DNA of 64,000 nucleotides, taken from positions 248,001-312,000 of the forward strand of contig JALDZX010000011.1 of the NCBI GenBank assembly GCA_022813865.1. The letters are read 5' to 3'. The notes beneath the pieces are model-generated. The model made no database searches and was not told the origin of the DNA. It saw nothing but the letters and a program-made list of their open reading frames with translations. This document shows, in pieces, positions 1 to 64,000 of this stretch (within the stretch, counting starts at the first letter, position 1; each line of letters opens with the position of its first letter). The translations under genes were made by a program, and so were the position numbers. Source of the DNA: Xylographa opegraphella. Its lineage: Eukaryota.

Positions 1-981
1 CCATCTGGTCAAGCATGTCCTTGATATGGCACTTCGATCCTGATACATGTCAGCCGACTCCCACCTTGTCCTCGGCATTCGAGATCGAACTTGGAGACTC
101 TTTTGCCTTATATAGCAAGATCTGCTGGTGAGCTTCTATTTCTGTCTGTCTCTTATGCATGAATGGCTAATCGGCAGAGGGTGCTTGTCACACAAAAAGG
201 TGTACACGTCTGATTGCGCCCGCAAAGGTAGGAAGCTAGAAGGAACCTGCATACAATTCTTGCTGAAGTTGATATACCAAGGGACTTGAGAATACATTCT
301 TGTTTCCCATCGTTAACTATTCTTTAGGGAGCGTTGCTTAGAGAGACAACGCATAGGGCGGACTTCCAACGCGTAGCGTGATTAGTGTTTTTGGCATCAA
401 ACCCTACCATTCTGAGCTCCCTCACCTCATTGCACAAACCTTTCTCAAACCTGGCTTCTTGGTAACCTCCTTGGGCCAGTATATGAACTTTCAGGCTTAG
501 TTGCTCAATCATTGGTTACTTCTTAATTTGTTCAGCTTCTTGATTCCCATTGCTCCAAGCTGTTCACGCGGTCGAACGTCTTTCGACAATTATTTTCAAA
601 ATCCCAGATTGTAACGCGCAATCATCCCTTCGGAACCACATTCGAACCCTCAGATATCCGACGATAGTGTCCTCTTGCTGAGCTTCATCACTGTCACTGT
701 ATGGTAGTCCTTGCGCAGCTGAGTATCTACTCCACCTCTATTGGAGGAAACCACTCATTTGAACAAATTTTGAGAAACACTTTTCAAAATACTGACTGCA
801 TCATACAGTATTCATCAACGATCGTAATCAGCTCTCGTGCTCATGACCCTCGTTTCACCGAACCCAGGATCAGTTGACATTGCAGTTCACTTCAATTGCC
901 TTGCTGAAGTTTTCTGACTTACCTCTGCTTGACGGTCGCAAAATCAGAATTTCCTCAAAGAGCAGTAGCTGTACTTTCACC

Positions 982-1411
982 ATGGAAAGCATAACTTATC
1001 CCAGCATTCCGAATATTCGAAGTCACCAACGATTGAGAAATCAAGTTAGTGCTCAAAAAGGTCTTTTCGATGAGCCCGAAACAGCACAAACCACAGCCAG
1101 TATTCCCGAAGCACAGGGGCACAATGTTTCAGCATTTCCTGAGTACAGTCTAATCGATTTGACGGATGAAGATACTCTTGGGATTCCTGAAGGATACCTC
1201 GTTCGGAATGAACTAAGTCTTCCTGAAGATGAAAACACTTTGTTCGACGACGGACTCGGTCCTGCAGAGTGGAACACGATTTCTTCCATGAAGCCCGATA
1301 ACGACCTCAGTGAAATGACCACCGGTCATGGCGTCTGTTTTATGAAAGCTGAGGAGGCAGATCCTGTATTTGTTCGGGATCAAAATGAATATTCCGACGC
1401 TATCAGTTTAT
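982..1411 (+). CDS. Hypothetical acidic, low-complexity protein, truncated by the assembly gap
   Basis: Open frame from ATG 982 (MESITYP...) to the N-run; contains a SIM-like LIDLTDED; no recognisable domain. Confidence 0.35.
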
Positions 1412-1461
1412 NNNNNNNNNNNNNNNNNNNNNNNNNNNNNNNNNNNNNNNNNNNNNNNNNN
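1412..1461. other. Assembly gap (50 N)
   Basis: Run of 50 n. Confidence 1.
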
Positions 1462-1608
1462 GTGATTAAGCAATGCACTGCTATCTGCTGCCAAAACCCC
1501 TGTGCCTAGTGATTAAATTCAACACAAATTATAATATAAGTTGAACATACTTTTACAACAAAGGAAATTCTTTGTTTTATATAGAAGTTCTTGTTCCGTA
1601 TGCCCCCA

Positions 1609-1707
1609 GTGCCCCTCACAGTGGCACCTGGTGGCAGCCCTCGGTACCCTTTACGGTGGCAACCGGTGGCAGCCCTCGATGCCCCCTATGGTGGCACTTG
1701 GTGGCAC
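1609..1707. repeat. 35-bp minisatellite, about 2.8 copies
   Basis: GTGCCCCTCACAGTGGCACCTGGTGGCAGCCCTCG / GTACCCTTTACGGTGGCAACCGGTGGCAGCCCTCG / ATGCCCCCTATGGTGGCACTTGGTGGCAC. Confidence 0.85.
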
Positions 1708-3428
1708 GGAGACTAGTAAGTCCGGTTACCCCAGTCTTACCCGGTGAAGGTGAGAACCTTAACATCTGGGATCATCCTAAGACCATGTGCGCTACCCCCC
1801 ATTCGCCCTTAAGGTAGACTAGACTACGGAAGTACGCGCCACGCGATGATGGCAAATCAGCGCGAACCATCGTCTCTGCAGAATTGGTCACACCGCTCAT
1901 CACATGGGTGATGCCACTTGATAAAACTTGAGAGTCGACAGCGCAAGGCATCTCCACGGTGTCACTGCAAAGTTGAAGTCATGTAGATAACGTAGAGAGT
2001 CTTACCAGTCGATACGCATCCTCGAGCATCACAGGTGAGTCTTGCGACACCAACCGGCAACAATTTCTGATTATGAAATTGCAGTATCTCCTTGAATACT
2101 TCACAGTTGTAGTATATGGTATATTAGCGATCCAGAACAATTTGGAACTTCTAAGGGAGTGGGTTCTAAGTCGAGTTAACCATCAGCCACAACACTAGAC
2201 AATTCAAGGTCCCAGCCACTTTGTATCCTGGGGTTCTGCGACACAGCCAGCCACCCATGGTTTTTGAACCGCACGCATGATCGCCCCCCGCAGGCATCTA
2301 GCCTGTGTGTAAAAGAATTATTGCTATGAATCTCATGATTATGGATCAAAATCCAGGGAGGCGAGCTTCACGATGGGGCTTAGTACCGCTCACAACGCGC
2401 TAAGCCGCAGGAAATCGTCGCTACTACATCGCACTTGTGGTTATGTACGACGGCGGAAGACCTCCTATCAACTCGAAGTAACCGGTGAAGATGTGTTAGA
2501 TGACTCCCAATATCGCCCACTATGCGCTAAGGGGGGCCGCAATATGTGGCGCTACGGTGGAAGTAAATACTATTACCCATGTGGCCTTGTCTTTGCCTCC
2601 AGTACCGAGATACCGACTCAATGAAATAAATGGGCTCTCACCTGCACGCTGACCGCGGTCACAAATGGTATTACTACCGCTTTCGAACAGGCAACAAACA
2701 GATATCATAATGGTAGCCAGCCCTTACCGTGGTATATTCTGGAGAAGCTAGTCATCGAACGGCACTTGACGGCTGAAAATTCCCCTATACCTCAGCCCCC
2801 AAAGGTCACAATGTAGTATGATTCGAACGTGAGAAACGTGATGTTTTTGTTAAAGCAATCTATCCTAAGGAATTTATTCTACTGCCGTACTCCGTATAGA
2901 TGACCTCAAGTATCCAGCCAAACAGCCTCTTTTTTATTACACAGCTTCGCGCCGAATTGGCTCGGTCGATCGCTCGGGTAATACGTCTAATTACTAGTGG
3001 TTTTCACCGTTGCGATGGCCTGCTGGTTACGAAGTAGTTAGATAAAGTTACCCGTGCCGAACCAGGATCCCTAGCGGCGGGTCGGGACACGCCCAGCCTC
3101 ACCCCACCTTGCCAGCGTGCTTCGGAACAGCTCCGCAACCAGCCACCAGCCCAACCTCTGACTTTTGACATGAGCCCAACGTAGTCTACATACCTGATAT
3201 TGTCTGTATCAGCACCCCCGATCACTTCAGGTGCGTGTCGTACAAGTGACAACGTTCACATTTTCGACGCGGCGTTATATACCTCACTTCAAGCTTTCGC
3301 GTGTGCGACCCTTACCTTGAGGCTTTGGAGTGCCAGTTAACCCCTCTGACAACACTTCAAGCTACCAATAACACATCGAGCGAGACAAAGAGATTAGGTC
3401 CACGATCATCGGCTTACTCGATACGGAA

Positions 3429-4619
3429 ATGAACGCGTCGCCTGGAAGAGATCCCGTATCTTCTACGAGCAAAGATGGACGATCGGTTCCATCGCTCATG
3501 AACGGCGACTACCCGTGTGAAACCAGGGCCGAAGGGAAGAAAACGACTCTTGCAAATTGGTTTCAGGGAGAATCGGCACCCATCAGACTCGGCGTTCCTT
3601 TATCTCCACTAAAGGAGAAGTCAGAAATGATCTATGAACACAGGAGAACTCTCTCAAGCGCTGAACGTCGGATGTCTTCAACCCCTTCAAGACCCTCAGC
3701 TGCGAGCGCAAGCCGCTTTTCATTCTTCTCCACCAGATCCGTATCACCCATACTACCACGAACACCTGAATATTATGATGAACTTTCTGATCTCGACATC
3801 AAAACGAGTCTCCTGCCTCGAGGGCAAGCTGATCCTTTCTCACCGTCTGCGTTCAAGAATCTCCTGCAGAATGCTGAAGGGCTGCTATCAAGAATGCAGG
3901 CTGCTTACAAGCAGCGAGGTTTGTCATTACAGAAGATAAGCGCAGAGAACGAAGCACAATCGGATGAGTTGGAGGAGGCGCACACAAGAGCAAAACACCT
4001 CAAATCACAACTCGACAATATTACCGCGATGAAGGCGGAACAAGATACTGCGATGATGAGTTTGGTGGAAGAATTAGCCGAGCAGAAGAAATGGCGGAAC
4101 GACGAGGAGGCAAAGAAATCAATCAGATTGGTCGGAGCATCCGATGGTGCTTGTGATCAATGTCATCGCCACCGTAAATCGAAGCATCGGAACAGCACAG
4201 CCACCACTGTCAGCGATTCCGGTTTTGAATCGGAGTCGGACGAGGAAAGCATATTCTCGCAAGCAGACGGCCTCCAATCACCCACCATGTCCAACATCTC
4301 GACGCCAAGTATCGCTCTCACAGCTGCCTACCTCGATCAACATGTGCCTCATGATGAAATACAGCGGCTACACTCTGTGACCATCTCTCAACAGGATGGC
4401 CGACTTCGGGACGAGAAATATAACAAGCATAATAACGCTTCGCAGCTACATTCTGCCAAAAAGGTTGCTTGTCCTAGGTGTGAGGGCGTTCCTCTTTCTG
4501 AGGCTTGGGGAGTGGTAGAGATCATGAAGATGGAGAACACGATGCTGAAAGAGCGCGTCGAGCAGCTAGAGGGTTCGCTTGACGGTTGTCTGGATTTGGT
4601 TCGTGGTCTGGGAATATGA
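3429..4619 (+). CDS. Hypothetical fungal coiled-coil protein (396 aa)
   Basis: Long uninterrupted ORF; heptad-rich segments (LLQNAEGLLSRMQAAYKQR...; ENTMLKERVEQLEGSLDGCLDLV) and CxxC motifs. Confidence 0.8.
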   Translation: MNASPGRDPVSSTSKDGRSVPSLMNGDYPCETRAEGKKTTLANWFQGESAPIRLGVPLSPLKEKSEMIYEHRRTLSSAERRMSSTPSRPSAASASRFSFFSTRSVSPILPRTPEYYDELSDLDIKTSLLPRGQADPFSPSAFKNLLQNAEGLLSRMQAAYKQRGLSLQKISAENEAQSDELEEAHTRAKHLKSQLDNITAMKAEQDTAMMSLVEELAEQKKWRNDEEAKKSIRLVGASDGACDQCHRHRKSKHRNSTATTVSDSGFESESDEESIFSQADGLQSPTMSNISTPSIALTAAYLDQHVPHDEIQRLHSVTISQQDGRLRDEKYNKHNNASQLHSAKKVACPRCEGVPLSEAWGVVEIMKMENTMLKERVEQLEGSLDGCLDLVRGLGI

Positions 4620-4954
4620 TGTATTTGACTCAACTACGCTGCGGTCTAGTCCTGTTCTTACCTACGAACGCGCTGTGGTTTTTCTCGTGATTGACAGCGA
4701 TTTTGTTTATGTCTCTGGCTTGATTGTCATCTGGCAACAGACTACGATTATGATATGGCAATACATGCTACTGGAGGATTTGGATGTAGTTTTTAGTTCA
4801 CTACGGAGCGAAACTTGACGCTGATAAGCGCTACACTTATGCCGTTCGATCAATGGAAGGTTGCTCACCGTTCGAAAAGTGACCATTTCATAGCTCTCTA
4901 CCTTATCCTCTATCTTATCTATGATTGTAAGAACCAGTCGCGGGCGTGTCTCGG

Positions 4955-6644
4955 CTAGGCTTTCCCATTGCAAAACTGTACTACGGCCCACTTGCCACTC
5001 CACGCCCACTTCCTGGCTCCGCTGTCTCCGCCGCCCCCATCCATCTGCCGCAGCCTCTCGTCTTCGCCCGTTGGCAGCCCGACCACAACGTCTGCCTTGC
5101 AGGTTCGTAGAGCCAGCGTGCGAAGGCCAGACCCGACACCCACCGACCCGATAGCTTCCGGGAACGGAGTGGTAGGATCCCACATCACCTAGCTTACGTT
5201 AGCACATGTTAGCATGAGGACGGCGTGGGATAAGTACATCTCCCGTAAGCTTTCGGTAGTTGAGATCGCCTTTGAAGATCACCAGTTCGCTGTCTTTCAG
5301 ATCTTCATACAGCCCTGGCTCGAGTCGCGGCAGTCGCCAGAAACTGCCCGCTTGTGTCCAGAAGCGGTTCGGGCGGATGACCAGCTGTCCTTCTTGGTGG
5401 AACCCGCTCCAGTGCTGGAAAAGGAATGTCAATTCGGCGACTTCCTTCGCGGAGAGCGGTTCCGGCGTCTTGTCGGCATGCTTTTCGTCGTCCGAAGGCG
5501 TGGTATAGAATGCTTGCGGATCAGCAAGGGCGTTCAGGAGCGAGGCAAAGTCGGCTGGCAGAACGTCTGACACGAACCACGGAATGGACTTTGGATGGAT
5601 GACAATGTGCGTGGCAATGTTGGCTGAGAGGAGATATCCGGCGAGGATCAGATCAACGAAAAGTTCGAAGCCGGCGTTGTCGAGCACTATGTCCACGCGT
5701 CGGTCCTGCTTGGGGTGTTCAGCTCTAGCGTTTCGAAGCACGTCGTAAGCGGCGGGCAAATCATTGGCAATAATGTTCTTCTCTGAAGCTTTCCGTGCAT
5801 CGGAGCCTTGCAGCTTTTGAATATCTTCGTAGGTCAACGACGTCAGAAGGGAGAGGTCGGTGGCATTCCCCCACAGGCAGATTTCGCACATTTCCGTGAA
5901 CAGGAGTTGCTCTGCCTTTTGCCGCTCTTCGGGATCCTTCGACGAGGCGGTGTCGTCCTCAAGCTGTTGCACCAGCTCCTTATACTTCGCGGCTAGTTCT
6001 AGCACTGCCGGGCGCGAGGACTTGAAGGTAGACATTTTCTGCTTGCCGAAGACGTCGTAGCTTTTCCAGTATTTGGAGAGCGCGAAGAATGTGCTCATGT
6101 GTCTATCTTGGGTGTATCAGTATCTGCCTGATAGCCCGAAGAAGGCATTTGTACCGATAGAGGTAACATTCTGCATAGAGCCAAGGGGCACTGAACCAAG
6201 TAGGAGTTCCTCGAGCTTCAAGCTCTTTGTTGTATTCGGCAAAATCGGGCTGTCCATCGTCCACAAGAGAGCTGGAATAGCATATTAATACGGGCTGGTA
6301 TATAGCCAAGCGTCGAGTTACACACGTCAATGGGCGGTCATGCTGCAGCTCGTACTTGAGCTTCGCCAGGCCTTCAACTATACCCTTGCCTTCGGTCCGC
6401 TTTGCATCGTCATTACAGACTCCAATGGCACGGTGAACATCGTCAATCGCTCCTGTCTTGAAGATTTAGGCCAGGGGTAAGTAGAAGGTGGTTAGAATTA
6501 CCAGGATAATCGGCCACCGGTCTCTGGCGGAGATATACGCAAACGAAGTCTGATCGGAGGTTTTGTAAGGGGCTTGCGATGGTTTTAGATCTAGTAGTGA
6601 ACAACTGCGGACAAGAACTTACCTATGCTCGGATCGAAGTCCAT
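4955..6644 (-). CDS. DUF89/ARMT1-like damage-control metal-dependent phosphatase (multi-exon)
   Basis: Motifs LWGNATDLS, VLDNAGFELFVDL, IFKGDLNYRKL, LRTCKADVVVG, WSGKWAVVQF; ATG at 6644 followed by a GTAAGT intron; last exon ends at 4955. Confidence 0.92.
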
Positions 6645-6793
6645 GATCTATCGTAGATTCTAATGTAGATCGGATTAGTGGAATGACTCAAAATCGGAAT
6701 TATTATGGATAAAACTCCATCATCGATATTGGCGACGGCAGCCAGAGAAAAAAGATTTATATATTTGCTAAAGACAGACACTTTCAATCATCG

Positions 6794-6892
6794 GGGGATA
6801 TGGTTTAATGGTATAATGCATCCTTAGCACTTGGAGTTCGGCTCCTCGGTAGGAATTGGATGAGGTTCCGGGTTCGATTCCCGGTATCTCCA
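6794..6892 (+). tRNA. tRNA-Ala(AGC) with 27-nt intron (6830-6856)
   Basis: Acceptor stem GGGGATA/TATCTCC with G3:U70 alanine identity pair; anticodon stem CATCC/GGATG around TT-AGC-A; T arm CCGGG-TTCGATT-CCCGG; downstream TTTTT Pol III terminator. Confidence 0.97.
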
Positions 6893-7235
6893 CAACTTTT
6901 TGCATCGGTTTTCACCATGTGGATGACTCAGAATATCGATTGATCATTGTTTTGCACTCAGGAATGTGGTCCGTATCCTTTTGCAATCAGCAGCGAGGGA
7001 TTTTTCGCCAGAGTTTGTTTTCTTCGTTTGAAAAAAATAGGGAGAATTCAAAAGTCCCCTACGGAGGTAGTATTTTGACTCCAGCTCTAAGCGAAAAAAT
7101 CCAACGGAAGCAATATCGGTCCGAGACTGATGATATTCTAGCCCTATGATTAAATTTATGAAATTGTCTTACACCGACGGTCTGCTTGCCATAGACAGCC
7201 ACAGACAGGATCTGTCTGTTAATCTGCGCTGTGAA

Positions 7236-8495
7236 ATGGCGTCAAAGAAGTTCCAACCGTCTCCCAAAGCTTCCCTTCCATTCAAAACAGCGAACAAGTA
7301 CAAGCGCCAAGATTTACATGTCAAGCAAAAGAAAGCCCGCGAGCATACGAGACGAGACGAGCGTTTCCGAAGGAGGAGAGAAGAAGACAAGGAGCCAAGT
7401 CTTCGGGAAGATCGTATAAAGCGCAACGTGCCCCTCACTTTAGATAGGAAAAGAGTATGGGACGAGATCGACAGGGACACTGGGGACGGATTGGGTGTCA
7501 GTGTGGATGTGGAGCGATTGAAGAGGCGGAAACTAGAAGAAGAGGAGGCTGCTGCAGCAGCGCAGCTAGATGTTGATCAAGAGGAGGTAATCTCCGGCTC
7601 AGACGACCAGGATAGTATGATTGACTTTGGGAGCGGTGACGAGGAAGACAAAGTGAAGAAGAAGCCTCAAAGGCGGCAAGGGCCACGGACAGCTACTGAA
7701 CGCGCGACGAGTCCTGTACATTCAACTACGAGTACGAATCTAGATCTTACGCCTGAAGCTCTCGCTGCCAGATTTCCTTCCCTCTTTTCAATGGAATCTC
7801 CGCCGATACCGAAGATTCTCATAACAACATCTATAAACTCCACCCTCCATAATGAAGCTAGGCTTCTGACCACTCTCTTTCCTCACAGCGTTTATATACC
7901 TCGGTCAGCCCATCGCTACGGCCACAAATTCTCAGTAAGAGAAATATCGTCGTTTGCGACGAACCGAAAGTACACCGCTGTCATTGTGCTTAAAGAAGAC
8001 CAGAAACGGCCAACAGGCATCGACTTTGTACATCTCCCAAGCGGACCGATGTTCCATTTCTCTATCAGTAACTGGGTCGAAGGCAAGAGACTCCCAGGAC
8101 ACGGTAATCCTACCAACCACCTTCCCGAAATCATCCTCAACAACTTCCGCACCCCTCTCGGTCTTCTGACAGCACATCTTTTCCGGACAATGTTCCCACC
8201 TCAGCCGGAATTCCAAGGACGTCAAGTCGTCACTCTTCACAACCAGCGCGATTACATATTTCTTCGCCGCCATCGATATGTTTTTCGTGAGAAACGTGCG
8301 ACGGAGAAGAGCGTAGTAGGGCCGGACGGCAAGGAGGTGAAGGGTGTTGAAGGCATCCGGGCTGGGCTTCAAGAGCTTGGGCCGCGCTTTACCATGAAGT
8401 TACGACGCATTGACAAAGGTATTCAGCATGGCAGCGGGCAGGAATGGGTATGGCGTGGCGGAATGGAGAAACAGAGGACCAAGTTCCAGCTCTAA
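7236..8495 (+). CDS. RPF1: Brix-domain 60S ribosome biogenesis protein
   Basis: PKILITTS, HLPSGP, PEIILNNFRTPLG, GRQVVTLHNQRDYIFLRRHRYVF, LQELGPRFTMKL; start taken at MASKKF (ATG 7236). Confidence 0.93.
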   Translation: MASKKFQPSPKASLPFKTANKYKRQDLHVKQKKAREHTRRDERFRRRREEDKEPSLREDRIKRNVPLTLDRKRVWDEIDRDTGDGLGVSVDVERLKRRKLEEEEAAAAAQLDVDQEEVISGSDDQDSMIDFGSGDEEDKVKKKPQRRQGPRTATERATSPVHSTTSTNLDLTPEALAARFPSLFSMESPPIPKILITTSINSTLHNEARLLTTLFPHSVYIPRSAHRYGHKFSVREISSFATNRKYTAVIVLKEDQKRPTGIDFVHLPSGPMFHFSISNWVEGKRLPGHGNPTNHLPEIILNNFRTPLGLLTAHLFRTMFPPQPEFQGRQVVTLHNQRDYIFLRRHRYVFREKRATEKSVVGPDGKEVKGVEGIRAGLQELGPRFTMKLRRIDKGIQHGSGQEWVWRGGMEKQRTKFQL

Positions 8496-9345
8496 AATAA
8501 TATTGCAGACACATAACTACCACCTTGGTCGCTTAGGGATTGTGTACCTGTCTCTACATCAAATGTAGGCCATACGTTTTACCGCTGTCCCTGCGCCCTT
8601 ATCTTGTACGGCTCAATTCTCAGCAGCACACCTCTTTGCTTAACCAGCGACATTACTTACTCCTGCCGTTCTTCCTGCCGTCCTACTCGGCATGCTCATA
8701 CGGTCTCCATGGTTATCCGTTTTGATATTCACCCCATAAACTGAAGAAATCTCTTATGCATGTCAAATGTGATAGCCAGAGCTTAAAATGAATATGCACT
8801 GGACACGACCGTTCACTGCTGCTAGTTTGATATTGCCTGCAACACTGAGCAAGGTGAGGGACTCGTTAATGGTGCGATGGTTGGGATCACGGGATCTGGA
8901 GACGAATCTCGTGAATTAGAGAACAGACAAATAAGGCTTACGGCTGCCTTGCTGGCGAGGTTTGAATCAGAAATAGGAGGTTTCGCCAGTTCGCTAAGGA
9001 AGACATTGTATACAGGTTGCCTAAGCCCGCCTTTCCTGGTAATGCTACGAACTTCCCGGTTTATCTCAGAGCGTTATACGCCTGCTTTGTGTAAGTCGTT
9101 GCGTTGGACAACAATCAGCGAGAAGCACCTGAAAACCTTCAAATTCACAAATAAAGTATGCGTACATTAAGCACGTTATATATGCACAAAGAGAGAAAAG
9201 TCAGCTGTCTGACTGCGGTCCAAGTTATATTACCACAAGAACCAGACCCGCACTTCGAAGTCAAGCTTCTCCAACATCATCATTAGGTATTAGGAAACAC
9301 GCTTAAAGTCGCTCCAGTTTATAATCTACTGTACACCATCCCCAC

Positions 9346-12300
9346 TCAAAGATTATGCCCCTGGCCCAAGCATTCCCAGCTTCGTATCGGACGTTTTTCT
9401 TCCAGCTCCACCACCCACCAAAGCACTTCTTTGGCCTTCTCCACCTGTCCGCTCTCTTCATAGGCTCTCGCCAGAGCGAACCAGGCTTCACTATTGTCCC
9501 ATCCGGTTCCAAGCTTAGTGAGTGAAGAGAGAAGCCCATACGCTCGATCACGAGCTGCGAGCCGATCCAGAGTCTCGGGTGTCTTACGATCGGTATCAGA
9601 ATAGTCTCGTGGCGAAGTACGGGGCGTGTCTTTCTGCGAAGACATATCAAGGTCTTCTTGGGTATCGAAACCGCTGCCAGATTGGTACTTCGAGTACGGT
9701 GCCGAGACAGGCGCAAGAATCGGGCGAGGAGACTCCTTCGTCCTTCCTCTCACTCCTTGATCGTACTCAGCCTGCAAAAGAGACCGCTCTGGTTGTGGCG
9801 GAATGGTTTGAGAATATATGTCAAGCAGAATACTAGACAGTCCAATAGTGGCAACTACATGATCGGGATAATGCGATAGCGCGGATTCGTACTCTATCAT
9901 CGCTTGATGTGGCGTAGACTGGGCAACAAGGAGATTTCCTCGTTCCGCATAAGCATCGGCCCAGAGCTCTTCGACACTCTTGGCACCGCCCCATCCTGGA
10001 GCTTCAAACGCCCTAGCGCTCGATATCTGTGATGAGACGGTAGCCTCTACCAATTTTACCTGCTTAAATGCTTCTTCGATTGCCCCTTGAGCATCGTCGT
10101 ACAGCTTGGCACGCCGGTATAAGCCGGCGATGAACAACCATATCTTGAGAAGCAGCGAGACCGCGTGCCTCTGCTGTTCAAGTTTGGAATACTGTGGTTC
10201 GAATGGATTATAACTACTGCTTTTGGTCTTGACCACGTCAATATGCGCCGCAGGGTTGGTACGATCGGCCAAGCCTGTTGAGAAAGGGTCTCGTTTAGGA
10301 ATCGGAGATGCCGGAATGGTATCTAGATTATGAGATATTGCAATACCTACTTCGTTTGTAACACGAGATCCTGCGGAAGTAGGTCGGTATTGACTCTCAC
10401 TGTTTACCCACTCTGCAGCAGTATTTGAAAGAGCAGATCCTCGTGTGGTGCTGGCTGTTCTCGCTGGGCTTGCTGTACGACTCAGCATACTCTGCATACT
10501 ATTCCGCTTTTGAAGTCTCCTGGATGAGTGGCGAAGAATGTGGTGAGAATGGCTGGAATCTGGTGGGCTCAAATGCTCATTCATCAGCGTTTCGCGATTA
10601 GTGATAGAGATAGTGGGAGGCCGTGATGTTTCATTTGAGTGTCTTTGAGACCTTATCGACTCGGCTGCTGTAGTGCTACGAATGCTCGCTCGAGTGTCTT
10701 TCGATCGACCAAAAACACTGCCTCTGAAGCTCTTCATAGTGCCGTGGGATGTTGATGGTGGAGGTGTTGATTTAGGTTGTTGTATACTTGACTCTGCTTT
10801 GCTGAATTTAAATAGTTTCGTGTATAGCTCGAGTAGCTCGCCACTTGCATTAACAGCGACATCTGGCCCCTCGATTACTTCAGCCAGAGATATTTGTGTA
10901 ATCTTGACCTCCACGATGTGTTGCTTCTGCGAAAGCGGAAATTTCTCACTCCGTACTACCGCGGAACTATGGGATCCTGCTCGTACACTATCAACTTCGT
11001 CAAGCGCTGCCTCGCACGACGCTAGTGCAGTGTCAAAATCTTGTCTGGAGCTCAGCAGAAGAGCCAAGAGATGCCACTGGTTGAGCCTTCGCTTCGAATC
11101 ATCCTGCTCTGAGCGTTGTAGTCTTCGGTGGCTCTTTGTTCCTGACGAAGACACTGGAATAATAGACAAAGCTTTCTTCACAGTGGCAATAGCACCATCT
11201 ATGTCCCGCGTCTCCGCCAGGACCAGCGCAAGAGCGTACAGTGTTTCTTTATCCTCTTCCGCAGGAACCGCCTGAAAAGCTTGTCGGAAGAACATGGTCG
11301 CTTTCTCTTGTAGAATAGACCGTTGGGAAGCATCGTAGGTGATTCGGGCCCAGTAAGCGTAGCCAATCCCCATCGCTCGAGAAGCAGTGTATTTGGCTTG
11401 GAGAGAAATTGATGTATTCTGCAAGTTTGAGCTTGGTTCAGATGCACTAGATACCCTATTATTGGTCTGAAGCTCTGCCGAGAACTCGTGATCATAGTGA
11501 TGAAGCCACTTTTCTAATCGAACAACTAAATCCCACGCCTTTGATGCTTCACTTCGTCGTCCAAAAGCAGCATACATTTTAATGCCTGCTGCGATAGTGT
11601 TCAAAATGGTCTCATCGCTGTCAAGATTTGTTTCCGGTTCTCCAGAGTTTTCCATCCTTGCCTTTCCTTTCATGGCAATCTCAAGATATGAATCAAGCGC
11701 TTTTCCAGCAAGATCAAATTCCCCCAGTGAGGCATGTACCGTGAATAAATGCCGCAGAATCGATGTAGAATGAAAAGTCCTGGTTGCCGCACGGTACAGG
11801 ATCTGAATAGCTGCGGTCAGCTTGGCGGTACCACTATCATACAAGTCCGATGAAGCTTTCTGCACGAACTTACTTCCAGAACTCCGTGACTTGTCCCTTC
11901 TTGCCCATCCTGGCCAATGTCTTCGTCTTGCCAAGTTGGGGCACAGAGAATACTCCAATTCAACATGACCTGCTCGACAAAATCAAGAACCTCTATGTTA
12001 GTCTCGTCCGCCTGTGGAAAACCTGTTTCTTTGATAAGATACCCTTCATAAGTCGCTTCAACTCGTCGAAGCTCTGTACTCTGCTGTAGTCTGGGCCCGA
12101 CGTCATAATGCTCGGAAACATCATTTCCAAGATGTTTCTCGTCGGTTGTGTCTGGATACACATAACCATGCTGTAAGAGGTATGAAAGCATATTGTAGTA
12201 TGCTCGCCATGCAAGACGCCTTCCCTGTAATCTGCCAGCTTGTGAGCTGTCACCAATGGCCAAGTCGTTCTGCAAACTGGTCTCCCAGAAGTTTGACCAT

Positions 12301-13152
12301 GCCCGGAAAGGTGTTAAAGAGGTTTGAGAATCGATCCCAGGATCCGGTGTCAAATGCTGTTCAGAAAGCATACAGCTTCTTATAAGTAATCTTTCTGCCC
12401 ATACTCGATACTCGGGGGCATTTCCGGTCGCCAACGACGTGTTTGACAGCAATGATAAAGCAGATTTATAAGTATCTACTACGTCGGCCGAGTTACCAAC
12501 AGTCTCTTGCGAGGCACCTTTCGAACAATTAGCGCTATTGCGACAGAAACTCGTCATGGAAAAGTGAGACCATACTGACCGAGAATGTATGCACTTTTGA
12601 TCATACATACATGCGTCCAACGACTCAGGGTTCCTTGCTTCTCTTTCACCAGCCCTGTTGCTTGTGGCAAGTTCGTTGGTAAAGCTGTCACTGCCAGGGC
12701 GGGCTGGCCCATGACCCAATATAACCATCCCAAACATGTCTGCGCTTGGAACACATCTTCGGGCAGAGCTTCTTTCGTTGCGATTGCCGTTCGAAGCTCT
12801 GGTAAAAGGTGGGATAGAGTATTCGGTATGGAGGAAGCAGCTGAAGGCCCTCGTAGGGTCGCTTTCGCTATCTCAGACTCACATCTTGCAGTAATGACAA
12901 GACCTAATCAGCCTTAATCAGTCTCCTCAAGCGCGGAAAGAATGGTGATAAACTGACACTTCCTGGAGGACTCATGTTTGCCAACTTTTCTGGCAAGTTC
13001 CGGAACATCCTGCCATTTACCATCACAGCGAGCTCCATCCAAGAGATCCAAATACCGACGGGCCTTTTCGGAGTCTCTGTGCTACGGAAACAGTTAGCAT
13101 TCCAAAAGTTGTTGGAGGTACCCATTGCACTGCTGAAACTAACACGAAGCAT
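9346..13152 (-). CDS. YPP1: TPR-repeat YPP1/TTC7-like protein (multi-exon)
   Basis: Spliced N-terminus (MLR|HRDSEKARRYLDLLDGARCDGKWQDVPELARKV); TPR-like helices (WHLLALLLSSRQDF, WDNSEAWFALARAYE, ELEEKRPIRSW); ORF pieces 11817-12737 and 9346-11958 joined by GT-AG introns. Confidence 0.82.
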
Positions 13153-13391
13153 GGTTTCTTGACACAGTCACTATACTAGGGTCCAGAAAATCCGGATTAT
13201 AGACAAATCCATCATGATTGGGAACCGTAAATTGTTGCGACTGTCTAATGTCATTGGCTACCTCGCTACCTAGAAGATTTTGAAAGTCGCGCTTCGCCAA
13301 GACAAATTATAGTTCCTTCGTGTTTCTTCGGTTTCATGAAATATATTGACCACACATTTGTTGACCAATGTGACCAATTAGTCCGATTATC

Positions 13392-15981
13392 ATGGTCTCG
13401 CAAGTTACTGGGCTACAATTCTATCCTCTCCGAGTAGTGACACAGCGTCTGGCCTCCACGCCTACCAATCGTTTACCACACGTTGTTCCTTTTCTATCCA
13501 ATACTATTGCTAATTGTCGTGATGTCTTCAAGCATTCAGAAATCTCCGAGCAGACTAAAGATGGATCTGAAGTTGGCATTGTTGTGCACAAGCTCAAAAC
13601 ACAGTTATCCACATTGCTGCAGGACAAAAGGATCGAGGCAAGGTGGTCAGCTGTGATCTTAATCAAGGCTACCGTAGAAGCCGGCGGCTGGAGTATCCTT
13701 CAAGGCTGCGGAGCGTGGACTCGAGGTCTCTTGGCTATACTCAATGTACGTGGGTCCATGTCCGTATCATTACCATACAATGCTACCTTCTTTCGATGTA
13801 CATTCTTCTGTCACAAGAACATTTCATAATATATGCTGACCATGAGCACAGAAACCTGAACCTTCTACGACTAAGAAGCTGTGTCTTATAACATTGACAA
13901 GAATTTTTGTGCTAACTCAAGAACACCAAAGTCTTGTTAGAGAGATAACCACACCGTCGATACCTCCTTTCGTTACTTCATGCTTGAACTTGATTACCAT
14001 AACTGGGTCCACCAAAGAATCACGAACGTTAGATGTGACCAGCCCGCTACTTGAAACCGTACTACAAGTCTTGATAAAGCTTATCCCAAGCCATCCTTCA
14101 TCATTACGGCCTTTTGTTGCGCAAATACGCTCACTCCTCGCTGTTTCACTGGCACCCGTGCCATCAGACGTCACTTTAGAGGAAGAGTCAAAAGTAGCAA
14201 GAGCTTATCCTCCTGCATCAACAGTATTTCTTAGCCAGCATCTGTTCGCTTTACTACCTCAGTGTGCACCTAAAAACGCTGCGAATGATGAGTACTGTAG
14301 GTATTTAAGAGCTACACTGGAGCAAATTCATAGAACTGCAGACTATGTATTCCGAGCTATCTTTGAGGATCGTGTGTCCTCTACAAAAGTAAGCACAGTT
14401 TCAGCTTCCGTCAGTAATTATGGTGACATCGTGAATGACGAGATCGATGATATTCTGGATCTATCTGGCTGGAGAGGTATTGAAGCAGGAGTTGAAAGGC
14501 TTGAGGGACTCCTTTCGTTGCTGCAAGGTTTCATTGCGGTGGAAAGCTCTTCTGCGTATAGCTTGCCAGTTGGTTCCATCGTATCCACACTGGAAAGACT
14601 GCTTAATATTATATTACCCGCGAAGTTGGACCATCAGAACCCTGCCTCTCAAGCACGGTGGAATCCTGAAGTTGGTCGAGATGAGCGTGAAGGCATGTGG
14701 TTGAAGCTGCCTTCGATACATGCAAAAGCTATCGCTGTTCTTTCAACGTTGATCGACAGGCTAGATATCGTTTCGATTGGGATATTACCAGGGCTCTTAG
14801 AGCAGGTACTATGGGTTTTACGTCATGAGAAGGACCAACAAGACTTGAGAAGCTCTGTCTACAGAATCGTGTCCCAGATTCTTGGTATCATCGGACCCTC
14901 TTTGTCGCAGAGCACGGTCTCTTCATGTTCTCCCCTTATCCGGACACTGTGTCAGGATCTTCTTCCTGAAGAGGCTCGAAGCGAGACTTCTTTGAGCTCC
15001 ACCACCAATGGCGGGAAGATAGTTTCAAGCAACATGAACAATGCAGACTCATACCTGAAGTCTAAAATTGCGACTAGTAAACAACTCCAGGCCCGCTCAG
15101 ATTTCGAAGTAGCGGCTGCCAGCTTGCTTATTTCTATACTTTCTAATATTCCGACGAGTTTTCTATCTGCCCCAATACGAAACCTGATTGATCGTACTGC
15201 TATCTTGACCAATAACCACAGAGCTATGCTTGCAAGTGTGCTCAATCCGGGATCTTTGGCGAAAGGTAAACATACAAGCAGCATTTTGCCATTTTTCGCA
15301 AGAGCTGCTGCCACTTCTCTAGAAGCTGAAGCCATTTTACGACCGAGAATGCCGCTTCTACAACAGCAAAAGGTTGATCGAGATACCATTGACGCAGAAG
15401 ATGAGGAGGACATCGACATGACAACAACCTACAACAATAATCTAGGGATTGAGCGCGAAACAGCTCCGGCAAATGACGAGATAGATAACGAAAAGCAGGT
15501 ACCAAACGCTATCCCTGACTTCTTGAGAACGGCGAGGGAAACACAGGATGCTTCGGTGAAGCAGTCAGAAAGACCAAGTACGACCACTGGAGAAAAGAAG
15601 TCAGCCGACTCCAGGAAGCGCAAAGGAGAGGCTGAGGATTCAGCAAGTATTGGGGAGGTGTCAACACCTGGTCTGCTCAATCCGCTCGCCAAGCGTACGC
15701 GCCTGCAAGACGAGGATATCAATCAAGGGCCCGTGTCCCAAACTTATACAACGCCTTTTGCGCCAGTATATAGTAAGCAAACTGAAAAGACGGATAACGC
15801 GGCTGTCACGCCACTTGTGAAGCCTAATCTTCTTGCCAATGACAATCACGAAGGCGAAGTAGCAAATGACAGCGACGATAGCTTCGAGATTCCCCCTATC
15901 ATCTTGGACTCGGATAGTGATGATAACGAAGAGGAAAGCGAGAATGATGCTGATGTCACAGAGGTTGGTCAACCAAGCTAG
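13392..15981 (+). CDS. RIX1: Pre-rRNA processing protein Rix1 (PELP1-like), one intron near 13746-13851
   Basis: VHKLKTQLSTLLQDK...RWSAVILIKATVEAGGW, LVREITTPSIPPFVTSCL, LEAEAILRPRMP, acidic C-terminus. Confidence 0.88.
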
Positions 15982-16204
15982 GAACAAGACGAGGATCGAT
16001 GGAAACTGTGCAAATCGTATATAAATAAACTGGTATGGTCCAATCATTGCTGAACAGATGGCCACGACGTTGATCTTTACAATGTTCAAGTTGCACTGAA
16101 AAATAAACCCAACCTCGTCAGTATACCCAGGTTCTATATGACTGATCTAACCAATCTATTTATTCCATATTTCTGCTCGTGTCGTTCATGCTTTTCTGGC
16201 GATA

Positions 16205-17842
16205 CTAAAACGCCAATCCACTCTGCCACCACTTCTGCCCCGAGTACCAGCTTATGATTCTACCATTCCAGCACCACCATCCCTCTCCCTGGGCACCGAA
16301 CCCCAAGCCCCTCCATAAACTGACCGGAATCGGCTCGAACAACCAGATACCGCCCCTAGCAAAGTCGTCTGTCAGAAACGGAGCTGTGTAGTAGAACCAC
16401 ACATGCACGGCCACAAAATTACCCATGCCCCTCACCGAGGTAGGGAGCTTCTCTCTTAAGCCCATCATTCCCAGAAGTTCTGAGAATCCCATCTGCAAAA
16501 CGATTCCTATAGGTTGTAAGACAAAAAAAGTAAATGGACCGTGCAGTGGTCGTGTCGCAGGCCACATTGTCGTGCTTCCGGCTGCATGGAGGGAGCCGCT
16601 ACATACGAACGCGATAACTAGCCCTAGAAGCTTCGCCTTCAGCCCACGTTCTTTCCAGCCTAACTTCTTCACGATGTATTTCTGTGGGGCCTCGAAAGCG
16701 AAGCGGAAAGTTTGGTGCCACCACCCGCCCCACCAACCCGCAAGACCTTTCCGGAACACTAGGTTGTAGCTGCCGTATATGTCTGGGTATTGCCAGGTAG
16801 CGGCTCTCAGTCCGAGGATTTTGGGGCCCAGAAGCCCGACGAAGATAGGAGCTGCAAGCGCCATGATGGACTCGAGGGCGACGTATGTGCCAGCGAGGGA
16901 GATGAGGAGGCGCCAGATGCGAGTTAAGACTGTAGAAGAACTAATGAAGGTAGGGAGATAGGTCGGTGGAGCAGCAGAGGTGAGACCCCAAAAATAGGGG
17001 TCAGACATCATTAGGACTTTGAGTGTGTCGAGAGCGAGGTAGCCGAGAACAACGGTGGTAGCCTTGGTTCGGACCAGGGTCTTGGAGTCTGGATAGCGAG
17101 AAACTCCCGTAGAGACGATAGCAGGTGTCTGCTTGAGTGGTTTTGCGGACGGCCGCAGGTTGTCAAGTATGTCCGGCGGAGGCGATGGGATAGTGTTGAT
17201 CTGATGAGACCAGCCAATTAGGCGGAAATTGCTGACAAGGTCGGCAACCCACTCGAGGCGTTGGTAGAAATTTGCTGGATGTTTCTGCCAGACGTATTTA
17301 TGGGTACTGTTGGACTGCTCTGGTCCGGTGCCCCCCTTAGCTGGTGATTCTTCGGTACGGCGCCGCCGAACTTTATGACTATCGGCGGAGCCATTTAGTA
17401 CAGCATCCGCGCCTTCTTGTATTGCGTGCCCATTGCTCTCCTGGTCGACATACGGTACAACTTCTGCCTTCTCTATCCTACAAAAATCACTCCGCCCATC
17501 GTCAAAGATTAAGACAGCAGCGAGCCACAGAATTGCCCAGGCGTCCAGGAGCCCGATGCCGTAGCTCGTAGATACTGCAGCGCTCCTGCATTCTTTGATC
17601 GCCTTAATTGCCCAGTACACATTGAAAGCAAAGACAGGATATCTCGCATAAGAAACGAATCTCGAGGACGTAGGAGGAATAAGAAGATACATTATTACAA
17701 GATATACGCCCAGAGATCTATGTGGCCAGACATAGGGCAAGTAATCACCTTTCGCGACGGCATCATTATATTGCTTCTCGTACAGAGTTACAAGCGCTCG
17801 ATACGATGATGGAGGAGAACTCCCTAGAGGATTATAGACCAT
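16205..17842 (-). CDS. Membrane-bound O-acyltransferase (MBOAT_2 / wax-synthase-like)
   Basis: Multiple hydrophobic segments; GLAGWWGGWWHQTFRFAF and AFVCSGSLHA (catalytic His region), FFVLQPIGI. Confidence 0.88.
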   Translation of the reverse strand: MVYNPLGSSPPSSYRALVTLYEKQYNDAVAKGDYLPYVWPHRSLGVYLVIMYLLIPPTSSRFVSYARYPVFAFNVYWAIKAIKECRSAAVSTSYGIGLLDAWAILWLAAVLIFDDGRSDFCRIEKAEVVPYVDQESNGHAIQEGADAVLNGSADSHKVRRRRTEESPAKGGTGPEQSNSTHKYVWQKHPANFYQRLEWVADLVSNFRLIGWSHQINTIPSPPPDILDNLRPSAKPLKQTPAIVSTGVSRYPDSKTLVRTKATTVVLGYLALDTLKVLMMSDPYFWGLTSAAPPTYLPTFISSSTVLTRIWRLLISLAGTYVALESIMALAAPIFVGLLGPKILGLRAATWQYPDIYGSYNLVFRKGLAGWWGGWWHQTFRFAFEAPQKYIVKKLGWKERGLKAKLLGLVIAFVCSGSLHAAGSTTMWPATRPLHGPFTFFVLQPIGIVLQMGFSELLGMMGLREKLPTSVRGMGNFVAVHVWFYYTAPFLTDDFARGGIWLFEPIPVSLWRGLGFGAQGEGWWCWNGRIISWYSGQKWWQSGLAF

Positions 17843-17994
17843 GTCCTTTGCACAAAGAGTTGCACTTACCAGATTCAAAACACGATCAGCTTCCCAAATG
17901 TCCTAGGTCGTCATCGATACCAATCGGGCCTATTTTGTTCCGAGGCTGACCTCATCATTTCTTACGTTTGGCGCGTGTATTGCCTCAGTAGGTA

Positions 17995-18128
17995 CCTCAG
18001 ACGGGGTCCACTAAGCCCCTCCGGGTTAGTGCTTCTACTTTGCTGACTAACAGGTTGGGAGCTGATGTTTCTAACTTGTTAGTAAGCAAAGCACTAACCC
18101 GCAGGGACTTAGTGCGCCCCGTCTGAGG
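17995..18128. mobile_element. 134-bp foldback / MITE-like inverted-repeat element
   Basis: Left arm CCTCAGACGGGGTCCACTAAGCCCCTCCGGGTTAGTGCTT...GACTAACAGGTTGG matches the reverse complement of the right arm (CCTCAGACGGGGCGCACTAAGTCCCTGCGGGTTAGTGCTTTGCTTACTAACAAGTTAG) over about 60 bp with a short loop; TA on the left flank only. Confidence 0.7.
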
Positions 18129-18480
18129 GACTAAGGCAACGCGTGTACAATAAAAGCTACCTGGATCCTTCTACACGAATCATAATTCCGCTCAGTATTA
18201 AAGACTGACTGGAAGAGCTTCAAAGGTCTCCGGAAGAATTTGTAATGCTGTGATACTGGTACCTCACGACTGAATATACCCATCGAAGTATCCCTTGCTC
18301 GTGTCTTCATATGTGGGAACAATGCGATGTTTCTAAGTACTCCTTTTGGCATTACTTGACCGTGTATAACCAGCAAGTAAAAGCTCAACAGAATTGTCAA
18401 TGCGGACTATGCTAGATAGGACTGCACAAAGTCGACTGTTCGATACGCCCATCCTGGCTCTCGTACCTCTTGAAGTGACG

Positions 18481-19870
18481 ATGTCATCCATTCCGTCTTA
18501 CAAAGCATTCCAAGAGTGGCTCTTGCCATCAAAGACTTGGGTCATGCTATTTATACTTGGCTACTTCTGTACAGTAGCTGTGCTGCGGTTACGGCGGATA
18601 AGAAGTATACAGAGGCGATACCAATACCCGTCAAGAGCTTCATTCGCAAAGATGACCTTAGACGACGCCTCCGCCATTCAGTGCGAGCTTGTGGAGCTCG
18701 AATTCCCAATGATGTTTCTGAAAGCATTGGAATTTGCACTATTCAAGGTCAGGCGTTTCCAGTGAACGTTGGCGATATAGCTGAGATTCCTCGTAGACCT
18801 ATGGCATACCAACAATATCCAGGCTACTGGTCCAAACAAAAGAACTAACGGATCCTGCCCTAGTGCCGAAGAGGTATGTTGACACGACAGTCCTCATTCG
18901 TGAGTTCTGTGAGAATCCACCAAGCTCGGAACGATACCGGGAAGCAATTGCTCGTATGAACTACATCCATTCCGTCTATCAACAGGCGGGCAAGATCAAG
19001 GATGATGACTTGCTGTATACTCTTAGCCTCTTTGCGCTGGAGCCTGCGAAATGGATAAACAAATATGAATGGAGAGCCTTGACAAGTGTGGAAGAGTGCG
19101 CCATTGGGACTTTTTGGAAAAGTATCGGGGATGCAATGTTGTTGGACTATAGAAGCATGAAACCGAGTGAGAAAGGTTGGATCGACGGACTCGGTTGGCT
19201 GGATGACATACGAACTTGGAGTCAAAACTATGAAGAACGACACATGGTTCCAGCTTCAGACAACAAAAAAGTTGCCGATGAAACTGTTGCTTTGCTGCTT
19301 TGGTTTGTCCCCAAGTGGCTTCAGCACATTGGACGATGTGCTGTCTCTGCACTGATCGACGATAGACTTCGCGAAGCCATCATGTAACAGCTTGGTATCC
19401 CTAAATATCAGTACTTTGTGCTGATCAGTTGTAGGTATGAAAGACCTTCTATTGGCTACTTCGTACTCATGAGAACCTTCTTCCTAATTCGGAAAGCGAT
19501 TCTTCGCTATGCTATGCTCCCTCGTTTGTCATCCCAACGTGCGCGAAGACTCTCGGACAAGCTCAATGAGCATGGGCGATATCACCTCAAAGCTTATGAC
19601 AACGCTCCTCTCTATATTCGTGCCACTTTGTGGGAAAGGTGGAGTCTTCAGGCTTGGATGCTCTGGCTTTTAGGCCGGCCCCTGCCAGGCGACGCAGAGC
19701 GCAAGCATCACTCACAAGGCTATAAAATTGGTGAGATTGGCCCAGAACGTATGATCGGGAAAGGGGCACAAACGATGAACGAGACGAAAGCAAGACTCGA
19801 AGCGCAGGCCTCAGGAACCTGTCCATTCTCCATGGGAGTCACTACATCTGTGTCGAGTGTTCCAACGTAG
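18481..19870 (+). CDS. MpaB/DUF2236 (Lcp-like) ER-bound oxygenase family protein, 2 introns (18748-18796, about 19385-19434)
   Basis: N-terminal TM; EFPMMFLKALEFALFK|TYGIPTISRLL, KRYVDT, AIARMNYIH, DDLLYTLSLF, C-terminal CPF. Confidence 0.88.
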
Positions 19871-20798
19871 GGAAGTTTCTGCTTAATGGATTTCGTTCGT
19901 TCAACAACTTAAACAGACAATATCCAAGAGCTCAACCCATAAATCGGCCAATGCAACTCATGGTGTTGCGACCTCACCCGATGACCTTACTACATTGACA
20001 CGATGGGGTCACCATACAATGAAGACTTAGGTGAGTTATAGACTAATAAAGCCGTTGAAACCACAGTGTATACACCCAATCCATATTTGTTCCAAAGCGT
20101 GCGGCACAACCGTTTTCAAGTACGGACTCATGCTTTTTCAATAAGAAATCTGGAAACAACAGTTCGTACCTCTGCGTCCTTGCTATATGTTTAGGCTTGC
20201 TCAGTTCTACAACGAGGCCTGACTGTGTAACTCCAATCAATTCCTGTCACCATATATTGCTTATACATGAGCATCGACGAGCGCAGTTGTGAACTTGGAT
20301 TTCGAAATGAACGTCTGCCGAACTTTTCGCTATAAAACTAGTGATATAAAGGTTGTAATATTCCATGCCAACTGAGTTTCTTGCCATATTGCAAAACACA
20401 AGGCGGCCCACGAGCGTGTGTTGACATTGGCTTTCCTCTCGCTGCGTTGAAGTAATACAGTGTTACGGGTCACGACTAGCTCGGCACTGGCTGATTCACT
20501 GGATGCTCAGTTTGCATCATGTTGCCGAAAATTGTATGCAACAACACGGCTGTCATAGACAACACCGCTTCCATTCTATCATTCAGGTTCAAACCACTCC
20601 TCCATGTTGCCTGTGCTTGAATTCAAGGCTTACTGTGGAACTACCAAGTCCGAAGACTTCACTTCAAGAGTTCACTTCAAGAATTTCATTATTGGACAGT
20701 TTGTACAGAAAAGTCGAGGTCTCGATTCTTGGATTAGCCTCGCAAGGCTTCTCGCAGCATATCTGCATCTAATCACGGTCGTATCCCGATCACCCGAC

Positions 20799-21642
20799 AT
20801 GTCTTTGGGCAACTACTATAACATCCGCCACGAGGGAGAGAATATGCTCTGCTGTCTGCCAGGAGAAGAGGACTGGAAGCCAGCTGTATGGCATGATAAC
20901 ATCCGAGAAGAGCTGATTGAGAGCGTCAAAGGCAATGTTGGTACTTATGGTATAGTACAATCGAAGACTCTTCTCAGACGAACTTATTGACCGTATTTAA
21001 GAACATCCCCGAACTAAAGGAAAAGAAGTGAACAACATCACTAGCTTCCATCCATATTATCGATACTGGGGCGGAGACGAGGAAAGTCGCCCGAAGATAC
21101 TCTTCCAATTTGATCCCAGTGATGACTGGGGAAGCCTCAACTGCAAGCCCCAGGGTATGATGCACGAGGGAAAGATCGTTCTCGATATGGAGAATCGTCA
21201 AGTTCGTGACTTCTACGAGCTGCCCTTCACCATTTCGACACAAGTCGAGGGATGGTTTGTCGAAGCCCTCATCCGCCTTAACCCACACATCCGTTACACC
21301 GATTTCATATCACGTATGCCCAGCACTTCTGCTCATCTCGCAACGCCGAACGTGTTAAATATGCGGGCCATGCGATGGAGGACGAAAAACTGGTGCCGAA
21401 GCTGGACTAAGAAGGATGGCACCGAAACTATCCGGCGCTACATGTGGGACAAGATGACAGCGGAGCAGCAGGCACAGAACTGCACCAAAGGCATGGGTGT
21501 TGCAACGGCAGTCCAAGTCAAAGAGATCGAAAGCCTTAACAAGGGGAAGCTTAACCGTGGCAAGAGAGGTCATGGCAAGCGTAAACGTGAGGCCGAAGGT
21601 GCTGGTGACACAACCGAGAGTGATGGCATGGGCATAAGCTAG
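20799..21642 (+). CDS. Unknown-family paralogue A (about 263 aa; exons 20799-20949, 21002-21642)
   Basis: Splicing at TAT G|GTATAG...TTAAG|AA gives a continuous ORF with the shared motifs PAVWHDNIREELI, KIVLDMENR, LPFTIST, DFISRMP, NVLNMRAMRWR, NKGK. Confidence 0.8.
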
Positions 21643-23541
21643 CAGTATGACTAAGAGCCGATCGAGTGGTGCCGGTTTCCGGTGATAGAATGATTTTGGA
21701 AATCTTCCAGATGCTTCGGAGGTTCATGCGGGCGTAGATAGCTCTGATGAAGCAAAGTCTTTTGTACGTAGTGTCCTTGGCACAGGTTTGCTTTGGATAT
21801 CTTCAATGACTATCACTAGTCTAGCTTACATCGGCTCCTTGATCAAGTCTTAACAATACCAGATCATAGAAGACGTGTATTCGTGTAAAGTGGACTTCAA
21901 CCCGAAGCTCGTTTGTTATCTGGTAGCTCTTGACTCATGTATTCGTCAGCCGCGTGATGGTTTAAATGACAAACTTTGCTATTGTACAGACAATGTGAAG
22001 CCTGCCACATCGCTCCGGTGTCGGAGGAAGCGGTGTGTCTGCTTAATGGTGACTCAATTCATTGACAGTGTACCCACATATCTGACTCCTGGTTTTCGCT
22101 ATATACTTTCTCTTCTTTCTTGCATCTCGTAAGATCGTCATCTCCTCACTCGGTGTGTCCAGAGATGGTATACAGCTCTATGGTTTCTCTTGTATCATAA
22201 TGCTATTCTTACGGCAGTCCACATCTAGGGATCGAATCGGTATAAGCCTCTCAGTCGGCATCACAGAACAGATATTTGGAACGTTTATAAGAGGCTCTAA
22301 TTGCCCAAAAAATACAGTAACCGCGATCATATATCTTGATCGGTTAGATCGTCGATCGATGATGAGTAAAGGTCCAGGATAGAGCCTTCGTAGTAGATAT
22401 ATGCTGCTGCTTTCTGATTCGCTAGATCTCCCACGCCAGAGCTGCAGTCGTTCAACCTTTATCTTAGATCGTAAAGAAAGGTTCACGAACTCAGGATAGG
22501 ATGTCTCGAATGCTCGTATTTCTTCAGAAGAGAACGTATAGCGGTCAGCAGAATATCAGCCTCGTTAAATTCTGGCTCCGCGAAGTCCTACAAGTAAAAG
22601 CACTGAAGTTGGTGAGTGAAGACCACAGTAGATATGTACGAGGAACCTTACTTACCACACTAGATGCGAACAGTTGCTCTTGCCGATCTGAGCAGCTCTA
22701 GGATACATGCAAGAAGAGTATCGCCAATCGTTTTCATATATTCCTCCAGAGGCAGGCTATCGTTGAGCTTGACCCACCAAACTGGCAAGTGAAATATCAT
22801 GATGTCTTCCATGTGCAATAATGGTTTGTGAGCTATATCGTACCCGGTTCTAGATAGGCCACCAGGCGATGAATCGACATATAGGAATCGGGTACGTATT
22901 GTCTTTTAAGACTTATACCCGAGCTCACAAGGTGATGAGAAGAAGAATACTAGATTCGATCAGTCAGCACTGAGAAATTGCTCTCTAAGCCTGTACTTGT
23001 AATATGCAGCGATGTCGTACCCACCACAAGACCTCAGCCTCATTAGTATTTATATTTTTCTTTCTTTTCCTCCTATTAAAACATTAAATTTTGTAATCGA
23101 CTTCCATGCACGGGTATATATGAGGATGGGCTATATTATATATGATGATTGTCTTTAGAAATCGTAAGTACTCCCTGTACTCCCCTTGCCCTATGTCTAC
23201 CGAGGCTTTTCAGCGTGATCTCGCACTAGCGTGTTAGGGCTAGTAAGTCACGAGATTGAAACGTCAATACCCGAGTGATTGACATCGATTGACACCGATT
23301 GACACTGCACTACGCATAGTGAGCATTCACGTCAACTCGAGTGGTGTCAATTGACTAGCGTTGTTATTCCAGATCACACGCCTGCATTCGTAGTCTTCAC
23401 TTGCTTTCTGCCTCTCTACTTCTTCACCTTCATCCTCCATCATAAAAATCTTCCACCATCCACATCAATTACAACCTCATTTCACTTGTTCATACCTCAA
23501 TAGTAACTGATCTAACTCTTCTCTTGTAGCCAGTTGACAGT

Positions 23542-25168
23542 ATGGTTGGTACTGTTCGACAACGCGCTGTTGGTGATGGAGTGGAATGGTTTGACCCTGA
23601 GCATGAGACATGGCGTATGCTTAATCATTCGAAGACTTTCCAAATATCCAACCTGCTAACACACCAGCCAGACGCTGCCGTGTATCACGACGACATTCGC
23701 GATAGTCTTATCGCTCAAGCTAGTACGCTGGGAGCGTATCGTAATGTCTACCGGTTCCGAATTCCATGATGCTCGAAGACTAATATTAACACAGGATATC
23801 CTCATGGTGTTGGTACCCTACCAAATGACATCACAGCGTACAAGCACGGTACAGTTATACTTGTTATACTTGAGAAGTCCCTATTAGATCAGCTAATATG
23901 ATGTAGAGCAACGAGACTGGGGCGCAGACCGTGCACACTGGCCGGCCATACTGTACCAGTATGAGCCTACAGTGCCAGCTCCTAGAACCCCAAGGGCCGA
24001 TCACTGGAAGACAGAAGCGGGGGAATTCATTCTTGATATAGTCAATGACCCGTTACTGGACTATGCCAAATTGCCACCCACCATTTCGTCCTGCGAGAAA
24101 CCAGCGTTCCTTGAAGCATGGTTTCGCTCAAATTCACGCATTGTCATGAAGGATATCAGGGGACGTATGCCCCAGGATCCGAAGGGTAATTGGGACGGTG
24201 GACTTGACCCCATTCGTAGCGGCACCTTGGGTATGCGTATGACTCGTTTCCGAGAGACACACGGCATGATCTCTTGGAGAAGGAAGAAGGGAAGCGAACA
24301 GATCAAGGCATACATGGATTCAATACTCCCTCAGGCGTGCAAGGACGCCAATTCCATCCGAGGCTTCCGTGTTCTTCATCCGCACGAGAAGTACGCCCTC
24401 CATCTTGGCAATATCGGACAAATGCCAGAGCGTAGCCATGCTGGCACCAAAGATTTGTCTGACGAGAGGAAGGCTGCTGTCAACAAGATCGCTCGCGCTA
24501 AATACGAGTCGTTGAAAGCAGCCTTTGAGGCAAAACAAGCTGCCGGTAACGGTACGGTTGATCCCGACACCTCTTCATCAAGCGAGAGCGATCTTGAAGA
24601 TATCTCGGAGCCAGAACATGATGAGGATAGTAACGCCGAAGATGCGCTACAGAACCTGGATCTTAGCGGAGAGTACGAAGATGATGACTGGTTATCCAGC
24701 CTTGTGCCAGCTAGACAAGCTGATGTCAACGAGAGGGATGAAGAAAGTAGAGCAACTGGGCTAGACTCTACTGGTACTAGTCGTGACGAAGAAAAGCCAG
24801 CCGGTGCTGCGCATGGCTCTGACACTGATGATGAAGATGGCTTCCTAAGTCTGAGGGCCGAGCACCAAGTTCACCAGGTCCTTCTCTTCCAGTTGCTCGT
24901 ACCATCTCGACTTCAATTCGCGACCATCACTGGTCGTCAGCCAGCTCCGACCACTGCTACCGGTTCCTATAATGAGCAATGGGAGGAATTGCAAGTCGAA
25001 CTGGAGGAACACTGGGACGCTTCCGGTCTCCAGGATCAAGTGCCAGAGCTCATTGGCTTAGCACGCCTGACGCGGTCGGAGATCCGATGGAATAATCCGG
25101 CAGAGACAAGGACTTTCCCGCGAGACACAATGATCTTAATCGCGCAACTCCTCGTTGACTTCGACTGA
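23542..25168 (+). CDS. Unknown-family paralogue B (about 485 aa; exons 23542-23614, 23672-23740, 23795-23848, 23907-25168)
   Basis: Canonical introns restore the frame; AAVYHDDIRDSLI, FILDIVNDP, LPPTISS, DIRGRMP, GTLGMRMTRFR; acidic linker and extra C-terminal region; upstream exons possible. Confidence 0.82.
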
Positions 25169-25894
25169 AAGGTTGACCGTATCCGCCCCCTGGTTATTGT
25201 AAGAAGCATTTGCACCACTGTAGATTTGCTCATCGGCTAACCCTCCATATAGGTCCGATATCATCGTGCCATAAGACTGAGTGATGAATATCATAAGAAC
25301 AAGAATCGCTTACGGAGCCCATCAGCTGTCACTGTGACGAAAAGTTTTGAATTCCAAGAGAATTTTGTATAAGGCAAGGGCGTTTTTTCCAGTTTTGATC
25401 ATTAGTCTCTTTCCCCACTTAATACTAGTGTCTTATTGGGAGTCAGCAAAGAGTTACATGTAGTGCGATACTTGTGTGTGTATAAAGACACACTTGTGCC
25501 TGCGGTGATCAGTATGTAGAGTTGGCTTGTACTCAAGAATAGAAATTGGAACAATAGCATTAAATCCTCAGTGAATCCATTTGTTGCCACCACATCTGCC
25601 TCTATACGTGAGGCAAATCCTGTCGCTTGTTTTGTCAGAAAAGACATCCTACAGATGCCGTATGCCATTTTGATCCAGTTCGAATAAGAAGCTCTTGAAC
25701 GCCATAGCCTGAACGTGTATCTTACACAAGAAGCCACTTTACTGAAGCTATTTCAGTGGGTTTGAGCTTCGATTTAGAGCTGCTGTAATAGCATAAACCT
25801 GTATCCTGGGCAGGAATTTCACAACGGACGCAAATGGATGGTGATTAGGCTCGCTTCTGAAGAACCCATCGTGCTCAACCCTGTTGTCACGAAC

Positions 25895-25966
25895 GGCTTT
25901 GTTCCTACAGATGACTTTGTTCCGACAGATGACTTCGTTCCGACAGCTGGCTTTGTCCCGACAGAT
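25895..25966 (+). repeat. 18-bp tandem repeat x4
   Basis: GGCTTTGTTCCTACAGAT GACTTTGTTCCGACAGAT GACTTCGTTCCGACAGCT GGCTTTGTCCCGACAGAT. Confidence 0.9.
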
Positions 25967-28561
25967 AGCATCATCACAACGAAGTGGATGCTTTCGACAA
26001 AACGACTTTGATTTGTCAAGTGGTTACAATCAAACAAGCAACCTCAACACCGGAACCCCATTGAATATTGAAGCTCGCCTTGATGACTAGAAATTGCTTC
26101 GAACATAGTAACAGGTCTTCTATACCAGACAGGCTTCGATTCCGAGGCGCACTTCCTAGGCGGAACAGATTGTGCAGCTAGTCCTAACTTGGAGCTAAGT
26201 CTCGACCTTTCAGGCTTCCGACTGGCTTTTGATTCGCTTGTCGCGGATGCCAAGCTTGCGCGGTTAATTAAACGCGACGAAGCCTAGTTCTGGTAAGTTA
26301 CAGAAATTTAATGTAGGTTGATGATATGAAAGACTCAAGGCCTAATCTTTGAGATGAGCACAGCATAAAACAGTCGTTCCAAGTCTTTTGTAACTATCTT
26401 CGCCCGGATATTGTTTATACTACTGCAGCTCAACTAGACCTTTGTCTCAACTGCGGCAGCAATACCTCTATGAAGATGTGTAGGAACACACATCAATGCT
26501 GAGTTTAGCTCAATAGCTATGCAGTCTCCTGTAGCACTATTATCCCTTTGATTCCGAATTGGTACTGGTTTCGCATCGACATCCTTGATCGACCGAGGCT
26601 CTCCAGAAGCACAGTTTGCAATGTTTGCACTTTCTTGGCACGCTAGCGAACGACCTCGCAACAACTTCGCAGCATTCGGGCAAACAAATATATTAAATTT
26701 ACCAGTGTAGCAGGGATATTGGGCGCTTGCCTGTGTTAGATGTATCGTAGACAGCCACGAGACTACCTGGGAAGAATACCAATGGCGACCGGGTCGGCAA
26801 TCGTTCCGAGGAGGATGAATATCGCTGACTTGACCGAGTAAGGCTAATGCGTGTCACTTCCCGTCTACTGTAGTCACAATGTACTTCGTAGGTGGGTCAT
26901 CCGTAAAATTCACCTACCTATGGAGAAGTCCAGTGAAGTAACCGGCAGGGCTGGCGGCCGGCTAGTGCCGATGAGCCATACATGGCGCCAGACTGTGACA
27001 ATTATAACTTTGCCTCTTATGACGCCACGCCTGACTGGTACCTTTTTTCTCGTCCAATTGTGATAAGCGTTTCAATAACACCATGTTACACTGGGGTACC
27101 AGTTGGCAATCCCTGTTGTCACTAACCGGAACCCCGTCCACATGTCACGGCGTTGCACTACCCGAATTGCAGTCAGGGCATGACAGAGTCTGAGCGCTTC
27201 GCAGCGTTTGATATCCCGGAAGCCCGCGCATGATAAGAACTAGCCTGTAAGATAAATTCTCTGCGCTTTAGTATGCTCCGTGGTCTGTTAGGGCTGCGCC
27301 AAATGGCTTGGAGTGGGATGAAGAACTCCGCACGGCGTGCTCTGAGATTATGGGCGTATAGGCTGCATGTTGAATTAGAAGGATAACCGGATCATAGAAC
27401 CTTCGTTGCTTAACGTCCACATCCGCGAGTGAGTACGAAGTGTGGTTGCTATTCCGCAAAGCTTGTTTCCGACAGAATCATCTTCGCAATTGGCCAAAGA
27501 TGAGACTTGAGCGGCAATGTCATGTTTCTTGGAGATGTTAAGCATACACGAACGGTCGTATCGAGCATGTGACTTGAAGCTTGACACCAGATGAAAGACT
27601 GAGAGATGCTGACTGGCGCCAGTTCTATAACGCTGTCTTTCTCTCCGTCAAATTTTCTTCCGTTTCGTTTGGAGACATTAAACGCCGATTCGCACCGAGC
27701 GATTAGCCGCCGATCTATATATGAGGCTTGAGGCCTAACAAACGAGCAGCTTGTATGTTTAGTCGGTGTCGGTTTGTTGGATTCGAGTGACCGGACTGAC
27801 TAGTATAAGATGATGTATGAGGAATATAGCTGCCTCTCGTCTCGAGATAGGGTGAGGAATCATGTAGGGCAGTCAGCACATTCTATATAATATACTTTGT
27901 ATATCCAGCTTCAATAATCGACGGAATCTGCCGGCGCTGTGAGGACCCCGGCTCGAGTCATGGCTGCCCGGCTTCTTTCTTATGTTATGGTCTTGATGCT
28001 TGGGTAGCTGGCAGTCCCATGCCCGTTTGGGGTGGTATGATCGCTAGTAATACCCTGAATGGGAATTGCGTTGCTGGCTGCTCGCTTCTCAGATTTTCGA
28101 AGGTCCGTAACACGTCGACCTCGTAGTAGGCGCGTCATTTTCATTTTCACGTTCATCACACCAGTCACGTCTTTGAAAACGTGTTGTATCCGCTGTAGCC
28201 ACCGCCTAGGCAACGCTCCTGTAGTCTCGCTAGAATTCAAGCTCCACGTTCAGTCCCAAACCTCACTTCTTCAACCTCGCTATCTCTTCTGACACTGTCA
28301 ACTCCTTCTTCAAACTCTGCTTTCAAAACAGAAAAGACTTCTCACATACCAAGTCCTACAGAGAGCTTACGCGTGGTAAGACTAGAGCTCTCTGTCAACC
28401 TCTCCTCCATCCATCACATTTCATCTGTTGTTGTCTGGACCTCAACCTCCAACCTCCTCTTGAGTCATCCTTCTACATAATAACATCAACTAATTGAAAG
28501 CTCTGCATCAGTTATAGAACCTTATTCGTCTGATAACATCCCAAGCTACAAGAAAGCAAAG

Positions 28562-30864
28562 ATGAGTATGTTCATTCTTCTATGAAGCACTTTGAAAGCA
28601 TCTTTGACTGAAACGAGTAGGAGGGAGACCAAAGCAGAACGGAAATACTGGAAGCAACAACGGTAGTATGATTATGATAACCTTAAGTTCTCATACTCGC
28701 TGACATAGAGACAGTGCCAACAGGTCTCGAGCCATCGGCGAGCACGCCCACCACAATGGCTACGCCTGTGGTATCCAAACGACAAGCAAAGCGTGCTACC
28801 ATATTGTCGACGACAGGCGATATTGCCAGTAATGACAGACCCAAGGGACTAGTTCGAGTCCGTGAGGGTATTCTACAGCACTTCTTGACGAGTTCCGAGG
28901 AATGGGTTCCTGCGATGTACCATAATGACATCCGGGAAGAGCTGATTGAAGAGAGTGAAGCTTTCGGTGATTATGGTAATCATCTAGCAGATCATATATT
29001 GCTGAGACATACTAACCGCTGCAGATCATCCAAGGGCGAGAGGTTTAGGCGCAGACGACGTGACGTCCTTCCTTCCCGCACAGAAGACCTGGTAAGTAAC
29101 AACTCTCTTGTGAGGCTGAATGAATGTGTGCACTTCATCTTGCTATGTGACACCGATGTCACCCGCCCATACATAAACGTGTATCGTACTCATCAGTTTC
29201 CGTAAATGATATCCATTTTAACTGTACACACCGCTGTTGTTAATGCACGACGCTGACCAATTTTTAGGGGCATCGAACGTCAATATTGGCCAGATGTACT
29301 ATTCCAAATTATCCCCGACAAGAGCACTCACCTACCGGAAGACAATGTGAAGCCATGGTATAGGAATGGCATGATTCTCCTTGATCAAGACAATCGTCCG
29401 CTCAATGATTATGATAGCATTCCTGCCACATTGTCCACAGAGATCGAGGGACAATACATGGAAGCGATGTCTCGGCTAGACTCTCGTATCAAGCATGCCG
29501 ACTTCCGGGCTCGCATGCCTAGTACGATGGTTGTGAAAGCTGGCAATCCGGCTGTACCATTGTTCACGCTCAATACAATCTCTATGAGAATGAGCCGATT
29601 CCGTGATCAGGCAGCATTGGTATCGAGAGAGAAACGTGCCGGAACCCAGAGCATTGAAGATAACTTGAGACAACTGCTTCCAGAACAATGCTTCGAAGAG
29701 AACTCCACACGGAGCTTTGGCAGGCTTTTGACTCGGGAAGAGGTAGCAATTGTCAAAAGTGTCAACAAAGGCAAATTTGCATACCGTGTTCGTAAGGGAA
29801 AAGCTGCTGTCGGTGTTTCAGGTCCTACAGCACCTAAACGCAAGAGGACAAGAGTCACGATTGAAAATGACGACGACGAGCAGAATCCGGATATTCATAG
29901 CACAACTCCCGAGCAGAATTCCGAGATTCACAGCACATCTCCTGGGCTTCATCGAGCAAAACGAACCCGCCATGCAGAGGCGCAAGAACCAGATTGGTCA
30001 TCCGTTATAGATCCCACACTGGAAACGTTGACTCCATGGGTACCAAACAACCAGAACGACTATAGGCAAGAACAAGCCCCAGCTCACCCTTGCATTCCTT
30101 CGAATGACGATTACACCTTGGAGTCCGAAAATGCATATTCGACGAATCCCAGCAACGAATTTGCACTTTCTATCTCTGACGACAACCCCCACGATGTGTC
30201 AGCTGTAGCTTCAGCAGAATCAACCCAAGGGGTTTCGCAGCTTGAAATGCTTCCATATAGACCTGACTTGATTGCAGGCGGGTATGGCAATTCCCTCGCG
30301 GACACATTGGTGACGAACCAATGGGCTGCACAGAATCAGCAAGTATATACTGGTAGACTTACCCATGGTTTCCACAGACAGCCGCACGGTAACGAAGCAG
30401 CGCCGACACGTTCAATGTCCTACCATGAGCCCCAAAGTGCTGTCAATGCTTATGTTCCTTACAATATAGACTTTGTGACCAACACACATACCTCAACACC
30501 ATTGGCAAACAATAGTCAGAATACGGAAACTCGGGACGATGGACGGAATGGTAACTGGAGCTTGGGAGATCAACCCATATTCACCAACCGGAATCGAGCT
30601 CAGCATACATTGCCAGCCTTCAATGAGACAGTATATAGTCGTGCAAATGGCCAACATCAGCAGAGGAATAGCCTGGACCCAGCTGACCATGCCGTTCAGA
30701 GCACCAACCATTTCGAGCTCGGCAGGGGTGACGCGAATGGGGTCATTCCTAATCAAGAATCACAAGAGAATGAAGAAGAACCCCCTTTCTCATTCACAGA
30801 TTATCTCAACGATTCAGATTCTCAATACGACGAGCAAGAATTCGTTCTGATTGGCAACTCGTAG
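28562..30864 (+). CDS. Unknown-family paralogue C (about 658 aa; exons 28562-28565, 28621-28662, 28709-28975, 29025-29091, 29268-30864)
   Basis: All introns GT-AG and frame-preserving; PAMYHNDIREELI, MILLDQDNRP, IPATLST, DFRARMP, NTISMRMSRFR, NKGKF, KRKR; long polar tail. Confidence 0.82.
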
Positions 30865-33800
30865 CGCTATGTCGGCTGCGTTGGTCCTTAGAATCCGTCG
30901 ACGATACGGCTCGCCTGCCTTGGGATGAAGGAAACCACTGGTATCGCTGAAAGAGTAGGCTGACTAGACCAGGAGCGGTGCTTACTTTCAAGCTTAACGA
31001 TGTCATGATAACGAAAAAGTAGCTTTGATTTGACTGTTGGAGTTTTGGGGGGAACGGAGACTGAGCATTTGCGATTAGCTTTCTCGTGGATTAAGATGAA
31101 CCAGGCGAAGATATCCACTCTAACATGAGCACCGAGAGGTGAGTAGGAAGCATGGTTCTTCTGATGTGTATCTTCTGGCTTAGAGCACGGTGATGATTTC
31201 TGGTTAGTACTGTTTCTGGTAGTGTATAGAAGCAATTTGGCGGGTGAAGATGTTTGCGACCGGGCATATAGCACGATAGCATAGCTCCTCTTTCGAGCAT
31301 CCAGAAATACACGATCTCTTTCCTCCAACGTGGTTGTTTTTCAATGATGAAATGCAACCTTGACTTTGTCACTTGAGGACATGATATACCTTACAATAGC
31401 TTTGCACCGCAGTATAAAGAAAGTCCTTGAGCTACGTGTCGTAGAAGTATCCTAGAGTTCTTAGGCACGCTGGAATACAAGTCCATGTATCAGCTGACGC
31501 AGGAATCAAATATACCTTGAAAAGGGGGTTATGGAATCGGGTTCAGCACGTGACGGTAGGGACTTCTCCACAGTGCGGCGTGATGCGGCCTCCAGAAGGC
31601 AGTAGGGTCACATGAACCAGAAGCCCAGCTGTACGTTGTTTGGCCGAGTGATTGATCACGTCCAAGCAAACAGCCACGCAGGCGAACGATAAGAAGGGAT
31701 TTTTTAAATAAATATAGCTTCTTGCCGACTGCATGACAAGTCTCTGCCTGGATCCTGCACTGACCCTCACGGACATTGAGTGCAAGAAACCTGAGAGATT
31801 GTGGCTGTGGATGGGTTCTGGTTCCATCGACGCTGTCAATGCATCGCATTTGGACGACAGCGAGTAGGCGTGAACGAGAGGTAATCTCTGAGACTGAATA
31901 AGCCATTCACAGTAAAGATCGCGAGCAAGCTATATTGAGGGTTTCTCGGAAAAAATTACTCGTCTCATAGGCAATAACAAGGGAACTGAAAGGCTCGGCT
32001 CAGTCGTCCATTCGCGAATCCGGAATCTGCTAATGTTGAAGAAACCACTTTCTACCACGGCAATGGCATGACGAGATCATTGAAGCGATTGAAGAAGTCG
32101 ACAATGCTAGACTTACTGTCTGCTTTCGTGGCCGAAGTATCGCTTCTAAGTTTACTCCCATCATGAACCCCAGAAACTCGTGCCAACTCAGGTACTCATA
32201 TTAGATATATGATTGTCTTGGGTCCAAGTACCTTAACGGTCTTTCAATATCTAGAAAACAACATCGCTGTGGCACTCATCAAGAGATTGTGAGATCTCTT
32301 CGAAGCAAGAGTATTGAGTTTAATGGTGGTGTCTTGTTGAACAGCATATGCATCGAATTTATCGAATGGTACGTGGTTCAACGTGGAGTATCTGATGAGA
32401 GCTCGAGATACTCATTTATGCTTAGCAAGTTTTTGATGTCCATCAGCGTAATAGCTAGACGAAGCATGGAGAACCAGCTACTCACGTCCTCGACATAGTT
32501 TTCACTGGCTGGTCTCGACCATCATGCTCCAGTCTGAAAGCACTCGTATAACGAAATATCAAGAAACGCACTTGTTTTGAGTTTGAGACAGAGAACGAGA
32601 CTCATTCAAACACTTAGCAGGCGTCAATGCCTCGTGAGAATCCAGAGACTTCGTTTCTTGACCATTTTTCAGACTGTTTGACTTGGTGTCACCAGCACAT
32701 TCTGTAGCTTCTAACACAGTTTCCTTGATATTCCAGTATAGCTTCGTTAGCGAAAGGGTCTTTCTCAACACACAGAACGGCTAAACATCGCTTATACTCA
32801 GGAATCGAACGTGACTCAAACACGCTTCTGGCGCGTAGCCAACGCCTTGCTCGCTTGATCTCCTATTGTGAATCTGATATTAGTCTAGTCGTATTTTTCA
32901 CTCGTTTAGCTCCGTTATGAAGTAGATACGCAAGGCTCACTTTCATCTGACCTCATTCATTGTCAAAGCCATCCTTGGCAGTGCATAGCCTTTATAGCAT
33001 CAAAACATCATCAATACCTGCTTCGACTGATGACGTCTATGCTATCTTAAAGCTCCAAAAAAGGGTCTTTTGACGTGTGGATGTCAACAGCTGAGGATAT
33101 TCCATCTGACGAATGATGGAGGGTTTGAGCAATGGTATCAGGCAAACCCACGCTTGCTGCACTGAGCCAGTACAAATTTCCTCGAGAGCTTGCCGGATAT
33201 TCGGCACATCGTTGTTGTTACTCAATTTGAGTAGCACTGGATTCCTGGCTAGGAGGAGCTGAGTTTTGTTAATGACAACCTCCATCCTGAACCAGAGCCC
33301 ATTGATGATACTCGTCGAGATAGTGAAGAGAAAATATCTTAATTTGACGGCCAAACTTTCTTCTTTTCGCTTATGTTCCAGTATAAGCTACCTTTAGCCC
33401 TATGGCAAGCTGAAGTTGAAGTTTTGTACCTAAAATTCAATTCAAGAACTTGGTGCAATTGCGGAGATTAATAAGAGTTTGTAGGCGACATTGTGTAGAC
33501 AGTAATTCGACTCCCAGAAAAGTATCATTGTGGCCTTGCTTCGTGCTCAATATCATTGTTTCGATATATATGAGCCTGCAATCTTGTATTTAGGGGTAAA
33601 GACTGCGTATTCTCCAATATTGACACGTAGCAGCGCTCCTGGGAACGTGTTTACCATCTCCAACGCTTGCTTATGGCTGTTTAGTGATAATTCTGCCGAG
33701 GTGATTTCCACGTTCGAACAGCTTGTTACCGCTCAGTATCTTGATCACTCAACACGTGTTGCTCATAGTTGCGCAGACAAGCCCTCCGCTTATCAGAGTA

Positions 33801-34173
33801 GTTGAGTTTCCGCCTATACCTCCAGCTCCTTATTCATACCTGAGCTTCATCTATTCCATCATCCTCTTCAGAACAAGATACAGACTACTCAACCGGCATC
33901 TGCTATCTCATCAGAAGATAGCAATTATCTTGCTAAACCGATAGAGAGTTGTAGTGCGTTCCATCATTGAGCGTCTGGTCTTGAATAGCCCAACCACGAC
34001 GCGTTCATCTTCAGAGCCTATTCGAACGTGCCATTGTACACTCTCACCATCGACAACTTCCTCTTTCGTATAATCTCTACGTCGAACCGCCACTTCTTTC
34101 ATACAGGTACCATTTCTGACACGACTTCTCTCTTCTTCCAATTTCAAGCTGAGACAACCATAGTTTGGACAAG

Positions 34174-36731
34174 ATGAGGCAGATACGGAAACGGAAACGT
34201 CATATTGAAGCTGATGAGCTAGATCTCGATGATTATAACTCGCACAATCCAGAGCTATCATCAAAGCAAGGCAAGTGATCTGTCGTCAAGAGATACCACA
34301 TTATCAGGCTCACCAATGTACAGCACCAAAGAGAGCGAGGCTCGATATTTACAACAGTACTCGAGGTACTAAATATCATATCCAAAAACAGAGAATGCTC
34401 AAACCTGGCTAATTGATTATAGTTGCCGCCTATGATGGTCAACTCGAGAACAAACCAAGCAGTGCTGCCATAGATGGAGTTGATAACAACATTCCAAATT
34501 TGGAAGCATCAAATGACCTCTCCCGTGCCGCCTTGTCCAAGCGAGCAATGAAACGAGCCGCCATTGGACATAACGTTGCAAGCAACGACAAGCCGAAGGG
34601 TCTGACACGTACCGCTCTGGACGGTAGCATAGAACATTTCTTCGAGAGGGAAAATAAATGGGGTATGATCGATGTGTACCACTCGTTGATTTTTAGCTAA
34701 TCTTCTAAAGTGCCTGCTGTAACACATGAGGAAATCCGCGAAGAGCTCATCAAAGAATATGACCAAAAGGGAACATACGGTAAGAGTGCTCAAGTAACTT
34801 GGTGAAAGGAGTGCCTAAGCGAAGCAGATCACGGCAGATCCAGGGGCCTGAAGCCCACCGAGGTAACTTGCTTTTGTGCCTCGCAGAAGTCATGGTTGGA
34901 TTGCTCCGGAGGGGCAATATATGAAGCTACTTTCAAGCACTAATAACTGTGTAGAGGCAATGATCCTGCTACTTGGCCGCAGGTGCTTCGACAGATACAA
35001 CCAACGCTAAGGTATGTTAAAGGCGAAGTGAAACTTTGGTATCGTCATGGGAAGATTGTCCTCGATCCCGACGAAAGGCCTATACGTCTGCTTGAGATAC
35101 CTGCTGTGTGCTCGTCGAAAATGGAAGACTGGTTGATGTCGGCCATCTACTTGTCAGACCCCAAAGTTGAGATACTTGATATCCGTGTACGAATGCCAAG
35201 AACCGTAACCGTACTTGAGAAAGGCAATCAAGTTGAGAGGCCACTCTATCTACCCAATGCGTTGTCGATGCGGATGACTCGATTCCGAACAAAGTATGGT
35301 CTGATGCCCCGGGAGAAGCGCGAAGGCAGCACGCCCAAGGAAGAAAAGTTGAAGTCCTTACTTGGAGCAGAGCGAGTCAAGAATAACGACGTAGGAGATT
35401 TTAAGCCTTTGACTAGACAGGAAATTACTGAGGTCGAAGCCGTGAACAAAGGACGCTTTGGTCATCGCGCCCGGCCGGAGAATAAATTTGGAAAGAGGAA
35501 GCAGAATCCGACTGACAATGAAACGGTTCAAGTGAAAAAAACTAGAAGTTCAAAATCCAAGCTTTCCACAAGTGAGGTGCTTAACTCGAACGGCAGTACA
35601 TCTGGGAAAGCGTTCGTGGATGCAGAGCCTCATTTTCGTCGAGGCCTCAGCCAGGGATTTAAACTTTGGGCAATCGGAGACCAACCTTTCGTGCCAGGAA
35701 TTCATCGTCACGACCCGGAAGCAACATATCCTCCCTACCAACCCGAAGGCCTTAAGGCACTAGGGTCACGTTGGGAACATCGCGGACCAGGCACAGGTCA
35801 GAATGAGTCCTTGAATACTCGTGATAATACCTTGGCGGGTCCGTCTCGATTAAACAAGGCGCACCAGAAAACTGGCTTTGGTCAAGAGAACGGCCTTCTG
35901 GGCTTCGATGAGATACCAAGGGATGCCTGGAATCGTCGATTTTGGTTTGCGGATACATACAGCGGATTTGAGGATTTCCATGGCTTTGAAGGCCGTGAGA
36001 ACAACAACGACGACGTTGTTCCGAGTAACGGAGTAGGCTCCCGCCACTATCCAGAATACTGGCTGAGCAACCAGTCTCCACCAAAAGAGAGTAGTTGTGG
36101 CGATAAATATGACGGGGATTCAGGCCTCGTTGGCCCGAAAGTTTTCGATTTTCCCGATTCTCCAGGTAAAGGGTCGGTACGTTTTGATCCTCTGGCAGAC
36201 GCAGTTGGCGACTTTAGCAGGACTCAGGATATCAAGGGCCATGCGATTAACGGTATCATAAAGTCGCATACTTCACACGGCTTCGACCACACCCAAAAAC
36301 GAGGCTACCGGGGGCCTCAGTTCCCAGAACACCGATATGGCGATGTTGCTGCGCCTCGTAGCATTCTGCACCTAGCAAGTAACGGTACAGTTGAACCGAA
36401 CGACGATTCCCAAGGTCTACACAGCTTTGAAAAGAGTGCGGTCGAGCATGTTTCGGAGATAAAAGACCGATCAGCAGGAGATAGCGGTACTCCGGAGCTC
36501 ACTATTTTTGGAAGTGCATACGCTGCTGCCTGCAGCACTCAAGAGAAGGACAACTTCGATAGAGCATGGGCACGCGGAGAAGACCCTTCTAACACTTTGC
36601 TTAGTGACTATGACGTGCGCAACTCAGGTCTCGGCGATGACGAGGCTGGCAGTATGGGCAGTATGGACAGTATGGAAGAGCTCCTCAGCACAGCCAAATG
36701 GGATCCCGAGGCTTGGTCTGGGTACTTGTGA
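34174..36731 (+). CDS. Unknown-family paralogue D (exons 34174-34270, 34324-34365, 34423-34662, 34711-34779, 34828-34894, 34955-36731); in-frame TGA at the last junction, so possibly a pseudogene or alternatively spliced
   Basis: PAVTHEEIREELI, KIVLDPDERP, IPAVCSS, DIRVRMP, NALSMRMTRFR, NKGRF; exon sizes 42 and 67 nt match C and 69 nt matches B; first intron GC-AG. Confidence 0.72.
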
Positions 36732-37351
36732 ACATGGTCAATTTCCAAGGCCTGGATAGATCTAGGAGTGTGGTCTCGGGAGAAAGCGGCCTTCCTCCTT
36801 CGATAATGCCTGAATTCGGCTGAGGTCGTTGATCGCCCTACTCATATATCACTTGGTTTCCCTTTTCCTCTTTTGTTGTTCCGTTCGAGTGTTCTGCCTT
36901 TTTCTCCAGTACATTGACCATTATTACGGCCTCAAAGGATTCTTCTCCTTGCTCCCCACTCTAGTAAAGAGCTTGGTGGCCTTATCTCGGAGCCCTTGGA
37001 GCCCTCGGTAGCGCGGTAGTACAAGCCATGATAGTCGGGACTGCTAAAAGACTTAATACACGAAGGGATATTTCTCGTCGTGCCACAAGGACGGATTCAA
37101 CCGGGATGGTAGAATGATCACGACTTGGTCTTTGCATAGCAGAAATCATGATCCGAAAGACAGTTTGGTGAGAGTGATCGTGATTGTGAGACTTCATATT
37201 TGAGGAGGATGATAAGCAAGAGTGGTGGAAAGGTACGGAAAGACTGGGAAGGTCTCGCGATAATTAGTCATTCCACAATCCTCTCGGGGTCTGAGCGATC
37301 AACTAACACAATGTACCTATAACTACAAAAATCGTGACCCGCAAATCTACT

Positions 37352-38971
37352 ATGACTGCCATTATAACGGTGTCAATGAACACAGATGAAGTCCCTAATC
37401 CTGCGCCGACATCCATAGAGTCCCTCATCCTGCCCACGGCTTCTCAGAATTTTTCCCGCACCCTAGCTTCTCTCAAGCAAAGTAAATTCTCCATAAAGAA
37501 CCGCTTAACGTCTATCCACGAAGACTCGCAATTTGTTCAGCATGTCTCAGTATCTCAGAATCTCCCTCTTATTGCAAATGAACGGTGTGGAAGCTGGTAC
37601 ATCCCACCAGAGCAGAAATTGGGCAGCGCTTATTTCAAGAGCACGGACGGGCATCAGGGCCAATGGAAGTTCAGTCTGAGGAGGTTGAATATCCAGATTC
37701 TGGATATCATTGAGAAGTTTGACGGGTTCGATCACTCGATCGCTCCGAGAGGAAATGGTTGGCTAATAGTTTCAAGGTAGTTGTATCATTGTTGACTCCA
37801 CAAGATCAGGCAAGAGCATGCCAGATGCTCTATCGAAGACTGTCCCGGTATGGTGTGCGGTCATGAACCGGCTGCTGTTCCCCGAGAATACCGAGAGCCA
37901 TGTGCTTCGCACCCCTCCTTCGGTCGTTGGAAGATCCGAGCACAGCCAGATCGAAGCACGCCTTGATGGCTTTTTGGAGAACTTGAAGGTACATTACTAT
38001 AAGGATATTGAGTAAGCGGACGCTTATCAGATTGATTAGGGCTTGAAGCTCGACGTCGGCGGTCTTCGAGCGAAGTTGCAGAAACCGCTTCGTGTTGGAT
38101 GGATCACGCAAGCCTCACCACAAGCTTTGCCGTCCTCGGATCCCCTTTGTGATCCAACTTACCATCCAGTACTATGCTGCACTGCCTCAAGACATGAAGC
38201 GAGTAGCGGTACATGGACCGACGGCTATATTCAAGGCGCTGGAGATGACAGCGAAGGCTGGTCGACAGGGCTTACTCCAACTGCTTTCTGGCAGAACTTG
38301 TCACCTTTGCTGTCGGCATCCCAGGAAGAGGGCGATATCCTTGAGTTACTCACTATATCCAATGCCAAAGAATCAATGCTTTCATCCGTATCACAACCTA
38401 CTGCTATTTATCCCGGCAACAGCAAGTGGCCATTGTTCATCGGAAGACTCGAAGTGCTACAATCTTCTGCCTCTATTGATATGGACGGTATCATTACATG
38501 CGACCAAGATATGATCCAGGTCTTACCAGTAGCTACAAATATTGGAGGTAGACCCCCGCTCTTGCATCTGGGAAGCCATACAGGAAAGCTTGGGAGCCGA
38601 ACACTGCGCGATCAGCTGCCTCGACTCAAGCCATTCATTAAGCAGATAGCTTCGCAAACGCAGCATCCTCGTCTACTATTCGCGTGCAGCACTGGTCGCG
38701 ATCTATCTGTTGGCGTGGCCTTGACAGTGCTATGCATCTACTTCAACGACGACGGTCGGTCAACAACGCTTTTGAGCATTTGAACCCTCTCGTAGTTGGC
38801 TGACACTAACCTTGCCTAGGGATGTTCGTCAGCGCTACCAGTCCGGAGCCAATTACCAAGGATATTGTTCGACGACGTCTTAGCTGGATCGTAGCCTCCA
38901 AGCATGATGCAAACCCAGCACGCGCAACATTGCAGTCTGTCAATGCATTCTTGATGGACAGACCAAAATGA
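37352..38971 (+). CDS. RIT1: Initiator tRNA 2'-O-ribosyl phosphate transferase (3 introns)
   Basis: SIKNRLTSI, PLIANERCGSWY, SAYFKSTDGH, FSLRRLN, DSTRSGKSMPDALSKTVPVWCAVMNR, YIQGAGDDSEGW, C-terminal CSTGRDLSVGV and NPARATLQSVNAFL. Confidence 0.93.
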
Positions 38972-39174
38972 GTAACATTACTCGCACTCCATCTATCCGG
39001 TATCTGGCCATAAAACTATGCTCTCAGTTCAGAATGAGCACGCTATAACCGTTGCACATCATCGTGATCACGCTGTGCCATCTTGCTCGGCGCGACAGCA
39101 ATGAGACCCTCGCGAATAACCATTTCTCGCGCCAATTAACGCCTCTCTTCCGCATGTCAAATTAATGATGGGTA

Positions 39175-39581
39175 TTAGCACAAGCCCTTGCAGCACTCGA
39201 AGCACTCGAAGGCCTCGCAGGCACAACATGCGAGACAACTGGCAGTAGAGTCTCGTCAGCGCTTTGTTCGATCAACCGGAAGTCACGGCCACTCACCATC
39301 CACAGCAAACTTCTTCTCCCTCACCTCCTCCGCGGAGAGACATGGACATGGGAGCTTGTGGTCTCTATGGTGGAGCAGGATATATCAGCTTCGTATCCTT
39401 GTGGAATGGCAGTGAGGGTCAAACAGCGACAGACAAGCAAACTCATAAGAACAGCCCTTTCACAGCGTAAACAATCAACAGAAAATATACTCACTGGCTG
39501 CTCAGCGCTTATCGTCTGCGCCTCCAATCCTCCCGCCTCCATCTTCTGCTGCACCGGCATCGGCTGTGTGATTTCAGGCAT
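39175..39581 (-). CDS. 72-aa CYSTM-like cysteine-rich membrane-tail protein with internal LRGG (exons 39581-39495, 39364-39297, 39238-39175)
   Basis: Two GTGAGT...AG introns give MPEITQPMPVQQKMEAGGLEAQTISAEQPRPQAPMSMSLRGGGEGEEVCCGCCLACCACEAFECFECCKGLC*; only the first exon appears in frame in the ORF track. Confidence 0.8.
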
Positions 39582-40267
39582 ATTGAAGTCTTGATAAATC
39601 TCTCTCACTTCCAAAAATCTCTAGATCACTTTTCAATAAGGACGAAGGGAGACTTCAAAGGACGTTTTGGGTATTTTCCGTAACAGGCTGACTAGACAAT
39701 GAGTGACGCGAACAAAGGAGTCTTCTCTCTCTTCAAAAGAAATGAGTTGTTCCACATCACACGCCCAGCATTTAATGCATCCCTAATGCGTCCTGGACCC
39801 TTGCCAAGGATCTGCATCCCACGGCCCGAGCTCCATCGTAAAAAGCTTGATGAGCTTGGCTGCAATAAGCTTAGCACTAGTCTCCGACGCTTCACATTCT
39901 GCGGATCAGATTGCAGGGAGGTCTGTGATTGGCTGTGCGTGCAGAACCGGTGGTACGAGGAGCTGGTGCTCAGCTGAGTGTGTCGTGGCGAGGTGCTGGG
40001 CGGGTGTTTCATTGGTAGCAGGAATGGGTACCGGCATGGAAGGCAGATGGGCCCACGGTGGTGATACGAGGAGAATGTTACTCAGGTTTCGCGTCTTGAT
40101 ACCACGATTCAGCGATCCAGCGACCGGCGAGATCATCGCAAAGCCATCCGCCTACTTTATAACAATTCAAACAGACTTTTCCCCTCCAGCCCGATAGCTG
40201 CGTGATGTAAGTACAGGAAACCTCTCCACGTGTACAATGAATCCCTACCCGCCACCCCCACCACCCC

Positions 40268-41618
40268 CTACAAATCCACCTTCGTCGCCACCATCCCTTC
40301 GGCGAAAAACCCCGTCACCCATAACCACGCCTGCTTCCGCCCCCCATCACCCGGCTCAATCCCCACCAGCAGCGCCGTACTCGCAGTCCTGATGACGTCC
40401 CCATCGTCCTGGAACAACAGCCTCCGCTCACGGCCCTCGGCGAGAAACCACACGCTGACAGGGTCGCGCGCATGCGCATCCGCCTCGCGCGGGCCGAGAG
40501 TGTGTGCGAGCGGCAGCCCGGCGAGGACGTAGCCGCTAGCATCGTCGGCGGCACCGGGGGCGGAGGCGTACGGGTCGGTGTAGTAGGAGGGGTTGTCGAT
40601 GGTGCAGGGCAGTTGGATGGAGGACTGGATGCGGAGGGCGTGGCCCGCCGGGTCGGCCGGGTCGGTAGCGGCGTGGAGGAGCACGCCCGGCGCGGCGCGC
40701 ACGATTAGGATGTCGGAGGCGTTGCGGCCGTGGCCGAGGCCGTTGGGGTTGTTGATGCCGGGCAGAGCGATGGTGGCGGTGACGCCGGCTGAGGGGGAGG
40801 CGGACAGGGTGAGGCTGTCGACGGATACGTGCACGATTTCGGACCAGGGCGCGAGGTGCTCGCCGGCGATGGTCTCGATGGCGCGCAGGGTGCCTTCGCG
40901 GTAGAAGTGGTCGTTGGTGATGTAGAAGGTCGAGGGCCCGGTGGCGTAGATGTCGTTCGGGGTGCGGATGAGAGGGTCGCGCACGGAGCGGAGGTGAGTA
41001 GCAGTGAGCGTGCCGATCGTGTGGCGGAAAATTTCGATTTGGGAGCGGGCTTTCGGGGTCGAGGACGCGGGGGTGGGGGCGTCGTAGTAGGCGGGGTTCG
41101 GGAGGTGGTTGATGGCGAAGATGTAGACCGTGTCTGGGGCGGAGGGCGCGGAGTAGATGTCGATGCCGTGGGTGACGAACGGGCCGGAGAAACGCTCGAG
41201 GGTGAGGCGCGAGGACGTGAACGTCTGCGGGGCTTGTTATCAACATGGGAGGAAAGGTTCTCAACATCGACCAGCGCGAACCTACCTTTGGGTCAATCAC
41301 GAACAGCCCGCCTTGACTGTCAGCAGCGGCTTTTGGGTCTCGGAAATTCCCTTCCGGCGACGCCGGGAACCATGAGAACCGTTCGGCCGAACGGCCTTGG
41401 CAAGCTGCGAAAAGCAGACCGGATGGCAGATGGTAGTGCAGGTCTTCGCATTGGACCGTGTTCGGGATGACCCTCAAGTCTTCACCATGGATATTCCGAA
41501 TCGACGCTTGAGAGCGCGTGTAGCCGAGAACTTCTGCGCGGAGCTTGATGGGGTTGTACAGCAGCGCTGCAAGGGCAGCAAGCGTGACGAAGAACGCAGG
41601 CAGTGTGATCGGAGCCAT
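40268..41618 (-). CDS. Paraoxonase/arylesterase-like six-bladed beta-propeller, one intron near 41227-41286
   Basis: N-terminal anchor; CEDLHYH, THGIDI, IRTPNDI, FYITNDH, NPNGL, IDNPS motifs. Confidence 0.88.
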
Positions 41619-42118
41619 TGTGTTGACAGCGCGCAGGATCACGAAAAGTGCCGATAGTGTGGTTGCACGAGAAGATGAAAGGCGCAGATTTTTTAGCGGT
41701 ATCTCTACATGTTGCTTTATAGGTACGAATCCTGAGTGAGGTAGGTAATGGTACTAAGGGTTTTTATGAATGCCCTAATTAGTAAGTGCTTGTGCAGGAT
41801 GGTTTGTGTGAGGTGAGGACAAGAAATGACTTGGGGCGGGAATTAAAATTAGTGCCGGAGGTTAAAGCGAGAATTCATAAGGTATAGGTTTGTATGCAAA
41901 CCTGTCGATTTTGAGATATACGACGTTCACTGTCAGCCAAAGGCTCCCGACGAGAAAGGCACTACGGATCGAATGATGATGAATACAGCTATGAAGGCTG
42001 TATTCCGTGACCATGGAACGAGTGACTGAAATCTGTGGAATATAGAGTACAAGTATACTGACACAAACAATGTATGTTGGTATCCAATTGTGAAGACTAA
42101 TTACAGACAGCAGCACCG

Positions 42119-43831
42119 CTAGTACTTAATTTCCTGGCTGGCGCGCCGAATACTTTCTCGTCGCTCGCCCAAGATATCAACAGCCGCCACATCACCAAAA
42201 TTCTTTTCATCCATAGAGCTGCCTTCACCCTTCCTCTCAATATCAGAGCCATATTCCAGAGGCTCATGGCCGAAGATGGTTGTGCTCGACAAAGAATCCT
42301 TTGCTGGGAATACCAAGCTGAACCCAGTGTACAAAATGATCGATACAACGAACCCGAAAAGCCAGTCGAATGAGTAAAGATTGATAACGCCTTGGCTGAT
42401 GTATGTACCGGTTGGATTGATAGAGTAAGCCAGGCCTGGTAGAAGAGGTCCAACAGAGATGAGGAACGCAACTGCAGCTCGCCAATTGACCCCGCCGGCG
42501 TACCGATATCGCCCGTACGGGTTGTAGAGTGCCGGAACGTCAATATTTTGCTTCTTCACCAGCCAGTAATCCGATGCGAGGATGCCAGCGATTGGCGCAA
42601 GGAAAACGGCATATCCGCCCATGAAGGCCAGGAACGTCTCTGCGGATGCCAGAATTTTCCAGGGGACAATGACCCATCCACCCACAATGGCGGCGATGAT
42701 ACACCCCCGCTTGATGTTGACAAAGCGGGGAAACATGACGGTCAAATCGTTGGCGGCTGAAATCGAGTTCGCAGTAATATTGGTGCCTACCTGAGCGATG
42801 TACCAGCTCAGTGCGGCGAAAAAAGCTGCAGCGCGACCCCCGGCACCTCCGTCGAGCCACATTGTCACGATGTCCAGCGGATTCCAAAGGTATTTGCCGT
42901 AGAGGACGTACGATGCCGAGGTTGTGACAATACCAAGGACTCCACACGCAGTGAAGATCAGCGGGAGGAAGGGCAACTGGATGTACTGTCCCTCCGACTT
43001 TCGGGCATATCTTGAAAAGTCGGGAATGTTGCACGCAAGGGTGGCCCAACTGCCGGTGACCGAAGACATACAGCTGAGCCAGAGGAAGGCTTTGGTGCTT
43101 CCCGTGACAGTTTCAGGGAGATTGAAGAGTTCGCCACCACCACCAGCCTTGTGTACGATCCAGCCCAACGTTGCGACCGCAGTGATAGGAGCGGCAACAA
43201 GCTTGACGGCGAACAGGTAACGCAGCTTCGTCGGCGGTATCAGGAGTAAAGGCAATTGGATAATCCAGAAGAGGAAATAGCTTATCATGCCTTGAGTTGT
43301 GATGCCGGCAGACGGAGGTAGGTTGTTAGGAATATTGTTGTATGAGGGTGCCCATGCGAGCAGCATGATGGTGATACATTGGGCCCCGTTTGCGCCCTGG
43401 ATGCCCAGCCAAAACATCGCGAGAATCGACCGGGAGACGATGCAGAAGTAAGCAAGATAGTAACCGAAGCTGGAGCGGATAATGACCGAGAATGGAATGT
43501 GTAGTCGTGCTCCGATGGCGCCGTTTAGGACCATCGGGACCGCCACGCAGAAGGTGCCGACGACCATGACTGGAATGGCATCATGCCAGTTGAGACCGAC
43601 GGCAATGACGCTCGAGGCTGTTTCCCACGTGCCCAGGTTGATGGTGTCTGTCGCCCAATACGCCATCCAGGTCCAGATGGTCCAAGTCTGATTTTCCACC
43701 GGTACTGGGTCCATGTCGGCGTTCGTCCATACCTCAGGGGGCGCCAGGGCCGAGGTCTGCTTGGGCAGCTCCCATGCCTTGACTGTGGTCAGGCGCTTCT
43801 TCACCGTGCTTCCACTTGGGATGTACTTCAT
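42119..43831 (-). CDS. NCS1 (Fur4/Dal4-like) nucleobase/allantoin permease
   Basis: WTNADMDPVP, GARLHIPFSVIIRSSFG, NIPDFSRYA, NITANSISAANDL, VPWKILASA, DYWLVKK, GVNWRA; about 12 TM segments. Confidence 0.93.
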   Translation of the reverse strand: MKYIPSGSTVKKRLTTVKAWELPKQTSALAPPEVWTNADMDPVPVENQTWTIWTWMAYWATDTINLGTWETASSVIAVGLNWHDAIPVMVVGTFCVAVPMVLNGAIGARLHIPFSVIIRSSFGYYLAYFCIVSRSILAMFWLGIQGANGAQCITIMLLAWAPSYNNIPNNLPPSAGITTQGMISYFLFWIIQLPLLLIPPTKLRYLFAVKLVAAPITAVATLGWIVHKAGGGGELFNLPETVTGSTKAFLWLSCMSSVTGSWATLACNIPDFSRYARKSEGQYIQLPFLPLIFTACGVLGIVTTSASYVLYGKYLWNPLDIVTMWLDGGAGGRAAAFFAALSWYIAQVGTNITANSISAANDLTVMFPRFVNIKRGCIIAAIVGGWVIVPWKILASAETFLAFMGGYAVFLAPIAGILASDYWLVKKQNIDVPALYNPYGRYRYAGGVNWRAAVAFLISVGPLLPGLAYSINPTGTYISQGVINLYSFDWLFGFVVSIILYTGFSLVFPAKDSLSSTTIFGHEPLEYGSDIERKGEGSSMDEKNFGDVAAVDILGERRESIRRASQEIKY

Positions 43832-45482
43832 GGTGGGCGGTGGATTGAGTACCGCAGCGAGAAGGTACTCGACGGAGTCGGCGTTGACAAAGGTTGGTGC
43901 GAGGTCGTGCTGATGGAAGTTGAGGAGCGGGGCCGGGTGAGAGCTTTGTAGTCGCAGCACAGGATATCTGGGAAGCGCAGATCTATCGCCGAAGTTCTCC
44001 CCGACCGATAAGGCATTTTGCGAGATAGCCGATGGCGGAGATATGTTTCTAGGCCCCTCATTCGAGAAATCCGCACACGACTGTTTCCCGCTGGCGTTCG
44101 TGCACTGGCCCGTCCACGAGGTAACTGGATCCGACGAAGCGCTGAGCGACGTCGGCTCAGCGAATGAGAAGCGGGCGACTTATCATCGTGTAGGCGAGAC
44201 CCTACGCAATAGCGCTCCGCGTCGTACCTAATTGCTTCCCACCAGCCCCATGCCCGGCCTGATCCGCCCGAACATGGAGCGGATCTGCGCGGTAGCGTGG
44301 GTGAAGCTGACGGACATGACTTCCACCGTCCAGATCTCATGGTCCAGATGTGACATCCATCTCGATATCGAACAAGAATGCTGCTGGGACGGACAGATTA
44401 CTCCACAAGCATGGGAAGAAACGCCGAGCAGAACTCTCGAATGGGAGCCCACGATCAGCACGCGCCATACTTCACGCAGCATCGTCTGCTCTGCCACGTA
44501 GAAGTAGAAAAACGTAAAATTCAAGACCCTCGATATGTTGTTCGAGTTCGAGGGCCAATTGGTGTCTGGGTGCGAATTCCCTTGGGTCGTGGTAGTTGCG
44601 CCATCTGCATGTTGCCGCTGGGTGCCGGCTCATGGAGAGGACGGTGGGGATGCGGGTACATATTGATGTAGCTACCCAATTAGCCAAGGTAGGTACTTAC
44701 TAGGTACGGAAGTACTCTGTACTAAAAAACTTACAACACAGTCTGGTTATTCTCTATCCCTATTCTTGATGAATGCTGATCTATTGGTCCGTGGACGAAT
44801 CTTCTCGCCTAGTACCGCTAGTCTTCAACAGGACTAGAGTCGTCAGTATTCACACTGTCGAATCCCATAAGGGGCACAAACATGTTGGAAGAGGCTGACA
44901 TGGGGCTCATCCATCCTTCGAGGTATTTCCATAGCAGGAGCTACGCCACCAACTCGACGGAGATTCCTCGTTCCCGACGGCTCTCGCTCACAATTGCTTG
45001 CTCCGGCAACATGAGGGGTTCCCTTCGTAGTTCTTTGATGCGGGATCAGTGTTAGAACGGGACAGCCGTAGTCGGCCGAATACTCACCTTCGCAATACTG
45101 CTGCCACGGCCGGAACCAGGCGTCTCCGTCCCATCCCAGTGCTGATGCTGCGTTCGATTGTGTTTCAGATGAATCAATCCTACCATCTTTTACTACTAAT
45201 AAAACATGCGGTCGTTGGCTTCGGCATTCTCGCAAGGCTTACGTGAGGATGTAAGAGGCAGGGCAATCCTGAGCATTCTAAGCATGCTCATCCGGACCAC
45301 CTCCATGGTCTGAAACAGCTCTGATCATGGGAGGCGCATAAAGGTGAAGGCGTGTCCACAGATTTCTTTTCCCTCTTCAACTGCTTCATATTTCACTATA
45401 CTATTCTATACTACATCTATTAATTCGATTGACTTGAACCTCCTTTCAGCTTTTACGGCACAAGCACCTGCATCTTGACATC

Positions 45483-46280
45483 ATGAAGACCTCGGCATCT
45501 CTCCTGGTCTCCCTCATCGCCCTCACCACCTCCGTCGTCGGTCAAGAATTTGCGGACGAGGGCATCTACGCCCGAGAGGCCCAGCCATATGCCGCCCTCT
45601 ACGATGAGGCCATGGACCTGTATGCTCGGGACTTGCTCGAGAGCGATTGGCTGGGTGAGCGAGACCTCATCGACGAGAGAGACATTGGGGACTATGGTGG
45701 TCTCGGGAAGAGAGAGCTGGATTTTGGTTTGGATGGCTTGACGGAAAGAGACCTGGAGGACTTCGGCATAGTTGCTCGTGATGCCAGAAGGAAGTATGAT
45801 GAGGAGGAAGAGGACGAGGAGGAGCACGAACGCCGACCAAAAAAGAAGCATGGTCTCAAGGGGAAGGGCCATAAATCCAAACACGGATCAGGAAGGCATC
45901 ACTTGAATCTCAAGGGTTTCGGCAAGCATTTGAAGCACAAGAGCCATCACGGTGCTGGAAGGCATGGGAAGGGCCACAGTCGACACCGACATGGAAAGAG
46001 CCATAAATCCAAATTTGGCAAGCACTCGAAGCACGGCAGTAAGACGCATGATCGCAAGAAACATCATAGCAAAAGGCCGAAGCATCATGAGGAGGAGAGC
46101 CATCATGAAGAATCTCGCCACGATGAGAGAGATCTGATCGACGAGCGTGATCTGGACAGCTTGATTGAGCGTGACTTGGACGGCCTGTCTGAGCGTGATT
46201 TGGAGGGTCTGCTTGATGAGCGTGACTTGGGCGTCCTTGGTGAACGTGACCTAGAGGGCGAATGGGAGTCGGTCTTGTAG
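45483..46280 (+). CDS. Secreted repeat precursor: acidic (E/A)R-DL repeats flanking a His/Lys/Gly-rich core (265 aa)
   Basis: Signal peptide MKTSASLLVSLIALTTSVVG; about 13 R|D/E repeat junctions; pyrimidine-rich 5' leader. Confidence 0.85.
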   Translation: MKTSASLLVSLIALTTSVVGQEFADEGIYAREAQPYAALYDEAMDLYARDLLESDWLGERDLIDERDIGDYGGLGKRELDFGLDGLTERDLEDFGIVARDARRKYDEEEEDEEEHERRPKKKHGLKGKGHKSKHGSGRHHLNLKGFGKHLKHKSHHGAGRHGKGHSRHRHGKSHKSKFGKHSKHGSKTHDRKKHHSKRPKHHEEESHHEESRHDERDLIDERDLDSLIERDLDGLSERDLEGLLDERDLGVLGERDLEGEWESVL

Positions 46281-49200
46281 GATCAGAGGGGTCGCTGGAG
46301 ACCACCGGCAACAGAGAGAGTGCACACGCATAGTATTGGCGCTAACTAGGAGAGATGGTCTTTGTATCCAGGCTTGGATGGATGGCGTGACTTTTTCCTT
46401 GTTCAACAATCTTTCTTGGCTGCAAGGCAGAAGGCATTTCGTAGGTGTCTTCACTGTTCTCATGGAGTGATCGATATACAACAGCGCAAGTGCGAATCAT
46501 ACATAGACAATCAAAATCTGTTTGTCTTACGAGCGTCCCATTGTGAATGGTTCATCAACCCAGTAGGGACATGCTTTCTGGATTGTTTGCTATGTTAATA
46601 CTGAACCTAGTGAATGGGACCCCCTCTCCGTTAATCGGATCCTGAAGGTTCGCCACCGATCAACGGAAAGCTCATGAGTCAGTCAGATCAGTTCTCTCTT
46701 TGGCTCCCACCCTTCTCCTTCATCCACCTATCGCTATTATACACTCATCCCACAATGGAATACTTTAACATGTATCGTCTCAATAATGAATCGAGATCCA
46801 GTCGACTGTTGCAGATCGCTTCTGTAATCTCGACACTATTGTCTTCCAATATTTCCCCCCTGCTTCCGCTTATCCCGTCGTGTATGGCGAGCTCGAGGAA
46901 CAGCAAATGCTCTATTGCCTGACATCATAAGCATGATTCGGGGTATTCTTTCCCGATGCCTGCGTGTACTGTATTTCGGGATCACTCGCTCTGCTCCAAT
47001 CTATCTACGAGCGTTTGGGACTCCACATTTTCTCTGCTGATCTTGCCCCGAAATGCACCTTCGCACTCTGCTTATCTACGAAGGTGATTCTTGATTTTCT
47101 TACAACCTCGAGCGAAACACCTTCCGCTTTGCTTGCTATTTCTTTCTTAGTCCCCCCGAGCTGTCATCGTCATCGTGGGCTACTTTTTGAATTCTGGTGA
47201 ACAGGTGCTTGAGCGTCTATTAATTGTTGATAAGGTGCGTTGCATGTGTGACACATATATATGAACCAGTTTTAGGTGATTCATCTTGTCATCTGTACCA
47301 AGCAATACGTACATGGATGCTTCTTTCTTTCTATGAGCGATCGAGATGGCGACGCCGAAGTGGACTTTCAAACGCCGATCCGAACAGCAACCGAAAAGAG
47401 GTTGAATGCACAACTATGTCTCGCACACACCTGCCGGCATGCTCTTGTGATGGGTCAAAGCTTTTCCACACACTGAACCGCATGTAAGACGAAATTCGTG
47501 GCCAAGTCAGGACAAAACACAGAGTTCTCTGATGCCACGCCACGAGGAATTTCGCATATCCCGACAGCCCCTTTTATAGGTCTTAACAACAAGAATGGAG
47601 CGGAGGATAGCTTCTGACAAGCGATAGGACGACTGAAGACACTTTCGAAGGTCGAGGTTACAAGGGTAGCCAGATGAGATTTCACGAATCACCGAAGTAG
47701 AGAGCCACCATCGTGGTGGCAAATTTGGGAGTGATCAGGCCAGAGCGGACAGTAACCTAGAAATGGTTCGGAAAGCCGTGCGATTTGGACCACCAAGCTG
47801 CTAAAATCACGATAAAGATGTCAAGACAATGAGCCATGCCAGCCAGTTCGCACTAGCGTGCGGTGCATAGCAGTCTTGTATTTCAAGACACTTCCGGCAA
47901 GGGGCTACATATATAATTCAGGAGCTCTTTCACTTTCATCTTCTTATCCACGTTGCTTCCTCTTTTAACTATAGCAGTCAGCACTACTCAACGGTACCTC
48001 GAGCATGCAACAAACAATCGTGTGACATTGCCTGAAGAAGATCAGGGTATCAAGCGAAGAGTGAACTTGGCTTTTTTTGAAGGCAGTCGCCAGATTCAAG
48101 AATGATATCGAATGCACTATATCAATCTCAAATCCCCATACCAATGCGGGCGGCTTCACGCATTCGCACGCCCTTTATTTCGACAATGCGTTTATGTTAT
48201 CCGAGGCGGGAGTCCCTCATACCATTGGCCGTGCTATACTCGCCTCTCTCGATCTCCGAAATTCCAAAAACCTACTCGTGGAGAGACCTTCAGTGGTAGC
48301 TGTGTTATGAAGACCACATCTGACAACTCACGTTCGTGTCATTTCACGGTGGGGAGGCGATGTAGTTGGTCAATCTGCATGTAACAGGATACTGTCGAAG
48401 CATCTGGGAGCAGACCGGGCTTCATGATACCAGTATAACCGGACTGTAAGGTGCAGGCTCCGAACGGCTTTCGGTCTACCTGCCCCCAGCTACTCGATGC
48501 GTAGCTTCCCATTCGGGAAGCTCTATTATTGTGTTGTCGAGAACCTCCTGACCCTCATCTTCTTCTTAGATTGAGTCGATCAATTATCTGCCTCTGTACT
48601 CCAAGCCTTAGACCTTGTCCCTTATACGCTGAGTCCTACTATATATTCCGCTTAGCCACACAAGCATAAGCATTTTTGAGCTTTCTTAACTACTTTTACC
48701 GCCATATGTTATTTCAAGCAAAATTTATTTATTTATACATACTTAAACGTCCGCTGCATCACTCACAGGGGTTCCAGATAATACGAGCTCTACAGAAAAC
48801 GAGGTCGACGATAGTGAAATCGATCAGACTACCCATCAGAACTCTGACCATATCTATAGAGACACAACGTCCAAACTTGTGAGATAATGTTAGACCTTCG
48901 ACCATAATCCCAATATCGGATCAAAACCAGATCGTGGGTCTCACCTAAGAAATACTGTCTACCATGGTAGCCGCTGCTGTGGCTACTGTGATTGCAAATC
49001 AAGTGGTCACACATTGATGCTAAATTGGTAGGCACCGAGCCAGTATGGATTCGGGATTGGTACACTTCTATTGCTTACTGGAAGGCGAAACGCCACATCG
49101 ACACTTAGGAGCTATGCCCGAAACACGAAACGTTAGCCGAACAGAAACTGCCCTGACGTATTGACAATGGTCAGCGTCAATCCTCGGGCTTTTGACAGTC

Positions 49201-51608
49201 ATGACACCATATAAGTCCGGACTTGGTTGACCCAGAGAACCTCCGCCCCTAACTCTATGCTAGTATACGGCTGTCTATAGGCGACTATATATTAATAAGA
49301 ATAGCGGTATATTTAAGGGAGAACCTCCGTTGACATATGACAAGAATTATTATCCCGTGGATTCCTAAATCTATACGCATTGGGCAGGGAGAGCATTTTA
49401 TATATGCATAGTTAAGGTCTTCCAACAATTCAATACAGAAACCAAATGTACGCAGTGTCAGAAACCGGTCCGGGAGTACCACTACAATCGCCCTGTGCAG
49501 ACCGAAGCCTGATACAGCAAGTTCCGTGCTGACACCCTGAAGCCGAAGCTTCTGGAAATCTCAGGAACGCCTTTTGAAGCAAGTGCGAAGGTCACAAGAT
49601 TCCTGGAAGTTCGCTGCCTCTTCTGAAAATGGATGGAACGGCTCGCAGCCTGGCAACGAGGGAGTTACTGCTGCTCTCCGGACCGGGACATCAGATCTAC
49701 GATGCGCCTTGCAGTATACCAGTAAGTGTACAGTTCCGGACACCGAGCGGCCAGAAGCAGAAACTTAGCATATGGCTTGACTAACATCATCCGTACGGTG
49801 TTCCCTTGGTATGTACAGGTAGGTAAGAGCGGACGAGAAACACTAGTTGGTCCTGTCGGAAACATGACCAGACCTCACTACGACTTCATCGCAAGTTGTG
49901 TTGGGGCCTTCCGAGTCCTCGGAACGTCTTCAGCGCATCCCCTATAACGGCTCTTGCAACTCGACTACCGACCAGCGGGCCATATGTTCCGGCCCGCACG
50001 ACTTTGGAATGCCCTCAGATAAGCATACTATCGGCGATTGTGCGATCGCGGCAGTGTTCGAGGATGCAAACCTAATCGTCCGCAACATTTACGAGGCTGG
50101 ACATGGTCGTTCGCCTGCCAATAGGTAGACGAGCAAATGAAGGAGGTGGGATAAGGTCTATGGTCGTTCGGATAGGGTACTTTACCAGGTCGCCGGGCGC
50201 TCGAGTGACTTTGGGATATCGATCTCGGGCTCCTCTGGCTTCCCTGCACCAATGCAGTCGACCACCGGATCGACAGGGCCATTGGAGGTTGCAAGAACGA
50301 TGTATTGAAGATTGGGAACTATATGGGCCGCGAGGAAAGGTAGTGATTGGAAACAGGAACTCCGGTGTACACGGGTTGGTTAGTATAATTTCTATAGTAG
50401 ATCTGTGATAAGTGTGTGGTTGTCGTTCCACGTCGCGGACTCGATTCGTTATCTGGTGAGATGGAAGTGTTATACGGCCCGGAGTTCGACATGTGGACGA
50501 CAGCTCGCCAGACGGAGAATGCAACGAGATCAGATGCGAGAGTACATGTCTCGGATGAACGACTGTTATAATAAAGCCGTTAATGGCTGGAGATACTAGA
50601 CATTGGCGAACGGTATATGTTATCTACTTTGCTCAGTTACCATGCCTGTACTTTTGCAGCGGGGACGCTGCCTTGTTTTCCTTTTTGCAGCGCAGATTAA
50701 TACGCTCTGTCTGCGAGACGGGATACTGCCCGCCATCTGCTCTTGCTGCATTAGCTTCGCTTAGGCCATATACCTACGTAGTGCCTACCTTATATGATAA
50801 GGTAGGGCCCGCTCCCATTGCATACCTCAGAGATCATTTTCTGGTTTCACGAACGGCTCACTAGAACGTGACATGGTGGTGGTAGAGCGGTTTGGATGAG
50901 ATTTCGTAAGTGGTGGTGGTGTGAGCGAGGGGTGGAAAGTGTGATTTAGCTATTCGTGATGGGGTTATGTTAATATATCTACGAACATCGTGGAATCTGA
51001 CTGCCTTCCTGCCATTGATAGATTACCGCCTAATAATGGACGGTTGACGGGCGCGCTCCGGGTTTGGTTCGCCTGTACGGAGTAGATGTCATGGTCCTAG
51101 TAGCTACTGCATATATCCCGCGTATTCCTCCACCGGGTGCTCGCCTTGTAATCCTCAGCTTTAGGCATATCGGTCGCTTCGTAGTTCTCGACATGGGGGT
51201 ATAGGGTACTGGTGTAACGACCGCGTGTCTCGCTGTGAACAAGCCAGTGGTGTGTTGAAACATCAGCACCGGTTCCTTGGGAGGGAGATGATGCTGCTGA
51301 GGCAAGAAGCGTCTGCAGAATATCTGGAGAAGTCTTTCGCAGGCTAAATCTGCTGGGGAAGGTTTATATACGAATGAAGGGAGTTGGCTTTACGGTCGTA
51401 TCGGAGTGGAATAGAGGGTTAGCCTCCGGCGGTGATTAGTGTTTACGACACGCCTGAAGCATACACATGATTACCGCCAAGCGAGTGCGGAAGAGAAACA
51501 ATTCTATTTGCAATTAGGTATGATGATAGCTCGCTAATGCCCTTGGTTTTTTGTGTCGTCCGTAACATTGCTTCAGTGGCAATAAACATCACGATGTAAG
51601 CTCGACCT

Positions 51609-52353
51609 CTAGCCCAGGTACACCACCGCAGCGAAGACGCTGAGCACGGCTACCAGTGAGCGGGTCAAGCCCGACGCCGCACTGGCGGGTGTGACGGAGG
51701 GGCTGGTGCTCGAGCCGGTGGCGCTTCCGGTTGTGGTGGCGGATAGCATGGCCGTGGACGTCAGGACGGGTGTAACGACGGTGGTGCCGTTCGTGTAGAC
51801 GGGTGGGACGACGGAAGCGGTCATGGCGGGCGCGGTGGTGGTCATCAGGGTCGACATGGTAGATGTGGAGGTGGAGGTGCTGCTGGTGGAGCTGCCAACA
51901 ATGGTGACGGTCGTGGTAGCGCTCGAGGTGGAGGCTGGGGAAGTCATGCTGCTGCTGGAGCTCGCAGCTTGGGCACCGGTGATCGAGAAGCTGGGGGTAT
52001 CGTAGACGGTGGTGCCTTGGGTGATTTCAAGGACATAGTTGCTGGCGTCGGTGAGAGCGTCGGAGGGGGTCCATGTGAAGGTGGAGGCTTGACCATTTCC
52101 TGGGGAGGGTTTAGCTGAAGTGAAAAATGGGGAGTTGGGAACGGCACTCACGCTGTAAGATGGTGGATAGGACGTTGCCGCCTTGTTTGAGAGTGATGGT
52201 GATGACTGATGAGCCGTCTCCGCCCGACCAGCCGATCACGGTGGGCTGGCTGGCTACAGCGCCTCCGCTGGGATATTGGGTGATGGAAATGCCTTGTGCG
52301 AGAGCAGCGACGGCGAAAGAGGCACCGAGAAGGAGAGCCTTGGTGAAATACAT
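51609..52353 (-). CDS. GPI-anchored Ser/Thr-rich cell-surface protein with Kre9/Knh1-like N-terminal domain, intron near 52102-52150
   Basis: Signal peptide; ITITLKQG, FTWTPS, NYVLEITQG, PSFSI; S/T stalk; hydrophobic C-terminus. Confidence 0.85.
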
Positions 52354-53313
52354 GGTGATGTTTGAGAAATTGGAGACTGCTGAAGAATCGACCTTGTCGT
52401 GACAGGGAAAGACCGAGACGGAAAGTCGAGAGAAATAATTCTACAGAGCAAGATGGAAATGAGTGACTGTAGGGAAGACAAGCAGTTCGCGATGGTGATG
52501 AAGAAGAATTGAAGGGAAGATATAACACAAGAAGGAAATCATTAGCATTGAGACAGCTTATTATAGCATGCTCCAGGAACAGAGTTCTCCTGACGATCGT
52601 GCTGACGGTTGCAGCCTTGCAGGCATTGGAGATTGTGGTGGCTTGGGAACACGAGCAGCGACTGGGCAAGGGTTCATCCTCTGTGTCTTAGCCCCGCGCG
52701 CAACAGCTGACAGTGGTCGGGACATGAAACGGGGATGGCTGTCAGTTCGTATTCCGGAGCCGCTGGTGCACAGTCAGAGCGGTGAAGTCCGCACTGTACG
52801 TACAGACGATGGACGTGCATGTTGGGGTGGTATCCAAGGGCTGCAGAGGAGCGTTGTTGCTCTTCGCTCCTTTCATGCTCCGGCGTCAAACTCAACAGTC
52901 GCTACTCGCTGCGGAGGACAGCCGGCCCGAGACTGCTAGGGTTGAAGACTTCTCAAAATAGATGTCCTTATTAGGTAAGGTACATTACCGAAGCGATCAT
53001 CGTAGGGCGTAGCGTCGTCTCCTTCGGCCGGATTCGGTGCTGGCTTCCGACGGCCCACTAGCCCCTAAACAGATGAAATCCCATTCAGGTTACGGATATT
53101 AGTAAAAGATCCCAGCGGTAGGGACACCGGTCTCTTGGTATGGCCTAATCTGGCATATCGTCATGTCGAAAACCGAACGGGCGTCTTTGGGGAAACTTTA
53201 TTGTTTTCATTTATACTGCGTTGCCTTCGCGCTCGTTCATCCCCCATCTCCTTGGTCCTGCCTTTGCATTGTACTTCCAGCAGTGAGAGCCTGAATTCCG
53301 TGTCCTCTTCACG

Positions 53314-54410
53314 ATGTACTCTCTTCGGTCTCTTTTTCTACTTTCCCTCTATTGCACTGCTCAGGCAGTGGGGGTGACTGTTGTTCCTGCTTGCTGCTCG
53401 ACCACTGCACCTCCTTCCACGGTAACCGTCCCAGTGACTGTGTATGTTGAAAACCATCCTCATGCCAGGCAACACGCTCACAAATTGTAGCACTGTCCCA
53501 GCCACAGTGACCGTTACCACCGGCACTCCGTCGTAGGTGCCTGCTATAACCATCAGCTGCGAGCAAATTGCTAATGAAAACCAGCACATCATACGTCTTC
53601 CTGCCTGGCAACTCTCCAGCTGCAGTCGCGCCTCGAGCAAGACGGGAGTTAAAACCTGAGATTCAGCCTGAAGATACGCTCGAGAAGCGTGCTGCCTGTA
53701 ATGCGGATAATTGTCTCCGTGCTCTGAGAGGTCATACTGGCGCGCCTTTCTGTGCGACATACACAACTGCCACACACACTGCAACCACCGGGCTTCCTAC
53801 CTATATTCCTGCGGAGTGTAATCCCTCCCGGATCTCCAGTGCGTGCTCATGCCTGACCACCACTTCCACCCTTAAAACCTCAACGACCACTACCACGATG
53901 TCGACCAGCACCACCTCCACGACGACAACTACCACGACAAGCTGCGTCTGCCCCACCCTGCCCACTCCCACCGTCACCCAAATAGCAACCGCCACAAGTG
54001 TAGCGACAGTCAGCGTGCCCGCACCTCCTGTGGTAAGCACCGTCTACCCCTGCGCCGATCCGCTACCTTCTCCGGGTCCCGCGTATGGCGATTATAGTGA
54101 CAACAACGATCTGGGTCTGCAAAACAGTCTCTACTATCTGAACACCCCCGAAGGAGCGTCCGCCTCCGCCTGCTGCAACGCCTGCCTTTTCGAAGTCCCC
54201 AACTGCATTCAGGCCTACTTCTACTTCTACGAGGGCTGCGTCGTCAGCCAGGCCACCAACCTCGGGTCTGCAAGCGGCTCGGGCGTGAGTTCGTCGTGTC
54301 CGGCGGGAACGTTCAACGGGCTCAGCTACGGGCCTGACGTGGATCCAGCGTTTAGGAGCACGGGAAATATCATCGGGCCTTGCGGGCAGGCGTACACGAA
54401 TAATCCCTAG
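53314..54410 (+). CDS. Secreted Cys/Thr-rich modular protein (two 5' introns)
   Basis: Spliced signal peptide MYSLRSLFLLSLYCTAQA; KR followed by ACNADNCLRAL...FC..YT...C..SRISSACSCL module; Thr stalk; C-terminal Cys-rich module. Confidence 0.78.
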
Positions 54411-54927
54411 ACGAGGGGATGTTTTTCATGTATATAATTCCATAGGGGTGTTGCATAGCTTGCTAATATAACCTGTGTTCTTGCATACCAGACCCAGAGT
54501 CTTCACTCAGTGGTTTGCTTTGTAGAGCAACTTCGGAGCGAGCGTTAGAGTACTCCGTAGAGGACTCCGCAAAAAGCGCCTCACAATTTCGCTTCTGCGG
54601 TTCGCGAATCTCAACCAATCATTATCGTAGCCGCCCGGTTCCAGCCTGATCGGGATAGGGGTAAGGTATTTGACTCTCGGCGCCAAGAGAAGGCTCGGGT
54701 CCTGCGGTCCAGACTCTCAGCCACAGGCTTTCCGTCTGTTGACTTTGATGGTGCATCGCCATGCGGCTCAGCCTCTCTTCTGCAGCACAAATGCATTGAC
54801 AACCCCTCCCTCGGACACTTCAGGTCTTGTCCAGCGTCGTAGAGAACTTCCATAAATTGCTCGAGTTGTGCATCTGGTCCTTTTGCATCACAGCACCCGT
54901 GCAACTCGTCGTCTGCAGCGTGCGAGG

Positions 54928-56496
54928 ATGACGCGAACACTCTTTGCTGCTGCTGCAACGGCAGCGACCCTCCTTTCCTTCATCGGCGCCAGCCTTGCGG
55001 AGCCAGCGGTGCTGGGGGCGAGCTTCAGGAAAGAGGTCAACAGAGATCCGACACACCTCAACCGCCTCGCCAGCCGCCAGAACTCCGTCTCCGCAAGCAT
55101 CGAGAACGCTGACCTCCTGTACCTCATCAACGCCACCATCGGCACACCCCCGCAGTCGTTCGGGCTCCAACTCGACACCGGAAGCAGCGACATCTGGGTG
55201 CCTGCCACCAACGCCGATGTCTGTCAGCAAGACCCGCGAAGCTGCTCGCTGTTCGGCGCGTTCAACTCGAAGAACTCCAACTCCTTCGTCGACGTGGCTC
55301 CGGGCCAGTTTCAGATCTCCTATGTGGATAACAGCGGTGTGACGGGTGACTACATGAATGACACTTTCGCGATTGGCAAGACTGCTATCAAGCAGCAAAC
55401 AATGGGTCTGGCCACTCAGGCGAGTCGAGCGCTTGGAATCATGGGGATTGGGTTCGATTCGGGCGAATCCATCGCATCGTCGGGGCAAGAGTATCCAAAC
55501 GTCATCGCTCAGATGAAGCTCCAAGGCTATATCAAAACAATGGCTTATAGTCTCTGGCTCAACGATCTCGGTAAAGCCGTCCTTCCCCACAACACACGAC
55601 ATCTGCTAATCCCAAAAACAGACAGCAACGACGGATCCATCCTCTTCGGCGGCGTCGACACCGCCAAGTTCCACGGCAACCTCATCTCCGTCCCCATCCA
55701 ACCCGACACCGACACCCAAGCCATCACCTCCTTCACCGTCGTGCTCTCCTCCGTCACCGTGCAGAACGGCAGCGGAAGCACGCAATACTCGCAACCCAAC
55801 CTCGCGGTGCCTGTCATCCTCGACAGCGGCACCAGCCTCACCTACCTACCCGACCGATACGCCAACGCCATCCTCAGCGGCGTCGGCGCGACCAACGACC
55901 CCAACTACGGCTACACGGTACCGTGCAGCCTCAGCAACACCGACGCGACCTTCAACTTCACCTTCGGCGGCCCTGGCGGCCCGACCATCGGCGTCGGCAT
56001 CAACGAGTTCGTCGTCCCCATCGTCACCCTCGACGGCAGCGTGCCCACCCTGCAGGACGGCAGCCCCGCCTGCAACTTCGGCATCAACCCCGCCGGCGCC
56101 TCGCCCAACCTGTTCGGCGACACCTTCCTGCGCTCCGCCTACGTGGTGTACGACCTCGAGAACAAGCAGATCGGGCTCGCGAACACGAACTTCAACGCCA
56201 CCGGCTCCAGTGTCACCGAGTTCACCAACTCCGTCATCCCCGGCGCGTCCGCCGCGCCCACCACCCTCGTCGTCGCCCAGACCTTCTCCGGCATCCCCTT
56301 GGCCACGCAGACCCAGGCCGGCGGCACGGGCATGGTCACCGCGGCCGCGACGCCCACGTTCGTGCTCGGCACCCCAGGCGCGAAGTCGGCCGCCACAGCC
56401 GTGCTGGCTCCGGGTCCGCCCATGGCGCTCCTGGCCGCGGGGCTGGTGGCCGCCATCTCCTTCGCTCTCGGCGGCTCGCTCGTCTGGCTGAAGTAA
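54928..56496 (+). CDS. Aspartic protease, yapsin/OpsB-like, probably GPI-anchored (in-frame intron 55571-55621)
   Basis: Catalytic DTGSSD and DSGTS; IGTPPQ, YSLWLNDL, GSILFGGVDTAKF, FGDTFLRSAYVVYDLENKQI; hydrophobic C-terminus. Confidence 0.93.
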   Translation: MTRTLFAAAATAATLLSFIGASLAEPAVLGASFRKEVNRDPTHLNRLASRQNSVSASIENADLLYLINATIGTPPQSFGLQLDTGSSDIWVPATNADVCQQDPRSCSLFGAFNSKNSNSFVDVAPGQFQISYVDNSGVTGDYMNDTFAIGKTAIKQQTMGLATQASRALGIMGIGFDSGESIASSGQEYPNVIAQMKLQGYIKTMAYSLWLNDLGKAVLPHNTRHLLIPKTDSNDGSILFGGVDTAKFHGNLISVPIQPDTDTQAITSFTVVLSSVTVQNGSGSTQYSQPNLAVPVILDSGTSLTYLPDRYANAILSGVGATNDPNYGYTVPCSLSNTDATFNFTFGGPGGPTIGVGINEFVVPIVTLDGSVPTLQDGSPACNFGINPAGASPNLFGDTFLRSAYVVYDLENKQIGLANTNFNATGSSVTEFTNSVIPGASAAPTTLVVAQTFSGIPLATQTQAGGTGMVTAAATPTFVLGTPGAKSAATAVLAPGPPMALLAAGLVAAISFALGGSLVWLK

Positions 56497-57346
56497 ACGG
56501 GGCAGCCAGCCGGGCCGAGGCTGGGGCGCGTGTGGATATTTACGAATTTTCTTTGTTTTGATTCCAACCTCGTCTACGTATCTAGCGCTTCTTTGGTTTT
56601 GGAGACATAAGGCACGGCCATGGGTAGCATAGTGCGAGCCGGGAGCGGGCGTGCGCAATGAAGATTCTGATAGATAAAGTATCGATGCATAGCGTATCGC
56701 AGTCTTGATTCCATTATACACTCCAATGCAAAGCGAAGTGATTACTCCACCAACGACCTTCCGGGCACGTAGTCTGAGCGAACTCCCATCGCCCGGCTCT
56801 ACGACCACGGCCGAGGCCAGCCACGGGCTCAGCTCGTAAGGTGTTGGAACGGCGCGGTCGTGTACGCTGTAGGGTAGTGTTACTCGGGGTGGATTTGGTC
56901 TGATTCAACACGAACACGTCGCTGTAGCGAGATGTAATATAAAATGACATAGAGATGCAACGAAAGTCGGGTCCCTAGAAATACGATTGCTCTATCTACC
57001 TAAGATGGAGGACCGTCTCCTTCGGCTGTGCAATCCCAGCCATACACATGCCCATGATGCCCATGAAGCCCATAAAGCGCCAACTCCCTCGTCCATTGCC
57101 AACAGCGGCCGATATGTGCCATGGGTATCTAATATCTCCACCAAGCGCCCGCTGAAATACAAAGTCCTGGAAAAAACAGCGGAAACAGCCGCGTGTCTGC
57201 ACAAGCAACGCCATGCCTTTCGTGAAATATGATGTCATGAGTGCTGATACAATGCTGAGATGACAGTAACAGCCCCGTCTTTGTACCATTCTCGTGGATG
57301 CCCCGCCATATGCTCGATATAGCGAAGTACTGGTGTGTCTACATTA

Positions 57347-60300
57347 TCAAACATTCTTCTTGCCGCGATTTTGACTACCCGGCTTGCTGTTAGCCCCGCG
57401 CTGCATCATATGTCGGAGTGATTGGAATATGGATAGATCTGGGGGTCTGGACAGTGACGAAGGAACAGTGACACCTACGCTCTCGTCTTTGTCGTCTTTG
57501 TCGCCTTTGTCGCCTTTTTCGTCTTTGCTGCCCGCCCCAGCTATTTCAGCAGGATCCGTATCTATGGTTTCCGACACCGCCGGTCCGTTGTGCCGAGGTG
57601 TCCTAGGTGAGCGAGGAATCTGCCTTGTTTGAGTAGCACTACGAGATCTCGAAAACCTCGAGCTAAGCTTGTGACGAGCTCCGTCGATAAGTTTGCTTAA
57701 AGATTCATCAGTCTTGTTGAGATCGTTGAAAGTGTCTTCGGCGTTCTTGCGATAAGACTCCTGGTCAGCAGCATTCTTGTACGCATGGCGTTCAACGGAT
57801 TCCGCTAGTAATTTCGCAACCACCATAACGTCCAGCTCCTGAAAAGGTCTTAGTCTTCCGTTCGTCAGTTCTTCACCTATCAAAGCGCCGATACGTCGAC
57901 CAAGGGAGCTCCTGAAATCATTGCGGCTTTCCAAAGTCATCTTGAATGATTCCGGGTTTACCATTTCTGCGGCTGCTCTCGTGGAGACAGCTGCGGTGGA
58001 GTCGTACGGAGCGAGGAAATCTGAATCTCCACTGGACGGAGGTCTATCATCGATGGAAGGGGTTCGAAGTCGTTCATTGCGAAGCGTCTGAGATTCTCCA
58101 TTTCTCAGCGTACGCTGTTCTAAACCAGCAGCTAGAGTTGAGTCCGGCGACCGTGATATAGAGCTCTGTCTTACTTGAATATTAGGGCCATGTACAGGGT
58201 CCATGTTGGGTACCGATTGTTCAAGCTCGTCTAAATTATTGAGATTTGAAGGATTTAGTGTTGTTTTAAGTCGGTTTGGCACGGCTGCATCTGCGTTTAT
58301 AAGCAATACGGAGTCAAGACCATGTAGGTTAGCGATTGCCCCTGTAGTTTGATCGCTGACGGCGTCAGTGCTGGCGCTGTTAGTCAATCTGGTAGGTGCA
58401 GTAATACTATCGAAAAGATTCAGAGATAAGTCAGGCCTTCGTTGTTTATTTCGAGTTGTCGAAACGTCAGGATTGATTAGTGGTATTAAAGCTGAAGCCG
58501 AATCAAGCCCACGGGTTTGGCGAAATTGTTCCCACTCATCATTGGTCATTGATGATGACGACGGAGGACCACGCATATTCGATACCAGGTCGTTGCTCTC
58601 TGGATGCAGATGATTTCGTGCTCCACCCTGATCTATAGATATCGGAAATGGGCTAGGAGCCTTCGTTTTACCGTCATGGCGCAGTAATGGCTGTGTTAAT
58701 TGAATGCCAGCAGTGTGTGCCGCAACCGGAGGGTGAACTGGCGGAACGGTGGTACGATTCAATAGTTGTGCCTGTTCTTGAGCAAGCTCAAGTTGTCGTT
58801 GTTGCTTGACTAACTCATAAGCTGCAGGATTCGTGCGGCGAAGCTGTTCATCTTTTACCATCTGCTCGGCTTCCTTTAGTTCCTCTACTGTTAAAGGCTC
58901 ATCAACTTCCTGCTGGAACGTTTCCGAAAGATCAATGGAGCGTATGATACATGTACTATAAAGATTAGTTACTACACTGCACTATACAGGAAAAAACTTA
59001 CTCGTCTTCGGAAGCTAGGATCTTATCTAGAACATTTACATCCTTTCCCACAAATTCACGAAGATCTTTCTGCTCGACGGCCTTCGGCTCAAACAGGTAT
59101 TCACGAGCGCCTTTTAGAGCATGGCGCATTGGATTCTTCTTGTCTACCACACGAGTAGCAAGCTGCAATTTAAAGAGTGACTGATCCTGTAGCGCTTGCT
59201 CGAAGGTTCCTCCAACAGTCAAGCGGTATACAAATACGTGCTTTAGCTGGCCAATTCGATAAGCTCGACCGATAGCTTGCTCTTCATACATAGGGTTGAA
59301 GGTGTCGTCCATGATAATAACGCGATTGGCACCAAACAGGTTAAGTCCTTGTCCACCAGCCCTTGTAGAGATCAAACAGACATTGACGCTTTTTACTTGG
59401 TTGAAGTCTTTCGTCAGTTGTTGTCGGCTTGACATATTTGTTTTTCCGTCTAAACGTTCGTAGGCATAGCTGTTTTTTCTGAGTAAATTCCCCACATAAT
59501 CGAGCGTATCAAGATTGTGTGAAAAGACAAGGACTTTGTCGTGCACAGCTATCGAGAGCTCTATTATCTGCAATAGGAGTTGCATCTTGTGTGCGAAAGC
59601 TATGGAGTCAATTGGAATGCTCTCCTGTGCAAGACGCGCGATTTGCTCGTCTATCATGGCTTTAGGAAGACCGACATTCTCAACCGAGTCCTCTAGAAGT
59701 TCGTCGATGTCTTCTTCCAAAGCGACTGCAGTTTCCGTCTGGCTTTCCAATTCTCTGGGCTTCGTCAGCTTGACCATATTTTTTTTAATTTTCTGTTTCT
59801 TTGGCTCTTCCATGAGCTTGTGTTTGAAGCATAATGGGTGATTGCAAAGAAGTCTTAAGATTGCCAACCAAGCCCATAACCTTGCAGATCCAGGCTCTTT
59901 TGATTTGATGGCGGTAAGCATATAGTCCACATAGAGCTTATAAGAATCATGCTGTAGCTGTGTAAGTGGTACGCGAAGTACGAATTCTGTCTTTCCCTTA
60001 AGTCGGCCTTTAAGGATACCAACGTCTGCTCGATGAACCTTGGGAGCTAATTCTGCCTTAAGAACTTGAAGCATTTTGAGACCCTTTCTCTTATGATACT
60101 GTGTGGCGTCTGCAAATAAGCCATCGCTGATTGGCTCAACATATTTATAGGAGAACTCAGCCCGGCTGCCAAGATATCCCGGTGCTATCCAGTCGATAAT
60201 CGTATAATATTCCATAAGATTGTTTGCGAGAGGAGAGCCAGTCAGTGCGATACGTCTTTTCGACGCAAATCCTTGAACTGCCTTGGAAATATCCGAATTA

Positions 60301-63300
60301 CGAGTCTTGATTGTATGAGCCTCATCTGCAACAATAACAGTAGGAAGCTTTAAGAGTTGAGATCGTGCTCTTTCATGTTCTTCGTCTGTCAGGCTCTGTT
60401 TCTTGCTTTCTGTTTTGCCTCTTGGTTTGTTGTGAACTAGATTCTTAAACATATTGTAGCCCACAAGAAGAACACCCCCGTTGTCTGCCCATTTCTGAAT
60501 CTCGGCAAGTCGTTGCGAAGGGGTGATGGCCGCGGATATCTTGTGGATATCGCCAAGAATAGTTGACGCAGCACCAGGCATCCACATAAGAACTTCATCA
60601 TACCAATTATCGACTAAGGATGGAGGGCAAAGGATAAGTGCTCGCGTTTTTCGAAGGTCCTCTGGGACTTGGTTGCTGACTATTTCGTTTGTATGTTGAG
60701 ATGCTTCCGCAATGGTCACTAACAGTGTGATGCTATAGCTGTTAGAAGGGAACCAACCATTATAGCTGTTTTACTTACACCTGCATTGTCTTTCCAAGGC
60801 CCATCGAATGGGCAAGAAGACAACCTTGTTCTTGGTCATTCGTCACAATCTCGCTCCACATAAACTGGATTCCCTCAAGCTGATGAGGTTGAATCCGCGT
60901 ACCGATGTCCTTATTGATCACTATCATCTCCTCATCCGCTTTGCCATTTACAATCATTGTAAGTGGATTTTCGGAAGTTGCGCCCATTTTGGTGAACTGA
61001 CTCTGAAGTTGAGCTTGCCTTTTGAGACGTTCTTGAAATCTTTGCTGATTATAGTCACGCATTTGCAAAGCTGCCTGACTCTCAGGTACAGCATACTTGC
61101 GCTTCTTGTGCAAAGTACGATTGAACGAATCTGGCTCATCGTCTATGCGTTTCTGCCTCTTTTGCGACAAAGACTTTGACCCGGAAGACATCAGTCCACT
61201 TTTTGCTTGACCATTTCTTCTTTCCTCTTTTCGTTTATCTGCATTGAGTTTGATCGTGTCAAGGCGCTCAACAATGAAGTTATAGAACTCTCCAAACCCA
61301 GCTTCGCTATCAATGGTTTCTTTGACGTGGCTTTGCGGTATACCATGTCTTTCCGAATAAACCCTGCACATATGCCAGCTGACATACCACGCGGCAATTT
61401 GCATGAAAGCTTCAGAGCCATCTTCAGGTTGTCTCAAGCTTGTCGCTTGTCGTTTGATTGCGCTCAGTGCCATCCATATATCCCATTGAATATCAACAGA
61501 AGAGCTAATAGAAGTTGCAGCAAGAGTCTCTTCCCGTGTTGCAGCCGGCGTATGTGCGATGATCCATGTGAGTAGCCGTTTCCGGTCTTGGCGTTCTACC
61601 AGAAGTGCGCAGTCTAGACTTGCGATTCCCTCGATGTCTTGCAAAGCTGGCAGCATCTCCTTAGAGGGTGAAGATAAAAGACTTTTCCTCGTTTTAGGTG
61701 TAACTGGAGGTTTATCCGTGATGTAAGCATTGTCAGTCATGACCGTATCATCGCTCTCTATGTTGATGACGTTCGATGGTGTTGGCGGAGTTCTAAACAC
61801 AGGCGGAGCAGCTCTTCGGGCGCGCCGGAACGGATTGCGATTATCCAGAGGAGGAGTACGTATTCGATATTGCTCTTCTTTGATTTGTGGTAACAGGGGC
61901 TCTGAACTATCAGAGAGCTGCGTCAGATCAATATAATCAGGCGGAGCAATTAACTTGTTCACCAAGCCACGCGTGGCTATAGCCTCATGGAGATGCGTCT
62001 CACCCGGTGCAATATCTAGAAGAACCGGCGAAGATGACAGCAGATTGTCATCATCACTAGATATATCACGCGATTTAACATTACCAACCAGGAGCACAGA
62101 ATTGGGACTTGGTGTGTTTACTGCAGAAGATGAATATCGGTATTCTTTCCGGAGTTCAGACGGCGTGCTGACATCGTGGCTCTCTTCATTCACATCTAGC
62201 GGGGTCACATCCTGGCTCGTCATGTCAATATCTTCATCAGGACTCTGCGCTTCGTGCAGAGAGTCTCGCATGAGGCGCTCATCTTCACTTTCATCACCTT
62301 CATCAACGATAAAGTCGTCGAGACCGGAGGAGGAGCTTTCGGTGCCGTCACTGTTATCCGTTTCCAGGTCCTCTTCATCTTCTTGCAAGGACTCTGGTAT
62401 ACTTCTATGCTTTCTCACTTTGGGTAGTTTTTCTGCCTGCACACGCTTGTGTGGCGGAGACCTTAGTTCTAGAATACCGATTTTCCATTTCTCGAATTCC
62501 CGATCAAAGACGGTCAGTTGCGCTGATTGACATTGCTTCATCACTTTCTCCACTTTGGACCAACGCTCGAGGATGATCTTATCTCTAATACGCTGAAGGT
62601 ACTGCTCAAGTCTCGCTATTTCACTGGCGCACCGTTCAATTTGAGCTCTTTTACTCTTATCGCGTCTTGATCTGGTCCATAATCTCCATGCTTTACCGTC
62701 AAGCATCGGTAACTTTTTCACTTTCCAGTCAGTGACCAGACGATCCATGGCGCGTTGAATAGCATCTGATACCTCGTCGTTGCTGAGGTGCTTATGCTTG
62801 GACACGCCGACTGGTCTCTCCAGCCTTCGTCCTTGTTTAGCTTCTTCCTTCTCAATTTCTTGCCAGGTATCTAGATCGAGTTCACCATCCGAACCTGAAT
62901 CTCCATACAATGGTAGCACATCATCGCCATTGGCTCTGTGTCTCCATTTCTCAAGGAAATCCCAATCATGTATCTCGTTCTCACCCAGGTGAGAAAGTAA
63001 AGAATCGTTACCAAGGTCATCAGAAAAATTGGTAGCGGAATGGCTATGGGGAGACTGACTCTTGACCCATGCTGCGCGATTTACCCGCTTTGTAATGAAT
63101 CTTGGACCAGTTCCGGACATCAAAGTCAACGACAGGGGCTGATGACGTCTCACACTCTGGACAACACGTGCTGGGTAAGGAATGATACCATATGAAATTT
63201 CAGATCTTCTATCCAGAAGTATTGGCCCAGGTTGTGAAAGGAAGAATTTCAACCTGTTGCTGACATAAAGCTGAGCGCCGCTTCCAAATGAGTGATGATT

Positions 63301-64000
63301 TGAGAGAAACCAGCTGTCGCGCCCATTTGCCGCTTCCTCGCTCTCAAGCGGAAATATCGTGTCTTTTGGCTCATCATAACTGACTGCTGAACCAATGGCA
63401 GTGTCGCCATAGAAGATTTTGTCCACTGGCAGAGCGTCCACCCCTAGATATACATTGGAATATCGTCGTCTTGCAGACTTCAAATTTGCGTCCAACTTTA
63501 CTGTATTCGCGGGGCATTCTTCCAGGCCGCCATTGGAGACAGACATAATCTCATCTTCACCTCGTAAGGACATGATGGACGATATCGACCCGTCTTCCTG
63601 ACCCTCTTCATTTGCCGACTGAGTAATGAGAATAGGCCTCATGCGCTTCCGACCTTGTGCATCGATTTCTATTTTGCCAGGCTCTTTATGATCCGCCGCA
63701 AAATGAGGCATAGTAGCAATCGAATCGTCTCCAATAGGATCAGTCTCCGCACTGATATGCGTGGGAATAGATGGAGTAGCTGTGTTACGTCCGGCATATG
63801 AGGGAAGGTTGTCAAAAGGAAGGTCGGTGGTATCCTTCAGTAGATCCGGAATCTCCTTTTGAATGATAGAGCTTCCTTCCTCCATCACTGCAAAATCATC
63901 TAGAGATTTAAAATCATCGTCGGCAGGAGGCATTGCAGATTCGTTGAGAAGAGGCGCCATGGGTACAACACGTGAATTCTTATCCCCGAGCATGCGCCCA
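57347..64000 (-). CDS. SNF2-family ATPase, ATRX/ARIP4-like; 5' end probably beyond the window; introns near 60736-60779 and 58955-59000
   Basis: GCLLAHSMGLGKTMQV, DEAH, LTGSPLANNL, KVLVFS, STRAGGQGLNL, QAIGRAYRIGQ. Confidence 0.92.

Follow-up and report, generated by a model that had tools for sequence, protein, structure and literature searches.

A tandem array of four plus-strand genes (A–D) was located in a 64,000-nucleotide stretch of Xylographa opegraphella DNA, referred to here as the window. The four products belong to an undescribed protein family, and the domain they share matches nothing known. From the sequences and the structure models we infer that these proteins are nuclear DNA-binding regulators of lichen fungi, in which a novel domain is built around a Myb-like helix trio, with activator-like C and D, a tailless A, and a two-domain B. 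This assignment is given about an even chance.

Gene Models and Flanking Genes

The positions of the genes and of their principal features are listed in Table 1. All four genes splice to open reading frames, and their domains are 26–43% identical in pairwise comparisons across 229–244 columns. A phase-1 intron follows the Tyr of the GxY motif in each of the four genes, starting at 20950 (A), 23741 (B), 28976 (C), and 34780 (D). The A–B, B–C, and C–D spacers measure 1.9, 3.4, and 3.3 kb, respectively. An earlier note on this DNA had described the shared domain, the common intron, and spacers of 2–3.4 kb, all of which were recovered. It had also held that the genes emerge only after manual splicing. 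This is not the case, since about three-quarters of the domain lies in a single exon of each gene and hypothetical proteins had already been annotated.

Table 1. Features of the Array and Its Downstream Flank
Feature	Positions	Strand	Length	Description
Gene A	20799–21642	+	263 aa	one intron, 20950–21001; shared domain ~20820–21570; KRKR patch at 21577; almost tailless
Gene B	23542–25168	+	485 aa	three introns, 23615–23671, 23741–23794, 23849–23906; shared domain ~23551–24475, then acidic linker and second domain
Second conserved domain of B	24824–25165	+	~100 aa	L-x-P-T-R...TG-x-x-P...SY-x-x-Q-W-x-x-LQ...W...P-x-L; helical, small hairpin
Gene C	28756–30864	+	627 aa	two introns, 28976–29024, 29092–29267; shared domain 28777–29790; KRKR at 29836; long polar tail
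Three-helix segment of C	29449–29610	+		predicted helices 157–166, 172–177, 197–210; D174, R178, M179, R203, R206, R208; candidate DNA-reading element
Acidic-aromatic C-terminus of C	30697–30861	+	residues 573–627	FSFxDY in four orthologues; activation-domain-like by relaxed rule
Gene D	34174–36731	+	~650–760 aa	domain ~34530–35480; KRK at 35493; long polar tail
Acidic-aromatic C-terminus of D	36567–36728	+		activation-domain-like; relaxed rules passed, strict rule failed
RIT1	37355–38971	+		initiator tRNA phosphoribosyl transferase; downstream flank, not a family member; Pfam PF17184 and PF04179

The models of A and C are identical to NCBI MMC26_002289 and MMC26_002291, respectively. Longer forms of C from 28562 are also open, and this position is possibly the start. 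The introns of D are 34663–34710, 34780–34827, and a third of uncertain extent that ends at 34954. The start of D is uncertain (34174 or 34548), and the NCBI model, MMC26_002292, omits the exon 34828–34888. For the last intron, the donor homologous to that of C gives an in-frame TGA at a conserved Trp, and an open frame requires a weaker donor located 6 nt upstream or other nonhomologous sites; D may be damaged at this one splice site.

A family HMM built from A–D plus relatives, the first check proposed in the earlier note, recovered the four genes. No convincing fifth copy was found with it in a six-frame search of the window, the next best match (i-E 0.009) lying inside RPF1. The RIT1 flank was verified by Pfam. 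The upstream flank had been putatively labeled MpaB-like, and its exon pieces found no match in Pfam or the PDB. GC and dinucleotide indices of the locus are ordinary. Only three 7-mers occur in all four upstream regions, where shuffled sequences give 1.4, and the longest shared words stop short of 8-mers.

Structure and Conservation of the Shared Domain

The shared domain is 235–265 aa in length, longer than the approximately 220 aa first assigned to it. In the model of C, residues 8–270 are predicted with high confidence (pLDDT ~97 for residues 21–260), and values below 50 extend across most of the tail. The domain is better conserved than the tail in 5/5 orthologues of C. No match to the domain was obtained in Pfam, the PDB, or viral structures, and searches by Pfam, PDB sequence, and fold gave no match to Myb, HTH, or any other DNA-binding family. 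The fold is confidently modeled without an HTH/Myb or enzyme match, no strong match to a characterized family or transposon protein was found, and the description of the family as unrecognized stands. The TAF1C C-terminal domain (PF20643) scored above the cutoff in one of 54 proteins and below it in two more, over ~43 aa. Two of these three proteins are sisters in the tree, A–D gave no match, and membership was rejected for want of a family-wide score. No strongly hydrophobic 19-aa stretch occurs in any of 189 members, and nothing therefore points to secretion or a membrane anchor.

Three helices are predicted in the segment of C listed in Table 1, the third of which is Arg-rich, in agreement with the basic helical motif noticed earlier. 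The six residues listed for this segment are conserved at 0.82–1.00 (187–188 sequences). The segment may be Myb/HTH-like. The profiles PF00249, PF22980, and PF14420 found no match in 42 members (E ≤ 1), 54 proteins (E ≤ 0.05), or 52 proteins (E ≤ 0.01), nor in five excised helix segments at E ≤ 10, where HMMER filters hid weak matches. When the entire 627-aa model of C was used in fold searches, no HTH match to residues 157–210 was listed. K/R make up at least 60% of 20 columns in the family alignment, and D/E at least 60% of nine. The domain would bind DNA or chromatin through the Arg-rich segment (R178, R203, R206, and R208, then W216 and R219), a Myb/HTH-like layout that would be embedded in a bigger novel fold. 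Several of the conserved Arg residues may form buried salt bridges.

An unlikely alternative is that the proteins are nuclear cofactors or adaptors without DNA binding of their own. The domain would then dock on another protein or a chromatin complex, from which the acidic tails would act, as in VP16 and CITED2. Such a role is compatible with the neutral net charge of three of the four domains (K+R versus D+E of 34/31, 35/34, and 37/38 in A, B, and C), with fold searches that yielded no DNA-binding fold, both of which count against the DNA-binding reading, and, equally well, with the basic patches and acidic ends described below. It is opposed by the most invariant residues: these are Arg residues located on a single helix or next to it, with Trp and Arg after them, a composition typical of surfaces that bind nucleic acids.

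The residues H56, R60, Y73, D85, and D135 could equally constitute an active site. That the family consists of nuclear enzymes with a novel fold, acting for example on nucleic acids or phosphate esters through these residues together with D174 and R178, is considered quite unlikely. The conservation of H56 (94%), R60 (97%), D85 (90%), D135 (95%), D174 (95%), and R178 (100%) and the enzyme-sized domain of 250 aa with long ordered loops would suit this function. No enzyme family or fold was matched, however, and the His-Arg-Tyr order is unlike that of the tyrosine-recombinase motif. Activation-like ends would be unexpected on an enzyme, and the last three helices of the domain are missing in the members on contig L001.

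Second Conserved Domain of Gene B

The tails had been described as unrelated, minimal in A, long and polar in C and D, and carrying an extra region in B. The descriptions of A, C, and D hold; the extra region of B is a conserved domain. It is present in 63 of 189 proteins that bear the shared domain and is found either fused, as in B, or as a separate gene. The orthologue of B in X. pallens has the same exon joints, with identities of 218/251 in the shared domain, 76/117 in the linker, and 86/103 in the second domain. The models of both domains are of high confidence (pLDDT ~97 for the shared and ~91 for the second domain). The model of the second domain (pLDDT 90.9, pTM 0.84) gave no fold match in the structure search, and no Pfam, PDB, or viral match was found. 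This domain would serve as a regulatory or partner-binding module.

A cassette for nonself recognition, genome defense, or drive, pairing a toxic domain with a second domain that neutralizes it, would account for tandem, very divergent copies and for a second domain that is fused or stands alone. PMC6652019 describes an expansion of HET families in Cladonia grayi, which also fits. This explanation is nonetheless judged very unlikely. No HET, NLR, HeLo, or toxin domain was detected in the 52, 42, 54, and 52 proteins scanned, and NACHT/NB-ARC and repeat domains were likewise not found among scanned proteins. The A, B, and C orthologues are one-to-one across species (73–87% in the domain), and the indices of the locus are ordinary. 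The earlier suggestion of nonself recognition or genome defense found no support.

Basic Patches and Acidic-Aromatic Ends

A KRKR or KRK patch occurs just after the domain in A, C, and D, as reported earlier, and is absent in B. Across the family, 125 of 169 proteins carry a basic patch no more than 80 aa past the domain, versus 13.0 expected from shuffled tails, a count that ignores kinship. In a control interval 160–240 aa further on, 5 of 114 proteins carry one. The patch would act as a nuclear import signal, the localization signal being a sequence pattern only.

An activation-domain-like tile was found in the last 64 aa of 37 of 88 members without the second domain, versus 6.1 in shuffled tails, using looser thresholds in a test devised after the ends of C and D had been seen. 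When related tails were grouped, 21 of 55 groups had such ends (4.2 shuffled, 6 mid-tail). The published strict rule (PMC10550315, equation 1: a 39-aa tile, net charge ≤ −9, W+F+Y+L ≥ 7, and a diagonal term) was built on human proteins; it was passed by 6/55 tail groups versus 0.4 shuffled and 1 mid-tail. The end of C fails the strict and the W/F/L-only rules and passes the relaxed rule. No excess was observed in members with the second domain (7/57 versus 9.2), and 1/13 other open reading frames in the window passed the test. The second conserved domain and the acidic-aromatic ends favor transcriptional regulation over the other options of the earlier note. The ends of C and D would recruit coactivators, and C and D are therefore proposed to activate transcription. 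The tailless A may compete for the sites of C and D without activating.

Family Range and Age of the Array

The family comprises 1,433 clusters at 50% identity. It had been called lineage-restricted; among 30 clusters looked up of the 1,433, the 13 that are named are all from lichen fungi, and the term may hold only in that sense; the family is large. In the tree, A, B, and C/D fall in separate starred clades, each of which includes sequences from outside the lineage of the window, and a single clade of Xylographa copies was rejected (p-AU 7e-38). By this placement A, B, and C/D are separate old subfamilies. Adjacent family copies are also found in Trapelia and Gyalolechia, and on contig L001 an array directly precedes a RIT1 that is 64% identical over 107 aa. 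The orthologues of A (n = 4) retain the short length (252–265 aa), with domain identities of 164/225 to 192/233. The best reading of these sequences is that the copies diverged before the lichen genera and were kept as distinct orthologue lines, which bears out the ancient divergence and retention proposed for the array.

Descent from a transposon or virus, with the genes now domesticated or decaying, appears highly improbable. In its favor, the family is large and fast-diverging, one splice form of D may contain a stop, and weak Y1_Tnp scores were obtained for A and one orthologue (E 0.03–0.2; 12–15 bits versus a cutoff of 23). Against it, this score recurs in 1/42 members, the copies have introns in common, and their position beside RIT1 is fixed. 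No long terminal repeats were found at the array ends, no PHROG match among 42 members, no viral structure match, and no family member among 33 pattern candidates from prokaryote genomes. Membership in the Y1, DDE, or tyrosine recombinase transposons was rejected on the subthreshold score and the lack of long end repeats.

A broader form of the regulator assignment is rather doubtful. In this form, the shared domain would represent a eukaryotic fold of a new class that binds specific DNA sequences. The array linked to RIT1 would be an old regulatory cassette in which activators are combined with a tailless competitor and a modulator bearing the second domain; it would have arisen early in Lecanoromycetes and would steer a program specific to lichens, such as thallus development or symbiosis.

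PMC9232553 reports that lichen-forming fungi have lost many known transcription factors and that ordinary orthology clustering yields almost no lichen-specific core genes. Genes upregulated in the thallus are described as mostly without annotation in bioRxiv 10.1101/2024.08.16.608140. A large, fast-diverging family with the anatomy of a regulator would escape both orthology clustering and Pfam-based counts. If the proteins bind DNA, they would provide a new domain class and named candidates for the control of lichen development. Even with another function, two confidently modeled domains without a structural match merit structure solution.

Comparison with Known Systems

The C-terminal acidic and W/F/Y/L clusters of the family resemble the acidic activation domains of VP16 H1 and CITED2 (PMC10550315) and, in members lacking the second domain, are more frequent than in shuffled tails, although only 6 of 55 tail groups satisfy the strict rule and C and D pass looser versions only. 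The predicted helices of the family run short-short-long, the third being of the A-x-x-x-R-x-x-R-F-R type, and a basic patch precedes the disordered tail; fungal single-repeat Myb/SANT-like and Clr5-type HTH proteins would share this layout. The helices presumably match PF22980 (Myb_DNA-bind_8) and PF14420 (Clr5) in register. The family differs from those proteins in that no scanned member has a Pfam match and in that the helices form part of a fold of 250 aa, which also contains hairpins, ordered loops, and another three helices. In addition, helices 2 and 3 are joined by a loop of up to ~20 residues, and a second family-specific domain occurs. Velvet, WOPR, and Ndt80 represent fungal transcription factors that are specific to certain lineages and have DNA-binding folds of their own. 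The family resembles these in its big conserved N-terminal domain, predicted nuclear signal, divergent low-complexity tail, and several old paralogues per genome, as well as in the proposed presence of both activating and non-activating members.

Gene Models and Shared Domain

The proposal of the earlier note that four plus-strand genes with a common domain lie in the array was borne out by splicing. Four such genes (A–D) were obtained using GT-AG introns with branch sites, and their products are 26–43% identical in pairwise comparison of the shared N-terminal domain. The phase-1 intron after the Tyr of the GxY motif, claimed to be kept in all copies, is seen in 4/4, and a phase-1 intron after the first Trp is common to B and D. 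The public X. opegraphella annotation labels all of the genes as "hypothetical". The gene models and the other features are collected in the table.

The donor of the last intron of D that is homologous to that of C leads to a TGA codon where the family has a Trp (81% conserved). A weaker alternative donor lies 6 nt upstream, with which the frame stays open and two residues are lost. The last exon of D is open for 594 codons and has conserved relatives; the family protein P0040 matches 97 of 115 domain residues. Judged from the sequence, D would be either unusually spliced or damaged. Damage, the alternative donor, and RNA editing are candidate explanations at this site, and a literature search for RNA editing in Lecanoromycetes turned up no paper.

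Features of the array, its surroundings, and the related locus L001 (window positions unless marked L001)
Feature	Position	Strand	Description
A		+	263 aa; spliced model, letter for letter MMC26_002289 (X. opegraphella public model)
B		+	485 aa; spliced model
C		+	627 aa; spliced model, letter for letter MMC26_002291 (X. opegraphella public model)
D		+	~760 aa; spliced model; MMC26_002292 is D minus one skipped exon
Second domain of B	24824–25165	+	C-terminal
Last splice of D, region	34889–34957	+	Splicing from the donor homologous to that of C gives TGA in place of the family Trp
RIT1	37355–38971	+	Initiator tRNA phosphoribosyl transferase gene
Possible decayed spliced gene	23026–22180	−	A–B spacer; the GTAAGT donor (22655) is strong; frames of 81 + 125 aa look protein-like, codon scores close to those of RIT1; interrupted by stops and a frameshift; no Pfam match
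Tandem repeat	25897–25966		B–C spacer; 18 bp, 3.9 copies, open in frames of both strands
280-aa ORF	45438–46280		Signal-like start, repeated ERDL/KR units, His/Lys-rich block; no Pfam match; looks like a fungal repeat precursor peptide
GC-rich stretches	several in 40000–57000		GC up to 0.54–0.65, vs 0.44–0.51 near the array
L001 domain gene 1	8350–9040 (L001)		Lacks last three helices; no intron in domain
L001 domain gene 2	10500–11300 (L001)		Lacks last three helices; phase-1 intron after first Trp
L001 second-domain ORF	12400–13581 (L001)		Second domain alone plus ~220 more residues of no known family

Family Size and Taxonomic Range

A profile built from the four A–D domains was searched against representatives of 50% clusters and matched 1,433 at E ≤ 0.001 (818 at 1e-10), of which the best 150 were examined. 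Thirty clusters were looked up, and 13 had a named member. Among the matches listed (cluster look-ups and other named hits), members are named so far from 13 genera: Xylographa, Trapelia, Lambiella, Ptychographa, Lignoscripta, Varicellaria, Villophora, Usnochroma, Rusavskia, Gyalolechia, Xanthoria, Brigantiaea, and Dirinaria. These are without exception genera of lichen-forming Lecanoromycetes. The taxonomic range is possibly wider since the sample is biased to best hits. Prokaryote genomes gave 33 pattern candidates, and no relative was among them.

The C-terminal 100 aa of B were found again in 63 of the 189 domain-bearing proteins examined. This second domain is spread over several clades and is absent from the A clade and the C/D clade. 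The Villophora model P0012 contains two main-domain copies and one second domain, and is probably a fusion of neighbors.

Conservation and Age of the Array

Family members with neighboring locus tags, their contigs matching in length, were found in X. pallens (005201, 005202), Trapelia coarctata (001196, 001198), and Gyalolechia gomerana (004342, 004345), and one gene model of X. bjoerkii fuses A and B. Four further protein pairs have contigs of the same length and may be adjacent. A single metagenome scan gave 2 loci out of 167 candidates. In L001, two diverged domain genes are followed on the same strand by an ORF that bears the second domain without the shared one, and then by RIT1. The stand-alone copy was matched by a second-domain profile excluding that copy (probability 93.5%, E 2e-7). 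The RIT1 of L001 is only 64% identical to that of the window over 107 aa, and L001 is therefore no close relative. Of the synteny that the earlier note had wished to see checked, the RIT1 side was found at just two loci, the window and L001; the upstream flank of the array is not shared with L001.

In a tree of 30 rows, A, B, and C/D fall into separate starred clades, B clustering with Lambiella, Ptychographa, and Lignoscripta and C/D with Trapelia. A single clade of the nine Xylographa copies was rejected (p-AU 7e-38), and the description of the array as anciently diverged paralogues in tandem is upheld. The two neighboring Gyalolechia copies belong to different subfamilies.

Predicted Structure and Conserved Residues

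The AlphaFold2 model of C, with 125 sequences as input, has 245 residues at pLDDT ≥ 90, none of them beyond position 270, and its tail is disordered. The shared domain is predicted to comprise a three-strand sheet plus a helix at its N-terminal end, long ordered loops, one hairpin, and six later helices, three of them at residues 157–210 and the others at 222–262. The helix pattern appears to be like that of fungal Myb-like and Clr5 domains. The second-domain model has a pLDDT of 90.9 and a pTM of 0.84. As had been claimed, the family is without a recognizable domain: neither domain matched Pfam families, Atlas clusters, or solved and viral structures, although a small HTH match could escape structural searches made with the whole model. 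Membership of the Myb/Clr5, HET/NLR, and transposase families fails by sequence. A transposon origin is very unlikely, and a nonself or defence role is distinctly improbable.

R178 (numbering of C) is invariant in 188 sequences. D174, M179, R206, R208, P148, N241, and G264 are 94–99% conserved, as are H56 and R60 in the N-terminal part. A nuclear enzyme is an unlikely reading of the fold and its conserved residues.

A basic patch follows the shared domain in 125 of the 169 proteins with tails long enough, against 13 in shuffles (kinship ignored), and was found farther downstream in 5/114. Hydropathy gave no sign of secretion or membrane anchoring in any family member. A, B, and C each have a shared domain that is neutral in net charge; that the proteins are cofactors acting without DNA binding has a small but appreciable probability.

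Acidic-Aromatic Ends and Proposed Function

The test for acidic-aromatic ends was devised after such ends had been noticed on C and D. Thirteen near-duplicates and tails under 150 aa were removed. Under a relaxed rule (charge ≤ −8 and W+F+Y+L ≥ 6 in 39 aa), a tile was found in the last 64 aa of 37/88 members without the second domain (6.1 shuffled); for members with it the count was 7/57 (9.2 shuffled). Among 55 unrelated tail groups, 21 passed, compared with 4.2 shuffled and 6 mid-tail, and 1/13 other ORFs of the window did so. The strict activation-domain rule, equation 1 of PMC10550315, was passed by 6/55 tail groups (0.4 shuffled); C and D fail it. The excess of acidic-aromatic ends is real and holds at every threshold. 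The window's own candidate activation ends, on C and D, are modest in strength.

Transcriptional activators are typically laid out in this way, with a folded domain, a nuclear signal, a disordered tail, and an acidic-aromatic end. From their sequences, the family proteins are probably nuclear regulators, and the chances are about even that they bind DNA in that role. Three kinds of protein would be present in the array: C and D resemble activators, A has no tail (263–265 aa in four species), and B has two domains. The four copies may act together, because their neighborhood has long been kept.

No description of the family was found by keyword search of the literature, including PMC9232553, PMC6652019, PMC10550315, bioRxiv 10.1101/2024.08.16.608140, and 10.64898/2026.06.16.732702. 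The two-domain family, with its conserved tandem array, is real and old, and apparently undescribed. In its way of working, the A–D family would resemble a lineage-specific transcription factor family.
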